Shown here one piece after another: positions 1 to 54,879 of a DNA stretch of 54,879 bases; positions within the stretch are counted from its first letter, which is position 1; each line of letters opens with the position of its first letter. The position numbers were made by a program, and so were the translations under genes. The stretch is from a virus (Duplodnaviria; Caudoviricetes): IMG/VR virus record IMGVR_UViG_3300036831_000090, positions 1 through 54,879 of that record, one strand, 5' to 3'. A model generated the notes under the pieces. That model had not been told where the DNA came from. It ran no database searches and was given only the letters and a program-made list of their open reading frames with translations.

Positions 1-14
1 ATCACCGCGACACT

Positions 15-140
15 CGGCCGGAGAAGTCCCGCCGAGTGTCGCGGTGATTCCGATGGCCGTGATGCCGCCATTGCCCGAGGTTGCGCTCGCGCCGCTGATG
101 AGTTGTCCGACGGCCCCGCCGCCCGCGCCCGATGCTGCGG
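15..140. repeat. Terminal direct repeat, copy 1 (126 bp), identical to 54754-54879; circular assembly overlap
   Basis: cggccggagaagtccc...gatgctgcgg is identical at both ends, offset 54739. Confidence 0.95.
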
Positions 141-573
141 TGTCGATCAGGAAGTCCTTCTCGTAGTCGAACCACGAGGTCGTCGAGAGCGTGACCGCGG
201 TTCCAAAGTTCAAGTCGTCGAAAACGACGCTGTTAGTCCCGTCGGAGGCCACGATCTGCAACTTCGTCAGAGTCGGCGAAGTGCCCGCGCCGTTATAAAC
301 CTTGATGCGGATACGCCCCGCGGTGACCGTTGGCTGCAAAACGAGCGCGGCCGTGTGCGCGGGAGCCGTCGACGGAACGAAATACTGCGTTCCCGACGTA
401 ATCGCGAGCCCTGAAAAAGATTGCTGCGTCTGGAACGAACTGACGCCAAGGCCGGGAAAGACCCGCGCGATGCCGACGTTGATCGCGTTCTTCCCGATGG
501 GAAGTTTTCTCGCATGTTCCAGAAGGAATTTGTCGAAATCAACGAAAGTCAGGCGCGACGTCTTGAATTCCAT
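15..573 (-). CDS. 5' part of a 197-aa gene spanning the circular junction (ends at 54719); putative capsid decoration/minor structural protein
   Basis: Not in ORF track. AAGGAG RBS, ATG at 573, MEFKTSRLTFVDFDKFLLEHARKLPIG...TATLGGTSPAATMDVELLGLI*, open across the junction; Thr/Gly/Ala rich; directly follows the major capsid gene. Confidence 0.75.
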
Positions 574-618
574 GTAAGGCTCCTTTACAGAATCACAATC
601 CGAAAATCGAATCACCGA

Positions 619-1623
619 TTAGGACAGGGTAGTTAGGGCCACTTGCGCAAGCGGTCTATTGCAGCCGAGTTGCGCTATCAGGTGAATTCTCGCGGTGATA
701 ACGTCCTGGTTCGACGGCATAATCCAGGGAGTCATCCGGAAGTAGCTGCCCAGGTTGTAGATCATCCAAATGTATTTCGTGTTCAGCAGGTATCCGGTTC
801 CCGCCGGGAAATGCTGGTCCGCGAGCACAACGGCGTTCTTGAATCGCATGTGGTAGCGGAACGAGGTTTGAATCGGCGCGGTGTCGGCGTAATTGTCGGA
901 CGCGCGGATGATGGTGGTCGACGCCGCCGAGTTCGAGTTCTGCGTGAACTGTCCTTCGAAGTTCGCGAAGTCGGTGTTGTTCAGAATCAAGAGGTTCGGC
1001 TCGTCGTATCCGTAAGTCGTCAGGAAATACGCCGGGAGCAACTTGATGGGCGTCAGGTGCCCGCCGATGGCTTGGTTCCCGGCCGGCTGCCAGAAGGTGT
1101 TGGTCGTCCGGTTGATGCCCGCGATGGTGTTGGTCGTCGACAGCACCCACGAATTGATGGAGTCGAGGTCGATCGAGGAATTGAACGGCGCGTTGCCCGC
1201 GACCGCTTCGGCCAGCATATCGAGCAGCGAACCGGCCGCGGCCTGCACGTAAGTCTTCACAAGGTCGAGACCGACCGGGCCTCCGCGGCCAATCACGATG
1301 TCCATGACCGGCAGCGTCACGGCCTGGAAATAGCCGCGCCATACCTGATCCGCCGGCTGAATCGCGTCGATGGCCGAGGTCGGCAAAAGCTGGTCGCCCC
1401 AGTACGCGCCACGAGTCGTAATCTTCGTGGTCAGCAAGGGGTAAACGATTTCGGCCCCGGCGTTGTATTTCTTCGCGTATTGGTTCAGGAACGAGAACGT
1501 CGGCGACGGCTGGAACACGAGGTCCGCAACCTTCGGATAGATCATCTTCTGCGAGATCGACTGCAGAGTGTTGACCAGTAGCGCGGAAGGCTGATTGATT
1601 CCAGTTCCAACTGTGAAGGCCAT
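619..1623 (-). CDS. Major capsid protein
   Basis: 334 aa, follows scaffold-like gene; motifs GINRTTNTFWQ, FKNAVVLADQHFPAGTGYLLNTKY and C-terminal LGCNRP resemble HK97-fold capsids; AGGAG RBS. Confidence 0.85.
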   Translation of the reverse strand: MAFTVGTGINQPSALLVNTLQSISQKMIYPKVADLVFQPSPTFSFLNQYAKKYNAGAEIVYPLLTTKITTRGAYWGDQLLPTSAIDAIQPADQVWRGYFQAVTLPVMDIVIGRGGPVGLDLVKTYVQAAAGSLLDMLAEAVAGNAPFNSSIDLDSINSWVLSTTNTIAGINRTTNTFWQPAGNQAIGGHLTPIKLLPAYFLTTYGYDEPNLLILNNTDFANFEGQFTQNSNSAASTTIIRASDNYADTAPIQTSFRYHMRFKNAVVLADQHFPAGTGYLLNTKYIWMIYNLGSYFRMTPWIMPSNQDVITARIHLIAQLGCNRPLAQVALTTLS

Positions 1624-1643
1624 GTTCTATGGCTCCTTTTCTG

Positions 1644-2459
1644 TTATTGCAAGAATGATGGTCCCATCTGCTCGATGAGATTCCGCAATTCCGGGTCTTT
1701 CAGGGATTCGGTATAGATGTCGCCGAGCACGTCGGTGTCGGCGTTGACGGGGCGCTGGCGTTGCGCTGGCCCCTGTCCGATGCCGGAAACTCCCGGCGGC
1801 GTGACGCGCGCGGCCATCGCTTCGAGACGGCCTTCTTCACGGCCCTTTTCGAGTGCCTGTTGCCGCGCTTCTTCGAGGCGGTCGCCTTCGCTCATCTTGT
1901 CCCAGGCGAGGCGCACGGACGGCATTCCGTCCTGATCGACAATCTTCTGCTCGTTCGCGTACTTCAGGATTTCATCGCGGGTGGGCTTCTTCTCGCGCTT
2001 GCCGAAGTTCAGGCCGTCGTACTCCCGCTGCCATTCCCGGCTCATAAACACTTTTGCGGCCTGAGTCAGCGTGGCCTGCAATTGGTTGGCGCGGTCTTCG
2101 AGAGCCTTGTACTTTTTGTCGCGCTCGTCGAAGGCGTTCTTGACGGGCGAGAGCCAGGGATCGGCGAACGGGTCGGCGCCGGGATTCGGTGGCTGCGCGG
2201 TGATCTTGGCGCGGGCTTCTTCGGCGGCTTGAAACGCCGCTTGCGCCCTCTGTCCAAGGTCGATAACCGTTTGCTGTCGGCGTTCAACTTCCTGCTCTTT
2301 CGTTTCGACGGCCTTCAGGCGGTCCGACAGGGTGGTGCGCTCCGAAGCATTTAACTGCCGTAGCGAACCGAGTTGAAATTCGGTTTCTCCGATACGAATA
2401 GGCGTCGTGTCGGCGTAACTCGCGTGATCGTCGAGAAACTTCTTAATATCGTCAGCCAT
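1644..2459 (-). CDS. Putative scaffolding protein
   Basis: 271 aa, charged and coiled-coil-like, directly upstream of MCP. Confidence 0.65.
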   Translation of the reverse strand: MADDIKKFLDDHASYADTTPIRIGETEFQLGSLRQLNASERTTLSDRLKAVETKEQEVERRQQTVIDLGQRAQAAFQAAEEARAKITAQPPNPGADPFADPWLSPVKNAFDERDKKYKALEDRANQLQATLTQAAKVFMSREWQREYDGLNFGKREKKPTRDEILKYANEQKIVDQDGMPSVRLAWDKMSEGDRLEEARQQALEKGREEGRLEAMAARVTPPGVSGIGQGPAQRQRPVNADTDVLGDIYTESLKDPELRNLIEQMGPSFLQ

Positions 2460-2475
2460 TATTTTTTCTCTCCCT

Positions 2476-2904
2476 TTATGTCAAGCTCGGGGCGTTGTTT
2501 CCGGTCGGCGGTTGCCCCTGCTGTACGGCACTAAACCCGATGGGTGGTCCCTGACTCTGTTCCGAGTTCTTTACGGTGTCCGTGATGTTCGCGGCCTTCT
2601 TGGCCGATTCGATGGTCTTCGTCAGTTGCTTCATCGTTTGGCTGATGTCGTTCGCCAGTGCCGGAACGGTCTGAAACACCTGCACAAACAACACTCCGAG
2701 CATCTGATGAATTTGATTGAGTTGCCGGAGAACCATCGAAGGGTCGGCACCTTGAGACGCTGCCGAGGACTGTGAAAAATCCTGCGCGGGATTCGCCTGG
2801 TCGTCGGTGTTCTTCGACAGAGCGCCGAGAATGGTCCCGAGCATCCCCGAACCGTTGCCGGGGTTGCCGGGATTGCCTCCAAGCGGGTTGGGCGGCGTCG
2901 CCAA
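2476..2904 (-). CDS. Hypothetical head-module protein (Q/P/N-rich)
   Basis: 142-aa ORF, TTG start, co-oriented in head operon. Confidence 0.55.
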   Translation of the reverse strand: MATPPNPLGGNPGNPGNGSGMLGTILGALSKNTDDQANPAQDFSQSSAASQGADPSMVLRQLNQIHQMLGVLFVQVFQTVPALANDISQTMKQLTKTIESAKKAANITDTVKNSEQSQGPPIGFSAVQQGQPPTGNNAPSLT

Positions 2905-2910
2905 TCGTAA

Positions 2911-3099
2911 TTAATCCTTGCTCGACGGGCCGATGTTGCGCGGCTTCGCGTCAGACGGCATTACACCCATCGGGTCACGGGGTTCATCACTGGCAACTTC
3001 TGCCGCCCCGCCGTAGTTAATATCGCCCTCGGCGGAACCCTTCGGGGGTTGCGTTTCGTACGGCGTGTCGAACACTGTGAAATGATCTTTTTTGGCCAT
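2911..3099 (-). CDS. Small hypothetical head-module protein
   Basis: 62 aa, TAATG coupling with upstream ORF; shares a (D/E)TP(Y/F)..E...GD..YG...D.MG.MP pattern with 3099-3296. Confidence 0.6.
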   Translation of the reverse strand: MAKKDHFTVFDTPYETQPPKGSAEGDINYGGAAEVASDEPRDPMGVMPSDAKPRNIGPSSKD

Positions 3100-3296
3100 T
3101 ATCTTTTCTTCTCCCTCGGCATGAAGCCCACTCGATCGGTGGGCATTTGGTCGTAGAGCCGTTCGCCGTAATCGGCGTCGCCCGCCATGATCTCTTCTGA
3201 AAATGGTGTTTCCATGAGCGAGTCTTCAGTCAGCCGGATATTCCGGTCGATCTGCTTTGTGTCGATCTTGTCGGTACGTCCATTGTCTCGGTCCAT
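3099..3296 (-). CDS. Small hypothetical protein with basic C-terminus (PREKKR)
   Basis: 65 aa, GGAG RBS, likely paralog of 2911-3099. Confidence 0.6.
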   Translation of the reverse strand: MDRDNGRTDKIDTKQIDRNIRLTEDSLMETPFSEEIMAGDADYGERLYDQMPTDRVGFMPREKKR

Positions 3297-3315
3297 GTGC
3301 TTTTCTCCGCGTGCA

Positions 3316-3479
3316 GCGGGGGACGAGTCCCAGCCCTCACTTACCTCGTCCCCGCGCCATAAACGCTCTGCCCTCCCAGGCAGTTACTTCCGGCGGCCGT
3401 GACGGCCTTTGCGACGAGCCATATTGGTTGTCTCCTTTCTACTCGGGCATCCTCAGCTTGCGAGGAGAGACCCCCGAGT
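3316..3479 (-). ncRNA. Candidate structured RNA element surrounding a 12-codon ORF
   Basis: Hairpins on the minus-strand RNA: ACUCGGG..UCCUC/GAGGA..CCCGAGU (3441-3479), CUGCC/GGCAG (3368-3383), GGGGACGAG/CUCGUCCCC (3319-3353). Confidence 0.45.
3384..3422 (-). CDS. 12-aa basic micropeptide MARRKGRHGRRK
   Basis: Strong RBS AGAAAGGAG 9 nt upstream of ATG, TAA stop, in head operon. Confidence 0.6.
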   Translation of the reverse strand: MARRKGRHGRRK

Positions 3480-3497
3480 CAAACGTCGAAACATCGT

Positions 3498-3581
3498 TTA
3501 GTAGCGGCCGGCCTTGCGCGCGCCGGGATTGCGACCCGCCATCTTGGTATTCATCGAACCGCGCTTCATTCGTCGGGCCAT
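3498..3581 (-). CDS. 27-aa basic peptide MARRMKRGSMNTKMAGRNPGARKAGRY
   Basis: AGGAG RBS, ATG..TAA, same MARR start as the 12-aa peptide. Confidence 0.6.
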   Translation of the reverse strand: MARRMKRGSMNTKMAGRNPGARKAGRY

Positions 3582-3590
3582 GATCCGCTC

Positions 3591-3821
3591 CTAGTTCGGA
3601 AGCACTATGCTGCTCACGCCGTTTTCGGCGAGTGCCGCTTCCGCTTCAAGTTTCAAACTTTCCATCCAGGCGTCCTCACCCATTTCCACACGCGCTTTCT
3701 TCGTCGACCAAAACGGCGGCGAAGGCTTCCCGTCGACGGCAAATTGCACGAGGTAAACGGGGCACGGATAATCAGGATTGACGTGTTCGGAAAGATGGAT
3801 GAGTTCGTGACGAGATTGCAT
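3591..3821 (-). CDS. Hypothetical protein (76 aa)
   Basis: ORF track; co-oriented. Confidence 0.55.
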   Translation of the reverse strand: MQSRHELIHLSEHVNPDYPCPVYLVQFAVDGKPSPPFWSTKKARVEMGEDAWMESLKLEAEAALAENGVSSIVLPN

Positions 3822-3888
3822 CGCGCAAGCACAATGCAGTAGGAGTCAAGAGGGACGCAACGGTACGAGTTCAGACTGTTCGGAGTGT

Positions 3889-4047
3889 CTAGTTTACTTT
3901 TAAGAGGAGCCAGCGGCCTTTCGGATCCCGTTTGACGCGGAATCCGAGATGCAAAATGAAGCCGGAGCTACACCAACGCTTGATGGTGATGGGATTTTTT
4001 TGATACTCGCGGGCTATCGTTGATACCGGAACCCAGTTCTCGGTCAT
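3889..4047 (-). CDS. Small Xis/MerR-like helix-turn-helix DNA-binding protein (52 aa)
   Basis: Not in ORF track. MTENWVPVSTIAREYQKNPITIKRWCSSGF...RDPKGRWLL; ATGA overlap with the portal stop. Confidence 0.65.
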   Translation of the reverse strand: MTENWVPVSTIAREYQKNPITIKRWCSSGFILHLGFRVKRDPKGRWLLLKVN

Positions 4048-5771
4048 CGGGGTTTCCTGAGTTTCGAAAGTGCCGCGAGTTCTTGAGCCTTCTGCGAATC
4101 GGCAGCCAATTCGTCGGCATTCGGCAAGCCCAAAGTTTCGAAGATAAATTTCGGCGGCAACGCACCTGTCTTCGAAAGTGACAGCACGAGGTTTTTCATC
4201 ATGGCAGACGAAACCGCCTGAATCGACGCTTCATCCATTTCGATTTCGCACTCGCTGCCGTCGGGAATCGGCGTCCATGAGCACGGCTTCCGATTCTTGC
4301 GCGCCGGGATCATCACGTCGTCCTGCTTTTTGAATCGGGCCATCGTGAAGAACGTCATTCTCGCAAGACGCTGGTAGGATTCGGCGAGCAGTCGAGCCTT
4401 CATGCGCACAAACTTCTGCCCCTGAAACACTGCCGCGTCGAACAGTTCAGGAGAGACGTTTCCTCCGCCGGCCTGGCCCTGGCGTTCGGGCGTCGATCCA
4501 CAGTAGCGGCCCACCTTCGAGAGAAAATATTCCGGCAACTGCGTCATGTGCTGTGGCAGTTGCGGCGGTGCGGTCACGGACGGTGGTTTGTCGCCGTCGT
4601 AAACCTGCACTTCGCCGGGAAGCCCGCCGTAAGCGTCGATGTCGATGCCCGAGTCCCGAGGAATCCAGCACTGCACGTTGTTGGTGCGGATTACGTTTTC
4701 GACGAGTTGAGTAGAGAGTTTTTCAGAGATTTCTTGAGGGCTACGCATGTAGCGGATGGGCGCAGGTCCGTAGAGGCTATTGAGATGGGGCATGGACCAC
4801 ACACCGACGAAAGGAAATGTTCCAAAATCATCTTCCGGTAAACGAGGGATGAAATTAGGTCCATCCGCGAGGACAATTCCGTTGCACTCAACGATGAATC
4901 GACCATTCGGGTACTTCCACTTCGTTTTCGGCTGGATGACGAGTTCGAACCCTTTGCCCGCTTCGACACCGGCAATCTCCTCGACACGTTCTTTCGTGTA
5001 GTCCTTGACCCAAACCCATCTTACCCGAACCCGGGGACCATTCCTTTGATGCTCGAAACCTTCAGGAGCATCCACACGCAGAGGACCAGGAGGCAGTTCC
5101 ATGCTAAGGTCGAAACGGCTGCCTTCCATTTCCTCCTGCTCGTAATCGTCATAGCCGCCGCCGATCTTCACGAAGCGTCCGCGGTCGGGGAACATGCGGC
5201 GCACTTCGTCCACGTAGAAATAGCGTTCCTTCACGATGTACCCCATAGTGCGGTCATCGGTCGCGTGCGGGTCGGGATCAATCGTCGATGGATCGTCGGC
5301 GGCGATCCACACCATTCCCTTGCCGTAGCGCGCGGTCGGGTTGTAACCCACTTGGAGCCATGAAGGATTTACGAACTGCGACCAGAACACGGCGTCGAAT
5401 ATCCGGTTATTGAACATCCCGAGGCGCCACGCGGCATTGAAAGCCTTCTCGCGCACTTCGTCGGTTTTGCCGTCAACGCTGATGTAGGTTTTCGGTGTGT
5501 CGTTGGTGAGGTCGGTTGCTTCGCACATTAAAAGAAATTGCGATTCGGGGAGCACGACGCGGGGGCGGTAGGAGGGTGTGGCGGTCGACGGATAGTAATT
5601 CAGGTTGTAGTAGTCGACCATCGACTTCGCGTGGTCGGTGCCTTGCTTCTGGTCGCGCTCGGCGCGGGACATCCGCTGGAGTTGGTCGATTTGTCGAGAG
5701 ATGCGCTGTTCTTCCGTCGTCTGCTGGTTCGACTTCCGTTCGGTCATCACCGTTACATACGACAGGCTCAT
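4044..5771 (-). CDS. Portal protein (P22/podovirus-like)
   Basis: 575 aa between terminase and scaffold/MCP; D.DP motif (IDPDPHA), FPFV..W segment, helical C-terminus. Confidence 0.8.
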   Translation of the reverse strand: MSLSYVTVMTERKSNQQTTEEQRISRQIDQLQRMSRAERDQKQGTDHAKSMVDYYNLNYYPSTATPSYRPRVVLPESQFLLMCEATDLTNDTPKTYISVDGKTDEVREKAFNAAWRLGMFNNRIFDAVFWSQFVNPSWLQVGYNPTARYGKGMVWIAADDPSTIDPDPHATDDRTMGYIVKERYFYVDEVRRMFPDRGRFVKIGGGYDDYEQEEMEGSRFDLSMELPPGPLRVDAPEGFEHQRNGPRVRVRWVWVKDYTKERVEEIAGVEAGKGFELVIQPKTKWKYPNGRFIVECNGIVLADGPNFIPRLPEDDFGTFPFVGVWSMPHLNSLYGPAPIRYMRSPQEISEKLSTQLVENVIRTNNVQCWIPRDSGIDIDAYGGLPGEVQVYDGDKPPSVTAPPQLPQHMTQLPEYFLSKVGRYCGSTPERQGQAGGGNVSPELFDAAVFQGQKFVRMKARLLAESYQRLARMTFFTMARFKKQDDVMIPARKNRKPCSWTPIPDGSECEIEMDEASIQAVSSAMMKNLVLSLSKTGALPPKFIFETLGLPNADELAADSQKAQELAALSKLRKPR

Positions 5772-6031
5772 TCGTCACTCACCTTGAAAATTCGGATGGC
5801 GTTGTCCATATCGGAATCACGAACGACCTCAACTGAAGTTCCAGCAGGAAATACCCGCGATTGCCCTTGGTTTGAGCAAAAATCGTCAATGTCGATGCTC
5901 GCTGGATTGAGCAGTATTAAGTAGCGTGCCTTCGGATCAATCTCATAGGAGCGTCCAACATCTTTTCCGTCGAGCGTGACAACTGCGGCGGGCAGTGCGA
6001 CTAGAGCTTGCAGCAGTTTACGCCGTTCCAC
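5768..6031 (-). CDS. Hypothetical protein with twin-arginine-like N-terminus
   Basis: MERRKLLQALVALPAAVV; coupled to portal by ATGA overlap. Confidence 0.55.
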   Translation of the reverse strand: MERRKLLQALVALPAAVVTLDGKDVGRSYEIDPKARYLILLNPASIDIDDFCSNQGQSRVFPAGTSVEVVRDSDMDNAIRIFKVSDE

Positions 6032-6185
6032 GTTTCCCCCTCACTTCTAGCGGTGGTGCCCAGCGGTGCTCGTTCTTGAAGTATATCGTTCCCCGGCAGC
6101 CGCACATCCACTGTTTCGCGTTGGCGTTCGACGCGGCGGTGTTCAGTTGCATCGGTCGGGCACAGTGGGGGCAAGTTGGCGGCAT
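6018..6185 (-). CDS. Small zinc-ribbon protein
   Basis: MPPTCPHC...WMCGCRG; TAATG coupling. Confidence 0.5.
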   Translation of the reverse strand: MPPTCPHCARPMQLNTAASNANAKQWMCGCRGTIYFKNEHRWAPPLEVRGKRGTA

Positions 6186-6400
6186 TATTCGGCCACCAAC
6201 TGCCCGTCGATAGGATAGGCTTCGAAAATCTGCCAGCCCAGTGTCGGCGGTTCCAGCATGTCGCCACCGTACCAGTGGCACTTTTCAACAACGCGGATTT
6301 TCGTCAGCCAGCGCGTTTTGCCGTCCTCACACTCGATCGGAAACCACGCGAATATGACTCGCTCGCGGGTGTCGCCGTCGGATTTTGTTTTCCATTCCAT
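6185..6400 (-). CDS. Hypothetical phage protein
   Basis: 71 aa, FAWFPI...RWL motif, translational coupling. Confidence 0.55.
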   Translation of the reverse strand: MEWKTKSDGDTRERVIFAWFPIECEDGKTRWLTKIRVVEKCHWYGGDMLEPPTLGWQIFEAYPIDGQLVAE

Positions 6401-6756
6401 TATTGCTTCGTGACTTTTATACCTTCGAGCGGAATCCTCGACAATTCCAGTTTTCCGGTCAGCCAGTCGGAAATCACTTCCGCCGGATTCTCGGTCTCCA
6501 CCGGATTCTCCGAATTCTTCATCTGCTCTTTGACCTTGAAGACCATTTCCATGTGGTCCTTCATGTTCGTATAGGTCGGCACGAGTTCGCTGGCGTTCTT
6601 GCAGAGTGCTCGCCGTAAATTACGGCAAGCGTTGTTCCAGCTTTTGTCGGCGTCGCGGTTGAACTTCGCCCACATCTTGTCGTAGGACTTGCGGGCGCGA
6701 TTGGCCATCGCTTCGAAGTCTTGCGGCACCGGGCTTGATATCGACTTGGCCATCAC
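6400..6756 (-). CDS. Hypothetical helical protein (possible small terminase, unproven)
   Basis: 118 aa, coupled, in packaging region. Confidence 0.5.
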   Translation of the reverse strand: MMAKSISSPVPQDFEAMANRARKSYDKMWAKFNRDADKSWNNACRNLRRALCKNASELVPTYTNMKDHMEMVFKVKEQMKNSENPVETENPAEVISDWLTGKLELSRIPLEGIKVTKQ

Positions 6757-7004
6757 ATTTTCAGGTTGGAAAGGATTTTACGGGTGCGCGCCTCATTGTG
6801 GATGTCGCCGCGGGCCTGCGCTATTTTCTGCTGCGCGAGAAGCAGTTCCAGGTGGTTCTCTAGGAGCCGCTTCGCCCGTTCGATGATCGACAGCGCGTAC
6901 TCGATATTGATTTCCGGCGCGTTAATGTCGAGGTCGTAGTTGCCATCGAGATGCTGCACGAGTTCAATGCGGACTACGTTTTCCGATGCTTCCGATTCTG
7001 CCAT
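6753..7004 (-). CDS. Hypothetical protein
   Basis: MAESEASENVVRIELVQ..., TAATG coupling. Confidence 0.55.
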   Translation of the reverse strand: MAESEASENVVRIELVQHLDGNYDLDINAPEINIEYALSIIERAKRLLENHLELLLAQQKIAQARGDIHNEARTRKILSNLKM

Positions 7005-7804
7005 TACGCCCCCACGTTTGCTTGCGCACAACCGCTAGATTTTGGATTCTTGCAGTCGGAATGATGAACGTCCTGCTCGCTGCGAAACCACAGCGGGCCA
7101 GTTCCGTTCCATGAATTCGTCCATGGTGAGTAACCCCATGTAAATCGTCCGCCACAATCCGCACAGCGCGAGAAAGCCCAGCGCTTGAACTGATCTACTG
7201 GTTGGCACTGCAATTTCCAGTGCCAGAAATGCCAGCGCACGTGACGATACCAAGGACGACGTTCGCGGAGGATGTATCGGGCGATGGCACGGAAGAACTG
7301 TTCGGCGTGGTATTGGCGGTCTTCTACGCGATCCTCGTCTCGATTGCTACTCCATCCCGGCAGAAACGATAGTGATGTTCGGAAATTATCGACGGGGTTG
7401 CCGAGCATTTCACAGGCCCAAGATTCTGCTTCACTGAACGAGACTCGTTTCGTCGGAGGTTCGCATAAATGCTCTTTCGAGAGCACTTTTCCAACGATGA
7501 CAAACGCCTGCCGCAAAAGGGTCTCGGCTTCGGTCGGACTCTCTATCTGCTTTCCGAGAAACTTCTGAAAGTACGGTTCCCGCGCCTCGTCACCGGAAAT
7601 GCTTTTGATTCGAGAGACCTGATCCTTGCTGAGTTTGGGAGCAAACCAGCCACACGAGTCGTCGGTGCCGTCGGCTTCTGGATCAACGTGCCAGATCGTA
7701 ATGAACGTATGCCGATAACCCTTCGGAAAGAGTTTTAAGTTGCCGGGAGATTTGTCGCGCCACGGATACTTGATCTCGAACGCGACTGTCATCGGGTCGT
7801 GCAT
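7004..7804 (-). CDS. Hypothetical phage protein (Trp/His-rich, C-terminal CxxC)
   Basis: 266 aa; MHDPMTVAFEI, WHVDPE.DG.DDSCGW, RWHFWHW, CADC. Confidence 0.7.
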   Translation of the reverse strand: MHDPMTVAFEIKYPWRDKSPGNLKLFPKGYRHTFITIWHVDPEADGTDDSCGWFAPKLSKDQVSRIKSISGDEAREPYFQKFLGKQIESPTEAETLLRQAFVIVGKVLSKEHLCEPPTKRVSFSEAESWACEMLGNPVDNFRTSLSFLPGWSSNRDEDRVEDRQYHAEQFFRAIARYILRERRPWYRHVRWHFWHWKLQCQPVDQFKRWAFSRCADCGGRFTWGYSPWTNSWNGTGPLWFRSEQDVHHSDCKNPKSSGCAQANVGA

Positions 7805-8241
7805 TACGCCTCTCTCTGCTGCCGCGCGTTGCGGGCCATGTCCTCGCGCAAGAGTGATGCTATCCTACGCTTTTGTAAAGTGGCTTCCATCGCGGCGAGT
7901 TTTTCGTTGTCTAAAGTGGAACCTTTGCCGCGAACCGCGTCGAAGTTAATTTCCTGCTCCTCGGCGGGTTTCTTCTTGATGGGGTCGGCGGCAATCACTT
8001 CTTTTCCCATCTGCTTTTCCGGTCGCGCAATGAAAACTTCCCCGAAGCCACCCATGTGGGTGCGCAGAACAAGTTCCTGCTTTTTCGAATCCCAGTCCTT
8101 GAGCAGCGTCACCGACTGGTCGATCACGTCGATCTGGTCGCCACGGATTCGGAGTTCGCCACCGTTTTGACGGCACAGCGCTGCGATGATTTTTACGAGG
8201 TAGGCTTCGAGGCTGGCTTCACCACGGTTATAGGCCGGCAT
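7804..8241 (-). CDS. Hypothetical protein
   Basis: 145 aa, GGAG RBS. Confidence 0.6.
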   Translation of the reverse strand: MPAYNRGEASLEAYLVKIIAALCRQNGGELRIRGDQIDVIDQSVTLLKDWDSKKQELVLRTHMGGFGEVFIARPEKQMGKEVIAADPIKKKPAEEQEINFDAVRGKGSTLDNEKLAAMEATLQKRRIASLLREDMARNARQQREA

Positions 8242-8254
8242 TTATGGCTCCAAC

Positions 8255-8533
8255 TCAAATCGTAGTCTGATCTTCTTTTACTGCATAATTCCTGCCACGT
8301 ATTTTAGAAATTTTCCCGGTAGCGTCCGAACAGTTTAGGGTTTCTGGATCGAATTCAAATCCGAGGCAATCTCTGCCGATGAGTTTCAAAAGTTTATTTT
8401 GGTAATGACGCCAAAGGAATCTTTTCCAAATAGAATCAAGAATAATTCTGTTCCACATCTGTTCTTGATCTTCGGCATAACAGAGATTTTTTATTTTTAT
8501 CGCCGTAATCCTATAATCTTTATCCTCGCTCAT
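8255..8533 (-). CDS. AT-rich hypothetical protein (moron-like)
   Basis: 92 aa, visibly lower GC than flanks, ATGA overlap with terL stop. Confidence 0.55.
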   Translation of the reverse strand: MSEDKDYRITAIKIKNLCYAEDQEQMWNRIILDSIWKRFLWRHYQNKLLKLIGRDCLGFEFDPETLNCSDATGKISKIRGRNYAVKEDQTTI

Positions 8534-10332
8534 ATCCCCGCCAATCGGTCGATTTTCCTTCGGCCAGTGCCCTTCATAAAAGTTTGCTGCTGGTGACTCA
8601 GGCCCGCGCGTGTCATGTTATTCCAGAGTTCTTTCCGAAGCGTTCCCGCCATCTCATCTTTGGGCTGAATGTTCAGCGACGCCAACATTTCCTTCGGCGT
8701 GTTCGATTCCATCGTGTTTTTCGGAGCGTACTTGTATCGCGCAGGAGGATACTGTTCTTTCGTCAAAACCGCAATCATCCAGGCAACGGCAATGTCGTCG
8801 TGGTCGCGCATCACTTCCCAGCGCCATTCCTTGATGGTCATAAGCGCCAACTGGCTCATCAGGGCGCGGTCGTTGATGACCAGAGCTCCGGCTTCATTCT
8901 TGAGACCCATGCGGATTCCGCTTCGTGCGGCGTCGACGATCAGCCGGCGCGTCGCCTGATTCATTTCGAAGCCGAGAGCAAAACTCTTGTCCCGGCCGCG
9001 CTTGCGGTCGTCGCGGCCCTTCCAGCGGTAAATCTTTGGGTAGCGGTATTCGTCGCGCAACTTCACAAGCGCCCAGCGGCCCAGGTTTCCGGTGAGTTCG
9101 ACATTCACCATCGCGAGGTTGTAGAAGCGCCCGACCATATCGAGTTGCTGCGCGAGGACTTCGGGCGCGATGCGTTCGGCGAAGCGGCAGGCCAGTTCCC
9201 CGGTCTCGCCGCAAATGCCAACGTAAGCCGCGAAGTCCCCTTCCTCAGTTCCGAGCGCGGCGTCGGCGCCGAAGAAGTAATGCAATCCGTCGCTGCGCTT
9301 TTCCGGGTTGTAGGGAAACTTCCAAACGAATAGCGGTCCATTGTCGTCCTTCTCGAACACGACGCTGTTGTTTATGCCGCGGTGTAGCGATCCCCGCGCA
9401 ATAGGATCGCGCACCGTGCTCTCGGCGTAGGCCAATTCCTCGCGCGGGAACGCCGGGAATCCCGACACCTGAAAAGCGACTTCCGGACAATGTGGATAGT
9501 CGGTCAGCCACTTCACTTCCTGATCGCGGCAGTCGTCGGCCTTGGTTCGGCGCATCCATGCGATTTGCTCTCGGGTAGCATTGAACGGCGGAAGCATTAA
9601 TTCTTTTTCGAGGTCGTCTTTCGGGGCGTCGGAGGCTTCTTCTTCCGGTCGGCGGCACTGCGGGTCGTTCAGCCAGCCGAGGAACATCGGAATGTATCCG
9701 TTCGCGCCCTTGACGGCGTTATCCCAGTATTCCGAAAACGCGGCGCCGGGTCCTTCTCTGCCGTTCGCCGTCGATTCGATCACCACAATGGAGCCTTCGC
9801 CCTTCGACACCGAAGAAATCATGGCCGTAAACGATTCGTCCGACGGATAAAAGGCCGCCTCGCTGAGATGAAGTGCCGACAACGTGCCACCGCGCCCAGC
9901 CGACGGCGTTCCCGCGGTGGCCATCGTGATATTGCTTTCGCCGCCCTTGTGCGGGAATCGCAGCCGCTTTTGCTGTACGTCTTCGAGCGCGAAGCCGGGG
10001 AAGGCGCGCGACAGGTCGGACGGCACGCGGAAAAGCTCCTCGGCTGATCCCGCGAGGTGCGCCACGATCTTCGCGTTCATGTTCGGATAGGCGAGGCAGA
10101 AGGCCCACATCATTGCGTCGGTCTGAGCGGATACGCCGACGCGCCGGGCTTTAAGGTCAATGATGCGGATTTTCTTTTCGCGCTTCCACTGCTCGGACAT
10201 CACACGCCAACGGATATTCTGGTTGGGATTGAAATTGAACGAGGTCATGCGGTGGGTGCCGATGTCCTTGATCGGTAGGTGCGCGAGGAGTTGGCGGGAA
10301 CGGTGGAGCCAGTTTGGTTCTTCGGCTTTCAT
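8530..10332 (-). CDS. terL: Terminase large subunit
   Basis: LKARRVGVS (Walker A-like), LHLSEAAFY (Walker B), IESTANG coupling motif, RNase H-like FFGADAALG..GDF and HDD. Confidence 0.93.
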   Translation of the reverse strand: MKAEEPNWLHRSRQLLAHLPIKDIGTHRMTSFNFNPNQNIRWRVMSEQWKREKKIRIIDLKARRVGVSAQTDAMMWAFCLAYPNMNAKIVAHLAGSAEELFRVPSDLSRAFPGFALEDVQQKRLRFPHKGGESNITMATAGTPSAGRGGTLSALHLSEAAFYPSDESFTAMISSVSKGEGSIVVIESTANGREGPGAAFSEYWDNAVKGANGYIPMFLGWLNDPQCRRPEEEASDAPKDDLEKELMLPPFNATREQIAWMRRTKADDCRDQEVKWLTDYPHCPEVAFQVSGFPAFPREELAYAESTVRDPIARGSLHRGINNSVVFEKDDNGPLFVWKFPYNPEKRSDGLHYFFGADAALGTEEGDFAAYVGICGETGELACRFAERIAPEVLAQQLDMVGRFYNLAMVNVELTGNLGRWALVKLRDEYRYPKIYRWKGRDDRKRGRDKSFALGFEMNQATRRLIVDAARSGIRMGLKNEAGALVINDRALMSQLALMTIKEWRWEVMRDHDDIAVAWMIAVLTKEQYPPARYKYAPKNTMESNTPKEMLASLNIQPKDEMAGTLRKELWNNMTRAGLSHQQQTFMKGTGRRKIDRLAGI

Positions 10333-10481
10333 ACAGGTTTATGTCCGGAGAGACGCTGCCGTAGCGTCAAGGTTTCCTTCGGCTTCCACCAAAGAGGGTC
10401 CTTCCGCACCTTTTCGATGTGCTCGATGAGGCTCACATTCAGGAGCATTTTGTTGTCTTCGAATTGGACTCTATTGCTCAA
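10329..10481 (-). CDS. Small hypothetical protein (50 aa)
   Basis: Not in track; TTG..TGA fills the gap and overlaps the terL ATG. Confidence 0.45.
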   Translation of the reverse strand: MSNRVQFEDNKMLLNVSLIEHIEKVRKDPLWWKPKETLTLRQRLSGHKPV

Positions 10482-11037
10482 CGCTTGCGTCTTTCGCTTC
10501 CTGAATGAATCGGTCGCGGCGCTGGTCGATGCGGAACTGGTGCCAGCGGATCACACACAGTTCGCCGCACAGGTCGATGCGCGGGAAAAGTCCGGTATCG
10601 GGATCGCGGTAGGAGTAGTCGGTCATGCCGGGTCGGCCACCGAACTGCTTCTTGCACATGTAGCAGGTGTAGCCGTCTTTTTCGGCCATCGAGCGGGCGT
10701 TGAGTATTTTTCCGGCTTTCTCGAACTCGGCCTTAATATGAGCGTAGAGTCCCTGCGCCTCAGCCATCGAGATTCCGTGCCAGTCGACGTTCACGATAAT
10801 CTGCGGAGGTCCATAACTGCCCTGCACCATCGGGATCACTTCTGCGATTTGCTCTTTCGGTAGGATTGGATCACCGAATGTTACCGCGCCGCGCGTCGGC
10901 ACTTTCGCCATTGCTTCTTGCAGGGGATTGTTCCCTGGTTCCTTCGGCTTCTCGGCGGCTTTCTTGGCGAGGCGGTCGGCGTTCAGGGATTTCATTCTTT
11001 CGGACATCGCCGCACGGGCGGCTTCGGACATCGGCAT
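10471..11037 (-). CDS. Hypothetical protein with C-terminal zinc finger
   Basis: CYMC...CGELC; GGAG RBS. Confidence 0.6.
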   Translation of the reverse strand: MPMSEAARAAMSERMKSLNADRLAKKAAEKPKEPGNNPLQEAMAKVPTRGAVTFGDPILPKEQIAEVIPMVQGSYGPPQIIVNVDWHGISMAEAQGLYAHIKAEFEKAGKILNARSMAEKDGYTCYMCKKQFGGRPGMTDYSYRDPDTGLFPRIDLCGELCVIRWHQFRIDQRRDRFIQEAKDASVEQ

Positions 11038-11040
11038 GTT

Positions 11041-11295
11041 TTATTCTCCACGGTCGGCAAACGAGAAAGACGGGCGGCTCGATTCGTGACTGACTTGCGC
11101 CTCGCGGGCGGCCTTATGTTTTAAGAACGCCTGAAACTTTCCTGCATTTTCATCGCGGTCTTTCGGCCAGACGTTGATGGATTTACAGGTGCGGCACCGA
11201 ATGACGAATGCTCCGTCGGTTTCCTTTGACACGTATGTGTCGGAGCGCTCGCAGGAACCTTCGAGGTGATTGGCGCATCTTGGAATCTGTGGCAC
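11041..11295 (-). CDS. Zinc-finger protein, Mu Com-like; first gene of leftward operon
   Basis: RCANH...C...IRCRTCKSINVW; GTG 6 nt after a TATAGT box (leaderless). Confidence 0.5.
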   Translation of the reverse strand: MPQIPRCANHLEGSCERSDTYVSKETDGAFVIRCRTCKSINVWPKDRDENAGKFQAFLKHKAAREAQVSHESSRPSFSFADRGE

Positions 11296-11385
11296 GCGGC
11301 CACTATAAAACCGCAACCGACATTTTCACAAGCGCTTTATTGGGAACCGTTGCGTATGCCCATCTAGTATGGTACGGTGTCGGCC
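11296..11385. promoter_or_regulatory. Divergent sigma70-like promoters for the virion arm (left) and glycan operon (right)
   Basis: Left: TTGTGA-18-TATAGT. Right: TTGCGT-17-TACGGT with TG extension; spacer contains CGTATGCCCATCTAGTA. Confidence 0.6.
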
Positions 11386-11559
11386 ATGAGAGGCAAGCTC
11401 ACAAGAGGAATTTGTAAGGTGCATTCTCGGCCGTTCCCGTGTTTGTCGTGTCGGGCAGCGAAGGGCGGGCGGGTGTCGTCGCCGAAGAAGACAGCGGCGA
11501 ATAGACTCAAATGTCGCGCAGCCGCGGCAGCAAGGTGGCATCCACAGGTGAGCAAGTGA
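11386..11559 (+). CDS. Small basic Cys/His protein, possible nucleic-acid binder
   Basis: MRGKLTRGICKVHSRPFPCLSCRAAKGG..SPKKTAANR; leaderless ATG. Confidence 0.55.
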   Translation: MRGKLTRGICKVHSRPFPCLSCRAAKGGRVSSPKKTAANRLKCRAAAAARWHPQVSK

Positions 11560-11689
11560 TCCGATTCCTGCGGGATTTATACCACCGATACGATAAATGG
11601 GTAATGGAAGTAGGTTACCTGCTGCATCCAGAATGGCGGAAGCTCGACGAAATGATCGCAATAATTGATAAATTAGAGAAAAACAAATC

Positions 11690-12124
11690 GTGATCGAGCG
11701 AGGACTTTGCGATGCGTGCGCGAACGGCAATCACTCCGCCTGTTCCAGTATCGGCTGCATCTGCGGGCACAGAATCGCAGAACGTAAACGGGAAGCTGTT
11801 CCACAAGGAACGTCGAGCACGTCGCCGCTCGTTTGCCCGAATTGCTCGAAGGTTCCGCGAAATGGAGACACGTTTTGCCGCGCCGACGGGTCACGACTGA
11901 CGCTTGGTAGCCGATGCTCCTGCGGGCATGGGATGGAACAAGAAGACTGGTTCTGCGGGGCGTGCGGTAAGCGGCGGGAAATACCGACGAAGCAATCGGA
12001 GCCCATCATCGACGGAAACGCGGAAATAGCCTCCGACGAATTCAAGCACATGGAAGAAGAACTGGCAGCGAAGGCCAAGGCCCGACCGTCGGACGTGGAA
12101 GTAGCGGCAACGGAGGTTCGATGA
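11690..12124 (+). CDS. Multi zinc-ribbon protein
   Basis: CDAC..H..C..CICGH, CPNC..FCRADG, CSCG..FCGACG. Confidence 0.7.
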   Translation: MIERGLCDACANGNHSACSSIGCICGHRIAERKREAVPQGTSSTSPLVCPNCSKVPRNGDTFCRADGSRLTLGSRCSCGHGMEQEDWFCGACGKRREIPTKQSEPIIDGNAEIASDEFKHMEEELAAKAKARPSDVEVAATEVR

Positions 12125-12387
12125 GCGAAATCACACAGGGACTTGTCGATCGGATTATCGCCGACCGCCCATTTAAGCTAAACGCCGAGGAAGTGAATTA
12201 CCGACCGGCCAATGGTGAGGACCCTTGCGACACCTGCATCCACCTGTTCAAGCGCGTGCTCGACGGATTCCACACTTGTGAAATTTTCAGAGATGAACAG
12301 ACAGACGAAAAGGGCGTCGACCCCACCTACGTCTGCGACTTCTGGAACGACGGAAAAGAGACCGAAGATGCGCACAGTAAATCCTGA
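12121..12387 (+). CDS. HiPIP-like four-Cys protein
   Basis: Y.....CDTC..F...CEIF....V....CDFW spacing resembles high-potential Fe-S proteins. Confidence 0.45.
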   Translation: MSEITQGLVDRIIADRPFKLNAEEVNYRPANGEDPCDTCIHLFKRVLDGFHTCEIFRDEQTDEKGVDPTYVCDFWNDGKETEDAHSKS

Positions 12388-12608
12388 TACCGTCGACTAC
12401 CTGATTGCCGCCGGCGTCGCCGCGCTGCTGTTTCTGTTCGCGTGGGTGATTCGGTGATCCCGAAACTCAAAGAACCGATTCCGCCACCGAAACCTGGATC
12501 AATCGTCGTATACGATGTGCCCAGTTGGCTTGACCGGAATTATAGGCTCATCATGCTTTTGTCGATGTTCGCGGAACTTGCTCTCCTCGCGGTCTTGGTG
12601 GTGCTCGA

Positions 12609-13208
12609 ATGGAAAAGGTAGACCTGTTTATTAGGACTTTCGAACCGGGAGTACCCGACCTCGGTTGGGGCAGCCTCGGCATCCGACGCGGGATGGCAAT
12701 GTCGGTTACGGCTCGATGGGCTCTCCAACCCGACGTGCATCCCACCATCTTGTGTAACGAATTTTACTCAACTGCGCTCGACATTCGAATCGTCGACCAT
12801 ATCGGCTTCCACATGAAAAGTAAGCGCGCCGCCGAGCGCCTGTCTAAGTCTCCTGTCTATGTGGTCTGCGACGATGACTGCTTAATCCTCCAAAAAAACT
12901 TTATTTCTATGGGCTTGATGGCGATGCGATCTTTTCCTGAATTCGGAATGATTGGTGGATGGAATATCACCGATGATCCTGACTGTTCGGGCCATGCTGG
13001 TTTAGTCGAGAAGGACCCCGGAGGGATTGTCTTCGTTCGCAAGGGAATTCTCACCGATTTCGAGGATCACGGTGCCGATAAAGTCGACGGATCACTGGCC
13101 GATGAAATGCGCCGGAAGGGACACAAGGTAGGCGTAACACAGGTGTCAAAATTTAATCACATTGGGTCCGGCTACTCTCTGACGAGCAAAGGAAACTGGA
13201 ACGCATGA
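12609..13208 (+). CDS. GT-A fold glycosyltransferase-like protein
   Basis: YVVCDDDCL (DxD), FVRKG, D..L...G.KV....H.G. Confidence 0.7.
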   Translation: MEKVDLFIRTFEPGVPDLGWGSLGIRRGMAMSVTARWALQPDVHPTILCNEFYSTALDIRIVDHIGFHMKSKRAAERLSKSPVYVVCDDDCLILQKNFISMGLMAMRSFPEFGMIGGWNITDDPDCSGHAGLVEKDPGGIVFVRKGILTDFEDHGADKVDGSLADEMRRKGHKVGVTQVSKFNHIGSGYSLTSKGNWNA

Positions 13209-13594
13209 GATTCAGTCCGAAACTAGAACCGTTTCGTTTGCGCGATGGTCCATACGCTTCTGATCCTGGCAGCGATTATGGTGCATTCTTAATCCCCGGT
13301 CCAAAAGGCGCAGACCTGCGCGTGATTGCCTCTCCCGGCGATGCCGACGAAAACATTCCTTGGGAACACGTCAGCGTCTCGACGACGCACCGATGCCCAG
13401 ATTGGCCGGAGATGTGTTTCATCAAAGAACTGTTTTGGGACGAAGAAGAAACCGTAATGCAACTTCATCCGCCGAAATCCCAATGGATCAACAATCACAA
13501 TTTCTGTTTGCATCTTTGGAAGCCGACGAATGCGGAGATTCCGCTTCCCCCTAGCAATACGGTGGGGAATAAAGAACTCGGCGTCCTGAAATGA
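13205..13594 (+). CDS. Conserved phage hypothetical protein
   Basis: WEHVSVS..RCP.W.EMC.IKELFW..EE.V.QLHP..CLHLW motif common in phages. Confidence 0.7.
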   Translation: MRFSPKLEPFRLRDGPYASDPGSDYGAFLIPGPKGADLRVIASPGDADENIPWEHVSVSTTHRCPDWPEMCFIKELFWDEEETVMQLHPPKSQWINNHNFCLHLWKPTNAEIPLPPSNTVGNKELGVLK

Positions 13595-14580
13595 AAAAAT
13601 CACTCGTGGTCACCACGATCCAAGCTCCGACCACCGCCATGCGCAAGCTGGCCGAGGGAGCCATCGCGCACGGGTTCGACTTCCACGTTGTCGGCGACGA
13701 GAAGACTCCCAAGGACTTTGATCTGTCGGGCGCGGCGTATTACGGCACGGGACTCCAATCCACATTGGAATTTAAGATCGTCTCCAAACTGTCACCGAAC
13801 AGCTACGCCCGTAAGAACATCGGATACCTAGTGGCGATGGGATTGGGTGCCGACATTATCAAGGAAACCGACGACGACAATTCGCCCCTGCCGACCTTTT
13901 GGAATGAACCGAAGCGAACCGTAAAAGCCTACATCCAACACAAATGCTGGGTGAATCCCTACCAGTGGTTTACGTCGTCGAAAGTGTGGCCGCGAGGACT
14001 GCCGCTCGATGAAGTGGGTCCGAAAGTTCTGTCGTCGGAGTCGGCGGATGCGGACTGCCCCATTCAACAGGGACTTGTGAACGGTGATCCTGACGTCGAC
14101 GCCATCTTTCGATTGACGGCCTTGCCGATGCGCGATTTTCGGGAGAGCGGGATCCGCATTGCTGTCGGCGAGGGAGCATGGTGCCCATTCAACAGTCAGA
14201 ACACGCTCTGGTTTCAGGATGCGTTTCCGCTGATGTATCTGCCGTCGACGTGCAGCATTCGGTTGACCGACATCTGGCGCAGCTTCGTCGCCCAGCGGAT
14301 TTGTTGGGAGCACGGATGGTCGGTGCTGTTTCATGGGCCGACCGCAGTTCAAGAACGAAACCCGCACAACTTGATGAGGGATTTTGAGCACGAGATTCCT
14401 GGCTACGTGTGGAACAAATATATCGCCGAACAACTGGAATCCCTGTCTCTTGGGAAGTCGATCGCGTCTGACTTGGTTGCTTGCTACGAACTCCTCTGCA
14501 AGATGGAGTTACTGACTCCGGCCGAAATGCCTATTCTCGAAGCGTGGCTTGAGGACGTAGGAGGATTATGGCAAAAGTAA
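13591..14580 (+). CDS. STELLO/DUF288-like glycosyltransferase
   Basis: VVTTI, VGDEKTP, SYARKNIGYL, ETDDDN, DPDVDAIFRL, PFNSQNT, R.TDIWRS, RNPH. Confidence 0.85.
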   Translation: MKKSLVVTTIQAPTTAMRKLAEGAIAHGFDFHVVGDEKTPKDFDLSGAAYYGTGLQSTLEFKIVSKLSPNSYARKNIGYLVAMGLGADIIKETDDDNSPLPTFWNEPKRTVKAYIQHKCWVNPYQWFTSSKVWPRGLPLDEVGPKVLSSESADADCPIQQGLVNGDPDVDAIFRLTALPMRDFRESGIRIAVGEGAWCPFNSQNTLWFQDAFPLMYLPSTCSIRLTDIWRSFVAQRICWEHGWSVLFHGPTAVQERNPHNLMRDFEHEIPGYVWNKYIAEQLESLSLGKSIASDLVACYELLCKMELLTPAEMPILEAWLEDVGGLWQK

Positions 14581-15926
14581 TTTTAGTTGGGGGTCCCTCA
14601 TTTGAGCTTTTTAATCCGTCGCTTCACGCTTCTCTCGGAACACTTTATCTCGGGGCCGCGCTCCGTGCTGCGGGCCATGAAGTCAAGATTCAGGACTGCC
14701 ATAAACTCTGCTCATTCGCAGATGGCAAGCTGGATGTGAACACGGACCTTCTGGAGCCGTGCGACGTGCTCGGTGTGTCGATCGTGACGCCCAACGCGGA
14801 GTTTGGCGGACAATTGGCCGCCGCTTGGCCGGCGAAATACAAGGTGGCCGGTGGCCCGCATGTAACCTACATCATTGAAGGCCCGCACGAGCAGTTCAAA
14901 AAGAAATCGTACTTCGAGGGATTCGACTACCTGATGACGGGAGAATGTGAGGAATCCTTTGTCGCATTTGTGGATGAAATTCGGCGAGGCGGGTCTGAAT
15001 CATCCCTTCGCCGTGTTCCTGGTGTGGTTTGGTTTGACGGTCTTGGTTATCACCACATGCCTTCTCCGCCTTTACCAGACGTCACGAAAATGGCCATGCC
15101 CGCGTACGACCTTTGGGAAAACTACTCCTCCGGCGGGCTCCAAGTCGCTTCCAAGAGCGGAAAGTCTATCGACGCCGAGGAACGGAAAATTGGTAGTCTT
15201 TGGACCGCGCGCGGTTGCCCATACGGGTGCCACTTCTGCGCCGACGCCCGCACCAAACTCCGCGAGGAAACCTTTGAGCAGATCGAGAGGGAAGTTAGGG
15301 CACTTGCCGACCTGGGAGTAACAGCGCTACGGGTGTGGGACGACGTGCTGACGATCAAGGACAAGCGATGTCGGGAACTAGCGGCCCTGTTCCATGACTA
15401 CGGGATGCTGTGGCGCGGCTGGAGCCGGGTGAACCTGATGAATCCGACACTGTTCCAGTATCTCGCCACGAAGGGTTGCACGGAGATGGGATTTGGTGTT
15501 GAGCACGGCTCTGCTCGGATGCTGAAGGAAATGAACAAGGGAACGACGCCCGAAGCCAACGAGAAGGGCATCAAGATTTGTCAGGATGCGGGAATCGTAG
15601 CGCGAGCCTACCTGCTCATCGGCTTTCCCGGCGAAACGTGGGAGTCGATCTACGAGATGCGGGATTGGCTGGCGCAGGTAATGCCGGATGCGGCGAGTCT
15701 TCACAGTTTTCAACCCTACCCAGGGTGCGATGTCTGGAACCGTCCGGAACATTATGGCGTGAAGGTTTCCGCGCAAACATTTTCTTCCATGTGGGAACTG
15801 TCCGAAGACGAAAGCACCTGCACGCTGGAAATTCCGACGATGACGAAATCAGAAGTAGTCGAGGCCCGCAAGTATCTACACGAATGGATCACTGAAAACA
15901 TTTCCCTGCGACCCGTGAACCGATGA
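14568..15926 (+). CDS. B12-binding domain radical SAM protein (class B methyltransferase-like)
   Basis: N-terminal LGTLYLGAALR..GHEV..D and GGPH.T; RGCPYGCHFC (CxxxCxxC); GVEHGS, IGFPGET. Confidence 0.92.
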   Translation: MAKVILVGGPSFELFNPSLHASLGTLYLGAALRAAGHEVKIQDCHKLCSFADGKLDVNTDLLEPCDVLGVSIVTPNAEFGGQLAAAWPAKYKVAGGPHVTYIIEGPHEQFKKKSYFEGFDYLMTGECEESFVAFVDEIRRGGSESSLRRVPGVVWFDGLGYHHMPSPPLPDVTKMAMPAYDLWENYSSGGLQVASKSGKSIDAEERKIGSLWTARGCPYGCHFCADARTKLREETFEQIEREVRALADLGVTALRVWDDVLTIKDKRCRELAALFHDYGMLWRGWSRVNLMNPTLFQYLATKGCTEMGFGVEHGSARMLKEMNKGTTPEANEKGIKICQDAGIVARAYLLIGFPGETWESIYEMRDWLAQVMPDAASLHSFQPYPGCDVWNRPEHYGVKVSAQTFSSMWELSEDESTCTLEIPTMTKSEVVEARKYLHEWITENISLRPVNR

Positions 15927-16615
15927 ACCTGTCCGTCGTGATGACCACAAGGAACGACTCCCGGCAGGCGAATTTCCTGCAAGCGATTCGGCAATTCAAG
16001 AAACTGGATGCGGAGATCGTGGTCGTCGAGTGGCATCCGCTCCTGAACAACCAACCTTTGTGGAACACGGTCGAAGGCGTTCGTATTATCACCGTGCCCG
16101 GCGACGGCAAGTTCGAGGAATTTAAGGCCAAGAATGTCGGCATCCGTCGGGCGAAGGGAGACTTTATCCTCTCGACCAATCCCGACATCCTTCTCTCGCA
16201 GGAAATGATCGACTGGCTGAATCAGGTTCCTACGAAGTTGCGACAGGATTGTTTCTATCGGGCGAACCGGCACGACCTCGATGAAGAAGGAAATGTTTTC
16301 AACATCCACCGGAATACGATGTGCGACCGCGTACACCACACGAATGCCGCGGGCGACTTCATGCTGATGCACCGCAGCCAGTGGGATTATTTGCGGGCAT
16401 ACCTGGAGCTAGAAACTACTGATATGGTCGACGCCTATATCATCCACCACGCAATCCGGCGCAGCGCGTTGAAACAAGTAATCCTCGAAGAACCGATCTA
16501 CCATCTGCCGCATCCCGTGAGTTTTACTCCGAGCGCCGTGTTTCGCGACGAAATGAATAATTCGTGGAACGAAGAAAGTTGGGGCATGGCCGGAGTCGAG
16601 TTGGAGGAATCTTGA
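15923..16615 (+). CDS. GT2-like glycosyltransferase
   Basis: LSVVMTTRND, EIVVVEW, AKNVGIRRAKGDFILSTNPDI, GDFMLM. Confidence 0.8.
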   Translation: MNLSVVMTTRNDSRQANFLQAIRQFKKLDAEIVVVEWHPLLNNQPLWNTVEGVRIITVPGDGKFEEFKAKNVGIRRAKGDFILSTNPDILLSQEMIDWLNQVPTKLRQDCFYRANRHDLDEEGNVFNIHRNTMCDRVHHTNAAGDFMLMHRSQWDYLRAYLELETTDMVDAYIIHHAIRRSALKQVILEEPIYHLPHPVSFTPSAVFRDEMNNSWNEESWGMAGVELEES

Positions 16616-17613
16616 AAGTTGCGGTCCTCAGTCCGACGGTCCTTGCGATCTACGAAAAGATGGCGGTCCTGTTTCCCGACGAGGGAATTGATGTGGTCGG
16701 CCCGCGCATCGACGACAACCCGCCCGAGCGGCTGTTCGAGATTCAACGCCGTGTGCGCGAGTGGGCGGAAGTTGGGCTTCAGATTCGATTCGTCGACAAA
16801 CCGTACTCCGAGATTGATTTCTCCGGCTACGACTTGCTAATCGAAACCGTGGAAACCTTTCAGTACGCCGAGGATTGGAAAAACCACTGCACCCGCGTCG
16901 AATGCCCGATCATCGTATCGTCCTGCTGGTACGATTCTCCGCGCACGCTAATTCCGTCGGGATATATCGAAGCCGTGAGGAAGTTTCCAGTCGTCGTGCA
17001 GATGCCAGCGAACTTAGCGGGATGGCGGGCTTCTCCGTTTGCCGATGTCACGGCTATCGTCAATCCGGTCGGCGAGTGGTACTTCGATGAGCCGTGGACG
17101 GGCGACAACGGTAAAGCTCTCTACGTTCTTGCTGGCAAAGACCTGTGGCGTCCCGCGGATAAGCGTGTACTGGGGCTCGACATTGTGGAGCGATTGCAAG
17201 AGCGGTTCCCCAGCCGGATTCTACACCACGACGGCGCCGTAAACTACCTGACGCCGAAAGAACTGGGAAAGTTGTATGCTTCGTCGCGCGTGTTCCTGCA
17301 ACTGGATGATCCGGATTCGGGAAGGCCGCTGTGCGGAACTTTTACCGAGGCGGTCGCGGTCGGGTGCCCGGTGCTGACGAAATCATCGACAGCAATGGAC
17401 TACACGAAATACGTGAACGGAAACGGATTGATGACGAACGACTTCGAGCAGATGTGTACGTTCATCAATCTTCTGTTCACCGATGATTCGCTGGCGCAAA
17501 TCGCCAGTCACAACGGTCGCGAAATAGGACGAGAACATTTCTCCTACGCCGCCGTCCGACCCCAGTACGACGCCCTGATCCACCGCGCCCAGGAGGCGTT
17601 TCGAAGCCGATGA
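16612..17613 (+). CDS. GT-B (GT4-like) glycosyltransferase
   Basis: LYASSRVFL..., EAVAVGCPVL, NGL, F.......Y..L C-terminal pattern; TTG start after GGAGG. Confidence 0.8.
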   Translation: MKVAVLSPTVLAIYEKMAVLFPDEGIDVVGPRIDDNPPERLFEIQRRVREWAEVGLQIRFVDKPYSEIDFSGYDLLIETVETFQYAEDWKNHCTRVECPIIVSSCWYDSPRTLIPSGYIEAVRKFPVVVQMPANLAGWRASPFADVTAIVNPVGEWYFDEPWTGDNGKALYVLAGKDLWRPADKRVLGLDIVERLQERFPSRILHHDGAVNYLTPKELGKLYASSRVFLQLDDPDSGRPLCGTFTEAVAVGCPVLTKSSTAMDYTKYVNGNGLMTNDFEQMCTFINLLFTDDSLAQIASHNGREIGREHFSYAAVRPQYDALIHRAQEAFRSR

Positions 17614-18443
17614 TCTCCATTCTCTTGCCGAGCCGCAAACGTGGTCCTGAACTGCTACGAATGGTCTCATCTATTTGGACGACGAAGGCCACTCCTAAAA
17701 TTGAAATCGTAATTCGGTTTGATGAAGATGACACAGAGACTATCTACGGATTTAGGAATCACGGCGATTGGACAACTCTTGATATTAAAATTCTGGTCGG
17801 CCCACGAATCCGAAAAAGGACCCAGTACTGGAATGAGTGTTTTACGGCATGCTCTGGAGACATTGTGTGCCAGGCCAATGACGATTGTGTCTGGAGAGAT
17901 GACGGATGGGATTTGCTTGTCGAGAACGCATTCGCCGAATGCCCCGACCAGATTCTCGTGGTCCACGGAGACCACCTTGGCGGATATGACGGCAGACTCT
18001 TTGGTCCGCATCCATTTACCAGCCGCAAGTGGGTTGAGACCGTCGGTTACTTCACGCCGCCACACTATTCTTCCGACCACGGGGATACTTTTTTGAACGA
18101 TGTAGCGAACGCGCTCGGACGCCGCAGATTCTTGCCGTTCGTCCTGGAACATATGCATTTCGGCACAGGCAAGTCGGAACTCGATGAAACCTATCGCGAC
18201 AGGCTGAAAGACCATGACGAAGATAACCCCGAGGCACTATACGTGTCGCATCTGCCGGAGCGCGTTGAAGCGGCCAATAAACTTGGAGCCGTGATGGTTC
18301 CCCCTCGCAGAATCATAGCGTCGCGCTTTAGTCCGCACCGCGGCGCTGGTGAATGTCCTAAGTGTCAATCGCAGTCGACCGTGTTTCAGGATAATGGTAT
18401 CGCTTGTAATTCTTGCGGCCATCGGTGGGCGTTCCGACGATGA
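17610..18443 (+). CDS. GT2-like glycosyltransferase with C-terminal zinc ribbon
   Basis: ISILLPSRKR, ANDD..W...GWD, EHMH; tail CPKC..CNSC. Confidence 0.8.
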   Translation: MISILLPSRKRGPELLRMVSSIWTTKATPKIEIVIRFDEDDTETIYGFRNHGDWTTLDIKILVGPRIRKRTQYWNECFTACSGDIVCQANDDCVWRDDGWDLLVENAFAECPDQILVVHGDHLGGYDGRLFGPHPFTSRKWVETVGYFTPPHYSSDHGDTFLNDVANALGRRRFLPFVLEHMHFGTGKSELDETYRDRLKDHDEDNPEALYVSHLPERVEAANKLGAVMVPPRRIIASRFSPHRGAGECPKCQSQSTVFQDNGIACNSCGHRWAFRR

Positions 18444-18456
18444 ATCAGAGGATTTT

Positions 18457-18882
18457 GTGAAAGCTAGGGGACCCGATAACGGAAAGTTTAAGCACGGCCA
18501 CAACGGTGCGTCAGGGAAAAGTCCGACGTATATCTCATGGGACATGATGCTCCACAGGTGCAGCAATCCCAAATACGGTGCGTATAAATTCTACGGCGGG
18601 CGTGGTATTCGAGTCTGCAAACGGTGGAGAGTATTTCATAATTTTCTAGCCGACATGGGTGAAAGGCCAGTGGGGACTAGTTTGGATAGAATTAAGACCA
18701 ATGGGAATTATGAGCGTTCAAATTGCCGATGGGCCACGCCATCTCAGCAGCATAGGAACATGAGAAGTAATATCTGGATCGAGACCGATGGAAAGAGGTT
18801 GATTTTAGCGGACTGGGCCAGATTGCTGCGAGTGAATCGTGAAACACTACGGCACCGGTACAAGGTTGGCCTATGGCCTTAA
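18457..18882 (+). CDS. Free-standing HNH homing endonuclease-like protein
   Basis: YGGRGIRVCKRW..F.NFLADMGERP...SLDRI..NGNY...NCRWAT; GTG start with GAGG. Confidence 0.85.
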   Translation: MKARGPDNGKFKHGHNGASGKSPTYISWDMMLHRCSNPKYGAYKFYGGRGIRVCKRWRVFHNFLADMGERPVGTSLDRIKTNGNYERSNCRWATPSQQHRNMRSNIWIETDGKRLILADWARLLRVNRETLRHRYKVGLWP

Positions 18883-19547
18883 AATGGCAGATTCTAACTC
18901 TTACGATGCCGACGCGAGTGGAATTCCTCGCAGGTCTAAGGAAAATACTAGAACCTCAGTTGAGGGATGGTGTCGAGTGGATTGTGAAGGTGAGTGACCC
19001 ATCCATTTCTCTCGGTGCGAATCGGGAACAGATGCGTCGAGATTCCACGGCTGAATATATAAATTTTTGCGATGATGATGACGAATTGAGTCCGAACTAT
19101 GTGGCCCGTATCCTACCGCTCTTAGATCGAGATTATGTTGGCTTCTGGCTGCAGGCTTTCGAAGACGGCGTACCACTTCCCAAGAGAACGAAACACTCCC
19201 TGACCTGCAATGATTGGTTCGAAGGCGATCAATTTTATGGGCGGGATATTTCACATTTGAACCCCATAAAACGGGAACTTGCAATTCAGGTTCCGATTTA
19301 TGGTGGCTTCGGAGAAGATTCGCGGTGGGCTGGAGACATTCGAAAACTAAAGATCGTACAGACCGAACGGTTCGTCGACGACGTGATGTATTACTACTAC
19401 TCGCGGACCGACAAAACGGATGGAGTGAAACCCGGTAGATTCAGTGCCGGAGTTTGCCCGCACTGCGGTAGTGAGTCGACGGTCGTAGTGGACCGCGAGA
19501 TGGTTTGTAACGCTTGCGCTGCCCGTTCTGAATTTCATATTTCCTAA
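18873..19547 (+). CDS. GT2-like glycosyltransferase with C-terminal zinc ribbon
   Basis: ILTLTMPTR, SLGANR, EYINFCDDDD...YV, GED..W; tail CPHC..CNAC. Confidence 0.8.
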   Translation: MALKWQILTLTMPTRVEFLAGLRKILEPQLRDGVEWIVKVSDPSISLGANREQMRRDSTAEYINFCDDDDELSPNYVARILPLLDRDYVGFWLQAFEDGVPLPKRTKHSLTCNDWFEGDQFYGRDISHLNPIKRELAIQVPIYGGFGEDSRWAGDIRKLKIVQTERFVDDVMYYYYSRTDKTDGVKPGRFSAGVCPHCGSESTVVVDREMVCNACAARSEFHIS

Positions 19548-19555
19548 GAGGGTGA

Positions 19556-20359
19556 ATGAGAATCTGCGTTGTCGGACTCGGGAAAGTGGGCCGTCCGTTA
19601 CTCGAAACCTTGCGCCGCTTCCACGGCCAGGTGGTTGGCTACGACATCAAGCCTTCCGTGTCCGAGGGTTCCGTATCCCAGTGCGTCACCGCTTCCGACT
19701 GCGCCATCTTCATCGTGCAGACGCCATCGAAGGAAGACGGATCGTTTTCGAATGATTATCTTTTGTCGGCGCTTCGCGCCTTTAAGGCCGCGGCCGGCAA
19801 GCAGGGGAAGGACCACTACCTGTTCATCGTTACGAGCACGACCGTCCCGGGATCGTGCGAGGAGTTTTCGAAGATTGTCGGGAAGCGGCTGGTCTACAAC
19901 CCGCTGTTCATCCGGCTGGAGTTCATCGACGAGGATCTTCTGAATCCCAGTTTCCTTTTGTTCGGGGCGTCGAATCCTGATTACGCGATAGAAGCGCTTT
20001 CCATCTACCGGCCGATTACCGCCTGCCCGTCGATCACGATGACATGGACCGAGGCCGAGCTCGCGAAGATCACCTTGAACTGCGCGCTGACCGCTAAAAT
20101 TTCTCTCGCGAATCAGTTGTACCTGGTGGCCGAGCGGATGGGATGCAACCCGAAGAAGATCATGCAGGCAGTCGGCATGGACCCGCGCATCGGTCAAGCC
20201 TACCTGACTCCTGGCTGGCCATTTTCCGGTCCGTGCCTGCCCCGCGATGGACGTATGTTTCAATACGTCGCCGACAAAGCGGGAACCGACGCGCCGCTGG
20301 CCGCCGCCGTCGACGAAATCAACAACCGCATGTATCGGGCGATCGTGAGGAAAAAATGA
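19556..20359 (+). CDS. UDP-glucose/GDP-mannose dehydrogenase family protein (N-terminal and central domains only)
   Basis: VGLGKVG Rossmann, VQTP, STTVPG, YNP, AELAK..N..KISLAN, DPRIG, catalytic GPCLPRD. Confidence 0.88.
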   Translation: MRICVVGLGKVGRPLLETLRRFHGQVVGYDIKPSVSEGSVSQCVTASDCAIFIVQTPSKEDGSFSNDYLLSALRAFKAAAGKQGKDHYLFIVTSTTVPGSCEEFSKIVGKRLVYNPLFIRLEFIDEDLLNPSFLLFGASNPDYAIEALSIYRPITACPSITMTWTEAELAKITLNCALTAKISLANQLYLVAERMGCNPKKIMQAVGMDPRIGQAYLTPGWPFSGPCLPRDGRMFQYVADKAGTDAPLAAAVDEINNRMYRAIVRKK

Positions 20360-20601
20360 GACGCATTATGTTTGTCGCGCTTCTAACGCTGCTTTCCGGA
20401 TGTACCTATGCGAGCCATTCGACGAAAGTTCTGCTCGACGAAGGATATACCGATATTCACATCACTGGCTGGAGACCGTTCTCCTGTGGAGAGGGTGATT
20501 TTTATATGACCGGATTTAGCGCCAAAGGGCCATCGGGACGTCCTGTTACGGGCGTGGTTTGCGAAGGATTGTTCAAAAGCGCAACGGTGCGGCTCGACTG
20601 A
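20356..20601 (+). CDS. Small phage lipoprotein
   Basis: MRRIMFVALLTLLSGC lipobox. Confidence 0.75.
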   Translation: MRRIMFVALLTLLSGCTYASHSTKVLLDEGYTDIHITGWRPFSCGEGDFYMTGFSAKGPSGRPVTGVVCEGLFKSATVRLD

Positions 20602-21347
20602 TGACCAACGACTCGAAAAAGTTCTGGCAAGAGCATCCCTGCGAGGCGTGGCACTCGCGTTCCGAAATCGGAACACGCGAATGGTCCGACGAAATCTCCA
20701 ACTGGCGCTACTTCGTGCAGCCGCACATCCCGCGCTTCGCGGAGTTCGGTAAGTGGCGAGGGAAAAGCGTCTTGGAGATCGGAACAGGGATCGGCACGGA
20801 TGCCTTGCGTTTTGGGGCCGCTGGCGCAAATGTTGTGGCGATTGACTTCTCCGGACATTCGATCGACCTAGCCAAAGGACGGCAGCGCAGATCTCAAATC
20901 GACTTCGAAATGTGGAACAGCGCCGAGGAAGACCTGCCGACCGGAAAATTCGACCTGATCTATTCCTTCGGGGTGCTGCATCATATGCGCGATCCCCTGG
21001 CCTGCCTGAAACTCGCGCGGCAGCGAATCAAGGCCACCGGCGAACTGCGCATCATGCTCTATGCCCGCTGGAGCCTGAAATTCCTCACCGGCCAGCAGCC
21101 GGAAGCCGCCGCGGGATGCCCGATCGTGAAACTCTACAGCGCGCGCACCGCCACGAAGCTACTCGCCGACGCCGGATTCGGAGTCATCGGCATCAAGAAA
21201 ACCCATGTGTTTCCGTGGGATGTGAAAGCCTACCGCGAAGGACAGTTCATTCCCCGCCGACTATACCGCTTCATGCCCGATGGGGTTTTTCACTGGCTGG
21301 AGTCGGTCGCGGGCCACCACCTCTTGATTTCTGCCCGACCGATCTAA
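20601..21347 (+). CDS. Class I SAM-dependent methyltransferase
   Basis: VLEIGTGIGTD, FDLIYSFGVLHH. Confidence 0.9.
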   Translation: MTNDSKKFWQEHPCEAWHSRSEIGTREWSDEISNWRYFVQPHIPRFAEFGKWRGKSVLEIGTGIGTDALRFGAAGANVVAIDFSGHSIDLAKGRQRRSQIDFEMWNSAEEDLPTGKFDLIYSFGVLHHMRDPLACLKLARQRIKATGELRIMLYARWSLKFLTGQQPEAAAGCPIVKLYSARTATKLLADAGFGVIGIKKTHVFPWDVKAYREGQFIPRRLYRFMPDGVFHWLESVAGHHLLISARPI

Positions 21348-21652
21348 AGAAAAGCGCGTCGATCGCGGCAACCCCTAGTCCAAGGACCTGTTAAATCGGT
21401 GATCCTCCAGTATTTTAGGGCTCGAAGAATCGCTTCCTCGTCGCGTTCCACCGAATAGATCGCAACTTGCTCTCCGCGCGTCAGACAAAAGTAATCCTGA
21501 ACTTCGGCCGCGCGTTCAGATTCCTCCGTTAGATCCGGGTTGCATTCGCACACCGTAATTCTACGCGGAAGTGGGATGTGCATAATGGGAGGGGCATCTC
21601 TCCAACTTTTCGTTTCTCCGGCAATCGGCCCGTCAATATAAACCTGAATCAT
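21344..21652 (-). CDS. Hypothetical protein
   Basis: 102 aa, YIDGP..G motif. Confidence 0.55.
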   Translation of the reverse strand: MIQVYIDGPIAGETKSWRDAPPIMHIPLPRRITVCECNPDLTEESERAAEVQDYFCLTRGEQVAIYSVERDEEAILRALKYWRITDLTGPWTRGCRDRRAFL

Positions 21653-21912
21653 TTTCTAGGATCCAGCGTTCCGCACCGCACGCACCGGCCGCGCTCGAAC
21701 TGGTGCCGCTTGCGCCGCTGGCCGTCGACGATGCACTCGCGTTTCATTTTTCGCGTTCCAAAATTTCATTCATCTTTGCCAGTTGGAGCGCAATCTCGAT
21801 GAGGGTAACAGCATTCAACTCACTGAGCGAGTATACCAGTTGGCCGTTATTTCGACCCTTGATTTCCTAATTAAAGGCCAGTTCGGCACGCTCTAATTCT
21901 TCCGGCTTCATA

Positions 21913-22110
21913 TCAGTACCTCTCGTCGGCCTTGCGGTACTTGTCGAAATTGAACTTCCCCGACTTCAGCCCCGGCGCCGTCTCAATCAAATGCCGAAAC
22001 TCCCGGCACGACCGGCACCCGCAATACTGCCATTGCGACTTCGCGGTATGAACCTCGGTCGCGACAAACTCTGCCCGCGCCGGCATCACCGCCATCTGTC
22101 CGCTAAACAT
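21913..22110 (-). CDS. Small protein with CGCRSC motif
   Basis: 65 aa, H....Y.GCRSC. Confidence 0.45.
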   Translation of the reverse strand: MFSGQMAVMPARAEFVATEVHTAKSQWQYCGCRSCREFRHLIETAPGLKSGKFNFDKYRKADERY

Positions 22111-22612
22111 TCTTCGCCGCCTTTATTTTCGGTTGCCCGAAACAGAATCCGCAGTATTGATCCTTGCTTCTTCCGTGGGCGCACGTCGGAATTGATTTCG
22201 AAATACTTCCAGAATCGTCCGCACGAGGCCCGTCTTCGCGTCCGGCACGTACCGCACGATGTCGCCCGACAGCAGCTCTCTTTCGACCACTTCCACGATC
22301 TCCGCTCCCCACCGCTCCGCCGCCGGCACCAACTCCCGCCTCAGCCTCCCCGTCGCGTCCATCCACGGCGGCCGCACCGACACCTCGCCCCACAGACTCT
22401 CCGGACATAGGCTCCCGTCCTCCATCCGCCAGAACCTCCGAACCACGCCGCACATCCGGTACTCGATCGCTTCCATTGCTCTCCCTTGGACTGGGCTCGC
22501 CCAACTTCCACTTCATCCAACCCGCCACACTTTTCCCGTTCGCTTTCGCCGCGGCCTTCCACTTCCCCAACTCCTCTACCCCTACCCGCAGCTTGAACGT
22601 CGTCTGTTCCAT
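22103..22612 (-). CDS. Ribbon-helix-helix (CopG/Arc-like) regulator with disordered middle and C-terminal Cys/His motif
   Basis: MEQTTFKLRVGVEELGKWKAAAKANGKSVAGWM; C-terminal CAHG....CGFC; leaderless start. Confidence 0.65.
   Translation of the reverse strand: MEQTTFKLRVGVEELGKWKAAAKANGKSVAGWMKWKLGEPSPRESNGSDRVPDVRRGSEVLADGGREPMSGESVGRGVGAAAVDGRDGEAEAGVGAGGGAVGSGDRGSGRKRAAVGRHRAVRAGREDGPRADDSGSISKSIPTCAHGRSKDQYCGFCFGQPKIKAAKNV
22123..22476 (-). CDS. Nested out-of-frame hypothetical protein (117 aa)
   Basis: Own RBS AAGGGAG before ATG; globular-looking composition; lies entirely within the RHH ORF. Confidence 0.5.
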   Translation of the reverse strand: MEAIEYRMCGVVRRFWRMEDGSLCPESLWGEVSVRPPWMDATGRLRRELVPAAERWGAEIVEVVERELLSGDIVRYVPDAKTGLVRTILEVFRNQFRRAPTEEARINTADSVSGNRK

Positions 22613-22679
22613 GTGGGTACATCTACCGCAGTGTGGGTACATCGTCAACCGTTTTTTGTGGGTACGAATGTGGGTACAT
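22611..22679 (-). promoter_or_regulatory. Promoter TTGACG-17-TAGATG overlapped by four GTACCCACA direct repeats (putative RHH operators)
   Basis: tgtgggtac at 22612, 22632, 22657, 22669. Confidence 0.7.
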
Positions 22680-22980
22680 TTGGCTTGGGCATGAAATTGG
22701 CCTATCGTGCGCAAACCCTTGGCTAGAGGATTCCCCCGTAGTCGCCGGTGAAGTCCCGGCCCCTCGCGCATTCGCCGATGGGTACCTAGATTTGCGGTGG
22801 TTTACGGGCTCGAACGAGCGCCGCGGGAGCGCTGCCGAACGCCTGCCAATCGTGCGCCGATGTGCTGCCCATCCCGTGCCCATCCAAATGCCCAGCTTGC
22901 TACAGGAATCGACGCGTGTAAACCAGTAGCATTACTATGTAAGTGTATTGTTATGTTGGCGTGGCTGAGAGTGTAAGATT

Positions 22981-23223
22981 CTAACCCTGCAGCATCTTGC
23001 GTTCGAACGCGCGTTGAGCTTTGACCGCTCGGGCTTTCGCGCACGGATCAGTGATTCCACGCGCGCGGTAAGCTGCCTGCGACCTGCGGCCGGAGAGAAT
23101 TGCGAACAGCCGCAAACCAAGCGCGCGCCGTTCTTCAATGGACATGCGCGTGAGTTGTTCTTTGCGTCCAATTCGCATGGCCATCGTACGCTCTGTGACA
23201 GTCTTTTGTGGTTTGCGGTCCAT
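22981..23223 (-). CDS. Basic hypothetical protein (80 aa)
   Basis: MDRKPQKT...; extended -10 TGCTAGGAT 7 nt before ATG. Confidence 0.5.
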   Translation of the reverse strand: MDRKPQKTVTERTMAMRIGRKEQLTRMSIEERRALGLRLFAILSGRRSQAAYRARGITDPCAKARAVKAQRAFERKMLQG

Positions 23224-23387
23224 ACGGAGCATCCTAGCAGGTTCTAGTGTCGAATCAGCAGTCGAAATCGGATGATTGGCGCTTAAATGACAAGGGATTA
23301 GCGTCGAAGTGTCGGGAATCGGGGGCTGTGGTGTCGGATTCTTGCGCCGGGGTGCGCATAAGTCTTTTAGAGGCGTGTTTCTACCGG

Positions 23388-23434
23388 CGTGCCCAACTAT
23401 TCCCTTGACAATTCGTATGCCCAACTAGTAAGAT
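23388..23434 (+). promoter_or_regulatory. Early promoter TTGACA-18-TAAGAT with two GCCCAACTA motifs
   Basis: -35 at 23405-23410, -10 at 23429-23434; motifs at 23391 and 23419. Confidence 0.7.
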
Positions 23435-23477
23435 GCTTGCAGGTTCGGGTAGCTCCTGAGCCTAGAGAGAGGCGAAC

Positions 23478-23675
23478 ATGAATTCCTATTCCAACGACCC
23501 GAGATGGACTGAAGCGCGATTCCCGTCCGTTTGCAGGTGTGGTGTCGCGATTCGCAAGGGCGCGCGTATCTTCTATTTCCCGCTGTCGAAAATGCCGTAT
23601 TGCGAGAAGTGCGGCGCCGAGGAATCCGCGCAGTTTAATGCGTCGCGTTTTGACGAAGAATCGAGCGCGCGATGA
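23478..23675 (+). CDS. Small zinc-finger protein
   Basis: ARF...CRCG..I.KG..I.Y....YCEKC. Confidence 0.65.
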   Translation: MNSYSNDPRWTEARFPSVCRCGVAIRKGARIFYFPLSKMPYCEKCGAEESAQFNASRFDEESSAR

Positions 23676-24364
23676 GTCTATTTGACGGTTTGACGGACGA
23701 TTCTCCGAACCAAGACCTGTTTTCGGAAGAATCGCCTAAATTCGAGTTTCCAAAGCCGTTAGCAGAGAAATATCGGCCGCGCGCCATTTCCGAGTTTATC
23801 GGGCTCGAAAAGGTCAAAAAGGTTATGGCCGCGTTTGCCCAGCGGCCGACACCTAGCGCATGGCTCTTTACCGGGAGCTCCGGAACCGGCAAAACGACAA
23901 TGGCGCAAGCGCTGTGCGAGACGATCGGCGGAGAATTTCATCACATCCCGAGCCAACGTTGCGACGCGCGCACGATTGATGAAACCGTTCGCATGTGTTG
24001 GTACGCGACGCGGACCCCGCACGGTTTCCACGTCGTGCTGGTAGACGAAGCCGACCGTATGACGGACGGCGCGCAGTTGGCGCTTTTGTCGAAGCTCGAT
24101 TCGACCGCGGCGCCCCCAGCAACGATATGGATTTTCACGTCTAACTCCGTCGACGGGCTCGAGAAACGGTTTCTCTCACGTTGCCGGGTGCTCGAGTTTT
24201 CCAATTACGGGATGCGCGAAGAATTGGCGTCGCTCTTGGCAAAAGTATGGCGCGCCGAGGGTAAGCAATCGGACGGACCAGACTTCGCACGTATCGCAAA
24301 AGACTCGACAAACAACGTACGCGATGCTTTGAACCCCTTAGAAGTGGAATTGCTGGGAGTTTAG
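23672..24364 (+). CDS. Clamp-loader-clade AAA+ ATPase (RFC/DnaX/RarA-like), lacking the C-terminal domain
   Basis: AEKYRP, GSSGTGKTT, VVLVDEADRM..AQ.ALL, LSRC arginine finger, NVRDALN. Confidence 0.88.
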   Translation: MSLFDGLTDDSPNQDLFSEESPKFEFPKPLAEKYRPRAISEFIGLEKVKKVMAAFAQRPTPSAWLFTGSSGTGKTTMAQALCETIGGEFHHIPSQRCDARTIDETVRMCWYATRTPHGFHVVLVDEADRMTDGAQLALLSKLDSTAAPPATIWIFTSNSVDGLEKRFLSRCRVLEFSNYGMREELASLLAKVWRAEGKQSDGPDFARIAKDSTNNVRDALNPLEVELLGV

Positions 24365-24410
24365 GTCTACCGGGTTTCGCTCACTTCGAGCGATTCCCGC
24401 TACATCTAAA
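24360..24410 (+). other. Long imperfect hairpin between early genes (RNase III site/attenuator candidate)
   Basis: tttaggt-c-ta-c-cggg-tt-tcgctc[acttc]gagcga-tt-cccg-c-ta-c-atctaaa. Confidence 0.5.
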
Positions 24411-24444
24411 CTCAAAGTGGGTAGCTCCCACGAATGGAGACGAA

Positions 24445-24744
24445 ATGTCGAAACACACACCCGGGCCCTGGCATTTGATCGAGCACGAATCCGAACCTTG
24501 CGAATTGATGGGCGGATCCGTCCATATCGCGGACATCTTCGCAACGGACTTCCCGCAAGCGCAGTTGGACGCGCGCCTAATCGCGGCCGCACCGGAATTG
24601 ATTGAAGCCGTAAAATTCGCGCTTAGAGACGTTCTGAGCCGGCAATATACGTTGTCTGTTCACGACATTGAGCAACTTCTGATCCTGAAGCAACAGGAGA
24701 AACGCTATCGGGAAGCGATCGAGAAAGCCGAGGGCCGCGAATGA
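24445..24744 (+). CDS. Phage hypothetical protein (HTPGPW...ARLIAAAPEL family)
   Basis: KHTPGPW, ARLIAAAPELIEA. Confidence 0.75.
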   Translation: MSKHTPGPWHLIEHESEPCELMGGSVHIADIFATDFPQAQLDARLIAAAPELIEAVKFALRDVLSRQYTLSVHDIEQLLILKQQEKRYREAIEKAEGRE

Positions 24745-24965
24745 GATATCTTGCCAGTATCGCGCTATCGGCTGTTCTCTTGTCGGGATGCGCCGCGCGC
24801 CGGCCGATGGTTGAGAATTTCGATTCGCCGAGCGACGAATACGAAGCCGGCGACGGCGACACACCCACCCAAGCGGAGATCGAGCAAGCGGTACGCGATT
24901 CGATTCACGCGATTTGCGAACGGCATCCGAAAGCCAAAGAGTGCCAGAACGAGGGCCGCGAATGA
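24741..24965 (+). CDS. Small lipoprotein
   Basis: MRYLASIALSAVLLSGC lipobox; flanked by 17-bp direct repeats. Confidence 0.65.
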   Translation: MRYLASIALSAVLLSGCAARRPMVENFDSPSDEYEAGDGDTPTQAEIEQAVRDSIHAICERHPKAKECQNEGRE

Positions 24966-25237
24966 GCCGGCGACAGGAACATCACATTCAACCGATAACC
25001 CCGCTGGCCGTCCTGGTCACAGCGCTGGTGCGCATTCAATTACTGTGCGCGAAGGGCTCGAGCCTCGAAGACATTTGGACGGAGTGCGAACGGGCGATTT
25101 CTGCTGTAAAAACGAGGCACTGAAATGCTCTGGATTGTCGTAATAGTAATCATCATGGCCATCGAAGAACACGCGGGACGGTAACGACGACCGGGAATGT
25201 CGCGCGCCGGTAGCGCCGGCGAAAACGGAGACGAAAC

Positions 25238-25864
25238 ATGGGATACACACACTACTGGTATCGGGAAATGGAAATCGACTCGGCCGCGTTCGCTAACATT
25301 GCGACCGACTTCGGTAAAATCGTGCTGGCATTGGACGATATGGGGGTCAGACTCGCGGACGGTTTTGGCGATAACGTACCGGAAATTACTCCGGAGAATG
25401 TCTGGTTCAACGGGTTGTCGAAGTGCGGACATAGGAAAAATTCGGAAGTGTCGATTCCCTGGCCGTCCGATAAGGCAACGGGCGGTGTCGGCTCGAGCGT
25501 TACGGCGGTATCCGGGCATTGGTTCGCTGGGTCACTACTTGATAAACGGTGCTGCAACGGCGATTGCTCCTATGAAACAATGAATTTTCCGCGGGTCATG
25601 CCGAAGGAAAGATATATGCAGGCTGGCACTGAACCGCGCAACCTCGGCCTGTGGTTTGCGTGCTGCAAGACGGCATACCGGCCGTACGACGTGGCCGTGA
25701 CCGCGTTTCTGATTATCGCGAAGCATCAGTTGCGCACGAAAATTGCCGTCGCGAGCGATGGCGTCGATTGCAACTGGGAAGATGGCCGGCAATTGTGCCA
25801 GCAAATTCTTGATTACGGGGCGCCGTACCACATCGACGCGGAGGGAGACCTGCAGTATGTGTGA
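25238..25864 (+). CDS. Conserved phage hypothetical protein (MGYTHYW...CKT..RPYD family)
   Basis: MGYTHYW, FNG, YET..F, CKTA..PYDVAV, V.SDG. Confidence 0.75.
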   Translation: MGYTHYWYREMEIDSAAFANIATDFGKIVLALDDMGVRLADGFGDNVPEITPENVWFNGLSKCGHRKNSEVSIPWPSDKATGGVGSSVTAVSGHWFAGSLLDKRCCNGDCSYETMNFPRVMPKERYMQAGTEPRNLGLWFACCKTAYRPYDVAVTAFLIIAKHQLRTKIAVASDGVDCNWEDGRQLCQQILDYGAPYHIDAEGDLQYV

Positions 25865-26076
25865 AATCCTCGAGGCCATCGTGCTACTGTACGTCGGCGG
25901 GATCGCGTTTCTGTGGGTTCTCGTCGGCGTGTTCAGTGTGTTTCGTGTTTTCAGTCGAGATTAACAAAGGCTTGCCGGCGGGCAAGATGGTCACCTCGTC
26001 TCCACTCGCCGCTTGACGCTACCGGTCGCTCCGGTTCTGGCCCTGTGCGATAAGCGGGGCCGATTTAACTTAGGCA

Positions 26077-26113
26077 TTGACATGCCCAACTAGCAAATGA
26101 TAGAAGGTGTCGA
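26077..26113 (+). promoter_or_regulatory. Promoter TTGACA-18-TAGAAG with GCCCAACTAG in spacer
   Basis: Perfect -35, shared motif, ATG 7 nt after the weak -10. Confidence 0.5.
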
Positions 26114-26329
26114 ATGACTCCCGATGAAAACTTGGAGCGTCGCGCAAACCCGTATTGCGAGTTCGACGAAGACCCGTTCGCGTGTCCGAACCTGCGCCAG
26201 TGGCTCGCTCCCGAAGACATTCTCGACGGCGGAGAGTATGCGCACCGGCGCTTTGTGGCCAATGTCGAGTTCTGGCTCGTGTTTCTGATCGTCCTGGCCG
26301 TCGCCGCGGCCGCGATTGTGGGGTTGTGA
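26114..26329 (+). CDS. Small membrane-anchored protein
   Basis: 71 aa, hydrophobic C-terminus. Confidence 0.5.
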   Translation: MTPDENLERRANPYCEFDEDPFACPNLRQWLAPEDILDGGEYAHRRFVANVEFWLVFLIVLAVAAAAIVGL

Positions 26330-26511
26330 TGAGCGAATGGCTGGCCCTGGCGCGTGACATCGTGGAGAAGGCGCAACGGATCCGCGAGGAATTGCCGACC
26401 TGTATTCGGTGCGGCTGCAACTGGCCGAAGGAATACTTGGACGCGAAAAAAGTATGCCCGAACTGCCGCGGAGAAAAAGTTATTGATCCCGTAGTTGGGC
26501 GCGAAAGCTAA
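26329..26511 (+). CDS. Small zinc-ribbon protein
   Basis: MSEWLALARD...CIRC...CPNC. Confidence 0.55.
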   Translation: MSEWLALARDIVEKAQRIREELPTCIRCGCNWPKEYLDAKKVCPNCRGEKVIDPVVGRES

Positions 26512-26525
26512 ATTCTGGAGGGAAA

Positions 26526-27287
26526 ATGTCGGAAACACGTCTGGCACTTACCGATCAGTCGAAACTCACTTCCGTTCTCGCGGTCCTGCAGCACAAGGCG
26601 GCGTCGATCGTCGTCAAGGATGCCGAAACCTGCCTCGAGGCCAAGACCGCGCAGCGTGACGTCCGCAACTACCTGAAAGACGTCAAGGCCAAGCTGGATC
26701 CGTTCGTAAACTCCGCCAAGGCCGCGTACGACGCCGCGAAGGACGAGCGCGCCCGATGGCTGACGCCGGCGGAGGCGATCGACGAAGCGCTGGCCGTAAA
26801 GGTCAAGACCTACGAGCGTATCGAGCGCGAAGCCGCCGAGGCCGAGACTCGTCGCGTCAACGAGCATAACCGCCGCGCCGCCGAAGCTCGCGCGAAGGCC
26901 GAGCGCGCCGAGGCCGACCGCCTGGCCGCTGAGGTACGCAAGGAAAACGAGAAGCGCATAGCGGAGGCGCAGAAGGCTGGCGACCTGAAGAAGCGCGAAG
27001 CCGAGAAAATGCGCAAGGAAGCGGCCGAAGCCGAGGCCCGGGCGAAGGCCATCGCCGCCGAGGAAGCCGCGCGCACTGCGGCGAACGTGCAAACGGTCAC
27101 AGTGGCGCCGTCCATCCCGAAGGTGGCTGGTGTGCCGTCGCGGCGCAACTACCGCGCGCGCATCATCGACGTCGCGAAGATTCCCGATCAGTGGTGGATT
27201 GTCGACATCCAATCGCTGAACGCCGAGGCCCGCGAGCAGAAGAAAGTCGGGGAGATTATCCCTGGCGTGATGTTCGAAGAATTTTAA
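26526..27287 (+). CDS. Coiled-coil phage protein typical of recombination modules
   Basis: 253 aa, EAE/RRA coil; C-terminal D..KIP..W....IPGV.F; GGAGG RBS; precedes recombinase. Confidence 0.7.
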   Translation: MSETRLALTDQSKLTSVLAVLQHKAASIVVKDAETCLEAKTAQRDVRNYLKDVKAKLDPFVNSAKAAYDAAKDERARWLTPAEAIDEALAVKVKTYERIEREAAEAETRRVNEHNRRAAEARAKAERAEADRLAAEVRKENEKRIAEAQKAGDLKKREAEKMRKEAAEAEARAKAIAAEEAARTAANVQTVTVAPSIPKVAGVPSRRNYRARIIDVAKIPDQWWIVDIQSLNAEAREQKKVGEIIPGVMFEEF

Positions 27288-27400
27288 GGCTTGTCGGCAG
27301 TGAGCCACGACCCTCCGGTCAGTTCCAGGTGGCTCTAAGCCGCAAGGTGCGAGGTGGGCCACTGGCGTTAGAAGCGCGTCTTAGTCACGGCGGCCCTAAT
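27288..27400 (+). ncRNA. Candidate structured intergenic RNA upstream of the recombinase gene
   Basis: Nested pairing GGCTT/AAGCC and GAGCCAC/GTGGCTC, then GGGCC/GGCCC. Confidence 0.35.
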
Positions 27401-27417
27401 CGCACACGGAGGATTCG

Positions 27418-28542
27418 ATGAAAGCAGTAGTGAAGCGCAAGCCGCGGGCAGTGAAGCGCAAGCCGGAAATCAAACCGCAAACGGTTGCGCTCGCGGTCGG
27501 GCCGGTGTCCGAGAAGCCGTGGCTCCTGACGTCCGACGAAGTAACCCTAATAAAGAACAACGTCGCCAAGGGCGCGTCGGACGAGGAATTGAAATTCCTG
27601 TTGACGGTCGCGCGCCGCTACCGGCTCGACCCGTTCAAGCAGCAGATTTGGTTTGTCCGACGGTGGGACAGGAGTGCCGACAATGGACAGGGCGGCAAGG
27701 GCGCGCACGTCTGGACGCCGCAAGTGGGCATCAACGGGCTGCTATTCGCCGCGGGACGCGATCATAAGCAGGATCTTGGCTCCGTGTCGGTGCCCGAATA
27801 TGGCCCGATGCTGAAGGTTGGCACGGTCCTCGCGCCGGAGTGGGCCCGGGTGAAGGTCTACAAGAAGGGCGAAAGCATTCCCACTGAGGCGGAAGCGTGG
27901 TGGACGGAATACGCACCTGCCGAGCTCTACAGGGCGCCGTTCTGGAAACGGATGCCGCGGCGGATGCTGGCCAAGTGCGCGACGGCCCTAGCCATCCGCC
28001 AAGCCTATCCCGACCTCGGAGGGCTGTACATCCCTGAGGAAATGGACCGCATGGCCGAGGACGTCACCCCGAGCGGGCGCCAGATCGTGCAGGACGGTGG
28101 CTCGGTAGCGGCCGCAGAGCAAGTCGCGCAGCGCAAGATCGAAGCGCACAAGGAAGGGAAGGTAATCGACGTGGCGCCGGAACCTGAGCCGGAAGTGGTG
28201 ACGATAGCGCTTGCAGAGTTCATGGAAGGGGTTCTATCGGTCACGGGCACCGAAGGACTGGCCATCTTGAAGGCCGAGATCGAGACGGAAACGCTCAAGG
28301 AGTTGGGATTCCGCAAGGACGGCGAGCACCTGACCATTCCCGCGAAGAACGCCTTTAAACTCGAGGACCTGTGCAAGCGCGCGAAGGTCGTGCCACACTG
28401 GATCCAGACTTCGCCAGAGCAATCCCCTGCGCCGGCGAACGGCGGGGCGGCCGAGGGCGCAAAGACTCCCGAAGCCGCTCCGTCGAAAAGGAAGCGCACC
28501 ACGAAGAAAGCGCCGGAGGCAGAACAGGGCAGCTTGCTGTGA
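27418..28542 (+). CDS. bet: RecT/Red-beta (Bet) single-strand annealing recombinase
   Basis: E...FL..A...RLDPF.QQIWFV, QVGING, W.RMP.RMLAKCA...A.RQAYP.LGGLY..EEM. Confidence 0.88.
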   Translation: MKAVVKRKPRAVKRKPEIKPQTVALAVGPVSEKPWLLTSDEVTLIKNNVAKGASDEELKFLLTVARRYRLDPFKQQIWFVRRWDRSADNGQGGKGAHVWTPQVGINGLLFAAGRDHKQDLGSVSVPEYGPMLKVGTVLAPEWARVKVYKKGESIPTEAEAWWTEYAPAELYRAPFWKRMPRRMLAKCATALAIRQAYPDLGGLYIPEEMDRMAEDVTPSGRQIVQDGGSVAAAEQVAQRKIEAHKEGKVIDVAPEPEPEVVTIALAEFMEGVLSVTGTEGLAILKAEIETETLKELGFRKDGEHLTIPAKNAFKLEDLCKRAKVVPHWIQTSPEQSPAPANGGAAEGAKTPEAAPSKRKRTTKKAPEAEQGSLL

Positions 28543-28750
28543 AAAAGGCAATCCGAGAATTACTGGATCGAAAAAATAAACTCGTACCCAGTATGTTTGA
28601 GGATAAGCGGCTGTCTCCGAGAAATCGCCACGACATATACATGAACGCGATTCGAGAATTACGCGACTACCACGCGAGGGAAAAGCAGGAAATTCAGTGG
28701 CTCATTGAGCAGTTGGAGAAACTCGCCGCTGATTCCCTGAACAAAAGAAC

Positions 28751-28990
28751 ATGAGCGACGAAGCGCGGGTTGATGTCGATAACGAATGGCGCACCTTCCA
28801 TCGGGTGTGGCCGCTCGACCTATACAACGAAGTCAAACACTTCGACTCGATGGTGGCCGACGCGATGGGACTGCCGCCCGACTACAAGAGCATAGGAGTT
28901 TCTACCGAAGTTTGGACCGTAATTACCCAGCACCTCCGCGACACCCAGGATGCGCTGGTCGCGCTCGCGAAAGAGAAGGCCACCCGATGA
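28751..28990 (+). CDS. Hypothetical protein
   Basis: 79 aa, ATGA couplings at both ends. Confidence 0.55.
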   Translation: MSDEARVDVDNEWRTFHRVWPLDLYNEVKHFDSMVADAMGLPPDYKSIGVSTEVWTVITQHLRDTQDALVALAKEKATR

Positions 28991-29162
28991 ATGCCGATCA
29001 TATCCAGAACATGCAGCGCACGGCGCTCGAAAGCACGCACTTGGAATGGTTGGCGCTCGGAATCTTGTGCGAGATCGCGCTCCAACTGCAGCGCCACAAC
29101 GACATTCAGGAGCAGTCGCTCGCGTCGCTGAAGAAAGTGACCGGCGAAAATCCGAAATAGAG

Positions 29163-29179
29163 TTATCCACATTTCCACA
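29163..29179 (+). promoter_or_regulatory. DnaA box TTATCCACA plus overlapping near-consensus box
   Basis: ttatccaca at 29163-29171, atttccaca at 29171-29179, upstream of the initiator gene. Confidence 0.65.
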
Positions 29180-29263
29180 ATAGTGTCGGAAAAAATGGTT
29201 TGCTTTGAGAGTTGGAAATATCATAGCGTGCTCGCTGCCGAGATTACAGTTTGTGGCACACGA

Positions 29264-29319
29264 CGATTGGCCGGGGAGCCCTTATCTCCTCGGCCGGTCG
29301 CCGCTCATAAGGGGAGCGG
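29264..29319 (+). ncRNA. Tandem hairpins with complementary 7-nt loops (CCCUUAU / AUAAGGG) covering the initiator RBS
   Basis: Stem 1: 29264-29278/29286-29300. Stem 2: CCGCUC/GAGCGG at 29301-29319. Confidence 0.55.
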
Positions 29320-29329
29320 GTCGACTCCA

Positions 29330-30133
29330 TTGCAAAAACCACCTGCCTTTCAGTTCTACGCAAAAGACTGGCGAAGCAGCCCAACAATCGCACAGATGAC
29401 GCTAAGTGAACGCGGCATGTTCATTACCATGTTGGCCGCTGCGTGGGACTCCGATGAGCCGGGAACTTTACCCCTCCCACTGTCGGCTTTGTGCAAAGTG
29501 GCGCAACTTAGGCTCCGAGATGTGCGCCATTTCTTAGCCAAATATCCACAACTGTGGCGCAACGATGGCGCAAGATTGGTCAACGATAAACTTTCTGAAA
29601 ATTGGGCAAACTATTTAGAATTAAGGGATAAGAGGAAAAAGGCCGCTGAGGTAAGGCATGCAAATGCACCACACATGCAGCAGTCTGCTCCTGCTCCTGC
29701 ATCTGCATCTACTCCTGAGACCTTAAATCTTAAACCAACGGGCGAACTTTTTGGCTTTGAAGTGTTTTGGGAAGCGTATCCGAAACAGATAGGAAAACCT
29801 GCCGCTAAAAGAGCGTGGCTTCGTTCAGTGAAAGCGGACATTCTCTGGCCAGAAGTAGTCGATGGATTGGAGCGCTGGAAACTTTCCGAGCAATGGCTCG
29901 ATCAGCAATATATTCCTCATCCCGAAAAATTCCTGAACGAAAGGCGATGGCAAGACAAACCATTGGAGGGCACGAAACGTGAGCGACAAATTGAGCAATC
30001 CTTCCGCGAGAGCGTCGAGCTCGCCCGTGAGTACGGCATCGGAGAAGATGATCTTCAAATGGGTGACACTCCTCGACGTGCATTACAACCGGCGCGAACT
30101 CTTCTCACCCGAAGAAAAGAAAATCTACATTGA
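29330..30133 (+). CDS. Replication initiator, DUF1376/YdaU-like N-terminus with DnaT-like C-terminal region
   Basis: KPPAFQFYAKDW...ERG.FI.ML, repetitive SAPAPASAS linker, FE.FWEAYPK..GK..A.RAW, IPHP..FLN.RRW.D; TTG start assumed. Confidence 0.8.
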   Translation: MQKPPAFQFYAKDWRSSPTIAQMTLSERGMFITMLAAAWDSDEPGTLPLPLSALCKVAQLRLRDVRHFLAKYPQLWRNDGARLVNDKLSENWANYLELRDKRKKAAEVRHANAPHMQQSAPAPASASTPETLNLKPTGELFGFEVFWEAYPKQIGKPAAKRAWLRSVKADILWPEVVDGLERWKLSEQWLDQQYIPHPEKFLNERRWQDKPLEGTKRERQIEQSFRESVELAREYGIGEDDLQMGDTPRRALQPARTLLTRRKENLH

Positions 30134-30488
30134 GGGTCTGCGAGAGTATCCACACGACCGCTTGGAGTCAGCATTCCATCGGGCGATGCACGAATGCGAA
30201 TTTATGCCGAAGGTTGCGGACATCGTAAAGCGACTACCGGATGTCGAGCCAAAGAGTTACCACGAAAGTGGCGATTTTGTTCCAATCAAGGATTGGTACG
30301 AGCCCTACACATCCACCTCAAAACTACACATCTGGCAGGACATTCACGGAAATAAACGGGTCGCTCCGGTGAAACTGAAAGATGGCGAACGACCTCCGCA
30401 AATCGGTCCCGATGCGCCCGAAGATCAAATGTCTTGGGCCGAGGCGTGGGCGAAGATCAAAGGAATCTCGCGGGACAAAACACTGTGA
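29979..30488 (+). CDS. Putative helicase loader/inhibitor
   Basis: Follows the initiator; L..YP...L..A......FMPKVADI motif. Confidence 0.55.
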   Translation: MSDKLSNPSARASSSPVSTASEKMIFKWVTLLDVHYNRRELFSPEEKKIYIEGLREYPHDRLESAFHRAMHECEFMPKVADIVKRLPDVEPKSYHESGDFVPIKDWYEPYTSTSKLHIWQDIHGNKRVAPVKLKDGERPPQIGPDAPEDQMSWAEAWAKIKGISRDKTL

Positions 30489-31002
30489 ATGACCGAAGGA
30501 TGAAAGATTTCACGGCGGCGCGCAAGGAGTCGCGCACTGGGCCGCGTTGGGCCTACCACGAGGAACGCGTAGGGCGCCGACTGAGTGAATCCGAAAAAGT
30601 TATCTGGCGGAAAGCGAGCCAACGATGAACGAAAACGAGATTTCCAGAAGACTGATGGCGCTCGTCGAACTGAAGCGGCCGGAATACCCGCGACTGACGG
30701 CGCACTACTTTATCAAGCTGATTGTGCCGGAAGTATCGAAGATGCTCAAAGAGTCGGCGGCGGAAGAACGCCGCCGGAGGCCAACGGTGCAGGAGTAGCC
30801 AGTTCCGGAGATGCTGAACTCCGAGCGCGAGACGGAGCAGCAACAACGACGGTCGCGGTCCCGACGACGCTCCAAAGAATCGGGCACCTATTGAGGCGAT
30901 TTAAGCGATCGAAAGCGGCAGGATGATGCAAAGTGGCTTGGAAAATAGATCGTCGCTCGGCTACCAGCCCGCTTTGCGGGAATCGGCATTCTGGAGGGTG
31001 TT

Positions 31003-31353
31003 TTGAAGCGTTCGAAGACCAAGCGACCAGCCTACATTCTCATGGAGACCTACTTCCGAGAGTTGGGAATCGCTTATGCGGAAGAATGGAAGTTTTCGTC
31101 CCAACGCAAATGGCGTTTCGACTACGCTTTTACGTTGTTTGGACCTCGGCGACTGTTCGGCGTCGAAATCGAGGGCGGTTCGTGGGTTCAGGGGCGCCAC
31201 ACCCGCGGCAAGGGATTTCAGGACGACCTCGAGAAGTACCAAGAAGCAGCGGTTCTCGGATGGGTAGTCCTGCGATTTTCGACGCAAGATGTCTTGAACG
31301 GGCGGGCGAAAGACGTGATCAAGCGGGCGATCCGCTATCAACTGGAAGGGTGA
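31003..31353 (+). CDS. DUF559/Vsr-like PD-(D/E)xK endonuclease
   Basis: RKWRFDYA, VEIEGG.W..GRHTRG.GF..D.EKY..A...GW.VLRF. Confidence 0.85.
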   Translation: MKRSKTKRPAYILMETYFRELGIAYAEEWKFSSQRKWRFDYAFTLFGPRRLFGVEIEGGSWVQGRHTRGKGFQDDLEKYQEAAVLGWVVLRFSTQDVLNGRAKDVIKRAIRYQLEG

Positions 31354-31356
31354 GGG

Positions 31357-31728
31357 ATGGCCTGGGCGAGATTTCGTACGATCGAGGCGGATGCTCTGAG
31401 GCTCGCGGCGCTGAAAAGCGGCAGATTCAAGAGCCGCAAATCCCGCATCGGGATCCGGCCCGACGGCACGGAGTTCGAGGACTTGGCCGGCGTCGACCGG
31501 GAACGGCGCCGACACGAAGTTTGGGTGCGGGCCGAGAACAAGTGCCAAGGTTGCGGAGCGTTTCTCTTTGAGCATCAGGGTGATTGGGACCACATCCGGT
31601 CGCGCGGCCGCGGCGGGGACGACTCGCTCGAAAATGGGCAGTGGCTGGGGAATAGATTCTCGGCGTGTCAGTGTCACATCAAGAAGCACGTTCGGGTGAT
31701 GCCGCTACGGCGAGCACGCGGGCAGTAG
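31357..31728 (+). CDS. HNH endonuclease
   Basis: CQGC, DHIRSRGRGGDD.LEN...C..CH..KH. Confidence 0.8.
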   Translation: MAWARFRTIEADALRLAALKSGRFKSRKSRIGIRPDGTEFEDLAGVDRERRRHEVWVRAENKCQGCGAFLFEHQGDWDHIRSRGRGGDDSLENGQWLGNRFSACQCHIKKHVRVMPLRRARGQ

Positions 31729-31738
31729 GGGGTAGCGC

Positions 31739-32029
31739 ATGGGCGATGAATTCGAATGGCAACCTGCTCGATACAAAGGGCCGTGTCCTGATGAAAATAA
31801 GAACATTTATCGCCGAAAGACTATCTCTAAACCGAAAATTGGTCCGAAAAAGAGGATTGGATTCTTGATGCGAGTTCGGCCCGTAGAGCCTGCGCATAAT
31901 GTGGAAATTAAGTGCGGCGGCCGTCTGCTGCAAGTTCATCCCGACGACGTTGCCCGCGCTCTCGATCTAATTCCAGAAGAGGAGTATTCGGTATTTGTCT
32001 TATGTGAGCACCGAGTTTGCACGGATTAG
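31739..32029 (+). CDS. Hypothetical protein
   Basis: 96-aa ORF. Confidence 0.5.
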   Translation: MGDEFEWQPARYKGPCPDENKNIYRRKTISKPKIGPKKRIGFLMRVRPVEPAHNVEIKCGGRLLQVHPDDVARALDLIPEEEYSVFVLCEHRVCTD

Positions 32030-32090
32030 CCGGGTCGCCACAGGAAGGCTAAAAGACGCAGTTAACGCAGCAACTAAGAGGAGTAACGAT

Positions 32091-32399
32091 ATGAAATCAG
32101 TGGTGATAATTTTTGGATTTCTCATTATGGGCATCGGCGTGTATCGACTGGCGAAGTTGGATGCCGACAGATACTATGCCGCTCGTCCTGTCGCGGCTCC
32201 GGTAGATTATCAAAAATCAGTGGGCCAATTCCCAATTCAAGTCGTTAAAGATGACGACCCGGAAGATCTCCTGTCTTTCATTTACGGATATGTAACTATT
32301 GCCTGCAGGAATGAGAACGAACGTGGAATGTGTGAGCTTCAAAAAGACATGGAAATAAGAATGCCTCACTTCATGTATGAACTTGCGCGTCATGAATGA
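32091..32399 (+). CDS. Membrane-anchored hypothetical protein (AT-rich)
   Basis: GAGGAG RBS, N-terminal TM helix; flanked by 12-bp direct repeats. Confidence 0.6.
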   Translation: MKSVVIIFGFLIMGIGVYRLAKLDADRYYAARPVAAPVDYQKSVGQFPIQVVKDDDPEDLLSFIYGYVTIACRNENERGMCELQKDMEIRMPHFMYELARHE

Positions 32400-32466
32400 G
32401 TGGCGCAGCAACTAATCGGTTTTTAGTCCCACAGAGGCAACCCGTATTTGCAAGTGCGATGGAGGA

Positions 32467-32961
32467 GTGACGATGAAGTTCTACTTGGACACTGAATTTA
32501 TCGAGGCGGGTCCTTATCGGCCCGTTCAATTAATCAGCATTGGATTGGTTTCTGAGAAAGGATCGACTCTTTACGCCGAGAGTTCGGAGTTTAATAGTGC
32601 CGACGCTAGTGAATGGGTGCTGGACAATGTGCTTCCACATCTCGGCAATCCCGAATCGCGTGAAAAGCTGGCATCAATCGGAGAGCGAATTAAGTGGTTT
32701 GTTAACGGGGAAAACGAGGGGAAGATAGAGTTCTGGGGATACTACGCAGATTATGATTGGGTTGTTTTCTGCCAGATTTTCGGAACGATGATGGACCTTC
32801 CCAAGGGTTTCCCAATGTATTGCCGAGACATTAAGCAGTTGTGCGATTCTCTCGGCAATCCAAAGTTACCAGAACAATCGAGCACTGAGCATAATGCGTT
32901 GAACGACGCACTGTGGAATAAAACGGCGCACGAGTTCCTGAATGAGCGGGGTCGCCACTGA
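32467..32961 (+). CDS. DEDDh 3'-5' exoribonuclease (Rv2179c/DUF5051-like)
   Basis: FYLDTEF, LISIGLV, WV..NVLPHL, YYADYDWV, HNALNDA. Confidence 0.85.
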   Translation: MTMKFYLDTEFIEAGPYRPVQLISIGLVSEKGSTLYAESSEFNSADASEWVLDNVLPHLGNPESREKLASIGERIKWFVNGENEGKIEFWGYYADYDWVVFCQIFGTMMDLPKGFPMYCRDIKQLCDSLGNPKLPEQSSTEHNALNDALWNKTAHEFLNERGRH

Positions 32962-33022
32962 GATGCTAAATCCCAAGCGTTAGCGCACCCACCAAGAGCA
33001 CGAAGGAGGAGGTTTACGGACC

Positions 33023-33370
33023 ATGAGCGCCATTCGTGAGTTGAAAGCAAAGTATCCACATCCGGTGCGGGCTATTGGTGCCGATCTAGATTGCTATTGC
33101 GTGGGCGGAGCTTTCTGCTTGGAATTCGATAAAGAACTCTCCGAGGATCATCGGCACTTTCCAAACGCTTACGAGTTATTCCGATCCGTACTGAAGTTTC
33201 GTGAGTTAGAACGCGATCTCTTGCCAGATGCTGATTACGACAAGATGCTGGATCTGGCAGAGGGCGTCACGCAAGCCAATGACATCGGCAGTTTCACTGC
33301 AGCATGGAAGTTGCTAGGAAAACTGCTGACCGCTCGCGTTAGACAGGAATTTCCGCAGGGGCAGCCATGA
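33023..33370 (+). CDS. Hypothetical protein
   Basis: GGAGG RBS; YCVGGA, AND...F..A. Confidence 0.65.
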   Translation: MSAIRELKAKYPHPVRAIGADLDCYCVGGAFCLEFDKELSEDHRHFPNAYELFRSVLKFRELERDLLPDADYDKMLDLAEGVTQANDIGSFTAAWKLLGKLLTARVRQEFPQGQP

Positions 33371-33546
33371 GCGCCGACGAACGCGCCACACAAGCCGCTG
33401 GGCGAATAATCATACTTACAAACCCCACATCGATATGGAAATTCTGGCTTTGGAAGAAGTGTCGGAAAAATGTAGAAATATGTTACGTCCAAGATGAAGG
33501 GCCGATTGTTTTACTGTGGCCCATTGGAAGGAAGGTTCAGCCATGA
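33367..33546 (+). CDS. Small hypothetical protein MSADERATQ (59 aa)
   Basis: Not in track; ATGA overlaps at both ends. Confidence 0.5.
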   Translation: MSADERATQAAGRIIILTNPTSIWKFWLWKKCRKNVEICYVQDEGPIVLLWPIGRKVQP

Positions 33547-33716
33547 GCGCCGACGAACGCGCCGCCAAAGTTTCATCCGGGGAAGTTCGCCACCTAATAA
33601 AGTGCTACCAAAAGGATTTGCGTACCGAAACTCAGGCTTCGGAAACAGTTCGAGATTCCATAAGGAAGATGATTTCTATCTTGAAAGAACTTTTGACGCT
33701 GCGGAGGAAGCCATGA
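33543..33716 (+). CDS. Small hypothetical protein MSADERAAK (57 aa)
   Basis: ATGA overlaps at both ends. Confidence 0.55.
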   Translation: MSADERAAKVSSGEVRHLIKCYQKDLRTETQASETVRDSIRKMISILKELLTLRRKP

Positions 33717-34561
33717 GCAACGAGCCAGCCAAGCGGCACGAAAAGAAGCGGAGCGAATTCAATTCTCCCGCTGAATGGGAAGCCTATCTCGATTCGATGA
33801 GCGACAAGGGAGCCGCCGAGCCGATGGTGCTGTTGAGCCAGTTGGACGCAATTTTTAATGAGCGGGATAAGAAACGTGGCGGAATTGGTGACGATATACT
33901 CGCTGATCGCTGGACGATAAAACAGATACTTAACTTGCGAGAAGCCGCCAAGCAACCCGCACCGCCCGCGCCGGAATGCACCTGTCACCATTGCTGCGCC
34001 GCCTTGGAGTCGAACGATACCGCACCCTGTGATTGTGGTTGCAAAGTTCACATGCCCGCGCCGGAGCCGCCATCCGAGACGGTGAGCGGCACGTTCGAGG
34101 AATGGTGGGCCACTTACGATCCGAAGGACCACGCGGGAACGATGCAAATGTTACGGGATGCGTGGAATGCCGCCGCCCTCGCCCAGCGTCCCGCGCCAGC
34201 CGTTGTGCCGGTTTGCCCAACGTGCTGTGGAAGTGGTCTTGTACCCGCAATGTTCTCCGAGGCTTACATCAAACACGCGATGGAGGAAGTCTCGAAATAT
34301 CTTACGGATCACGGATTCCCTGCGAGTGGGACAACATGTCGCCGTGTTGTGGAAATCGCAATAGACAGCGGTTGCGTGCCTCACGCCGCGCCAGCCGTTG
34401 TGCCGATGTCGGTGGAGGATGCTGCCCGAGCCAAGGCAGCCGATACTTGGGGCCATGTGTTTCAAGGTCTCGATGAGCCATGTGGATGCACAGAACATCG
34501 CAAGTTATTTCAACGGATCGACGAAATCAGGCGAGTGGCGCATATCAAAGGGCTTGAGTAA
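33713..34561 (+). CDS. Mosaic multi-module hypothetical protein (frame continues past TAA to 34714)
   Basis: GGAGG RBS; Cys-rich modules joined by PAP/APAVVP linkers; FEEWW...DAWNAA. Confidence 0.6.
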   Translation: MSNEPAKRHEKKRSEFNSPAEWEAYLDSMSDKGAAEPMVLLSQLDAIFNERDKKRGGIGDDILADRWTIKQILNLREAAKQPAPPAPECTCHHCCAALESNDTAPCDCGCKVHMPAPEPPSETVSGTFEEWWATYDPKDHAGTMQMLRDAWNAAALAQRPAPAVVPVCPTCCGSGLVPAMFSEAYIKHAMEEVSKYLTDHGFPASGTTCRRVVEIAIDSGCVPHAAPAVVPMSVEDAARAKAADTWGHVFQGLDEPCGCTEHRKLFQRIDEIRRVAHIKGLE

Positions 34562-34993
34562 GCGATGCTGCTGGCGATTCAAGAGCGAGACGTGCCGGAT
34601 TCAGAAGGCGGCAATATCATTCGGCATGATGCTTGCGACAATGTGCGGATTCTGATTCGTGAGGCCATCCGCGCCCTCGCCGCTCCCGTTCCCGGTTCGC
34701 CGGAGGGGAAATGAGCGACATCGCCCGACAGTTACATGAGATTGCCAGTGCGCTTGGGAGCATCGCTGGGGCAATTATCGGTGCTGCGATAATCAGGGCG
34801 TTTTTCAACAAGTAGAGGAGTCGATGCGCGCCCGACCCAAGATCAAGATTCGCAAGTGTCGGGGAGCGTGGTTTGTATTTATTCCCGGCGACATGCCCGA
34901 GATGCCGCGCTTCCGCGAGTTCCACCAGGCGCTCGACGCCGCGCTGTACGCTTTTTACCGGAACAAAGTTGAAAACTAACAAGGAGGAACCAA

Positions 34994-35524
34994 ATGTTCG
35001 GATACTACGCTTTGACGAAGCCGAAGTTGCACCGGGAACCTTTACTCTCAGCCGAGGAAATCACCACCAATGAACTGTCGGCGGAGTTGGGAGCGAAGGC
35101 GAGCAAAGTTTTTGGCTACAAAACACTGTCGACCGAGCTCTCGAAAAAAGAAAAATCGGACAAGGTAAAAGCATTCGTCGCCAAGGCGTTTGCCGAAATT
35201 GGCTTCGAGCCACTGTCGACCGATAAGGTGATCGAATACAAAGACTGGTACAGTCGGAAATACTCGTACTCAAACGATTATCCAACCGTGACCGTGCGCT
35301 GGGAAGCGGTTTGGCTCCAAAACTACACGTCGCCAGTTCCGGAGTTCGCGTTGTCTCGGGCAGTCGAACTCAAGGAAAAGTTTCCCACCGCCAACTTCGC
35401 CATCGAGCATCCCGTACTCGATAGTGTAATGAGCGACCCTTTTCTCGTGATGGCCTACGAGGGCGAGGTCTTCTATTTGGAGGTGTGGGAAGAACCGGCT
35501 TTCGAGGGCCGGAGAACCGTCTAA
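34994..35524 (+). CDS. Hypothetical protein
   Basis: AAGGAGG RBS; DPFLV....Y.EVWEEP.F. Confidence 0.75.
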   Translation: MFGYYALTKPKLHREPLLSAEEITTNELSAELGAKASKVFGYKTLSTELSKKEKSDKVKAFVAKAFAEIGFEPLSTDKVIEYKDWYSRKYSYSNDYPTVTVRWEAVWLQNYTSPVPEFALSRAVELKEKFPTANFAIEHPVLDSVMSDPFLVMAYEGEVFYLEVWEEPAFEGRRTV

Positions 35525-35883
35525 CTTCCCGGCTGAGTCTGAGCCTGCGTCTTCACGATCGGCAAAGCAGCCTTGACGGCGTTGACCGCGGCAGTGTCGA
35601 GTTCGACGTTGACCGCATCCGCCGAGGCTGCCGCCCCGAGCGCGTCGACCGCAGAGAGCGCCTTTGCGAACACTGCCTCGATGGCGGCCGCCACAACGTC
35701 CGAGCCAGGGTAGACCGCCGCGACAACCTTGTTCACGACGTTCTCGACGGCCGTAATTTCCGGCGCGAGAGCCTGTTCTTCACCGGCGGCCCACGTCAAT
35801 GCCGCTTTCAGTTCGGTGGCGCCCTTCACGAAAGCGTGCCCGACCTTTGCCAGATCCGTTTCCACCTGCACAAGAATCGACAT
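35521..35883 (-). CDS. Ala/Val-rich hypothetical protein in lysis module
   Basis: Last gene of leftward arm. Confidence 0.6.
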   Translation of the reverse strand: MSILVQVETDLAKVGHAFVKGATELKAALTWAAGEEQALAPEITAVENVVNKVVAAVYPGSDVVAAAIEAVFAKALSAVDALGAAASADAVNVELDTAAVNAVKAALPIVKTQAQTQPGS

Positions 35884-35903
35884 GTAATCCGCCTTCCTCA
35901 TTT

Positions 35904-36206
35904 TCAGATTTTGCTGATGCTAACAAAATTCCCGAGTACGGAAGCAATTCCCTTGACGATGGCCAGCGCTTTCGGCGTCGGCTTCTTCAGTTCGTTTACT
36001 TCGTAGCTAACACCTGAATCCACGTCCTGAGTGGTCTGTTTAGCCGCTTCCATTTCTTCGGCGGCGTTGCCGATAAGCGTCCCGAGTTTACCCGCGAGCG
36101 GCGATAAATCAATCTGCAAAGCATGAAGCAGTAACCCAAGCGCCACGAGAGCGAACGCGGCGGCGAGTAGGACGATGATCTTTCCGACGAGCCAAATGAT
36201 CTTCAT
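35904..36206 (-). CDS. Membrane-anchored protein (spanin-like position)
   Basis: N-terminal TM, amphipathic tail, follows lysozyme. Confidence 0.5.
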   Translation of the reverse strand: MKIIWLVGKIIVLLAAAFALVALGLLLHALQIDLSPLAGKLGTLIGNAAEEMEAAKQTTQDVDSGVSYEVNELKKPTPKALAIVKGIASVLGNFVSISKI

Positions 36207-36619
36207 GTTTCGTACCAAACTCCGGTGCGCATCTGCTGCGCGAGGCGTAGAGCGCGGGCTCCGACCTGTTTAGCCCAAATCGAGTCCAACATTTCCTGTG
36301 CCGCTAAGTCCCAAGTGCCGCGCGCAATCGCCGTCAGCATGGCCGGAAACTGATCGAGCCGATTGAAACCAATGTTAAACGTCATGTTAATAAGCACAGC
36401 TTGACGTACTTCATTGAGTGCAGGGAACCACGGCAGCCGGAGTTTGAGCGTGTCTTCGACGGCCTTGATGTCGTTCTGCAACAGGAAGTCGATCTCAGTG
36501 TCCGAGAGCCCAACGTCCGTAAGATTCCTTCCGACGCCGATACTAGTCTTGCCCACCGTGTCGGTGTAAGGAAACCGACGAACCCCTTCGTCCTGTCGGA
36601 TTTGAGTCACAACGTCCAT
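36203..36619 (-). CDS. Endolysin, T4-like lysozyme (GH24)
   Basis: DEG.R..PY.DTVGK.SIGVGRNL, RQAVLINM.FNIG, AA.EMLDS.WA.QVG.RA.RL. Confidence 0.92.
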   Translation of the reverse strand: MDVVTQIRQDEGVRRFPYTDTVGKTSIGVGRNLTDVGLSDTEIDFLLQNDIKAVEDTLKLRLPWFPALNEVRQAVLINMTFNIGFNRLDQFPAMLTAIARGTWDLAAQEMLDSIWAKQVGARALRLAQQMRTGVWYET

Positions 36620-36855
36620 CAGAGAGTCTTGGGCGGTTGCTGTCCAGCGGGACCGTCGGAGGCCTTCGAGCGGTTGTAGTTTGCCGCCAATGTGTTCGCG
36701 AACTTAAACGCGAATCGGTAAAACTTTCCGCTGGTCGCGTCGGGCATTTCGAGCGAGTCGATCACCGCGTTTAGAATGTGATAAAAACCCAATGTTAATG
36801 CGGTTAAAGTGGCTGGGTGAATCGCCAGGTAGTGCCAGGGATGGACTGGGGGCAT
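36619..36855 (-). CDS. Putative holin/membrane protein
   Basis: Hydrophobic segment, directly upstream of lysin. Confidence 0.5.
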   Translation of the reverse strand: MPPVHPWHYLAIHPATLTALTLGFYHILNAVIDSLEMPDATSGKFYRFAFKFANTLAANYNRSKASDGPAGQQPPKTL

Positions 36856-37112
36856 TATTTCCTCCATGCGTCTTCTCGAAGCAGCTTGGCGTGAAGTTTG
36901 GCCTCGTCGAGTGTCGCTGCGGTCTCAATCTGCGTGGCAATCATGTGCAGCCACCGCCGTTGGTTCTGGCTATCAGATTCCTGCCGGAGCTTCCCGAGGT
37001 TATTCACGTCCTGTTTTGCTTTCGCAGTATCATTGCGCATGGTGGCGACAAATAAACCTGTACCGAAGACTAGCTGCGCTAAAACAATCAACAGTCCGAT
37101 TTCGATGGTCAT
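36855..37112 (-). CDS. Membrane protein with coiled coil (holin/antiholin-like)
   Basis: MTIEIGLLIVLAQLVFGTGLFVA. Confidence 0.55.
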   Translation of the reverse strand: MTIEIGLLIVLAQLVFGTGLFVATMRNDTAKAKQDVNNLGKLRQESDSQNQRRWLHMIATQIETAATLDEAKLHAKLLREDAWRK

Positions 37113-37456
37113 GCCCGATCCGGCGGGAGTTGGGGATGCTGAAATCGGCGCTTCTGGCGTTCCTCCTCGATGCGGTGCATGGCCGCTTCTTTCCTCGATC
37201 GCGCTTCGCGCAGCATGTCCCACAGCATGAGTTTTCGGCCTTCGTCAGCCGCTTGCTTACTCATGGATGAACCGATGGCCTTCTCCTCGGCCTCGGCCTG
37301 GATGAATTGCACGTAGGGTTCGAACAGTTCGGAGAAGTCCTCGGCGCGCGGGATTCGCGGCCGCGCCATCCCGAGCCAAAATTCCGTCAGGAAGTCGTAA
37401 GCCGCGCCTCCGAGGACGTCGCTTGGGGTTTTGTTCTGTCCGCTGCGTTCGTCCAA
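37109..37456 (-). CDS. Hypothetical protein (115 aa)
   Basis: TTG start; ATGA overlap with next gene. Confidence 0.5.
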   Translation of the reverse strand: MDERSGQNKTPSDVLGGAAYDFLTEFWLGMARPRIPRAEDFSELFEPYVQFIQAEAEEKAIGSSMSKQAADEGRKLMLWDMLREARSRKEAAMHRIEEERQKRRFQHPQLPPDRA

Positions 37457-37479
37457 GTTGCCCCCGTGGCCCTTGTGAG

Positions 37480-40400
37480 TTATTGAATCGTGCAAAATCC
37501 TACCAGCGTTCCGGTGGCGCTCGTTCCGGTCAGGCTTACCGTAGGAGAGTAGGTTCCGCTGGTCGCACTTCCTGTAAAAGTAGTCCACCAAGTTGTTGTG
37601 AATATCGTGGCTGAAGTCGTTAGACTTCCCGTGGCTAAAATGTTTCCATTGGAGGTCGATGCAGTCGTACCCTGTATACCTACCCCAGCATTCGTCGTGT
37701 CGATGTTCGCGGCTCCGAACACGCCAGATGGAGTTTGCGACCACGTATTTCCGACCGCGAAAGTGGGAGTCGTTCCTGCCGGAACTGACCAGCCGCCTTG
37801 ACAATTCACGCGCCACACCACCGCAGCGTTGGGAAGTGTCATGGTGCAGAGGCTTACGGGAGACAAGGCCAATGTGAGGGTTGAGGTTGTCAGCGCGAAG
37901 CTGCATTGCTTCCGCTGTTCAAGGGGAGCGCTGGCGTTGAGATATGGCGTCGTGCCGCTGAGAACTACGGCAGGTGCTGATCCAGCTAGACTCACGCCAT
38001 TGGTTCCCGCCCATAGGAGGGTTGCCGCCGTTGAGTCGGTAGAGAGAAGTGTTGTTCCAGAACTCGATCCCGAGAACTTCAATCCGGCGTTCCCGCCCTT
38101 GGCCAGTGTGAGCACGCCGTTCTGATCGAATGCCCAGGTAAATCCCTGGTTTGCAGAAGTCAGTTGCCAGTATTGATTGCCCGAATCGTATTTTAGAAGG
38201 TCTGAACCCGTACTTCCGGATACGTTAATCAGAGTAGTGGCGCGGTTCGCGGCGCAGCCATTCGGCGGGCAACCGATATTCAACACGCCATTGGCCGGTC
38301 CCGTATTCATGGTAAATCCGGTACTCCAAACGCCGGTAGAATTGAAAGCACTCGCTGGTGGAGGGAGATGGCCTCCGAGAGTATCGACGTTATAAAGCGC
38401 AGAAGAAGTATTGTTGACAACTCCCATGCCGGAATCATTCCCCGACCAAACGCCGTTGTAATTAAGCGTGAATCCCCCGGAACCGACTCCCTCTGCCGGC
38501 CAATAACGGTTTAGTTGGAAATTGCCAAATGAGAACTTAAAGAAAGGCCCGAGGGCCATCGCCACGGAATCCGCACTGGTCCACGCCACTTTATTCGGCT
38601 CGACCACAATCGTGTTTCCGGCGTTCGTACCCGCGTTCGTCACGTCCACTGACAGAGCCATCGGATACAGATTGTAGGAGCCTCCCGCTTGATTTGATCC
38701 GTTATAGCCTCCGCTAAATCCGATGAAAATGGTGAGGGTTGTGGCGTTCGTGACGCTCACAACCGGCCAGCATTGCCGTAGCGGTTGCACGACCGTCCAG
38801 AATCCAATCCCGCCACTGGTTGTCCAAGTATCGGCTACCAATTCCATGCAATCCCCAGCCTGAGATCCTGATGGCGCGGTATCGGCAACTGTGGCTCCCG
38901 TGGCGTGTGGCTGGGTAAACACCGCTGTGATGTGTGTTCCATCGGGCACGGCGGTAATCTTCACCGTTTCATAGGTGGTCGTATCTGCGATTACAGCAAC
39001 ATCGTTTACCGAGAAACTTGAAGAACTCGCTACCTGTACATTCTGCAAACCAGGCTGCAACTGAGCGATAGTCGCGCCACTCAAATGGGTCTTAGTGAAG
39101 TTCGCGGTAATGTGCGTCGTATCGGCAATCGCGGTGATTGTAACCGCCTCTTGATTCGATTGCGTCTGGTCATTGATGACCATGATGCTGTTGACGGCGA
39201 ATCCCACGGAAGTCGTCACCTGCACACTCTGGCTTCCAGTAATGGTGATGGCCGCTGCCGTGGTGCTGCTCGGCACGGAAATGGCCGCGCTGGTCGTGGT
39301 GTTGGTCGATGCGGTCCATGCGGTGCTGGAACCGGTCACGGTGACGAGACTCGTCCCACTGAAACTGGTAATCGTTCCGGTATTGTATTTGCGAGTGATG
39401 TTGTAGAGGGCGCGGCCATTGCCCTGCGTTCCTCCTCCGGCTGTATTGGCAATCGTGAGCGTGGTCGCTCCCGTACCCGGAGAACCGGAAATCGTTCCGG
39501 CATATTCGACATATCCCTGGCCGCCGCTGGCCGTGAAAGCATGTAAGCCTTCATCGCTGCCGGCGTTGATTCCTCCGAAATCGACCGCGCCATCCTCCAG
39601 CGGGATGCAGTCGCCCATCCCGTAGCACTGCGCTTGGAAATTCTGAGCATTGACTTGAGCATTCGACCAGCTATTCGTCTGCGTGTAGAGCGAGCCAATG
39701 TTTGTTTTATTGGTATACCCGTTCTGGTTGATGTTTTGCGTGCCGTTCATGAAGTTGGTCTGCCATGCGGAAGCAAATGTGTTGTTGGGATTGATCGAAT
39801 CGAGGAGGCCGTTGTAGTAGTGGGTCACGTACTGGCGGGCAAACTGGAGATTGGTCAGGCCATCCCAGCCGGGATTGTAGAGTGTGTCGGCATATCCGGC
39901 GTTGCTATAGTCGATAATGTAACTGCCAGATGGCTGATTGGTGATGGTTGGAAAATACAAATTGGCGATGTGCGCTCCGGTTGGGAATGCTCCGATATAG
40001 GCCCCTGGCGCAAGCGTGGTGCTGCCATTCGCAGCCGTGATTGCCGCTTGCTCCGTCGCATAACAGGTAGACCCACTGACAAACATTCCGTTGTCTTCAC
40101 AGGATGCCGTGCTCCCCGGAGCAATGAACGTCGAAGGAATGGAGAGTACGGGCGTTGCGCCGCCCGTCGATGCAACCTGGTTCGCGGTGCCGGTTACGGA
40201 GGTTACGGTCCCCGATCCTTTTGAGTTGAACGTCGTCCAGTCTGCCGAAGATAGACAACCCGCTTGCGATCCGGAGGCAGTTTGGCATCCAACTGTGCCC
40301 GTGGTGGTGATAGTCCCGCCGGTGATTGGACCGGTAGTAGCGATACTGGTAACCGTTCCGCCGCCGCTCGCCCCGCCGCCTCCGCCGCGAGCAGAAGCGG

Positions 40401-40788
40401 TCGATTGAATGATCGAGACCGTCGTGGTCCCGCCAACAAGCGTGGACATGCGCAGTCGTACATTGGTGTAACCTGCCGTGTTGCCCTGCCAAGTTCCAGT
40501 CGAAGTGACTGAAGTGACCGCCGTAGTCCCGTTGCTTGGCGTTACGTTGAACGGAACCCACGATGCTGCACCGTCGCCAGATGCTTCGACTTGAATGGTG
40601 TTGCCGCTGGCGTTATTGGTGATCGTAAACGTCGCTCCGCCTTGCGTTTGATCGACCGAAACGGAGAGACAATTCGCCGAAACGCCGTTGCCGCATGTTG
40701 CCCCGGCCGCGGTGAGTGCAACCTTTTGCTGCGATCGAGCCAACTGCCAACTGCAAAGAATGAGAAGCGCCAGCACGAGTTTTTTCAT
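37480..40788 (-). CDS. Large fibre/adhesin-like protein with Sec-type signal peptide (1102 aa)
   Basis: MKKLVLALLILCSWQLARS|Q; GTVTS repeats, G.LSSADWTTFNSK fibre motif, tandem internal domain repeat. Confidence 0.75.
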   Translation of the reverse strand: MKKLVLALLILCSWQLARSQQKVALTAAGATCGNGVSANCLSVSVDQTQGGATFTITNNASGNTIQVEASGDGAASWVPFNVTPSNGTTAVTSVTSTGTWQGNTAGYTNVRLRMSTLVGGTTTVSIIQSTASARGGGGGASGGGTVTSIATTGPITGGTITTTGTVGCQTASGSQAGCLSSADWTTFNSKGSGTVTSVTGTANQVASTGGATPVLSIPSTFIAPGSTASCEDNGMFVSGSTCYATEQAAITAANGSTTLAPGAYIGAFPTGAHIANLYFPTITNQPSGSYIIDYSNAGYADTLYNPGWDGLTNLQFARQYVTHYYNGLLDSINPNNTFASAWQTNFMNGTQNINQNGYTNKTNIGSLYTQTNSWSNAQVNAQNFQAQCYGMGDCIPLEDGAVDFGGINAGSDEGLHAFTASGGQGYVEYAGTISGSPGTGATTLTIANTAGGGTQGNGRALYNITRKYNTGTITSFSGTSLVTVTGSSTAWTASTNTTTSAAISVPSSTTAAAITITGSQSVQVTTSVGFAVNSIMVINDQTQSNQEAVTITAIADTTHITANFTKTHLSGATIAQLQPGLQNVQVASSSSFSVNDVAVIADTTTYETVKITAVPDGTHITAVFTQPHATGATVADTAPSGSQAGDCMELVADTWTTSGGIGFWTVVQPLRQCWPVVSVTNATTLTIFIGFSGGYNGSNQAGGSYNLYPMALSVDVTNAGTNAGNTIVVEPNKVAWTSADSVAMALGPFFKFSFGNFQLNRYWPAEGVGSGGFTLNYNGVWSGNDSGMGVVNNTSSALYNVDTLGGHLPPPASAFNSTGVWSTGFTMNTGPANGVLNIGCPPNGCAANRATTLINVSGSTGSDLLKYDSGNQYWQLTSANQGFTWAFDQNGVLTLAKGGNAGLKFSGSSSGTTLLSTDSTAATLLWAGTNGVSLAGSAPAVVLSGTTPYLNASAPLEQRKQCSFALTTSTLTLALSPVSLCTMTLPNAAVVWRVNCQGGWSVPAGTTPTFAVGNTWSQTPSGVFGAANIDTTNAGVGIQGTTASTSNGNILATGSLTTSATIFTTTWWTTFTGSATSGTYSPTVSLTGTSATGTLVGFCTIQ

Positions 40789-40803
40789 TGACTCGAAAAC
40801 CCC

Positions 40804-43104
40804 CTATGGAGTGATCCTGAATGCCACTCCCTGCGATGTCCACCCACCCGTTGCACAGGTAAAGGTAGCGTTGGCAGATGCCGTGGAGAGACCAGTTTGA
40901 TCTTCGAGCATTGACTCCGTGCTCGCTGTTCCACGACTTACAAAGCCAGCCCCTACAGAGATGCCAGTTGCGTTGCAAGTTCCGAATCCGACGACCAGAT
41001 CGCCCTGTGTGACGGCAAACGCGCCACTCGCGAGGGCCGTTCCGGTGCCATTGGTCGTCGCTCCCGCACCGTCTTTCGGAGAAATCTGTCCTATCCCGAT
41101 GTAGGCCGCTTGAACGACTTGAAGCAATGTGCAACTGCCCCCGCTCGAGACTGTCACCGTGGTAGTTCCACCGGCCGCGCCCGGGAAGAACCAAATCTGT
41201 TGAAACACACTTCCAGCGGGATTGGCTTGCACGGCATTCGCCGAGGTGTAAGTGCCGTTGAGGTTGTCGGAGACGGCAAATGTCGGAGCCGAGGGCGCCG
41301 AACAACTTACCCCCACCACTAGAAAGCCGCCGGCGATTACGTTCGCTCCGTAGGCTTGCGTTGTGGTCGAGGCGCCGACCTGTTTTCCGGCTCCACTGCT
41401 CGGAACAAAGGTCCAACTGGCGCTCGATTGTCCGAAAAGCTGCCCGCCCGCGTTGAATAGAATGTTTGAGCTACCCGTCTGTGGGGAGCGACCAGCACCG
41501 CAGTTCGAGCAGTTAAACATCGAACCATTTCCGGATACGATCGCCTGAATGGTAGCCAGTTGGAGCGGCTGGCCCATTTCTACTACGACGTCCTTGGTGC
41601 TTCCACCAGAAAAACCGCCGTTATTGATCACGAATTCCGCATAGTAATTAGTCTGATTCGTGGAATCCGTTCGCAGTAGGCAGGTTGTTTCATGGGTGCA
41701 GGCGTTGTCCCGCCACATATTCTCCGAGGCTTCGGTCGCGAGAGCTTGGGTGTTATTAAAATAGTACCCGATCGCGGAGGCTCCGCCCGAAACGACTCCA
41801 TTAAATCCGTTGTGCTCGACCGTGTTTTGGTACATGTGATTGGAGCCGACTCCAACGGTCAGGCAGACCCCATAATTCACATTTCCCGCCGCTGTGCCAT
41901 TCACGACAGTCCCGTTCGAACTCACGATGCTTTGCAGAACGTCGCCCACGACGTCGATCGCGCACAGGCCGGTCACACTGGTCGTCGCTGGATTGATCGA
42001 AACGGTATTTCCCTGAACAAGACTGGAGTTTCCGATGGCCGCGATTCCGTCACCGTCCTCGCCAATCACAATATTGTTTAATGCTTTTCCGCCCGAAACG
42101 CTGATCGCTGGACTCGTCGACGTCGCGGCGCCTGTGACAACATTCTTTTCGACCAATGCGACGTTCCCTATGATTCCCGAGGTAGCCTCATTCGAAATGG
42201 TGTTCCCACGTACAACTACGTTGTTCTGCGTCGTTGTCACGTTGATGCCATTGCCGGTGAAGGATCCGGAGACGCCCAAAAGCGCGCAGTTTTCAACGCT
42301 GGTCAGAGCCGCATTCAAAACAAACTGGTCGATGTTTCCGCCCTTGGTAAAGACCGCCGAACGGTCAGAAGGGCAAAGGACCGCTGAGTTGGAATTGGAT
42401 AGCGTGATGGCCGCTGTTTGCGTAATCGCTATCTGCGATGGAATGTAGAGCGTGGCGTTCGCCGGAATGGTTACCGCGGTCGAAAGCGTTTGGGTGCCGG
42501 AAAAATCGCTGACGACACACCGGCCATTTGCCGTCAGCGCCGTAAAACAAGTATTGATCTGCGCTCCAAGGTCGGCACCTGAAAAAGAACTCACGTACAA
42601 AGTCTGCGCGTCGCCGGTGATGGTGTTCGCCGATAACCCGAAAGCCTGCTGTCCCGTTGCGATGGTTCCTGCGATTCCGCTACTCGATCCACTACTTCCG
42701 CCCGCCCGAGCGGAAGCAGTGGACTGAATGATCGAAACGGTAGTGCTGCCGCTGACCAGCGCGGACATTCGCATCCGAATGTTCGTGTAACCGGCGGTAT
42801 TTCCCTGCCAAGTCCCGGTTCCGGTCGTGGAAGACACTGCGGTGGTGCTGTTGCTGGGCGTGACGTTGAACGCTACCCATGACGCTCCACCGTCACCGGA
42901 CGCCTCAATCTGAATTGTATTTCCGGCGTTGGCCGTGACCGTAAACGTCGCTCCGCCTTGCGTCTGATCGACCGAAAGCGAAAGGCAGTTGGCCGACACC
43001 CCGTTTCCGCACGTCGCCCCGGAAGCGGTCAGTGCTACTTTCTGCTGTGACCGCGCCAGATGCCAGCTACAGAGAATCAGAAGCGCTACGACTAGCTTTT
43101 TCAT
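40804..43104 (-). CDS. Tailspike/beta-helix-like protein with Sec-type signal peptide (766 aa)
   Basis: Same ~133-aa N-terminus as 37480-40788; parallel beta-helix-like repeats (VRGNTI, GDGIA, VQGNTV). Confidence 0.75.
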   Translation of the reverse strand: MKKLVVALLILCSWHLARSQQKVALTASGATCGNGVSANCLSLSVDQTQGGATFTVTANAGNTIQIEASGDGGASWVAFNVTPSNSTTAVSSTTGTGTWQGNTAGYTNIRMRMSALVSGSTTVSIIQSTASARAGGSSGSSSGIAGTIATGQQAFGLSANTITGDAQTLYVSSFSGADLGAQINTCFTALTANGRCVVSDFSGTQTLSTAVTIPANATLYIPSQIAITQTAAITLSNSNSAVLCPSDRSAVFTKGGNIDQFVLNAALTSVENCALLGVSGSFTGNGINVTTTQNNVVVRGNTISNEATSGIIGNVALVEKNVVTGAATSTSPAISVSGGKALNNIVIGEDGDGIAAIGNSSLVQGNTVSINPATTSVTGLCAIDVVGDVLQSIVSSNGTVVNGTAAGNVNYGVCLTVGVGSNHMYQNTVEHNGFNGVVSGGASAIGYYFNNTQALATEASENMWRDNACTHETTCLLRTDSTNQTNYYAEFVINNGGFSGGSTKDVVVEMGQPLQLATIQAIVSGNGSMFNCSNCGAGRSPQTGSSNILFNAGGQLFGQSSASWTFVPSSGAGKQVGASTTTQAYGANVIAGGFLVVGVSCSAPSAPTFAVSDNLNGTYTSANAVQANPAGSVFQQIWFFPGAAGGTTTVTVSSGGSCTLLQVVQAAYIGIGQISPKDGAGATTNGTGTALASGAFAVTQGDLVVGFGTCNATGISVGAGFVSRGTASTESMLEDQTGLSTASANATFTCATGGWTSQGVAFRITP

Positions 43105-43121
43105 CGTTTGGGAAACCTCCT

Positions 43122-44498
43122 CTATTGGATTCCTTCGACTCGAATGTGAAGGTTATAAGCCATCTGTGCCGCCGTATTCGAAGCGTAGGCGAAGGCGTAG
43201 GTCACGGCCGTCGAACCGTCGGTATTCAAGAGCAGGGGCACGCCGATTAAAACCGTGGTGGTCGCATTGCCGGTATCGGTCGTCTCGATCGTTCCGGCGT
43301 GACTCGTGGCTGGGCAGGTGATGGTCTGCGTTACGCCATCCGGGTCCTTGTAAACAATGGTGAGAGCGCCGAGCGTAGAAGTTGCCGCGCCGGTCGTGGC
43401 TGGCGTCGTGACTTTCGCGTTCCAATTGACCCGATACTGGTTCGTTCCCGAGAATGCCCCTCCGGAATTCGGAGTGAACAGCGTAGTCGTTCCGATGGCT
43501 GCTGTTTGGGCCGTTTTGTCGGTACTGCCGTCGACGTCGACAAGTGCTGCGGTATTGAATTGGATACCGATGGGGTTTCCAACGGTCGCGGTCACAACCT
43601 GGGTATTCACAGGGTTGGCGGTCGGCGACGACCAGGCGTTCATCGACGTTCCTACGTTCGCCGCTTCGAGAGCCCAAAGGCCACCGCCTGCGCTGGTCAT
43701 CTGAATCGCGCCAGTTACCCCGGTATCACCGATGGTTAGTATCCCCATCTGAAACTTGACTTGCGAATTGCTAACCGTTCCAGATGGCGTCGGAACCCTA
43801 AAGAGCAGAGTCGAACTTGGCATGGTAGAAATCTGAGTCTGCACGTTGAAGCAGGATTGCGCGGACGCGGAGCCCGTCCAGTAGTTTCCGCACCAGGCCG
43901 AAGTGGGAGAACTCTGGTTCGTCGGCCCAGCCGTTGCCGGGACGAGGCTCGCGAGAGTCGCGGTGTGCGAGACCACGTTGTAGACGTTCGATCCGTCGCA
44001 GGTAAGCGTGTTGCTCGTTCCGTTTTCGTAACCGACACCGCCATTGGTCGTGCAGTTGAGAATAAAACCGCTTGCTGGGATCGGCAGAGGCACCGAGAAA
44101 GCGGAAATAGCCGCTGAGAGGTCGACGGGGCCGGCGCCGGTCACCGGAGTCCCTGAGCCCGATGCGCCGATACTTGGAGCGATGAAGGCGGTGATGCCGT
44201 CCTTCCAAGTGATCGCGTAGCGGTACGAGCAGCCCGCCGGTTGAATCAAGTTCACGTCGTAAAGAACCTGGGTGAAGTGCCCATTGCCGTCGCCGCCGAC
44301 AATGGTGAAGTTTCTCGGCACCGTATAGCCGTTGTAGGTCGGCTGCTGATTCCCGGGACAGTTGAGGCTTGCGCTCCCCGTGAGAAACGTATACGGAAGT
44401 CCAATCGGGTCGGTGATCGTCGCGGTGATAATCGTATTTTGGCCGAAGCACACCGCCGGCATAAACAGCACCGCGAGCGCGAGTAAAAGTCGTTTCAT
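43122..44498 (-). CDS. Thr/Gly/Ser-rich protein with Sec-type signal peptide (458 aa)
   Basis: MKRLLLALAVLFMPAVCFG|QNT; N-terminal TATITDP.G beta-sandwich-like region; paired Cys. Confidence 0.75.
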   Translation of the reverse strand: MKRLLLALAVLFMPAVCFGQNTIITATITDPIGLPYTFLTGSASLNCPGNQQPTYNGYTVPRNFTIVGGDGNGHFTQVLYDVNLIQPAGCSYRYAITWKDGITAFIAPSIGASGSGTPVTGAGPVDLSAAISAFSVPLPIPASGFILNCTTNGGVGYENGTSNTLTCDGSNVYNVVSHTATLASLVPATAGPTNQSSPTSAWCGNYWTGSASAQSCFNVQTQISTMPSSTLLFRVPTPSGTVSNSQVKFQMGILTIGDTGVTGAIQMTSAGGGLWALEAANVGTSMNAWSSPTANPVNTQVVTATVGNPIGIQFNTAALVDVDGSTDKTAQTAAIGTTTLFTPNSGGAFSGTNQYRVNWNAKVTTPATTGAATSTLGALTIVYKDPDGVTQTITCPATSHAGTIETTDTGNATTTVLIGVPLLLNTDGSTAVTYAFAYASNTAAQMAYNLHIRVEGIQ

Positions 44499-44501
44499 GG
44501 G

Positions 44502-44633
44502 CTATCCCCGCTTCGATTTGCGACCGTGCTTCTTAGACTTCTTGCCGCCCTTTTTGCCGAATCGCATCATTTCCTTTTTCGCTTCCGGTGCCGATTCCAT
44601 TTCCGATCCTGCAATCTTTTTGCTCGCGAACAT
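44502..44633 (-). CDS. 43-aa basic peptide ending KKGGKKSKKHGRKSKRG
   Basis: Not in track; GAGGAGG RBS. Confidence 0.65.
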   Translation of the reverse strand: MFASKKIAGSEMESAPEAKKEMMRFGKKGGKKSKKHGRKSKRG

Positions 44634-44795
44634 TTATCCCCTCCTCGATTTCTTGCTGGTGCGTTTGGCGTGCTGAACTTTGTGGCGCTTCCCGCCGACG
44701 ACCACGGATGTCGCGTGAGTTGGGATGTGGTGAATATGAGTGTAGGCCCGCGATTTTCGATATGCTTCCGCGTCCTTGAAATGTTCGGTTGGCAT
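44634..44795 (-). CDS. 53-aa basic His-rich peptide ending KRTSKKSRRG
   Basis: MPTEHFKD...; TAATG coupling. Confidence 0.6.
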   Translation of the reverse strand: MPTEHFKDAEAYRKSRAYTHIHHIPTHATSVVVGGKRHKVQHAKRTSKKSRRG

Positions 44796-46780
44796 TATTT
44801 CATCCCCAAAACTAGTTTTACGAAGGCCGGATTTGAGTACAGCCGACTCAAGGCCCGGAAATACGGCAACTGCAAAAACTGCCACATGGTCGTCGGTTGC
44901 CGACTGGCAAGGCGCTGCTGGTATTCGAGCAGACGTCCCTGTTTCCACGCTTCCGGATCAAATGACGGGTTCGGCTTCGGAGCGCCGATCGCAGGATACT
45001 TGGCTTCTGTCGGCAATGGCTTCGGAGTAGGCTCCGCAGGCGGCGCTTGGCGCGTTGGCTCCTCGAGCGTTGGCGCACTCTTAGCGCTGGCCGCACGCAG
45101 AGCTCGTACCTTGCCCGCAACTTCCGGCTCCCCACCGAATCCTCGGTACTTATGCAGAATGTCGATGAGGTTCTGGCCCTCGCGGCCGACGATGATCGAA
45201 AGTTTGCTGTCGGGATTCGTGGCTTCCATCAGCTTGAACGCCGGAGAATCCTTGTCCAGAAACCGTTGTGCAAATTCACTGTAATCGCCCTGCAGTTTCT
45301 TCCACGCTTCGCCCTGGCCTTTGGCGTCGGCCGCTTCCTGCAGTACGGGGTCGATGCCTTCCTCTTTCACGTACTTCAGCGCGCGGTAGACGTCGCTCGG
45401 AAGGCGCGCGCCGTGCAGCTTCCCGTTCAATTCCTGCGCGTAACCCCAAGCGTCGGAATGCGGAATCTTGAGCCCTTGCGTGATGGTGTTCTGTGGCGGG
45501 GCGGTGCCGCCCTCCTCACGAAACAGGTCGTTCACGGTCAATCCCTGCTTGGCAAGGTTCGCTTCGATGCCGCGCTTCATGGCTGGATTCGCGCGCTTGT
45601 AGATGTCGGCGAGATTCTGCGCGGCTTCGACGCGCTGGCCGGTCTTGAAAACCGATGCTTCGTCGAGTTGCGGCCCCTCTTTGATGATGTTTCGGAACAG
45701 GGCAATACTTTCCGGAGATCCCTGCAGGATGTTGTCCTCAGCGTATTTCACCGCTTCTTGTGCCGGCGTCCAATTCACCTGCGGGTCGGGTCCGAGCGCG
45801 TCGCGAAAGGCGCTGTACCGCTTGTTGAACGAATCCTTGATCGCCGCCTGAGTCTTCGAGGTGATTTCGCCCACTCGGTCCGACCACGCCTGCAATCGCT
45901 GTCGCGTCGAACCCGCGGCTTCCGTAGCCATCGCTGGCCGCTTGCCCTTCCCCTGCGAGGTCAGCGATTCGCCCGCGCGCGCCTGATCGAATTTCTGCTT
46001 GTCCCGCTGGTACTGCGCCTCGTTGCGCCGCTTGGTCGCTTCGTAGTCGGCCTGGGCCTTGGTATTGGCCTCCTCGATCTTGCGCACCGCGTCCTCGTGG
46101 GTCTGCCGCGCTTCCGAGGTCGCCTGGGTGTTCTCCTGCACGGTTTTGTGGTTCTTTTCGGCGATTTCCTGCATGGCTTGGTTGTGCGCCAGCGTGGCAT
46201 CGGCTTCTGCCGCCGAATTGATGCCCAGCGGCATACGCGCGACGGAGCGCGGAGCCTCCACGAGCGCTGCCGTCGACTTCTTGATCGGTTCCGCTTCGCC
46301 CTTCATGGCCGCCAGTTGCCCGAGACCTGCCGCCACTTGCGTAAGACCTTTCGAGAGGTTGTATTTGTCGCCGCTCTTGTACGACTGGTAGGCCAGCGTG
46401 CTTCCGTTGCGAATTTGATGCTGCGCGCCGTCGATTCCCTGGGCCAGCATGTGAACAGGCGCAAGCGGACCGGTCTTTACGAGTCCTTCAAACATCGACT
46501 CGCCCATATTGTTCGCGACATCGCCCGCGGCGCCCGTGGCAGCCGATGAGAAGCTGTCGGCCTGCTCCACCTTGTCGGCGTCGATCCCGAACGATTCCAG
46601 AATGGTGCGCGGGATGGCGCGAATCGGGTGTTGCTGCTGCGTGGCGTTTAGAATCGGCCCGCCGGGCTTCGTCTGCATGGCGCCGGGTTGCGCTGCGAGG
46701 TCCACCCAAGCCTTCCCGTCCCATCCGAATCGGTTCGTTCCCTTGTCGTCCTGCGCGAAATAGGTGTAATTATCGGCCAC
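44795..46780 (-). CDS. Putative internal virion/DNA ejection protein (661 aa)
   Basis: Helical Ala/Gln/Lys-rich; position after tail tubular genes. Confidence 0.6.
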   Translation of the reverse strand: MADNYTYFAQDDKGTNRFGWDGKAWVDLAAQPGAMQTKPGGPILNATQQQHPIRAIPRTILESFGIDADKVEQADSFSSAATGAAGDVANNMGESMFEGLVKTGPLAPVHMLAQGIDGAQHQIRNGSTLAYQSYKSGDKYNLSKGLTQVAAGLGQLAAMKGEAEPIKKSTAALVEAPRSVARMPLGINSAAEADATLAHNQAMQEIAEKNHKTVQENTQATSEARQTHEDAVRKIEEANTKAQADYEATKRRNEAQYQRDKQKFDQARAGESLTSQGKGKRPAMATEAAGSTRQRLQAWSDRVGEITSKTQAAIKDSFNKRYSAFRDALGPDPQVNWTPAQEAVKYAEDNILQGSPESIALFRNIIKEGPQLDEASVFKTGQRVEAAQNLADIYKRANPAMKRGIEANLAKQGLTVNDLFREEGGTAPPQNTITQGLKIPHSDAWGYAQELNGKLHGARLPSDVYRALKYVKEEGIDPVLQEAADAKGQGEAWKKLQGDYSEFAQRFLDKDSPAFKLMEATNPDSKLSIIVGREGQNLIDILHKYRGFGGEPEVAGKVRALRAASAKSAPTLEEPTRQAPPAEPTPKPLPTEAKYPAIGAPKPNPSFDPEAWKQGRLLEYQQRLASRQPTTMWQFLQLPYFRALSRLYSNPAFVKLVLGMK

Positions 46781-47786
46781 TTGGCACGACCTTTAGGCCC
46801 GGCATCGGTGGCGGTGGTGGTGGTGGTGCAGCATTCGTTTCCGGCGTCGGTCCGCTTGGCGATGGCGCTGTTAGCCACCCGGGAACGGTCATGCCAGCAT
46901 CCTGCAGGGCGCTGATCGCGTCGGTGCGCTTCGCGTTGTAATCGGCGAGAGCCTGCTGTGAGAGTTGCGAGGCCACTTTGGTATCGCCCCAACCCCACGG
47001 ACGCCAAACGCTCGTTTGATTCGAAACCGTCTCCTCGTTTTTCTTCTGTGTCTCGTAATTCTTGAATGCGTTCATGGCCGCGGTCACCGCATGGGTCGCA
47101 TTGGTGCGAACGTCGAGTTCTGGCAGGTCCACGTTCATTTTCTTCGCTCGCTGGGCTACCTGCGCCCCGAGGTTCCCAGTCGGCATCTTGGCTTGGCCGC
47201 CGATAATCGCCATGACGAGAGCGTCGAGCGGTCCCGCAGCCGCGGCGCCGCCTTCCCCGGGTATTGGAAACCGCGTCTTTCCCGTGTCCACTTGCACATA
47301 TTTATTCTGGCCCTTGTCGAATCCCCAAATTCGTCCCTGATTATCAACTTTCAGGTCGCTCAAGCCCTCTGGTTCCTTCGGCGGCCCTTTCAACTTGGCG
47401 ATCGCATCGAGGTACTGATTGTATTTTGCGATGTCGCCCCTCTGTAGGTAGTAGGCCGCGCCCGCTTGCAGCGTCGCAAACTTCGGTTCCGGTGGCGCAC
47501 CCGGCCGGAGTTCTTTGATGGAATAGGCGCTGGTCGAAGGATCCCACGAAACTCCCTCAATTTCTCCGCCTGCGCCTTTCTCGATGCCCGCTGGTGCCGG
47601 TGACCGCATCTGCTTCAGTCGTTCCTGAATTTCTTGTACTTCGAGCGGCCCTTTGAGGTCTGCGAGTTTCTGGCGCGCGTTGTCGATCGCCATTTGGTTC
47701 AAGCGCTGGCGCCAGTCGAGGTTGATGTCGTACCCTCGCCCGACGTCTGATCCGAAATCACCTATACCGCGTCCAAACCAGCCCAT
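46770..47786 (-). CDS. Putative internal virion/ejection protein (338 aa)
   Basis: Position; Gly-rich N-terminus, poly-Pro C-terminus. Confidence 0.55.
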   Translation of the reverse strand: MGWFGRGIGDFGSDVGRGYDINLDWRQRLNQMAIDNARQKLADLKGPLEVQEIQERLKQMRSPAPAGIEKGAGGEIEGVSWDPSTSAYSIKELRPGAPPEPKFATLQAGAAYYLQRGDIAKYNQYLDAIAKLKGPPKEPEGLSDLKVDNQGRIWGFDKGQNKYVQVDTGKTRFPIPGEGGAAAAGPLDALVMAIIGGQAKMPTGNLGAQVAQRAKKMNVDLPELDVRTNATHAVTAAMNAFKNYETQKKNEETVSNQTSVWRPWGWGDTKVASQLSQQALADYNAKRTDAISALQDAGMTVPGWLTAPSPSGPTPETNAAPPPPPPPMPGLKVVPSGR

Positions 47787-48448
47787 TATTGGTAACCCCC
47801 TACGTCCGGAGGAGCCATTTCCGGCGGCAGATTAGCCTGCGTCGGCGTCAGTCCGAGCCAGTCGAGCGGCTGATTCGGTGGCGGCATTGGCGTGGCACCG
47901 CCTGTGAGTTGCAAAAGGTTCGGCTGACTGGCTCCGGTGAAACCACCGCCTCCACCCGGCGCGGGAGGAGTTGCCCCGGGCGCGCTGAACGACTTCATCA
48001 GCATCGCGAGCAGAGGAGCAAGTTGCGCATTCTGCGGAATCGTGGCCGCAAACTCCGCCGGCAGTCCCAATTTCCGCATCACGAGTTGCAGTGCGTTCTG
48101 TTGGTTCTGCTGTGCGTAAGGCGCGAGCCCCTGTGTCGTCGCCTGAGCGATCAGTCCCGGCGCTTCGGAAAGCCCTTGTTCCGCGAGATTGGCGTTGGTC
48201 GCGCCCGTGACCGCTTGCACGAGGCTGGCGTTCAGCGGCGCAGTTGCGGCAGTGACTTCGTTGCCGAGCGCCTGTGGCGACAGATTCGCGTTGGCCTGAG
48301 CCTCTTTCGCGGCGATCGAGCGCTGGTGGTCGGCCGCGAGGTTGCCAATGAGGCCGGCACCGGTCGCGCCGAGGCCAGCGACTTCACCCAACCCTTTGAC
48401 AGCCGGTGAAGCGAATAAAGTTCCGAGACTACCAAGAAGTCCAGGCAT
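47786..48448 (-). CDS. Putative DNA ejection/pilot protein
   Basis: Gly/Ala hydrophobic N-terminus, Gln-rich. Confidence 0.55.
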   Translation of the reverse strand: MPGLLGSLGTLFASPAVKGLGEVAGLGATGAGLIGNLAADHQRSIAAKEAQANANLSPQALGNEVTAATAPLNASLVQAVTGATNANLAEQGLSEAPGLIAQATTQGLAPYAQQNQQNALQLVMRKLGLPAEFAATIPQNAQLAPLLAMLMKSFSAPGATPPAPGGGGGFTGASQPNLLQLTGGATPMPPPNQPLDWLGLTPTQANLPPEMAPPDVGGYQ

Positions 48449-48456
48449 ACGTTCTC

Positions 48457-48888
48457 CTAAGAAAAATTATTCAGGAACGAACTGAGATTCACGTCCGTCC
48501 CGTTGACTGCCGCGTTCGTCGGTTGCTGGTTCGACGGCGTGAAGGTATCGCCGGTCGCAGCCTTCCCAGCCGCATTCGCACCTGGTTGTCCCACTACTCC
48601 CGAGAGGATTTGCGCAACGAGGCTGTCGTAATCCGGGTTCGCGAGCCCTGAGGTCGCCCCGATGACGTTAGGAAGTTGTTGGGAGACGAGGGCTTTCTGC
48701 TGTAAGAGTTGCTGCGCGTCCGGCGGCGTTGGCGCGGGCGTAGATGGCGCTGCTGCATTGGGTTTTCCCCCTCCAATGTTGGCGATGGTTTCTCCGAGAC
48801 TCGCGGCTCCGCCGATGGCTCCGATGGCCGGAGCGGCCGCACCGAGCCATGCGGGCAAGAAAGCCAGTGCGCCGATTAGTGGTGGCAT
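48457..48888 (-). CDS. Putative DNA ejection/pilot protein
   Basis: MPPLIGALAFLPAWLGAAAPAIGAIGGAASLG; GAGG RBS. Confidence 0.55.
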   Translation of the reverse strand: MPPLIGALAFLPAWLGAAAPAIGAIGGAASLGETIANIGGGKPNAAAPSTPAPTPPDAQQLLQQKALVSQQLPNVIGATSGLANPDYDSLVAQILSGVVGQPGANAAGKAATGDTFTPSNQQPTNAAVNGTDVNLSSFLNNFS

Positions 48889-49283
48889 AAAATCCTCGCT
48901 GCTTTTTCGAGCGATCCGGCCAGCGGAATGTGACCTTCTTGAATCTGAAATCCGCCGCCGCGCTCGCACATCGGAATCATCGACCGCTCGACTTCCCCTT
49001 GCGGGTTGATGTACGTGAAATACGCTTTGAATCCCATCGCCAGTGAATCCTTGATCCATGCCCGAAACAGCAGCAGTGCGGTCGCCTTCGGTGCCGAATC
49101 CTCGATGCTCATGCGCACGAGGAAAATAAGCCCGTGGCACGGCGCGGCCATCAAAATCCCGACGATGCGGCCCCCGCGTTCGGCCACCCAGCAGAACGAA
49201 TTCATCACCGGCATGGACTCGAAGCCAGTCCCCAGGTGTTGCGGGAACGGTTCGCCTTCTCGAAGTGTGCGAACTTCGGTCAC
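48876..49283 (-). CDS. GNAT-like acetyltransferase (position analogous to T7 gp13)
   Basis: VRTLRE, WVAERGGRIVGILM; lies between nozzle and ejection genes. Confidence 0.6.
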   Translation of the reverse strand: MTEVRTLREGEPFPQHLGTGFESMPVMNSFCWVAERGGRIVGILMAAPCHGLIFLVRMSIEDSAPKATALLLFRAWIKDSLAMGFKAYFTYINPQGEVERSMIPMCERGGGFQIQEGHIPLAGSLEKAARILCHH

Positions 49284-49284
49284 C

Positions 49285-49509
49285 TCAAGCGCCCCAGCGC
49301 CAGATGCCTGCGTAATTTAAGAAAAAAAGCAGGAAGATCAGGAACACGATCAGGCCGAGAACCACCATGAGCGGCTGAGGAATCGGCAAACCGGTCAAAC
49401 TGAGTAGCCAGCGCCCGAGAATAATCACGATGGCCACACAGATGCAAAAAATTAGAAAATCCACCATCATCGTAATCGGACCGCCCACAAAGAACATCAT
49501 CAGATTCAT
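49285..49509 (-). CDS. Small two-TM membrane protein
   Basis: Almost entirely hydrophobic, LPIPQP loop; AGGAGG RBS. Confidence 0.7.
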   Translation of the reverse strand: MNLMMFFVGGPITMMVDFLIFCICVAIVIILGRWLLSLTGLPIPQPLMVVLGLIVFLIFLLFFLNYAGIWRWGA

Positions 49510-49518
49510 CGCATCCTC

Positions 49519-52500
49519 CTAAATTGCGGACACCGGAACGCCAAAAGGTCTTCCTTCTATTGCCCAGTCCCATCCGTCGATCTCAATGTGCAAATTGCCG
49601 CTGAGTGTCGCGTCGAAGCGCAGTGCGGTCAGTCCTACGTCCGCGAACAGGTCGAAATCTCCATTCGGAGGAATGCGGTACTGCACTGGCGATTGCGCGA
49701 CTGCCGACGCCCGCGGCGTGACCGTCAAAAGCCCTGCGACGCTGCTATTCGTGCCTCGGAAGATCACCTTGCGCGCCCACAACCGTTGACTGACGTTCGA
49801 GGAAGCGATGGTAGGCGTGCGCACCGACCAGGCCACGTTCACCGCCGCCGCTCCGCCGCCCGTGTACCACTGCACGTCGCCCGCTTGCCACCGTTGGAGC
49901 ACGCCGTCACTAAATCCCGCGAGAATCGTCAGCGGATTTGACGTTACTGGCTGCACCTGGCAGATGGTTCCAATCGGGAACGGCAAATCAACCGGCGCGG
50001 CCCAGCACTTTAGTATCAGGTCGTAGAGGAACATGCGCGTCAGTTTTCCGCCGCTGTTTCCAATCGGAACGGCGATCGCATACATCGGAGGATTCGCGGT
50101 CTGCGCGGCCCACGACAGCGGCAGATAATTCGCATCGACCACGACAATATCCTGAGTATCGAAATCGTTGACCGGAAACAGGTACGGCCTGATCTGCTCG
50201 CTAATCACTTCATCACGGAAGCCATTGAACGTCGCGTATCCGAGATGGCAATAGCGCACGAGGCCGTAGCCCGGGACGAACTGAATCGTTCGCGGCGCGA
50301 GGCATCCCATGTCCGAAGAAACCGGCTGAATGGCGAAGTTGTTGGCGCCGAAAACGCCGATCAACTGGTACGGAACGCGATACTTGAAGGCGATGAGCGA
50401 ACCTTCCGGCGGAATGCCCTGCGCGGTGATGGTAAACTTTCCAAGTCCCATGCCTTCGGCGCCGTCGTCTTTGTCGAGAAACGCCTGATTGACGGGATTC
50501 CAGCCAAAAATGTTATTCGTGTTCGACATCCGAATGGCCGTTGGACCGTCGAGGCCGTTCGACGTGTTCGTTGGTGACGTGTTCAGCGCCCACAGTGAGC
50601 CAGCATAGATTTCGATGTGACCGGCGCCTGGCGGTGGAGGTGCGGTCGAGTTCAAAAGACCAGCAACCGTCCAGATGATGTTGTTATCCTCAAACTGCTC
50701 GCCCTGCGTCGGCTGCGGACTGTTCCACCCGGGCTCGGAAGCTCCCGAAGTACCTGCTTGCGTGCAGGTCAGGTAGATCGGGTTCCCCGGTTGCGTTGCC
50801 GGCACGATGATGTCGCCGACCGCATAAGCAACCATTGTCGTCCACACAGGGTAGGCCGGTGTGAAGTTACTGATAATCGGCGTGGTCGAAACGGTGTAGG
50901 TTCCGGTCGATGCGCCGCCGCTCGCCGTAGGAATCCGGATGGTAAACGTGCTGCCCGACACGGCAATTACAGGACCAACAAAGTCGTAACTCGAATCCGT
51001 CATGTTCGACAGAATCACGTTCGATCCCAAGGGAATGAAGCGTGCGGAAGTCGGGTCGGTCTGACTGATCGTGCCTCCGAGCGTCACTGTCACCTGATCG
51101 CCCGAAACGGCCACCGACACCACGTTCCCGGTCGGCGCCGGATTCACGCCGGTTCCCGTCGAATCCCAAAACGCCTGCATCGAAAAACCGTTCCCGAGCG
51201 CGATGACCATGCGATTCGTGAACTGCTTGAACTGCGGCAACGGTCCGACGAGGCCAATGATTCCGCCAGAAGGTGTCGAACTCGTGGAATTGCTCAAAGT
51301 ACCTGGCCCAGTCGTTCCGCCGCCGCCAGAACCGCCCGCGGGAGGAACGCCGAGCGCGACTTCCGCCGCCGGGAAATAGGCCACGATATTCGAAAACGAG
51401 TAAGGAATCGGAATCGCTCCGGTATTCGGCATTTGGTACAGAACGGTTTGCTGCGTCGTGTCCATCGTCGGCGGTTGCGACGACGGAGACGTATTGCTAA
51501 TCGTGATCGACGATGGCGTGCCTGTGCTGTAAGAAATAATAATCTGAACGAGGCTCACGAACGGAAGGGCCGTGCCAGGGTCACTGCTGCTGCTCCCGAC
51601 ACCGATGACATTCCCGAAATTAGCGTTATTGATATCGGCCGGCGCCCAAGTCGTCCCCCAAAGGTCCGTCGGCCCGCCGTAAATCACGGTCGCACCGGTC
51701 CACGGGGCTGCGCTCGAGCGGTCTGTACCCACCACCACGCCCGCTTTGAGCATGAACACGCCCTCGTCGGCAATTTCGTCGGCGAAGTGGCTGCTTACGC
51801 TTTTCGTGATGTTGACCTGGATTCCGAGGATGGTCGCGCCGCCGGGAATCGCGAAACCGAAGCCTTTCGACGCGAGATACTGGCTCGAGGAACTGAACGC
51901 CGGAAGGGCCACCTGCGCTATTCCAGCGCCAGTCACGCCGTTCGGATTCGACCAGGCTGTAGTCCCGGGGCCACCAGCCATGTTCGAGCCGTTGCCAGCC
52001 GTGGTCGGGCCGACGGTGATAGCTGACGTTCCACCGGTTCCTGATCCTGGGCCGCCTTTGACGATGACGTTCTTGGAGTTCGGAACGCTGAAAATGGTGT
52101 AGCTGCCGTTGAACGTGCCCGGGATGAAGTTCGCGGCCGTCAGCGGCAATCCCACGAGCGAACCCGCTGGCAAGGAATCGGTAGAGGCCAGTGTGAACTG
52201 GATGAACGCCTGCCCGCCGCTCGTGTATCCGGTCGCGGTGACGTCGTTGAACGTCATGGTGGTAAAAGACGAGATGCCGGTATCGAGAAACGTGGCCGTC
52301 GCGGTCAGCGGATTCGGCTGCAGGACCGGAAGGTTCGAAGCCACGAGCAGCGTTTCGCCACCCGGAGCCGTCCCGCGGTAGACGTTGTATCCGAAGGCAT
52401 TTGGAACTGTGTTCCACGTCAGGCGAATCTGATTGTCGCCGCCGCCGGTCGTTTGACTGGTTTCGTTCGAAGCGACCGTTTCGCCACCCACTCCGTCGAT

Positions 52501-52857
52501 CGCGGTGACCACGTAATAGAACGTCGTCGCATCAGGAAGCGTTCCGCCAGCGACAAGGGCCGAGGTGAGACCGGACGGCGCGCCCAAGCGAATCCCCGCC
52601 CGCTGCAAAGCAAGGTAGTACGGAGTCACGCCCGTAGGTTCGAACAGCGTTGTCGCGAGGAATTTCCCTTGATTGCCGAGCACCGCCCCGCCAAACCAGT
52701 TGATGATGCCGGTGCCGTCGCAGGGTGTCAGGCCGCCGCGCTCGATCATCACGAGGTTCGAGCCGCGCGGGAACGAACCTTTCGGCTGCGCGAGAGGTTG
52801 GTTGGACGCGACGAGCCCCTTGAGTATCGGCCCGCTTGATTGTGGCTGGTAGGACAT
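49519..52857 (-). CDS. Tail tubular protein B/nozzle with inserted FN3-like and carbohydrate-binding-like domains
   Basis: GL......P......N start, MGCLAPRTI propeller motif, ISEQI, LYDL..KCW; inserts YYVVTAID..GET.AS and W.....Y.VGD...CTQAGTSG..EP.W. Confidence 0.7.
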   Translation of the reverse strand: MSYQPQSSGPILKGLVASNQPLAQPKGSFPRGSNLVMIERGGLTPCDGTGIINWFGGAVLGNQGKFLATTLFEPTGVTPYYLALQRAGIRLGAPSGLTSALVAGGTLPDATTFYYVVTAIDGVGGETVASNETSQTTGGGDNQIRLTWNTVPNAFGYNVYRGTAPGGETLLVASNLPVLQPNPLTATATFLDTGISSFTTMTFNDVTATGYTSGGQAFIQFTLASTDSLPAGSLVGLPLTAANFIPGTFNGSYTIFSVPNSKNVIVKGGPGSGTGGTSAITVGPTTAGNGSNMAGGPGTTAWSNPNGVTGAGIAQVALPAFSSSSQYLASKGFGFAIPGGATILGIQVNITKSVSSHFADEIADEGVFMLKAGVVVGTDRSSAAPWTGATVIYGGPTDLWGTTWAPADINNANFGNVIGVGSSSSDPGTALPFVSLVQIIISYSTGTPSSITISNTSPSSQPPTMDTTQQTVLYQMPNTGAIPIPYSFSNIVAYFPAAEVALGVPPAGGSGGGGTTGPGTLSNSTSSTPSGGIIGLVGPLPQFKQFTNRMVIALGNGFSMQAFWDSTGTGVNPAPTGNVVSVAVSGDQVTVTLGGTISQTDPTSARFIPLGSNVILSNMTDSSYDFVGPVIAVSGSTFTIRIPTASGGASTGTYTVSTTPIISNFTPAYPVWTTMVAYAVGDIIVPATQPGNPIYLTCTQAGTSGASEPGWNSPQPTQGEQFEDNNIIWTVAGLLNSTAPPPPGAGHIEIYAGSLWALNTSPTNTSNGLDGPTAIRMSNTNNIFGWNPVNQAFLDKDDGAEGMGLGKFTITAQGIPPEGSLIAFKYRVPYQLIGVFGANNFAIQPVSSDMGCLAPRTIQFVPGYGLVRYCHLGYATFNGFRDEVISEQIRPYLFPVNDFDTQDIVVVDANYLPLSWAAQTANPPMYAIAVPIGNSGGKLTRMFLYDLILKCWAAPVDLPFPIGTICQVQPVTSNPLTILAGFSDGVLQRWQAGDVQWYTGGGAAAVNVAWSVRTPTIASSNVSQRLWARKVIFRGTNSSVAGLLTVTPRASAVAQSPVQYRIPPNGDFDLFADVGLTALRFDATLSGNLHIEIDGWDWAIEGRPFGVPVSAI

Positions 52858-54117
52858 TTAATCTACGATCAGGCCCCCCGCCTGGTCTCCGTAGTACACT
52901 GCCGGGCCCGACGGACCGCCGACTTGCCTACGGCGGATCACCCCGCGATTGGTCAGCGCCCAGGCCTTTATTTCCTTGGTCATATCAGTGTTGAACTGAC
53001 TGAGCGCTTGGAAATCGTGCTCGACAATCTTGAACCGGCCGGCGATGTACTGCACAAGTAGCTGATCCCAGCCGTTTGTGATCGGCAGCGTGGTCGTCGA
53101 CTGCCCGGGCGAATACTTCTGCGATGATTGCCGCTTTCCGAGCCACGCGATGTTGCACTCGACGACCGTTTCACCCATCAAGTGAGCAATGCCGCTCGTT
53201 CCGCCAAGCCCACGGATCAGCCCCGTAATTTGATTTCCATTGATGGTCGCGTACGCCACGATTTCGCTGCCGATAGAGCAAAATCCGAAGGGCAACACGA
53301 ACTGGCAACTGGTGAGCGTCGCGGTCGTGTCGCTGGCTCCCATCGCGACGGCGAGTGTTGTCGTTTGCGCCGTGCGAGCGGGTTGCGGGTACAATTCAAG
53401 AATTGCGCGGCCAGAGTTGTGCGAAATATGCGCCTGCGAGAGCACCTGGCTCGTGATGCTGTTCCGTCTCCAGAACGTCCCCGCGTCGCCGCCCTGCATC
53501 CAATAGCCGTCGTACCAGATGGAGTCGATGGAGTTCCAGTTTCCCGGAATCTGATAGAGCGGCTGATTGATGGTCGAGCCGATGGCCGAATAATCCTGAA
53601 ATCCGCCCGTGTTGCGAGCGATGAGTTCGAGACCCGCATTCAGCCAGCGGTAGACGGCGCCGACCGAAGCGAATCCGCCACCTGAATCCGGAAGCCATGC
53701 ACTCTCGCGCACCGGTGGCGCGCCCGCCAGCACCGGAGGCGTCGAAATCGTGAACGGCGAGACCGTGGATTCGACATACTGCGATTCGGTTCCAGATGCC
53801 CCGTTTACAGGAGTCAGATACGCGCGAATCTTGGTGGCGCCGACCATGAGCGCGGAGGTCACCTGAATCCCCTGGTTCACTCCGACCGTAATTTGCGCCG
53901 ATTCCGTCGAAGGGAGCGTTTCGCCCCACTGGTTCCACTGGGTCACATCGACGAAATAGGTTCCCGCGGGCAGTGTTGAGCCGACCGCAGCCACTTCGAC
54001 CGCCGCGGCGACTGGCGCCGGGAGTGAAGGGGGCATATCCGGTACGGTTTCCCGGGCTTGTATGATGACGTCGCCGATCAGGGATCCCGAAAACAGCGCT
54101 AGGGGTGTCGTGGCCAT
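52858..54117 (-). CDS. Tail tubular protein A/head-tail adaptor with inserted beta domains
   Basis: WLNAGL..IA, Y.IP, ELYPQP, W..LLV.Y.A pattern. Confidence 0.65.
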   Translation of the reverse strand: MATTPLALFSGSLIGDVIIQARETVPDMPPSLPAPVAAAVEVAAVGSTLPAGTYFVDVTQWNQWGETLPSTESAQITVGVNQGIQVTSALMVGATKIRAYLTPVNGASGTESQYVESTVSPFTISTPPVLAGAPPVRESAWLPDSGGGFASVGAVYRWLNAGLELIARNTGGFQDYSAIGSTINQPLYQIPGNWNSIDSIWYDGYWMQGGDAGTFWRRNSITSQVLSQAHISHNSGRAILELYPQPARTAQTTTLAVAMGASDTTATLTSCQFVLPFGFCSIGSEIVAYATINGNQITGLIRGLGGTSGIAHLMGETVVECNIAWLGKRQSSQKYSPGQSTTTLPITNGWDQLLVQYIAGRFKIVEHDFQALSQFNTDMTKEIKAWALTNRGVIRRRQVGGPSGPAVYYGDQAGGLIVD

Positions 54118-54411
54118 TTAGCGTCTCTTGCTGCCCTTCTTTCGGTTCTGTTTACGGGTCAACACACGCTCGCCCTTGTGCAATCGGTGGAGTCCCGTCT
54201 TGCGCACCGTGCCACCGCGCTTCATGGAGCGAATATTCGAGTCCATTTCCTGCCGGCGAGCCTCGTCCGCGGTGTCGGCAACCGAGCCTTTCCAGTCGGT
54301 GTCGATCTTCGCGCTATCGGCAATGAATTTCTTGGCTTCCTCATGCGGCATGTTGGCCGCCTCGTGCCCGCGCGCCTGCGACAATCGTGCTTTTTGCTCC
54401 TCAGTCGGCAT
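54118..54411 (-). CDS. Small protein with KRGGTV.KTG...LHKGE.VL motif and basic tail
   Basis: 97 aa; TAATG coupling. Confidence 0.65.
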   Translation of the reverse strand: MPTEEQKARLSQARGHEAANMPHEEAKKFIADSAKIDTDWKGSVADTADEARRQEMDSNIRSMKRGGTVRKTGLHRLHKGERVLTRKQNRKKGSKRR

Positions 54412-54629
54412 TATTGCCTCCCGCTTTTCCGTGGTGCCGGTCGTGACGTCGGACGGTTCGCGCCCGCCGCCCGCGCCACTTGCCGCGCGCGTTCCTCATT
54501 CGGAACAGTCACCCGCTGATAGACCGCCTCGCGCATATCGGGCGATTCGACATCGGTGACCCAGTTGGAGTTGAATTTCGGTTCCGGTCGGCCGCTCTTG
54601 TCTACTTTGGCGTACAAATCATTCGGCAT
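54411..54629 (-). CDS. Small hypothetical protein with basic tail
   Basis: 72 aa, AGGGGG RBS. Confidence 0.6.
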   Translation of the reverse strand: MPNDLYAKVDKSGRPEPKFNSNWVTDVESPDMREAVYQRVTVPNEERARQVARAAGANRPTSRPAPRKSGRQ

Positions 54630-54639
54630 TTTGCCCCCT

Positions 54640-54697
54640 AAAACTGGTACGAGCCGGAACCGGGCGTTATGCCCAGCCCGGCTCGTTGCCGACCAGT
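54640..54697 (-). terminator. Long GC hairpin with short U-tract downstream of the capsid/decoration genes
   Basis: CUGGU..ACGAGCCGG..CUGGGC[AUAAC]GCCCGG..CCGGCUCGU ACCAG UUUU. Confidence 0.55.
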
Positions 54698-54718
54698 GGA
54701 GAAACTTGTGTTTCGGCC

Positions 54719-54879
54719 CTAGATCAGACCGAGAAGTTCGACATCCATCGTGGCGGCCGGAGAAGTCCCGCCGAGTGTCGCGGTGATTCCGATGGCCGTG
54801 ATGCCGCCATTGCCCGAGGTTGCGCTCGCGCCGCTGATGAGTTGTCCGACGGCCCCGCCGCCCGCGCCCGATGCTGCGG
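54719..54879 (-). CDS. 3' end of the junction-spanning 197-aa gene
   Basis: ...GGTSPAATMDVELLGLI*, TAG at 54719-54721. Confidence 0.75.
   Translation of the reverse strand, partial: AASGAGGGAVGQLISGASATSGNGGITAIGITATLGGTSPAATMDVELLGLI
54754..54879. repeat. Terminal direct repeat, copy 2
   Basis: Identical to 15-140. Confidence 0.95.

Follow-up and report, generated by a model that had tools for sequence, protein, structure and literature searches.

The genome presented here carries a long run of sugar-handling genes, and the question is what a phage does with them. The window, that is, the whole stretch of 54,879 nucleotides, is a complete 54.9-kb genome of a podovirus-like phage of soil origin, in which we found no integrase. 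The run occupies 11.4-21.3 kb on the plus strand and encodes five glycosyltransferases, four with a GT-A and one with a GT-B fold, together with a B12-type radical SAM enzyme, a short NDP-sugar dehydrogenase, a SAM methyltransferase and an MtdL-like homologue of GT75 NDP-pyranose mutases. Its genes are translationally coupled: at 12 of the 16 junctions within 11386-21347 the neighbouring ORFs share 1-49 bases, and the remaining gaps measure 8, 16 and 54 bases, 16 becoming 13 with the GTG start at 18457. The recurrence of homologous genes in relatives shows that this is no chance run of ORFs. An earlier note on this DNA had described such a coupled run and named its enzyme classes; that observation is confirmed, with Pfam, PHROG and structural models placing every class where the note had put it, one STELLO-like assignment excepted. 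Its reading of the cluster, as a pathway for a methylated, uronic-acid-containing oligosaccharide on virion proteins or the host surface, is partly supported. We regard cytoplasmic glycosylation of the phage's own virion proteins as the best reading, with a probability of about 0.45.

The run had also been described as standing back-to-back with the virion operon across a 90-bp region. We located this divergent intergenic region at 11296-11385, bounded on one side by the GTG at 11295 of a gene of 91 aa on the minus strand and on the other by the ATG at 11386 that belongs to a conserved 60-aa gene; it separates the virion/terminase arm on the minus strand from a unit of small zinc proteins on the plus strand, which had not been listed before. 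A single sigma-70-like site lies within it on the minus strand (11331 to 11302), in a promoter scan that as a whole was not above chance (5 sites found, 7.2 expected). The unit opens with a conserved small basic Cys-containing protein (11386-11559, plus strand; ORF from the GTG at 11377), which tblastn recovered at 65-85% identity in 9 relatives, always adjacent to the gene of a 144-aa double zinc-ribbon protein (11690-12124, plus strand; Pfam DZR, E 8e-4, below the cut-off). The latter is 36-44% identical in relatives and lies there on the strand opposite the cluster. Overlapping it by 4 bases is the gene of an 88-aa Cys-rich protein (12121-12387, plus strand; 45-57% identity in relatives), for which Pfam, PHROG and NCBIfam gave no family match. 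A 59-aa ORF with one transmembrane helix (12442-12621, plus strand; Kyte-Doolittle 2.71) is a doubtful gene, as its tblastn matches are weak only (E 5e-5 to 4e-3).

The cluster is present in all 15 informative relatives. There it is encoded on the terminase strand, convergent with the small zinc-protein unit; the virion arm in these genomes diverges from that unit, not from the cluster, and the conserved small proteins are on the strand opposite the cluster in 14 of the 15. None of these relatives has the cluster inside the virion operon or back-to-back with it; the geometry, which does hold in this genome, is therefore peculiar to it and not conserved. Where upstream DNA is available, the cluster comes after a set of small genes whose orientation is divergent from the clamp-loader (replication) side. 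This position, outside the virion operon in 15 close relatives, speaks against a virion target. It would allow early or middle expression, which agrees with the proposal that the enzymes remodel the host envelope, acting on lipid-linked or finished surface glycans (lipopolysaccharide, capsule, exopolysaccharide) through host priming and export machinery, so that superinfection is blocked, progeny do not re-adsorb to debris or the biofilm matrix is altered. We consider this proposal rather unlikely, and the SU10-like relatives (L100-L104) count against it. Their radical SAM enzyme is 50-52% identical to that of the window, and a module of GT2, radical SAM and dehydrogenase or epimerase, joined by a methyltransferase in L102 and L103, lies downstream of the capsid gene in all five; in four it immediately precedes the adaptor gene. 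In L100, L103 and L104 the module shares one strand with its flanking genes, among them capsid and adaptor, a terminase fragment (L104) and an unannotated ORF of ~750 aa in the portal position. Across relatives, the cluster glycosyltransferases are only 32-60% identical to those of the window (the GT75 gene product 25-30%) and the capsid protein 89-97%, as would be expected if a surface structure were diversifying while its scaffold stayed conserved.

Two of the transferases had no Pfam match and were assigned from ESM Atlas models of the exact proteins. The 199-aa GT-A fold protein at 12609-13208 (plus strand) aligns to GT2 clusters with TM 0.76-0.80, and has homologues in L004, L013 and L148, in the last of which it follows the 88-aa gene on the same strand. 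The 230-aa GT-A fold protein at 15923-16615 (plus strand) reached TM 0.74-0.89 to GT2 and Glyco_transf_7C clusters, with a weak PDB profile match to the GT2 domain of heparosan synthase (E 0.05) and 32-37% identity to the copies in relatives. A probable GT-B enzyme of GT4-like type follows at 16612-17613 (plus strand; likely start TTG 16612, longest ORF from 16564); its Pfam match to Glyco_trans_1_2 is weak and below the cut-off (E 4e-4, ORF 16564-17613), profiles match the C-terminal domains of GT4 enzymes (best E 3.9e-4), and relatives' copies are 46-49% identical. The remaining two, GT2a (17610-18443, plus strand; phrog_14945, E 4e-26) and GT2b (18873-19547, plus strand; phrog_14775, E 1e-27), are GT2 enzymes by Pfam, each with a C-terminal zinc ribbon. 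In GT2a, the DxD motif and CPxC...CNxC are invariant across 12 sequences. Its model best resembles RmlT, TarP/TarS, WrtF and heparosan synthase; the likeness to wall-teichoic-acid and O-antigen-type enzymes would suit envelope remodelling, but these matches are to generic GT-A enzymes and are generic for the fold.

Elsewhere, GT2a homologues sit among replication and nucleotide-metabolism genes, in Streptomyces Gilsonvirus between recombination genes, a dNMP kinase and a 5' nucleotidase, and in pelagiphage HTVC008M next to ribonucleotide reductase. Likewise, the nearest radical SAM enzyme of a cultured phage, that of SF3 (26% identity), lies beside thymidylate kinase and NUDIX genes. Both placements speak against a virion target, as do the DNA-methylase genes in or near the module, a cytosine-methylase fragment within the cluster of L009 and an N6/N4 DNA methylase near that of L112. 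They favour instead a hypermodification of nucleic acid, in which the glycosyltransferases, perhaps guided by their invariant zinc ribbons, would put sugars on replicated phage DNA as a protection from restriction, at an attachment point created or tailored by the radical SAM enzyme and methyltransferase. Homing endonucleases and an intein also crowd the cluster, and an oligosaccharide-like thymidine modification is reported for phage YerA41 (PMC9023294). Even so, we hold this explanation to be very improbable. Six-frame family searches of the whole genome found no thymidylate-synthase-type hydroxymethylase, DNA_pol_A or DNA_pol_B, and no Tet_JBP, for which the control was likewise silent. Phage T4 shares with this genome the use of its own soluble glycosyltransferases, but hypermodification of the T4 type needs a hydroxymethylase or a Tet/JBP enzyme and in most cases a polymerase of the phage, so that there is no known route here to a base that can be glycosylated. 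The note's argument against T4-type DNA glycosylation, built on the same absences, thus holds. Moreover, five or six transferases and a furanose mutase would imply an oligosaccharide, for which, we infer, a podovirus head packing 55 kb would offer little room. The position after the capsid gene in SU10-like relatives also disfavours a DNA target, as do the GDP-6-deoxyhexose and C-methyl-sugar pathways that surround the same radical SAM enzyme in relatives; neither kind of pathway is known from DNA modification.

The gene at 13591-14580 (plus strand) is the one for which the earlier identity did not stand. Its Pfam STELLO match is partial (E 5.5e-9), and it is homologous over its full length to the mutase MtdL (PDB 7yua/7xpr; E 2.3e-24 alone, E 2e-95 as a profile with relatives), so we replaced the STELLO-like glycosyltransferase by a divergent GT75 NDP-pyranose mutase homologue. 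The full-length homology extends to Hyg20 and plant RGP/UAM, although MtdL and Hyg20 come from antibiotic clusters, acting in A201A and hygromycin A synthesis (PMC9937993), RGP/UAM belong to the plant Golgi and the window protein is phage-borne. It keeps the DDD motif, the catalytic/autoglycosylated Arg, equivalents of Asp195, Ser228-Gln229, Arg257, Asp260, Arg289 and His292, and also Thr13 and Ser86, which in MtdL favour GDP-sugars (PMC9937993). When aligned with the MtdL residues of the same paper, however, Tyr replaces Asp87, a residue that the inactive AtRGP5 also has there, and Gln replaces the Mn ligand His287. Relatives' copies, only 24-28% identical to the window protein in their alignment, retain both residues. 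Judged from these substitutions, the window homologue is probably without mutase activity.

The class B type radical SAM enzyme with a B12-binding domain (14568-15926, plus strand) matches Pfam Radical_SAM with E 1.3e-17 and B12-binding with 28.4 bits, below the cut-off of 32.1; no NCBIfam family reached its cut-off. CX3CX2C is invariant in 16 homologues, and the model (pLDDT 86.9) matches MgmA, AprD4 (TM 0.72-0.74), TsrM, CysS, OxsB and TokK over the full length. These class B enzymes share the two-domain fold and the motif, although identity to any solved one is at most about 21%. AprD4 takes an aminoglycoside sugar as its substrate. Other class B enzymes that tailor sugars or unactivated carbons include the GenK-type methylases. 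The family is virus-centred, with at least 120 protein clusters at 48% identity or more among the matches listed (119 at 50% or more); matches in cellular genomes do not exceed 30%, two Acidobacteriota MAG contigs excepted. Glycosyltransferase or NDP-sugar genes adjoin the family in 25 of 25 viral loci (≥50% identity), including GDP-mannose dehydratases, epimerases and TylC3-type C-methyltransferases, so we take the enzyme to work on sugars.

Considering that the closest characterised relatives of two enzymes, MtdL/Hyg20 (PMC9937993) and AprD4, which acts in apramycin synthesis (PDB 6fd2), come from antibiotic pathways, the cluster could be a compact natural-product-like pathway whose diffusible product, a glycoside or another small compound shaped by aminoglycoside- or nucleoside-antibiotic-like tailoring or built as a glycosylated peptide, would act on the host or competitors. 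Several small ORFs upstream of the enzymes, and RiPP families among the weak NCBIfam matches of the radical SAM enzyme (for example ApyD, E 3e-27, far below the cut-off), are in keeping with such a product. We judge it improbable all the same, as family searches gave no scaffold-forming enzyme, transporter or resistance gene, the constant neighbours of the radical SAM family are sugar genes rather than peptide-maturation genes, and in nearly all relatives the conserved small proteins are encoded on the other strand. A phage precedent was not found either, though no search was aimed at one.

The dehydrogenase (19556-20359, plus strand; 267 aa) has only the central (UDPG_MGDP_dh, E 5e-25) and N-terminal Pfam domains, without the C-terminal nucleotide-sugar-binding domain, and matches positions 71-303 of the 413 of TIGR03026 (155 bits, cut-off 189.8). 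Its extent is alike in close relatives, which match query residues 2-256 to 2-262, and the SU10-like enzymes have 412-437 aa. The family named earlier is therefore present, in a truncated form. The last gene encodes a class I SAM-dependent methyltransferase (20601-21347, plus strand; longest ORF from 20559; Methyltransf_23, E 1.3e-18; phrog_22502, E 2e-41), 40-52% identical in relatives. From these parts we infer the substrates, the order of steps and the acceptor of a phage-encoded, wholly cytoplasmic assembly line that would decorate virion proteins during assembly. The dehydrogenase may turn a sugar into a uronic acid by oxidation; an active GT75 mutase would supply an NDP-furanose in relatives, the window copy looking degenerate; and the radical SAM enzyme would modify a sugar, most likely by C-methylation, or by deoxygenation or ring change. 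Four GT-A enzymes and one GT-B would then add sugars singly and in turn, and the methyltransferase would cap a hydroxyl or carboxyl group. The inventory fits a methylated oligosaccharide made in the cytoplasm, possibly with the uronic acid proposed before, but this uronic step depends on a dehydrogenase without the nucleotide-binding domain. Because that domain and two catalytic residues of the mutase are missing, the pathway may partly differ from what the gene names say.

None of the cluster enzymes has a transmembrane helix, and six-frame family searches of the whole genome found no Bac_transf, Glycos_transf_4 or Polysacc_synt; the genome has no priming transferase and no flippase-type transporter. 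The absence of a flippase or multi-TM Gtr-type enzyme had been reported in the note, whose case against serotype conversion we can uphold. Gtr-type or O-antigen conversion likewise changes a surface glycan by phage-encoded sugar transfer, but Gtr systems go with lysogeny and work through membrane proteins, namely GtrA/GtrB plus a multi-TM transferase; here no enzyme is transmembrane or acts on a lipid carrier, and lysogenic conversion is excluded because there is no integrase. These absences weigh against envelope remodelling, to which soluble GT2/GT4 enzymes, NDP-sugar dehydrogenases, dehydratases and methyltransferases would still be standard parts, and for which larger relatives with entire GDP-6-deoxyhexose pathways also speak. 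So do the small membrane ORF and a predicted 81-aa lipoprotein (20356-20601, plus strand; signal peptide and lipobox-like Cys in the translation), although the latter has no homologue in the 27 loci searched and is unique to this genome. Together with the Acidobacteriota link, the lipoprotein ORF suggests that the host is probably a Gram-negative soil bacterium. Soluble enzymes without a priming transferase, flippase-type transporter or integrase fit protein glycosylation in the cytoplasm by a virulent phage.

Virion proteins are the best-supported target, on grounds other than those given earlier, namely the SU10-like module position and the likeness of GT2b to actinobacteriophage transferases. 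GT2b matched 41 of 50,697 cultured-phage records, 39 from Mycobacterium phages and 2 from Actinoplanes phage phiAsp2. It is 29-31% identical over 147 aa to Che8 gp108 and Che9d gp109 (E 1e-14 to 4e-16), a modest homology in the case of gp108, and 36% identical to phiAsp2 Pas33. The former two are the first genes of a three-transferase run at the genome end; Pas33 belongs to a glycosyltransferase-methyltransferase-glycosyltransferase cassette directly after the tail genes. Such cassettes (Che8 gp108-110, Corndog, Myrna, phiAsp2 Pas33-35) hold soluble GT2-type transferases, often with a methyltransferase, beside structural genes, and a secondary source, PMC12363180, places the assembly of the glycan on capsid and tail proteins in the cytoplasm and names Che8 gp110 as essential for capsid glycosylation. 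The podovirus-like window differs in that only one of its transferases is detectably homologous to theirs (29-36% identity), its glycosylation is predicted from gene content, and its five or six transferase-like genes are accompanied by the radical SAM enzyme, GT75 homologue and dehydrogenase. The examined stretches of those cassettes carry no annotation for any of these three. In gene content, the cluster can also be likened to the capsid glycosylation of chloroviruses and giant viruses. These eukaryotic viruses equip their capsid protein with unusual methylated glycans by means of cytoplasmic glycosyltransferases, sugar-nucleotide enzymes including UDP-glucose dehydrogenase, and sugar methyltransferases; no radical SAM enzyme is known among them. 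The Ser/Thr-rich virion proteins proposed earlier as acceptors are not singled out by their composition, since 23-26% S+T in the tail proteins is generic and identifies no acceptor, and we found no acceptor motif.

Like the lipoprotein, two further ORFs were absent from the earlier gene list. An HNH homing-type endonuclease (18349-18882, plus strand; likely start GTG 18457; phrog_3377, E 1e-42) is inserted between GT2a and GT2b, and its homologues in relatives occupy three different positions in the cluster. The DUF7694 protein (13205-13594, plus strand; Pfam E 2.5e-27; phrog_7839, a function-unknown family) is accessory and outside the conserved core, occurring among relatives only in L009, at a different position.

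The plus-strand gene run at about 11.4-21.3 kb of the window reads, from its sequence, as a candidate phage glycosylation cassette, set apart by its radical SAM enzyme, its GT75 homologue and its reduced dehydrogenase, and by its occurrence in a new phage lineage. An earlier note had listed about six glycosyltransferase-like genes, a B12 radical SAM enzyme, an NDP-sugar dehydrogenase and a SAM methyltransferase here, and Pfam families together with ESM Atlas models account for all the classes it named. Pfam detected two GT2 enzymes, GT2a (17610-18443) and GT2b (18873-19547), each ending in a C-terminal zinc ribbon, a radical SAM core whose B12-binding domain stayed under the threshold (14568-15926), a UDP-glucose/GDP-mannose dehydrogenase represented by its N-terminal and central domains (19556-20359), a class I methyltransferase (20601-21347), a partial STELLO match (13591-14580) and a weak match to a GT-B enzyme. 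A profile search agrees with the GT-B call, though weakly, with an E-value of 3.9e-4 to GT4 C-terminal domains. Two GT-A-like proteins of 199 and 230 aa have no Pfam match, and the Atlas models of these exact proteins superpose on GT2 clusters with TM-scores of 0.75-0.89. The genes are tightly coupled, overlapping at 12 of 16 cluster junctions, and the 90-bp divergent region that had been proposed at the head of the run was located at 11296-11385. Scans for promoters (5 found, 7.2 expected by chance) and terminators (20 found, 13.9 expected) were not above chance and were therefore uninformative on transcription units. Beyond the genes already listed, the cluster contains an HNH endonuclease between GT2a and GT2b (PHROG, E-value of 1e-42), a DUF7694 gene and an 81-aa lipoprotein ORF, and the plus-strand run opens with small zinc/Cys-rich proteins of 60, 144 and 88 aa (11386-12387), which may be regulators or members of the glycosylation system. 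The 81-aa ORF (20356-20601) overlaps the dehydrogenase stop and the methyltransferase start and carries a lipoprotein-type signal peptide. No homologue was found in any of the 27 loci searched; the ORF may represent a moron, and it offers a hint of a diderm host. PADLOC returned weak generic matches only (PDC-M51A, E-value of 2e-9; mad2, 2e-11).

The completeness of the 54,879-base IMG/VR record was estimated at 98%. An exact copy of bases 15-140 lies at 54754-54879, which gives a direct terminal repeat of 126 bases. The genome is probably complete and either circularly closed or terminally redundant, with the minus-strand structural arm crossing its ends. Based on PHROG and Pfam, this minus strand encodes the major head protein (619-1623), an SU10/P22-like portal (4044-5771), the large terminase (8530-10332), a lysozyme (36203-36619) and large beta-helix-type tail proteins, and the plus strand encodes a clamp-loader-like ATPase, RecT, a primosomal/replication-initiation protein and an RNase H-type nuclease. 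Neither an integrase nor a resolvase was detected in a six-frame search of the window with the Phage_integrase and Resolvase families, and the window has no tRNA genes. A megablast comparison of the region with 50,697 phage records gave no match, and identity between the window terminase and its cultured-phage counterparts reaches about 25% at most. The only sequencing run in which this DNA was found is a soil metagenome, probably the source of the record; no RNA run was listed for it. Between the cluster and the clamp-loader gene lies a minus-strand island (21344-23424) with ORFs of 102, 222 and 147 aa, none of which matched a Pfam or PHROG family. The 222-aa ORF is rich in Gly, Ala and Arg and may not be real; two of the island ORFs have homologues in related phages, upstream of the cluster and on its strand.

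Thirteen close loci retrieved via the radical SAM enzyme and 14 via the terminase, which make up 20 distinct contigs, were compared with the window. The informative set consisted of the 15 contigs that show both the cluster and the terminase arm; L013 has no terminase in its locus, and L146, L151, L153 and L156 have too little upstream DNA. The proposal that the cluster stands back-to-back with the virion operon holds for the window, where the cluster adjoins the terminase end on the other strand, but not for the relatives, where the cluster lies on the terminase strand in 15/15. In 14 of these 15, the unit of 60, 144 and 88 aa lies between the cluster and the terminase arm on the opposite strand, so that the divergence from the virion arm belongs to this unit and not to the cluster; in the remaining contig, L004, the cluster is directly upstream of the virion arm. 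The 199-aa GT-A gene is appended to the same unit in one relative (L148). The usual gene order among the relatives is dehydrogenase, methyltransferase, GT75, radical SAM, 230-aa GT-A, GT-B, GT2a and GT2b. In the window the block is inverted, and the dehydrogenase and methyltransferase are shifted to its end. The dehydrogenase and methyltransferase are missing from L009, and GT75 and the 230-aa GT-A from L004. The capsid protein of the relatives is 89-97% identical to that of the window, the portal 73-81%, the transferases 32-60% and GT75 25-30%; the radical SAM enzyme (73-76%) is about as conserved as the terminase (64-80%).

The gene at 13591-14580 had been described as a STELLO-like glycosyltransferase, an identity which gave way to that of a GT75 NDP-pyranose mutase homologue. 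The window protein alone matched MtdL (PDB 7yua) over residues 59-275 with an E-value of 2.3e-24 (phmmer), and a profile built from it and five relatives matched over 3-342 with an E-value of 2.2e-95. Its residues D94-D96, R135, D168 and S202-Q203 align with the DXD motif, Arg159, Asp195 and Ser228-Gln229 of MtdL, and the Arg and Asp227 of its RxxD stretch align with Arg257 and Asp260. The DDD motif is kept, as are the equivalents of Arg289 and His292 and of Thr13 and Ser86. In the MtdL study, from which the functional residue roles are taken, Arg159 is the catalytic, autoglycosylated residue, and Thr13 and Ser86 favour GDP-sugars (PMC9937993). Two residues are lost in the window protein, which has Tyr72 at the position of Asp87 and Gln254 at that of the Mn-coordinating His287. 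According to the same study, the MtdL D87N and D87S mutations abolish activity, active plant RGPs carry Ser at the Asp87 position, and the inactive AtRGP5 has Tyr there and does not conserve His287 (PMC9937993). Considering that both positions are replaced, we refer to the window protein as a GT75 homologue and not as an active mutase. The copies in the relatives retain the equivalents of Asp87 and His287 and are only 24-28% identical to that of the window. Judged by these residues, the relatives' enzymes probably make an NDP-furanose, and the window copy has probably lost or changed its activity.

In the case of the dehydrogenase, which had been taken to supply a uronic acid, the NAD-binding N-terminal domain (PF03721, E-value of 5.8e-11) and the central domain (PF00984, 5.3e-25) are present, and the translation is Gly-rich at its N-terminus and has a central-domain Cys that is presumably the catalytic one. 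However, the protein covers the TIGR03026 model only up to position 303 of 413 and scores 155, short of the cut-off of 189.8, and the C-terminal nucleotide-sugar-binding domain is missing, with no PF03720 match in Pfam. The uronic-acid step is thus plausible for this short enzyme, but less certain than its name suggests. The short form is common to the close relatives, and the versions in the SU10-like relatives are 412-437 aa long.

The radical SAM core is well supported (Pfam Radical_SAM, 64.9 bits), and the Cys residues of its CX3CX2C motif (C217, C221 and C224) are invariant in 16 sequences. The Pfam B12-binding domain scored 28.4 bits, under its cut-off of 32.1. The predicted model (pLDDT 86.9) matched the class B radical SAM enzymes MgmA, AprD4 (TM-scores of 0.72-0.74), TsrM, CysS, OxsB and TokK over the full length, and a sequence profile gave matches to this class as well; since AprD4-like enzymes have the same fold, the fold by itself is no proof of cobalamin binding, and methylase and dehydratase types were not separable in this fold search. 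No NCBIfam family reached its cut-off with the protein. A RiPP- or glycocin-like reading, prompted by weak matches to RiPP radical SAM enzymes, was rejected on the basis of the gene neighbourhoods. Among the matches listed from a large protein database, 120 clusters are at least 48% identical and 119 at least 50% identical; the contigs they lie on measure about 50-60 kb, 120-130 kb or, at the longest, 335 kb. Across 185,579 species genomes, the best matches of an alignment-based scan were at most 30% identical (33% over shorter partial stretches), apart from two at 69-71%; a scan of the genome contigs with the single protein gave no match, whereas the alignment-based scan gave matches. Both exceptions lie on Acidobacteriota MAG contigs (L019:10001-11365 and L020:9153-10061), where the radical SAM gene is the sole phage-like gene among bacterial neighbours such as ethanolamine ammonia-lyase, GreA, a TonB-receptor plug, a histidine kinase and an integrase fragment, the last of which adjoins the radical SAM gene in L019. 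These copies point to gene exchange between Acidobacteriota and this phage group and are perhaps a lead to the host phylum, no more.

Glycosyltransferase or NDP-sugar genes occur within about 6.5 kb in each of the 25 viral loci whose radical SAM enzyme reaches 50% identity. The SU10-like podoviruses L100-L104 combine a fused double GT2 with the radical SAM enzyme and a dehydrogenase or epimerase, to which L102 and L103 add a methyltransferase and L103 and L104 a GT2b homologue. The module is downstream of the capsid gene in 5/5 of these phages and directly before the adaptor gene in 4/5. In L100, L103 and L104 it lies on the same strand as its flanking genes, which include capsid and adaptor, a terminase fragment in L104 and an unannotated ORF of about 750 aa in the portal position. 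In the 55-131-kb contigs L099 and L108-L111, the radical SAM gene is surrounded by GDP-mannose 4,6-dehydratases, epimerases, TylC3-type C-methyltransferases and other methyltransferases, with a sugar-1-phosphate nucleotidyltransferase beside the module in L109 and a GT75/RGP mutase in L111. A family of proteins of about 305-345 aa (A5, ~315 aa) accompanies the enzyme in L099, L108, L109 and L110, where a locus can hold as many as three paralogues. Neither Pfam nor the PDB gave a match to it, hhalign aligned it to the GT-B family with a probability of 0.6%, and its members may form a new transferase family. A second accompanying family in the larger phages (A6, about 230 aa) matched SpsA weakly, with an E-value of 0.3. 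In L111 (same contig as L014; a 119-kb phage contig), the radical SAM ORF (8300-10717) is 805 aa long and contains an intein (Pfam Intein_splicing, E-value of 3e-12); inteins are unusual in sugar-pathway enzymes, and the presence of this one speaks for strong conservation of the gene. In a further phage locus, L112:9187-9983, IscA-type Fe-S_biosyn and NifU_N genes lie directly upstream of the radical SAM gene, and this phage seems to bring cofactor-assembly help for the enzyme.

As for the target of the glycan, our leading though tentative reading, with a probability of about 0.45, is that the cluster glycosylates virion proteins. It draws on a soluble and self-contained set of transferases in a virulent phage, since none of the cluster enzymes has a transmembrane helix. 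In line with the earlier note, which saw neither a flippase nor a multi-TM Gtr-type enzyme, a six-frame search with the families Bac_transf, Glycos_transf_4 and Polysacc_synt gave no match. Serotype conversion was excluded as far as sequence can tell, based on the lack of membrane enzymes, lipid-carrier enzymes and an integrase. The homology of GT2b to known cassettes argues further for virion proteins. GT2b matched 41 of 50,697 cultured-phage records, all of them from Mycobacterium phages or phiAsp2, including Che8 gp108 (29% identity over 147 aa, E-value of 1e-14), Che9d gp109 (E-value of 4e-16) and phiAsp2 Pas33 (36% identity over 87% of the query). Che8 gp108 and Che9d gp109 are the first genes of three-glycosyltransferase runs at the genome end, and the phiAsp2 cassette, a glycosyltransferase-methyltransferase-glycosyltransferase series, directly follows the tail genes. 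The other glycosyltransferases of the cluster showed no such similarity to those of the Che8 and Che9d cassettes. According to PMC12363180, glycosylated proteins were found in Che8, Corndog and Myrna, and Che8 gp110 and Corndog gp38 are named as essential. The virion reading is also supported by the placement of the module in or directly beside the structural operon in 5/5 SU10-like relatives, and a conserved capsid set against fast-changing transferases points in this direction too. In the window the cluster is beside the terminase end but on the opposite strand, and in 14/15 close relatives the opposed unit separates it from the virion arm. The richness of the tail proteins in Ser and Thr, which had been put forward as a pointer to the acceptor, was computed and dropped as non-specific.

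Glycans of the host envelope are an unlikely target, for which speak the position of the cluster on the replication side in close relatives and the mixed contexts of GT2a homologues. These homologues are found among replication and nucleotide genes in Streptomyces phages and beside ribonucleotide reductase in a pelagiphage, whose gene run also holds a methyltransferase and a UDP-glucose dehydrogenase. A fold search with the GT2a model (pLDDT 70) gave generic GT-A matches only, none of which names an acceptor class. The nearest radical SAM enzyme from a cultured phage (26% identity) adjoins thymidylate kinase and NUDIX genes. Modification of DNA or another nucleic acid by the cluster is highly improbable. 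Prerequisites of T4-type DNA glycosylation were not detected: in agreement with the earlier claim of no hydroxymethylase and no DNA polymerase, Thymidylat_synt, DNA_pol_A and DNA_pol_B were unmatched in the window. The same claim for TET/JBP stands on a weak blank, as Tet_JBP was unmatched but its control was silent in every genome. A soluble product of the cluster is highly improbable too, and part of the probability is assigned to none of these readings.

As far as we found, virion glycosylation by phage genes has so far been shown mainly in actinobacteriophages, where it shields particles from antibodies. If the virion reading is true, it would extend such glycosylation to an unrelated podovirus lineage, whose hosts are probably Gram-negative soil bacteria, with a cluster fixed across the whole lineage and an enzyme set much richer than the actinobacteriophage cassettes, including a furanose-forming mutase homologue, a domain-reduced dehydrogenase and a radical SAM enzyme. 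A glycan placed on DNA or on the host envelope instead would make for a still rarer finding. Such glycans could affect adsorption of the phage, its stability in soil and its recognition by host defences. The radical SAM family, abundant in metagenomes, always tied to sugar genes and without an assigned reaction, is a concrete target for enzymology. In the literature searched, no paper joined a radical SAM enzyme, phage glycosyltransferases and capsid glycosylation, and no phage module of this kind was evident from the titles and abstract openings of papers on GT75 and bacteriophages. A broader proposal, which we regard as doubtful though possible, is that this virus-centred family performs an undescribed radical sugar modification (C-methylation, deoxygenation or ring change) and supplies an unusual building block for a virion 'glycocalyx'. 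Glycosylation of this kind would then be widespread in the tailed phages that infect soil and water bacteria, over a size range that starts at 50-kb podoviruses and extends beyond 120 kb, rather than an actinobacteriophage speciality, and fast-evolving glycosyltransferases acting on a capsid conserved at 89-97% would reflect an arms race at the particle surface.

Insertions are also scattered through the close relatives. HNH genes occupy three different positions in the cluster, and a GIY-YIG gene, an RNA ligase and a cytosine-methylase fragment were each found as single-relative insertions. In L010, L011 and L012 and in their twins L157-L159, about 1 kb interrupts the large terminase, between residues ~282 and ~281 in the numbering of the window protein. 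In L011 (17925-20768) the split terminase is one ORF of 947 aa, and its insert looks like an intein or another in-frame insert.

Follow-up and report, generated by a model that had tools for sequence, protein, structure and literature searches.

Three co-oriented minus-strand genes of a 54.9-kb phage genome (98% complete), here called p1, p2 and p3 (Table 1), are proposed to encode fibres or spikes, receptor-binding proteins that an uncultured short-tailed phage of T7 style would make as Sec pre-proteins. The conserved leaders and paired cysteines of these proteins are such that, judged from their sequences, p1, p2, p3 and hundreds of relatives appear to reach their mature form outside the cytoplasm. 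That they are exported, cleaved and disulfide-bonded is, taken jointly, very probable; we infer more weakly, with the case about evenly balanced, that the proteins are virion components completed after export. "The window" below is the whole 54,879-nt stretch of DNA that was analysed.

Table 1. Positions in the window of p1, p2, p3, their parts and the flanking genes
Feature	Coordinates	Strand	Description
Lysis cassette	35904-37223	-	Three transmembrane proteins (122, 82 and 104 aa) and a leaderless lysozyme of 138 aa; directly downstream of p1
p1	37480-40788	-	1102 aa; leader, N-domain A, Gly linker, fibre shaft repeats, large body, C-terminal domain
C-terminal domain of p1	37483-37998	-	Residues 931-1102
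Shaft repeats of p1	40099-40371	-	Residues about 140-230; common to leaderless fibre-like proteins with 0-2 Cys
N-domain A of p1	40384-40731	-	Residues 20-135; AlphaFold model, pLDDT 87.4
p1 leader	40732-40788	-	Codons 1-19
p2	40804-43104	-	766 aa; leader, N-domain A, Gly/Ser linker, beta-helix-like body, C-terminal beta domain
Right-handed beta-helix-like region of p2	41749-42252	-	Residues 285-452; PF13229, E 0.0067, 16.5 bits against a 25.9-bit cut-off; a lead only
N-domain A of p2	42706-43047	-	Residues 20-133; YomS/XepA-C-like beta-sandwich, fold modelled on the p1 copy
p2 leader	43048-43104	-	Codons 1-19
p3	43122-44498	-	458 aa; leader, transthyretin-like N-domain B, poorly modelled shaft, TNF/C1q-like C-terminal knob
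C-terminal knob of p3	43128-43535	-	Residues 322-457
N-domain B of p3	44079-44441	-	Residues 20-140; beta-sandwich, invariant Cys47/Cys90 pair
p3 leader	44442-44498	-	Codons 1-19; C-F-G precedes Gln20 and follows a basic n-region and a hydrophobic core
Four putative internal/ejection-type genes	44795-49140	-	661, 338, 220 and 227 aa, Cys-free; directly upstream of p3

The intergenic gaps among the three genes are 17 and 15 nt, and the first-pass annotation of this DNA was right to place them between the ejection genes and the lysis cassette. The internal or ejection role of the four upstream genes is suggested by their position, which is syntenic in relatives; family scans of these four gave no match. 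The lysozyme of the cassette matches PF00959 (E 1.1e-9) and a PHROG endolysin family, and no outer-membrane spanin was recognised among the cassette ORFs. The three had also been described as the largest beta-rich genes; the largest gene of the module is, however, a 1112-aa ORF at 49519-52857. The further claim that there is no signal-less fibre elsewhere stands as far as family scans of 48 other window ORFs reach, in which no other fibre or spike candidate was found; two tail candidates, of 419 and 1112 aa, carry extra FN3-like inserts. The labels "adaptor" and "nozzle" in this module were assigned from position alone. Its terminase, its portal and a major head protein matched by PHROG phrog_9953 mark this as a tailed phage, whose heads are filled in the cytoplasm. 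An 8-kb glycan-synthesis cluster is present in the same genome. The sole host lead is to Acidobacteriota, with an ESM Atlas score of 0.84 that is below that tool's trust level.

The ORFs and N-termini of the three proteins are exactly those quoted in the first-pass annotation, and its layout of basic, hydrophobic and small-x-small segments followed by Gln is confirmed. The basic residues at positions 2-3 are K2 K3 in p1 and p2 and K2 R3 in p3, the h-region is 11-13 residues long (best 10-residue Kyte-Doolittle mean 3.12-3.16, from residue 4), the -3 and -1 positions are small (A-R-S in p1 and p2, C-F-G in p3) and +1 is Gln in all three. A basic n-region, an h-region of about 7-15 residues, which is too short to span a membrane stably, and small uncharged -3/-1 residues are the sequence marks of a type I signal peptide. 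In a six-frame scan of window ORFs of at least 80 aa, 17 have a hydrophobic N-terminal window of at least 2.0, and among plausible genes only p1, p2 and p3 combine such a window with the leader layout; leader calls here and below follow our own heuristic rule, applied to sequence. A lipoprotein (signal peptidase II) signal, whose lipobox has a small residue in front of an invariant Cys, was considered and rejected: the leader Cys follows L (p1, p2) or V (p3) and is not conserved in homologs.

These leaders are kept across the relatives, being found in all 53 p2 homologs recovered with p2 as query, in 12 of 13 N-domain-B homologs of p3 (the 13th starts inside a leader and so has a cut start) and in 105 of 118 new cluster representatives. 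Among the 13 representatives that fail the leader test, four have cut starts that retain the leader end and three have leaders missed by the rule. In ten related clade phages, 35 of the 39 ORFs in the fibre slot carry a leader. Gln20 is invariant both in alignment A1 (N-domain A, 33 sequences) and in alignment A5 (N-domain B, 14/14), and a small-x-small site followed by Gln occurs in 76 of 85 leaders versus 318 of 1839 interior windows. Among 178 leaders of the family, Ala fills position -1 in 142 and position -3 in 102. Counted from the last basic residue up to the Gln at +1, with the c-region included, the median distance is 17 residues (IQR 16-17), which suits a signal that is cleaved off better than one that stays in the membrane as an anchor. 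Among leader codons that differ between p1 and p2, 11 changes are synonymous and two non-synonymous; judging from the codons, the leader is under purifying selection.

The cysteines tell a parallel story. The closely paired cysteines pointed out earlier are borne out: p1 and p2 have 17 Cys each, 16 of them after the leader, and many in p1 are closely spaced (gaps of 8, 10, 12, 6, 26, 5 and 19), while p3 has eight, of which seven (an odd number) are in the mature part. Leader-bearing relatives have 2.18 Cys per 100 aa versus 0.69 in leaderless ones that share modules with them. Of the leader-bearing relatives, 64 have an even number of mature Cys, 11 an odd number and one has none; once they are clustered by their variable part, the counts become 37 even and six odd. 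A further 92 representatives give 74 even and 18 odd (71 even, eight odd and two zero for the variable part alone). Leaderless relatives, counted by cluster, show no even bias (13 even, 16 odd, 10 zero). Cysteine density and even parity may thus be read as an independent sign of export. Leader conservation, codon changes and cysteine parity go beyond what chance would give. The export and disulfide formation first proposed for these proteins are supported, at the level of sequence, by the kept leader, the purifying selection on it, its cleavable-signal length and the even, Cys-rich counts compared with leaderless relatives.

The three proteins are modular. Proteins p1 and p2 are 85% identical over their first 130 residues, leader included; both have N-domain A, which matches 482 clusters at E<=1e-3 and in which Cys32 and Cys40 are nearly invariant (33 sequences). 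The 4+4 beta-sandwich of the N-domain A model superposes on the solved structures of YomS and of the XepA C-domain (VIA Z 13.2, rmsd 1.9 Å over 98 residues for YomS 6i5o_A; Z 13.0, rmsd 1.8 Å over 99 residues for XepA residues 178-279), and the next unrelated match has Z 8.1. Identity to the two is 13-18% (Foldseek E 5.4e-5). At the sequence level no Pfam, PHROG or NCBIfam model matched N-domain A, and a search of PDB sequences with the A1 profile, which included unaligned C-terminal columns, did not find YomS. In fold, N-domain A is closest among solved structures to these late proteins of the Bacillus prophages PBSX and SPbeta, but unlike stand-alone, pentameric XepA and YomS it is an N-terminal module that lies behind a Sec leader on large fibre- or depolymerase-like bodies.

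N-domain B of p3 is modelled at pLDDT about 76-92 over residues 21-100 (model m33dc22599193), and it resembles both residues 1-94 of the cyanophage A-1(L) neck fibre (VIA Z 8.4) and the transthyretin-like domain of carboxypeptidase D (Z 8.1). The p3 knob is common to 104 other proteins at 40-73% identity, 84 of them leaderless, and its fold matches, with middling scores, phage fibre and needle knobs, PRD1 P5, 4-1BBL and C1q. Throughout the family a conserved N-domain (A or B), tied to the body by long Gly runs, is combined with swapped modules (beta-helix, esterase, Peptidase_S74, TNF-like knob), some of which are also present in ordinary leaderless fibres. Peptidase_S74 is above its cut-off in one (P0034) of 29 scanned homologs with the same N-domain, and leader-bearing P0066 and leaderless P0098 have the same N-domain (52% identical) and the same tip (71%). 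The p1 C-terminal domain is shared by ten proteins (P0173-P0182) with 10-26 Cys each; nine of them start with a leader and the tenth with what remains of a truncated one. Three leader-bearing homologs (P0004, P0007 and P0014) have neither N-domain. No PHROG and no sequence match to any isolated phage was found for p1, p2 or p3. The position in the tail module, the conserved N-terminal part and the exchangeable C-terminal parts are those by which receptor-binding proteins are recognised.

Leaderless proteins also sit in the same module of two phages, L039 and L040, and could be the true virion fibres there. In L040, a clade member, one of them is a leaderless, Cys-less N-domain-B-like domain (hhalign probability 79%, E 1.6e-5) joined to a GDSL esterase (37.8 bits, cut-off 32.9). 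The substrate of this esterase is likely a surface polysaccharide and so outside the cell, and for the leaderless copy the simplest way to get there would be as a virion component. This points to N-domain B being a virion anchor, and architecture and context together favour virion membership of p1, p2 and p3.

The proposed sequence of events is as follows. The 19-residue leader would carry each chain across the host inner membrane, signal peptidase I would cut after the small-x-small site and expose the Gln, which may then be converted to pyroglutamate by cyclisation, as happens in "Q-rule" hosts, and the Cys-rich chains would fold with disulfides in an oxidising compartment. Fibreless particles, built in the cytoplasm, would not encounter the completed fibres until the envelope is opened by holin and endolysin, whereupon N-domains A (p1, p2) and B (p3) would dock the fibres on the tail. 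The whole chain, with exported, disulfide-bonded fibres joining the particle outside the cytoplasm, seems to us as probable as its contrary. We know of no tailed-phage fibre that is made outside the cytoplasm, and no precedent for an exported one was found in the literature searched; this counts against the chain, as do the XepA precedent (see below), the Gly linkers, which suit free modular enzymes too, the seven mature Cys of p3, the leaderless L039 and L040 proteins, the leader-bearing homologs without an N-domain, the purely positional basis of the labels "adaptor" and "nozzle" and the fact that no outer-membrane spanin was recognised. An extension to the lineage, in which fibres are generally completed outside the cytoplasm at lysis and other lineages independently added leaders to other fibre types, is put forward tentatively.

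Known routes from the periplasm to the cell surface were also considered. Type IX secretion cargo was rejected, as no NCBIfam family of any kind was found in any of the 15 proteins scanned, p1-p3 included; NCBIfam includes models of the type IX C-terminal sorting domain. A type V autotransporter was likewise rejected, there being no Pfam match to a C-terminal beta-barrel translocator domain at E<=0.1 and C-termini that end in Q, P and Q rather than in an aromatic residue. Display on the infected cell, the other fate first proposed, thus finds no support: no secretion-tail or autotransporter model, and indeed no family model of any kind, was matched.

Exported p1, p2 and p3 might instead never join the virion and work in the envelope or, once the cell has lysed, around it. 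They could remove or alter surface polysaccharide, hide receptors so as to prevent superinfection or renewed adsorption to debris, or aid lysis as has been proposed for XepA, with adsorption proceeding through decorated tail proteins such as the candidates with extra FN3-like domains. We consider this, the chief rival reading, rather unlikely; it would leave the window phage without any fibre or spike. It does agree with the Sec topology, which keeps the proteins apart from cytoplasmic assembly, and with the properties of XepA, whose gene in PBSX lies between the tail and lysis genes and which is reported to be exported and absent from mature particles (PMC6834076). Similarly, Xanthomonas phage PBR31 is reported to encode a signal-bearing SGNH esterase, gp40, that is similar to tail-associated hydrolases and adjoins spanin candidates (PMC10975493), and exported Q-rule proteins of unknown function are reported for Porphyromonas gingivalis phages (PMC10367356). 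The flexibility of the Gly linkers, the homologs with a leader and no N-domain, and the leaderless partners in the same module of L039 and L040 all fit a non-virion role as well, and the glycan-synthesis cluster suggests a wider investment in surface remodelling. Such a role suits p3 poorly, however, as p3 is a plain fibre without an enzyme-like part whose knob is common to 84 leaderless fibres, and the leaderless N-domain B on the esterase of a clade member is better explained as a virion anchor. Moreover, the periplasm gives no access to surface glycans before lysis, and no secretion tail or autotransporter part was detected that would provide it.

Each gene could also give two products, an exported form and a leaderless or unexported virion form that stays in the cytoplasm, through a second start or incomplete export. 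Phage depolymerases in general are known both as soluble proteins and bound to virions, and there are in-frame starts inside the leaders of p1 (TTG, codon 16) and p3 (ATG, codon 13; GTG, codon 16). These starts are not conserved, though: codon 16 of p2 is CTG, and among homologs Met positions wander within the hydrophobic core. None of the candidate internal starts has a Shine-Dalgarno-like run, and each first ATG is preceded by a purine-rich one (GGGGA at 7 nt in p3, GAGGAGG at 11 nt in p2, GGGGG at 11 nt in p1), so the possibility that an internal start skips the leader, a point on which the first-pass annotation would have fallen, finds little support. Since the even-Cys bias also argues that the selected form folds oxidatively, two products per gene are improbable. 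Still less probable is an uncleaved signal anchor that would hold the proteins at the inner membrane, to display them or to serve as a platform for assembly; a hydrophobic helix is indeed predicted at residues 2-16 in both structure models, but the stretch is short for an anchor, and the conserved small -3/-1 residues with Gln at +1 are the signature of a cleavage site. Finally, that the leaders are annotation artefacts or neutral relics, with true starts downstream and no export, has nothing in its favour beyond the general rule of cytoplasmic fibres and is close to refuted by the Shine-Dalgarno-like motif of each first ATG, the tight packing of the genes, the position of the next p1 Met (residue 114, inside a conserved domain) and the selection on, and family-wide retention of, the leader.

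In podoviruses of the T7/SP6/K1-5 type, the modular fibres and tailspikes lack a signal peptide, and their folding is cytoplasmic. The genes p1-p3 resemble them in occupying the slot of gp17, after the internal-core genes and before lysis, and in having several genes per genome, with a conserved N-terminal domain and exchanged enzymatic or binding C-terminal modules; they differ in that all three bear a leader of Sec type, followed by Gln at +1, and numerous paired Cys. In filamentous phages, pIII and pVIII are virion pre-proteins with cleavable leaders that are added outside the cytoplasm, and pIII is disulfide-bonded in the periplasm. The proteins proposed here, known from their genes, would likewise be leader-bearing pre-proteins that join the particle outside the cytoplasm, but filamentous phages are extruded through the envelope whereas the present phage is tailed and fills its heads in the cytoplasm.

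With a Gln right after the predicted cleavage site, the p1-p3 family resembles Q-rule substrates, phage-encoded examples of which are known (PMC10367356, PMC10653852); unlike p1-p3, the examples described in the available text of these papers are small proteins of unknown function and not of fibre type. In the available text of a 2018 paper (PMC5837995), Bacteroidetes are chiefly set against Chlorobi, Spirochaetes, Chlamydiae and Cyanobacteria, and there is no mention of Acidobacteria. Reports also exist of late phage proteins that depend on host Sec, namely Sec/SAR endolysins and PBR31 gp40 (PMC6834076, PMC10975493); these are small single-domain enzymes of the lysis cassette, whereas here the leader is on fibre-type proteins of 458-1102 aa and the endolysin is leaderless. 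Compared with described tailed-phage fibres, what appears to be new in p1-p3 is that they are made as Sec pre-proteins. If the proposed chain is true, it would constitute a second, extracytoplasmic assembly route for the receptor-binding proteins of tailed phages.

The three tail-fibre-type proteins p1, p2 and p3 have precisely the N-termini quoted in the first-pass annotation. Each leader consists of two basic residues and an 11–13-residue hydrophobic core, with small residues at −3 and −1 and Gln at +1 (Gln20), a layout that a six-frame scan of ORFs of at least 80 aa found in no other plausible gene of the window; leader calls throughout follow our own heuristic rule, not SignalP. The first 130 residues of p1 and p2, leader included, are 85% identical, and p3 is unrelated to either. 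Behind the leader, p1 and p2 carry a YomS/XepA-like domain (N-domain A) and p3 a transthyretin-like domain (N-domain B). The expectation that homologs also carry the leader was borne out: all 53 proteins from a search with p2 have a hydrophobic segment at the N-terminus (closed in nearly every case by a small-x-small motif and then Gln), as do 12 of the 13 proteins with p3's N-domain, the thirteenth being cut at its 5′ end and beginning inside the leader. HMMER, run exhaustively with p1's N-domain stripped of its leader, gave 482 clusters (50% identity) at E ≤ 1e-3, and in the best 150 of these the domain starts at about residue 20–45. The leader rule is passed by 105 of 118 new representatives; the 13 failures comprise four cut starts that keep the leader end, three missed leaders and about six truly leaderless proteins or fragments. 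Gln20 is invariant in alignments of both N-domains. In all, 201 leader-bearing and 121 other proteins were collected.

The 54,879 bp IMG/VR virus record is rated 98% complete, and its minus-strand head-and-tail module exits the start of the linear record and resumes at the far end. In T7 the genes run adaptor, nozzle, internal core, fibre and lysis; the window genes lie in the same order. Neither tail candidate matches any solved chain (PDB) by sequence, so "adaptor" and "nozzle" denote position only. Both contain FN3-like inserts, and the middle part of the 1112-aa protein is of variable length between relatives (802 to 1127 aa), suggesting that the tail itself bears accessory domains exposed at its surface. 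This ORF is longer than p1, p2 and p3, contrary to the earlier statement that those three are the largest; the accompanying claim that there is no other fibre holds only as the outcome of the scans made here, which found none.

Features of the window and of related loci, with coordinates
Sequence	Feature	Position	Strand	Basis
Window	major head protein	619-1623	-	family scan
Window	portal	4044-5771	-	family scan
Window	87-aa ORF	5768-6031	-	
Window	large terminase	8530-10332	-	family scan
Window	glycan-synthesis-type run, 8 kb	13205-21347	+	
Window	RecT-family recombinase	27418-28542	+	
Window	lysis cassette: TM proteins and leaderless PF00959 lysozyme, after p1-p3	35904-37223	-	family scan, ORFs
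Window	p1, 1102 aa	37480-40788	-	ORF
Window	p2, 766 aa	40804-43104	-	ORF
Window	p3, 458 aa	43122-44498	-	ORF
Window	four Cys-free ORFs, 227, 220, 338 and 661 aa	44795-49140	-	internal-core place in order
Window	1112-aa ORF, "nozzle" candidate, FN3-like insert	49519-52857	-	position only
Window	419-aa ORF, "adaptor" candidate, FN3-like insert	52858-54117	-	position only
L004	125-aa relative of N-domain A	9995-10372		
L005	further leader-bearing ORFs	16812-18562		
L006	further leader-bearing ORFs	16626-17765		
L006	~200-aa ORF	18815-19402		
L015	224-aa leaderless ORF	12492-13166		
L015	~200-aa ORF	15236-15841		
L033	741-aa N-domain-A protein	6089-8314		
L045	~200-aa ORF	18043-18645		

Elsewhere the window encodes a RecT-family recombinase, and no integrase was found among the ORFs scanned. 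The glycan-synthesis-type run includes DUF7694, a STELLO-like glycosyltransferase, a B12-binding radical SAM protein, a methyltransferase, a GT1-like and two GT2 glycosyltransferases, and a UDP-glucose/GDP-mannose dehydrogenase-like ORF of merely 267 aa; it may alter the host surface glycan or possibly glycosylate the exported proteins. Glycosylation motifs in the fibre-type proteins were considered and set aside, D[ST][AILVMT] being raised in p1 alone (9 vs 3.4 ± 1.8) and not in p2 or p3, and N-x-S/T not being raised. The 87-aa ORF, which overlaps the portal start by 4 nt and has no family match, opens with R-R-K-L-L and then a hydrophobic stretch, reminiscent of a twin-arginine signal.

On the evidence of sequence and predicted folds, p1–p3 have the build of phage receptor-binding proteins. 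The models of Pfam, PHROGs and NCBIfam leave both N-domains uncovered and give p1–p3 no usable name; a tblastn query with p2 drew no match from 50,697 phage records. The confident model of N-domain A (pLDDT 87.4) superimposes on SPbeta YomS (Z 13.2, rmsd 1.9 Å, 98 residues) and equally on the XepA C-terminal domain of PBSX (Z 13.0, rmsd 1.8 Å, 99 residues), both well above the next-best structural match (Z 8.1), and its fold recurs in many uncharacterised phage proteins. N-domain B is modelled as a transthyretin-like sandwich whose best matches include the first 91–94 residues of three chains bound in virions: the neck fibre of cyanophage A-1(L) (Z 8.4), a Ur-lambda tail-tip chain (Z 7.6) and a phage XM1 neck chain (Z 7.2); these scores are middling by the tool's scale, so the likeness is a lead only. 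The bodies behind N-domain A differ greatly among homologs. Among 29 of these scanned with Pfam, Peptidase_S74 is above cut-off in one (P0034), sub-threshold GDSL and K1-lyase_C matches occur, and 25 have no match. The beta-helix-like body of p2 is found behind N-domain B as well (P0002 and others), and the shaft repeats of p1 are present in leaderless fibres too. The C-terminus of p3 is a TNF/C1q-like knob (a middling structural match) common to 104 other proteins at 40–73% identity, 84 of which begin as ordinary fibres do, with no leader. In the knob tree (109 columns, quick method, poorly resolved) proteins with and without a leader are intermixed, with 18 changes of leader label where shuffling gives 21.1 on average (29 of 500 shuffles reach so low a count) and at most two changes forced by well-supported branches; the tree shows only that the label is scattered. 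Leaders also occur on other fibre types: P0066, with a leader, and P0098, without, are 52% identical in an N-domain common to the two and 71% in the tip, so fibres that are otherwise ordinary come in both forms.

Folding in an oxidising compartment tends to go with many cysteines in even number, and cysteine parity has served to infer oxidative folding in bacteria. After the leader p1 and p2 have 16 Cys each, many in the close pairs remarked on in the first-pass annotation, and p3 has 7, an odd number that runs counter to the trend. Conserved Cys pairs occur in N-domain A (C32/C40) and in N-domain B (C47/C90). All proteins with p1's C-terminal domain start with a leader, either whole or cut down to its tail, and have 10–26 Cys; leaderless proteins having only p1's shaft repeats have 0–2. 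Cysteine density and parity, as read from these sequences, are a sign of export independent of the leader, and the link among all three provides a simple sequence test separating two kinds of fibre.

Cysteine number and density in leader-bearing proteins and leaderless relatives
Set	Even	Odd	Zero	Cys per 100 aa
Leader-bearing, mature part (first 171 proteins)	64	11	1	1.93
Leader-bearing, one per variable-part cluster (43 clusters)	37	6	0	2.18
Further representatives at 50% identity (92), mature part	74	18	0	2.12
Same 92-representative set, variable part only (81)	71	8	2	
Leaderless relatives by cluster (39)	13	16	10	0.69

Ten phages of one clade have the same tail and internal-protein genes, and in all ten the gene directly after the 661-aa homolog is leader-bearing and Cys-rich. 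When ORFs of about 190 aa or more are counted in the fibre slot, overlapping other-frame shadow ORFs having been removed by eye, 35 of 39 carry leaders (window 3/3, L005 4/4, L006 3/3, L012 3/3, L015 3/4, L017 2/2, L031 2/2, L039 6/7, L040 5/7 and L045 4/4). The L015 exception, which lies between two leader-bearing genes, looks from its first residues, by eye, like a GIY-YIG homing nuclease, and the leaderless ORFs of L039 and L040 matter more. L040 has in its fibre slot a 575-aa leaderless protein with a single Cys, whose first 124 residues align with N-domain B at 33% identity (BLASTP, E 0.003; hhalign probability 79%, E 1.6e-5) and which lacks both of that domain's conserved Cys; beyond the N-domain it has a sub-threshold CBM_5_12 match and then a GDSL esterase above cut-off. 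The esterase substrate is likely a surface polysaccharide, outside the cell, and because of this the protein is taken to be an ordinary virion spike. We read N-domain B as a putative tail anchor in two versions, a cytoplasmic one with neither leader nor Cys and an exported one with leader and Cys pair; alternatively, where both kinds coexist, the leaderless protein may be the sole virion fibre.

The ~200-aa ORFs 3′ of the fibre genes in L015, L045 and L006 start with R-R-x-F and a hydrophobic stretch (in L006 also a lipobox-like Cys); these N-termini look Tat-like, so several more exported proteins are predicted in these phages. After the fibre genes of L005 and L006 lie more leader-bearing ORFs (194, 190 and 379 aa), which look like FN3/Ig-type repeats and again have Gln directly after the predicted cleavage site. 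In a phage of another type, L033, a leader-bearing N-domain-A protein with 22 Cys has head-like genes on one side and a series of tail-like genes that lack leaders on the other; this architecture is thus not bound to one genome layout.

It is proposed that p1–p3 would be exported by Sec, cut before Gln20 and folded oxidatively, and that particles would be built in the cytoplasm and receive the folded fibres when the envelope opens at lysis. In T4 and P22, particles lacking fibres or spikes are classically completed with them in vitro, which makes late addition plausible on chemical grounds; the window endolysin has no leader, so holin-dependent opening would in this scheme be the first meeting of particles and fibres. 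Export, cleavage and disulfides are, from sequence, highly probable, and the whole chain including virion membership, proposed from the genes, has about an even chance of being correct. The main alternative, a distinctly less probable one, is that p1–p3 are exported and never join the virion, acting instead on the envelope or surroundings. It has precedents in XepA (PMC6834076), the signal-bearing esterase of Xanthomonas phage PBR31 (PMC10975493) and exported Q-rule proteins of P. gingivalis phages (PMC10367356), and it accords with the long Gly linkers and with homologs that have a leader and no N-domain; but it would leave the window phage without any fibre and make p3 an exported binding fibre lacking an enzyme part.

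A Shine-Dalgarno-like run lies 7–11 nt upstream of each first ATG of p1–p3, with intergenic gaps of 17 and 15 nt, and it is improbable that two products arise from alternative starts. In a regex count with interior windows as controls, the small-x-small site before Gln closes 76 of 85 leaders and occurs in 17% of the control windows; the last basic residue and Gln are a median of 17 residues apart (IQR 16–17), and position −1 is Ala in 142 of 178 leaders. This predicted geometry is that of a cleavable type I signal and not a membrane anchor, and an uncleaved anchor is very unlikely. Between the paralogs p1 and p2, 13 of 19 leader codons differ (11 synonymous and two conservative changes), and the N-domain codon changes are 55 synonymous and 16 non-synonymous. 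Other signal types were rejected: a lipoprotein signal (no lipobox, and the leader Cys is not conserved), and type IX secretion cargo and an autotransporter (no family model of any kind matched, hence no sorting domain and no barrel). Conservation, shape, selection and the want of an alternative signal type all argue that the leader is real, and that it is an artefact is scarcely credible.

The +1 Gln of the p1–p3 leaders fits the Bacteroidetes Q-rule; high Q-rule values are also reported beyond that phylum in a few groups, such as Ignavibacterium album with 77% (PMC5837995). A scan of genome contigs for N-domain A found one locus, in a MAG labelled Actinomycetota (L004), where a leaderless relative (40% identity), stand-alone as YomS is, has the terminase gene on one side and the portal gene on the other, within a phage-like region of a different kind; the domain was present in just 2 of 401 sampled Actinomycetota genomes. 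The ESM Atlas gave an Acidobacteriota lead with a score under the tool's trust level. The window has no tRNA genes, and matches of TerL and the 1112-aa protein to isolated phages are only remote or partial, so no host is inferable from these phages.

Phages are known to use Sec for the coat proteins of filamentous phages, for some endolysins and for small accessory proteins, and a literature search at the level of abstracts found no report of tailed-phage fibre-type proteins with cleavable Sec leaders as a family trait. Virion completion after export, if confirmed, would give tailed phages a new route of assembly. Export of the fibres would mean that tail fibres are not always assembled in the cytoplasm and that infectivity hinges on the host Sec, signal-peptidase and disulfide machinery, which would then form a host-factor class of a new kind and might be a target for defence; it would also make available fibres whose stability comes from disulfides and a blocked N-terminus, which may suit life in soil. 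If p1–p3 are not virion parts, a large unnamed family of exported fibre-like proteins (482 clusters at 50% identity) needs explaining, and it could be a phage tool to rework or mask the host surface. Either way, proteins of this type would be misfiled by pipelines that filter fibre candidates by the absence of a signal peptide or that name signal-bearing phage proteins "morons".
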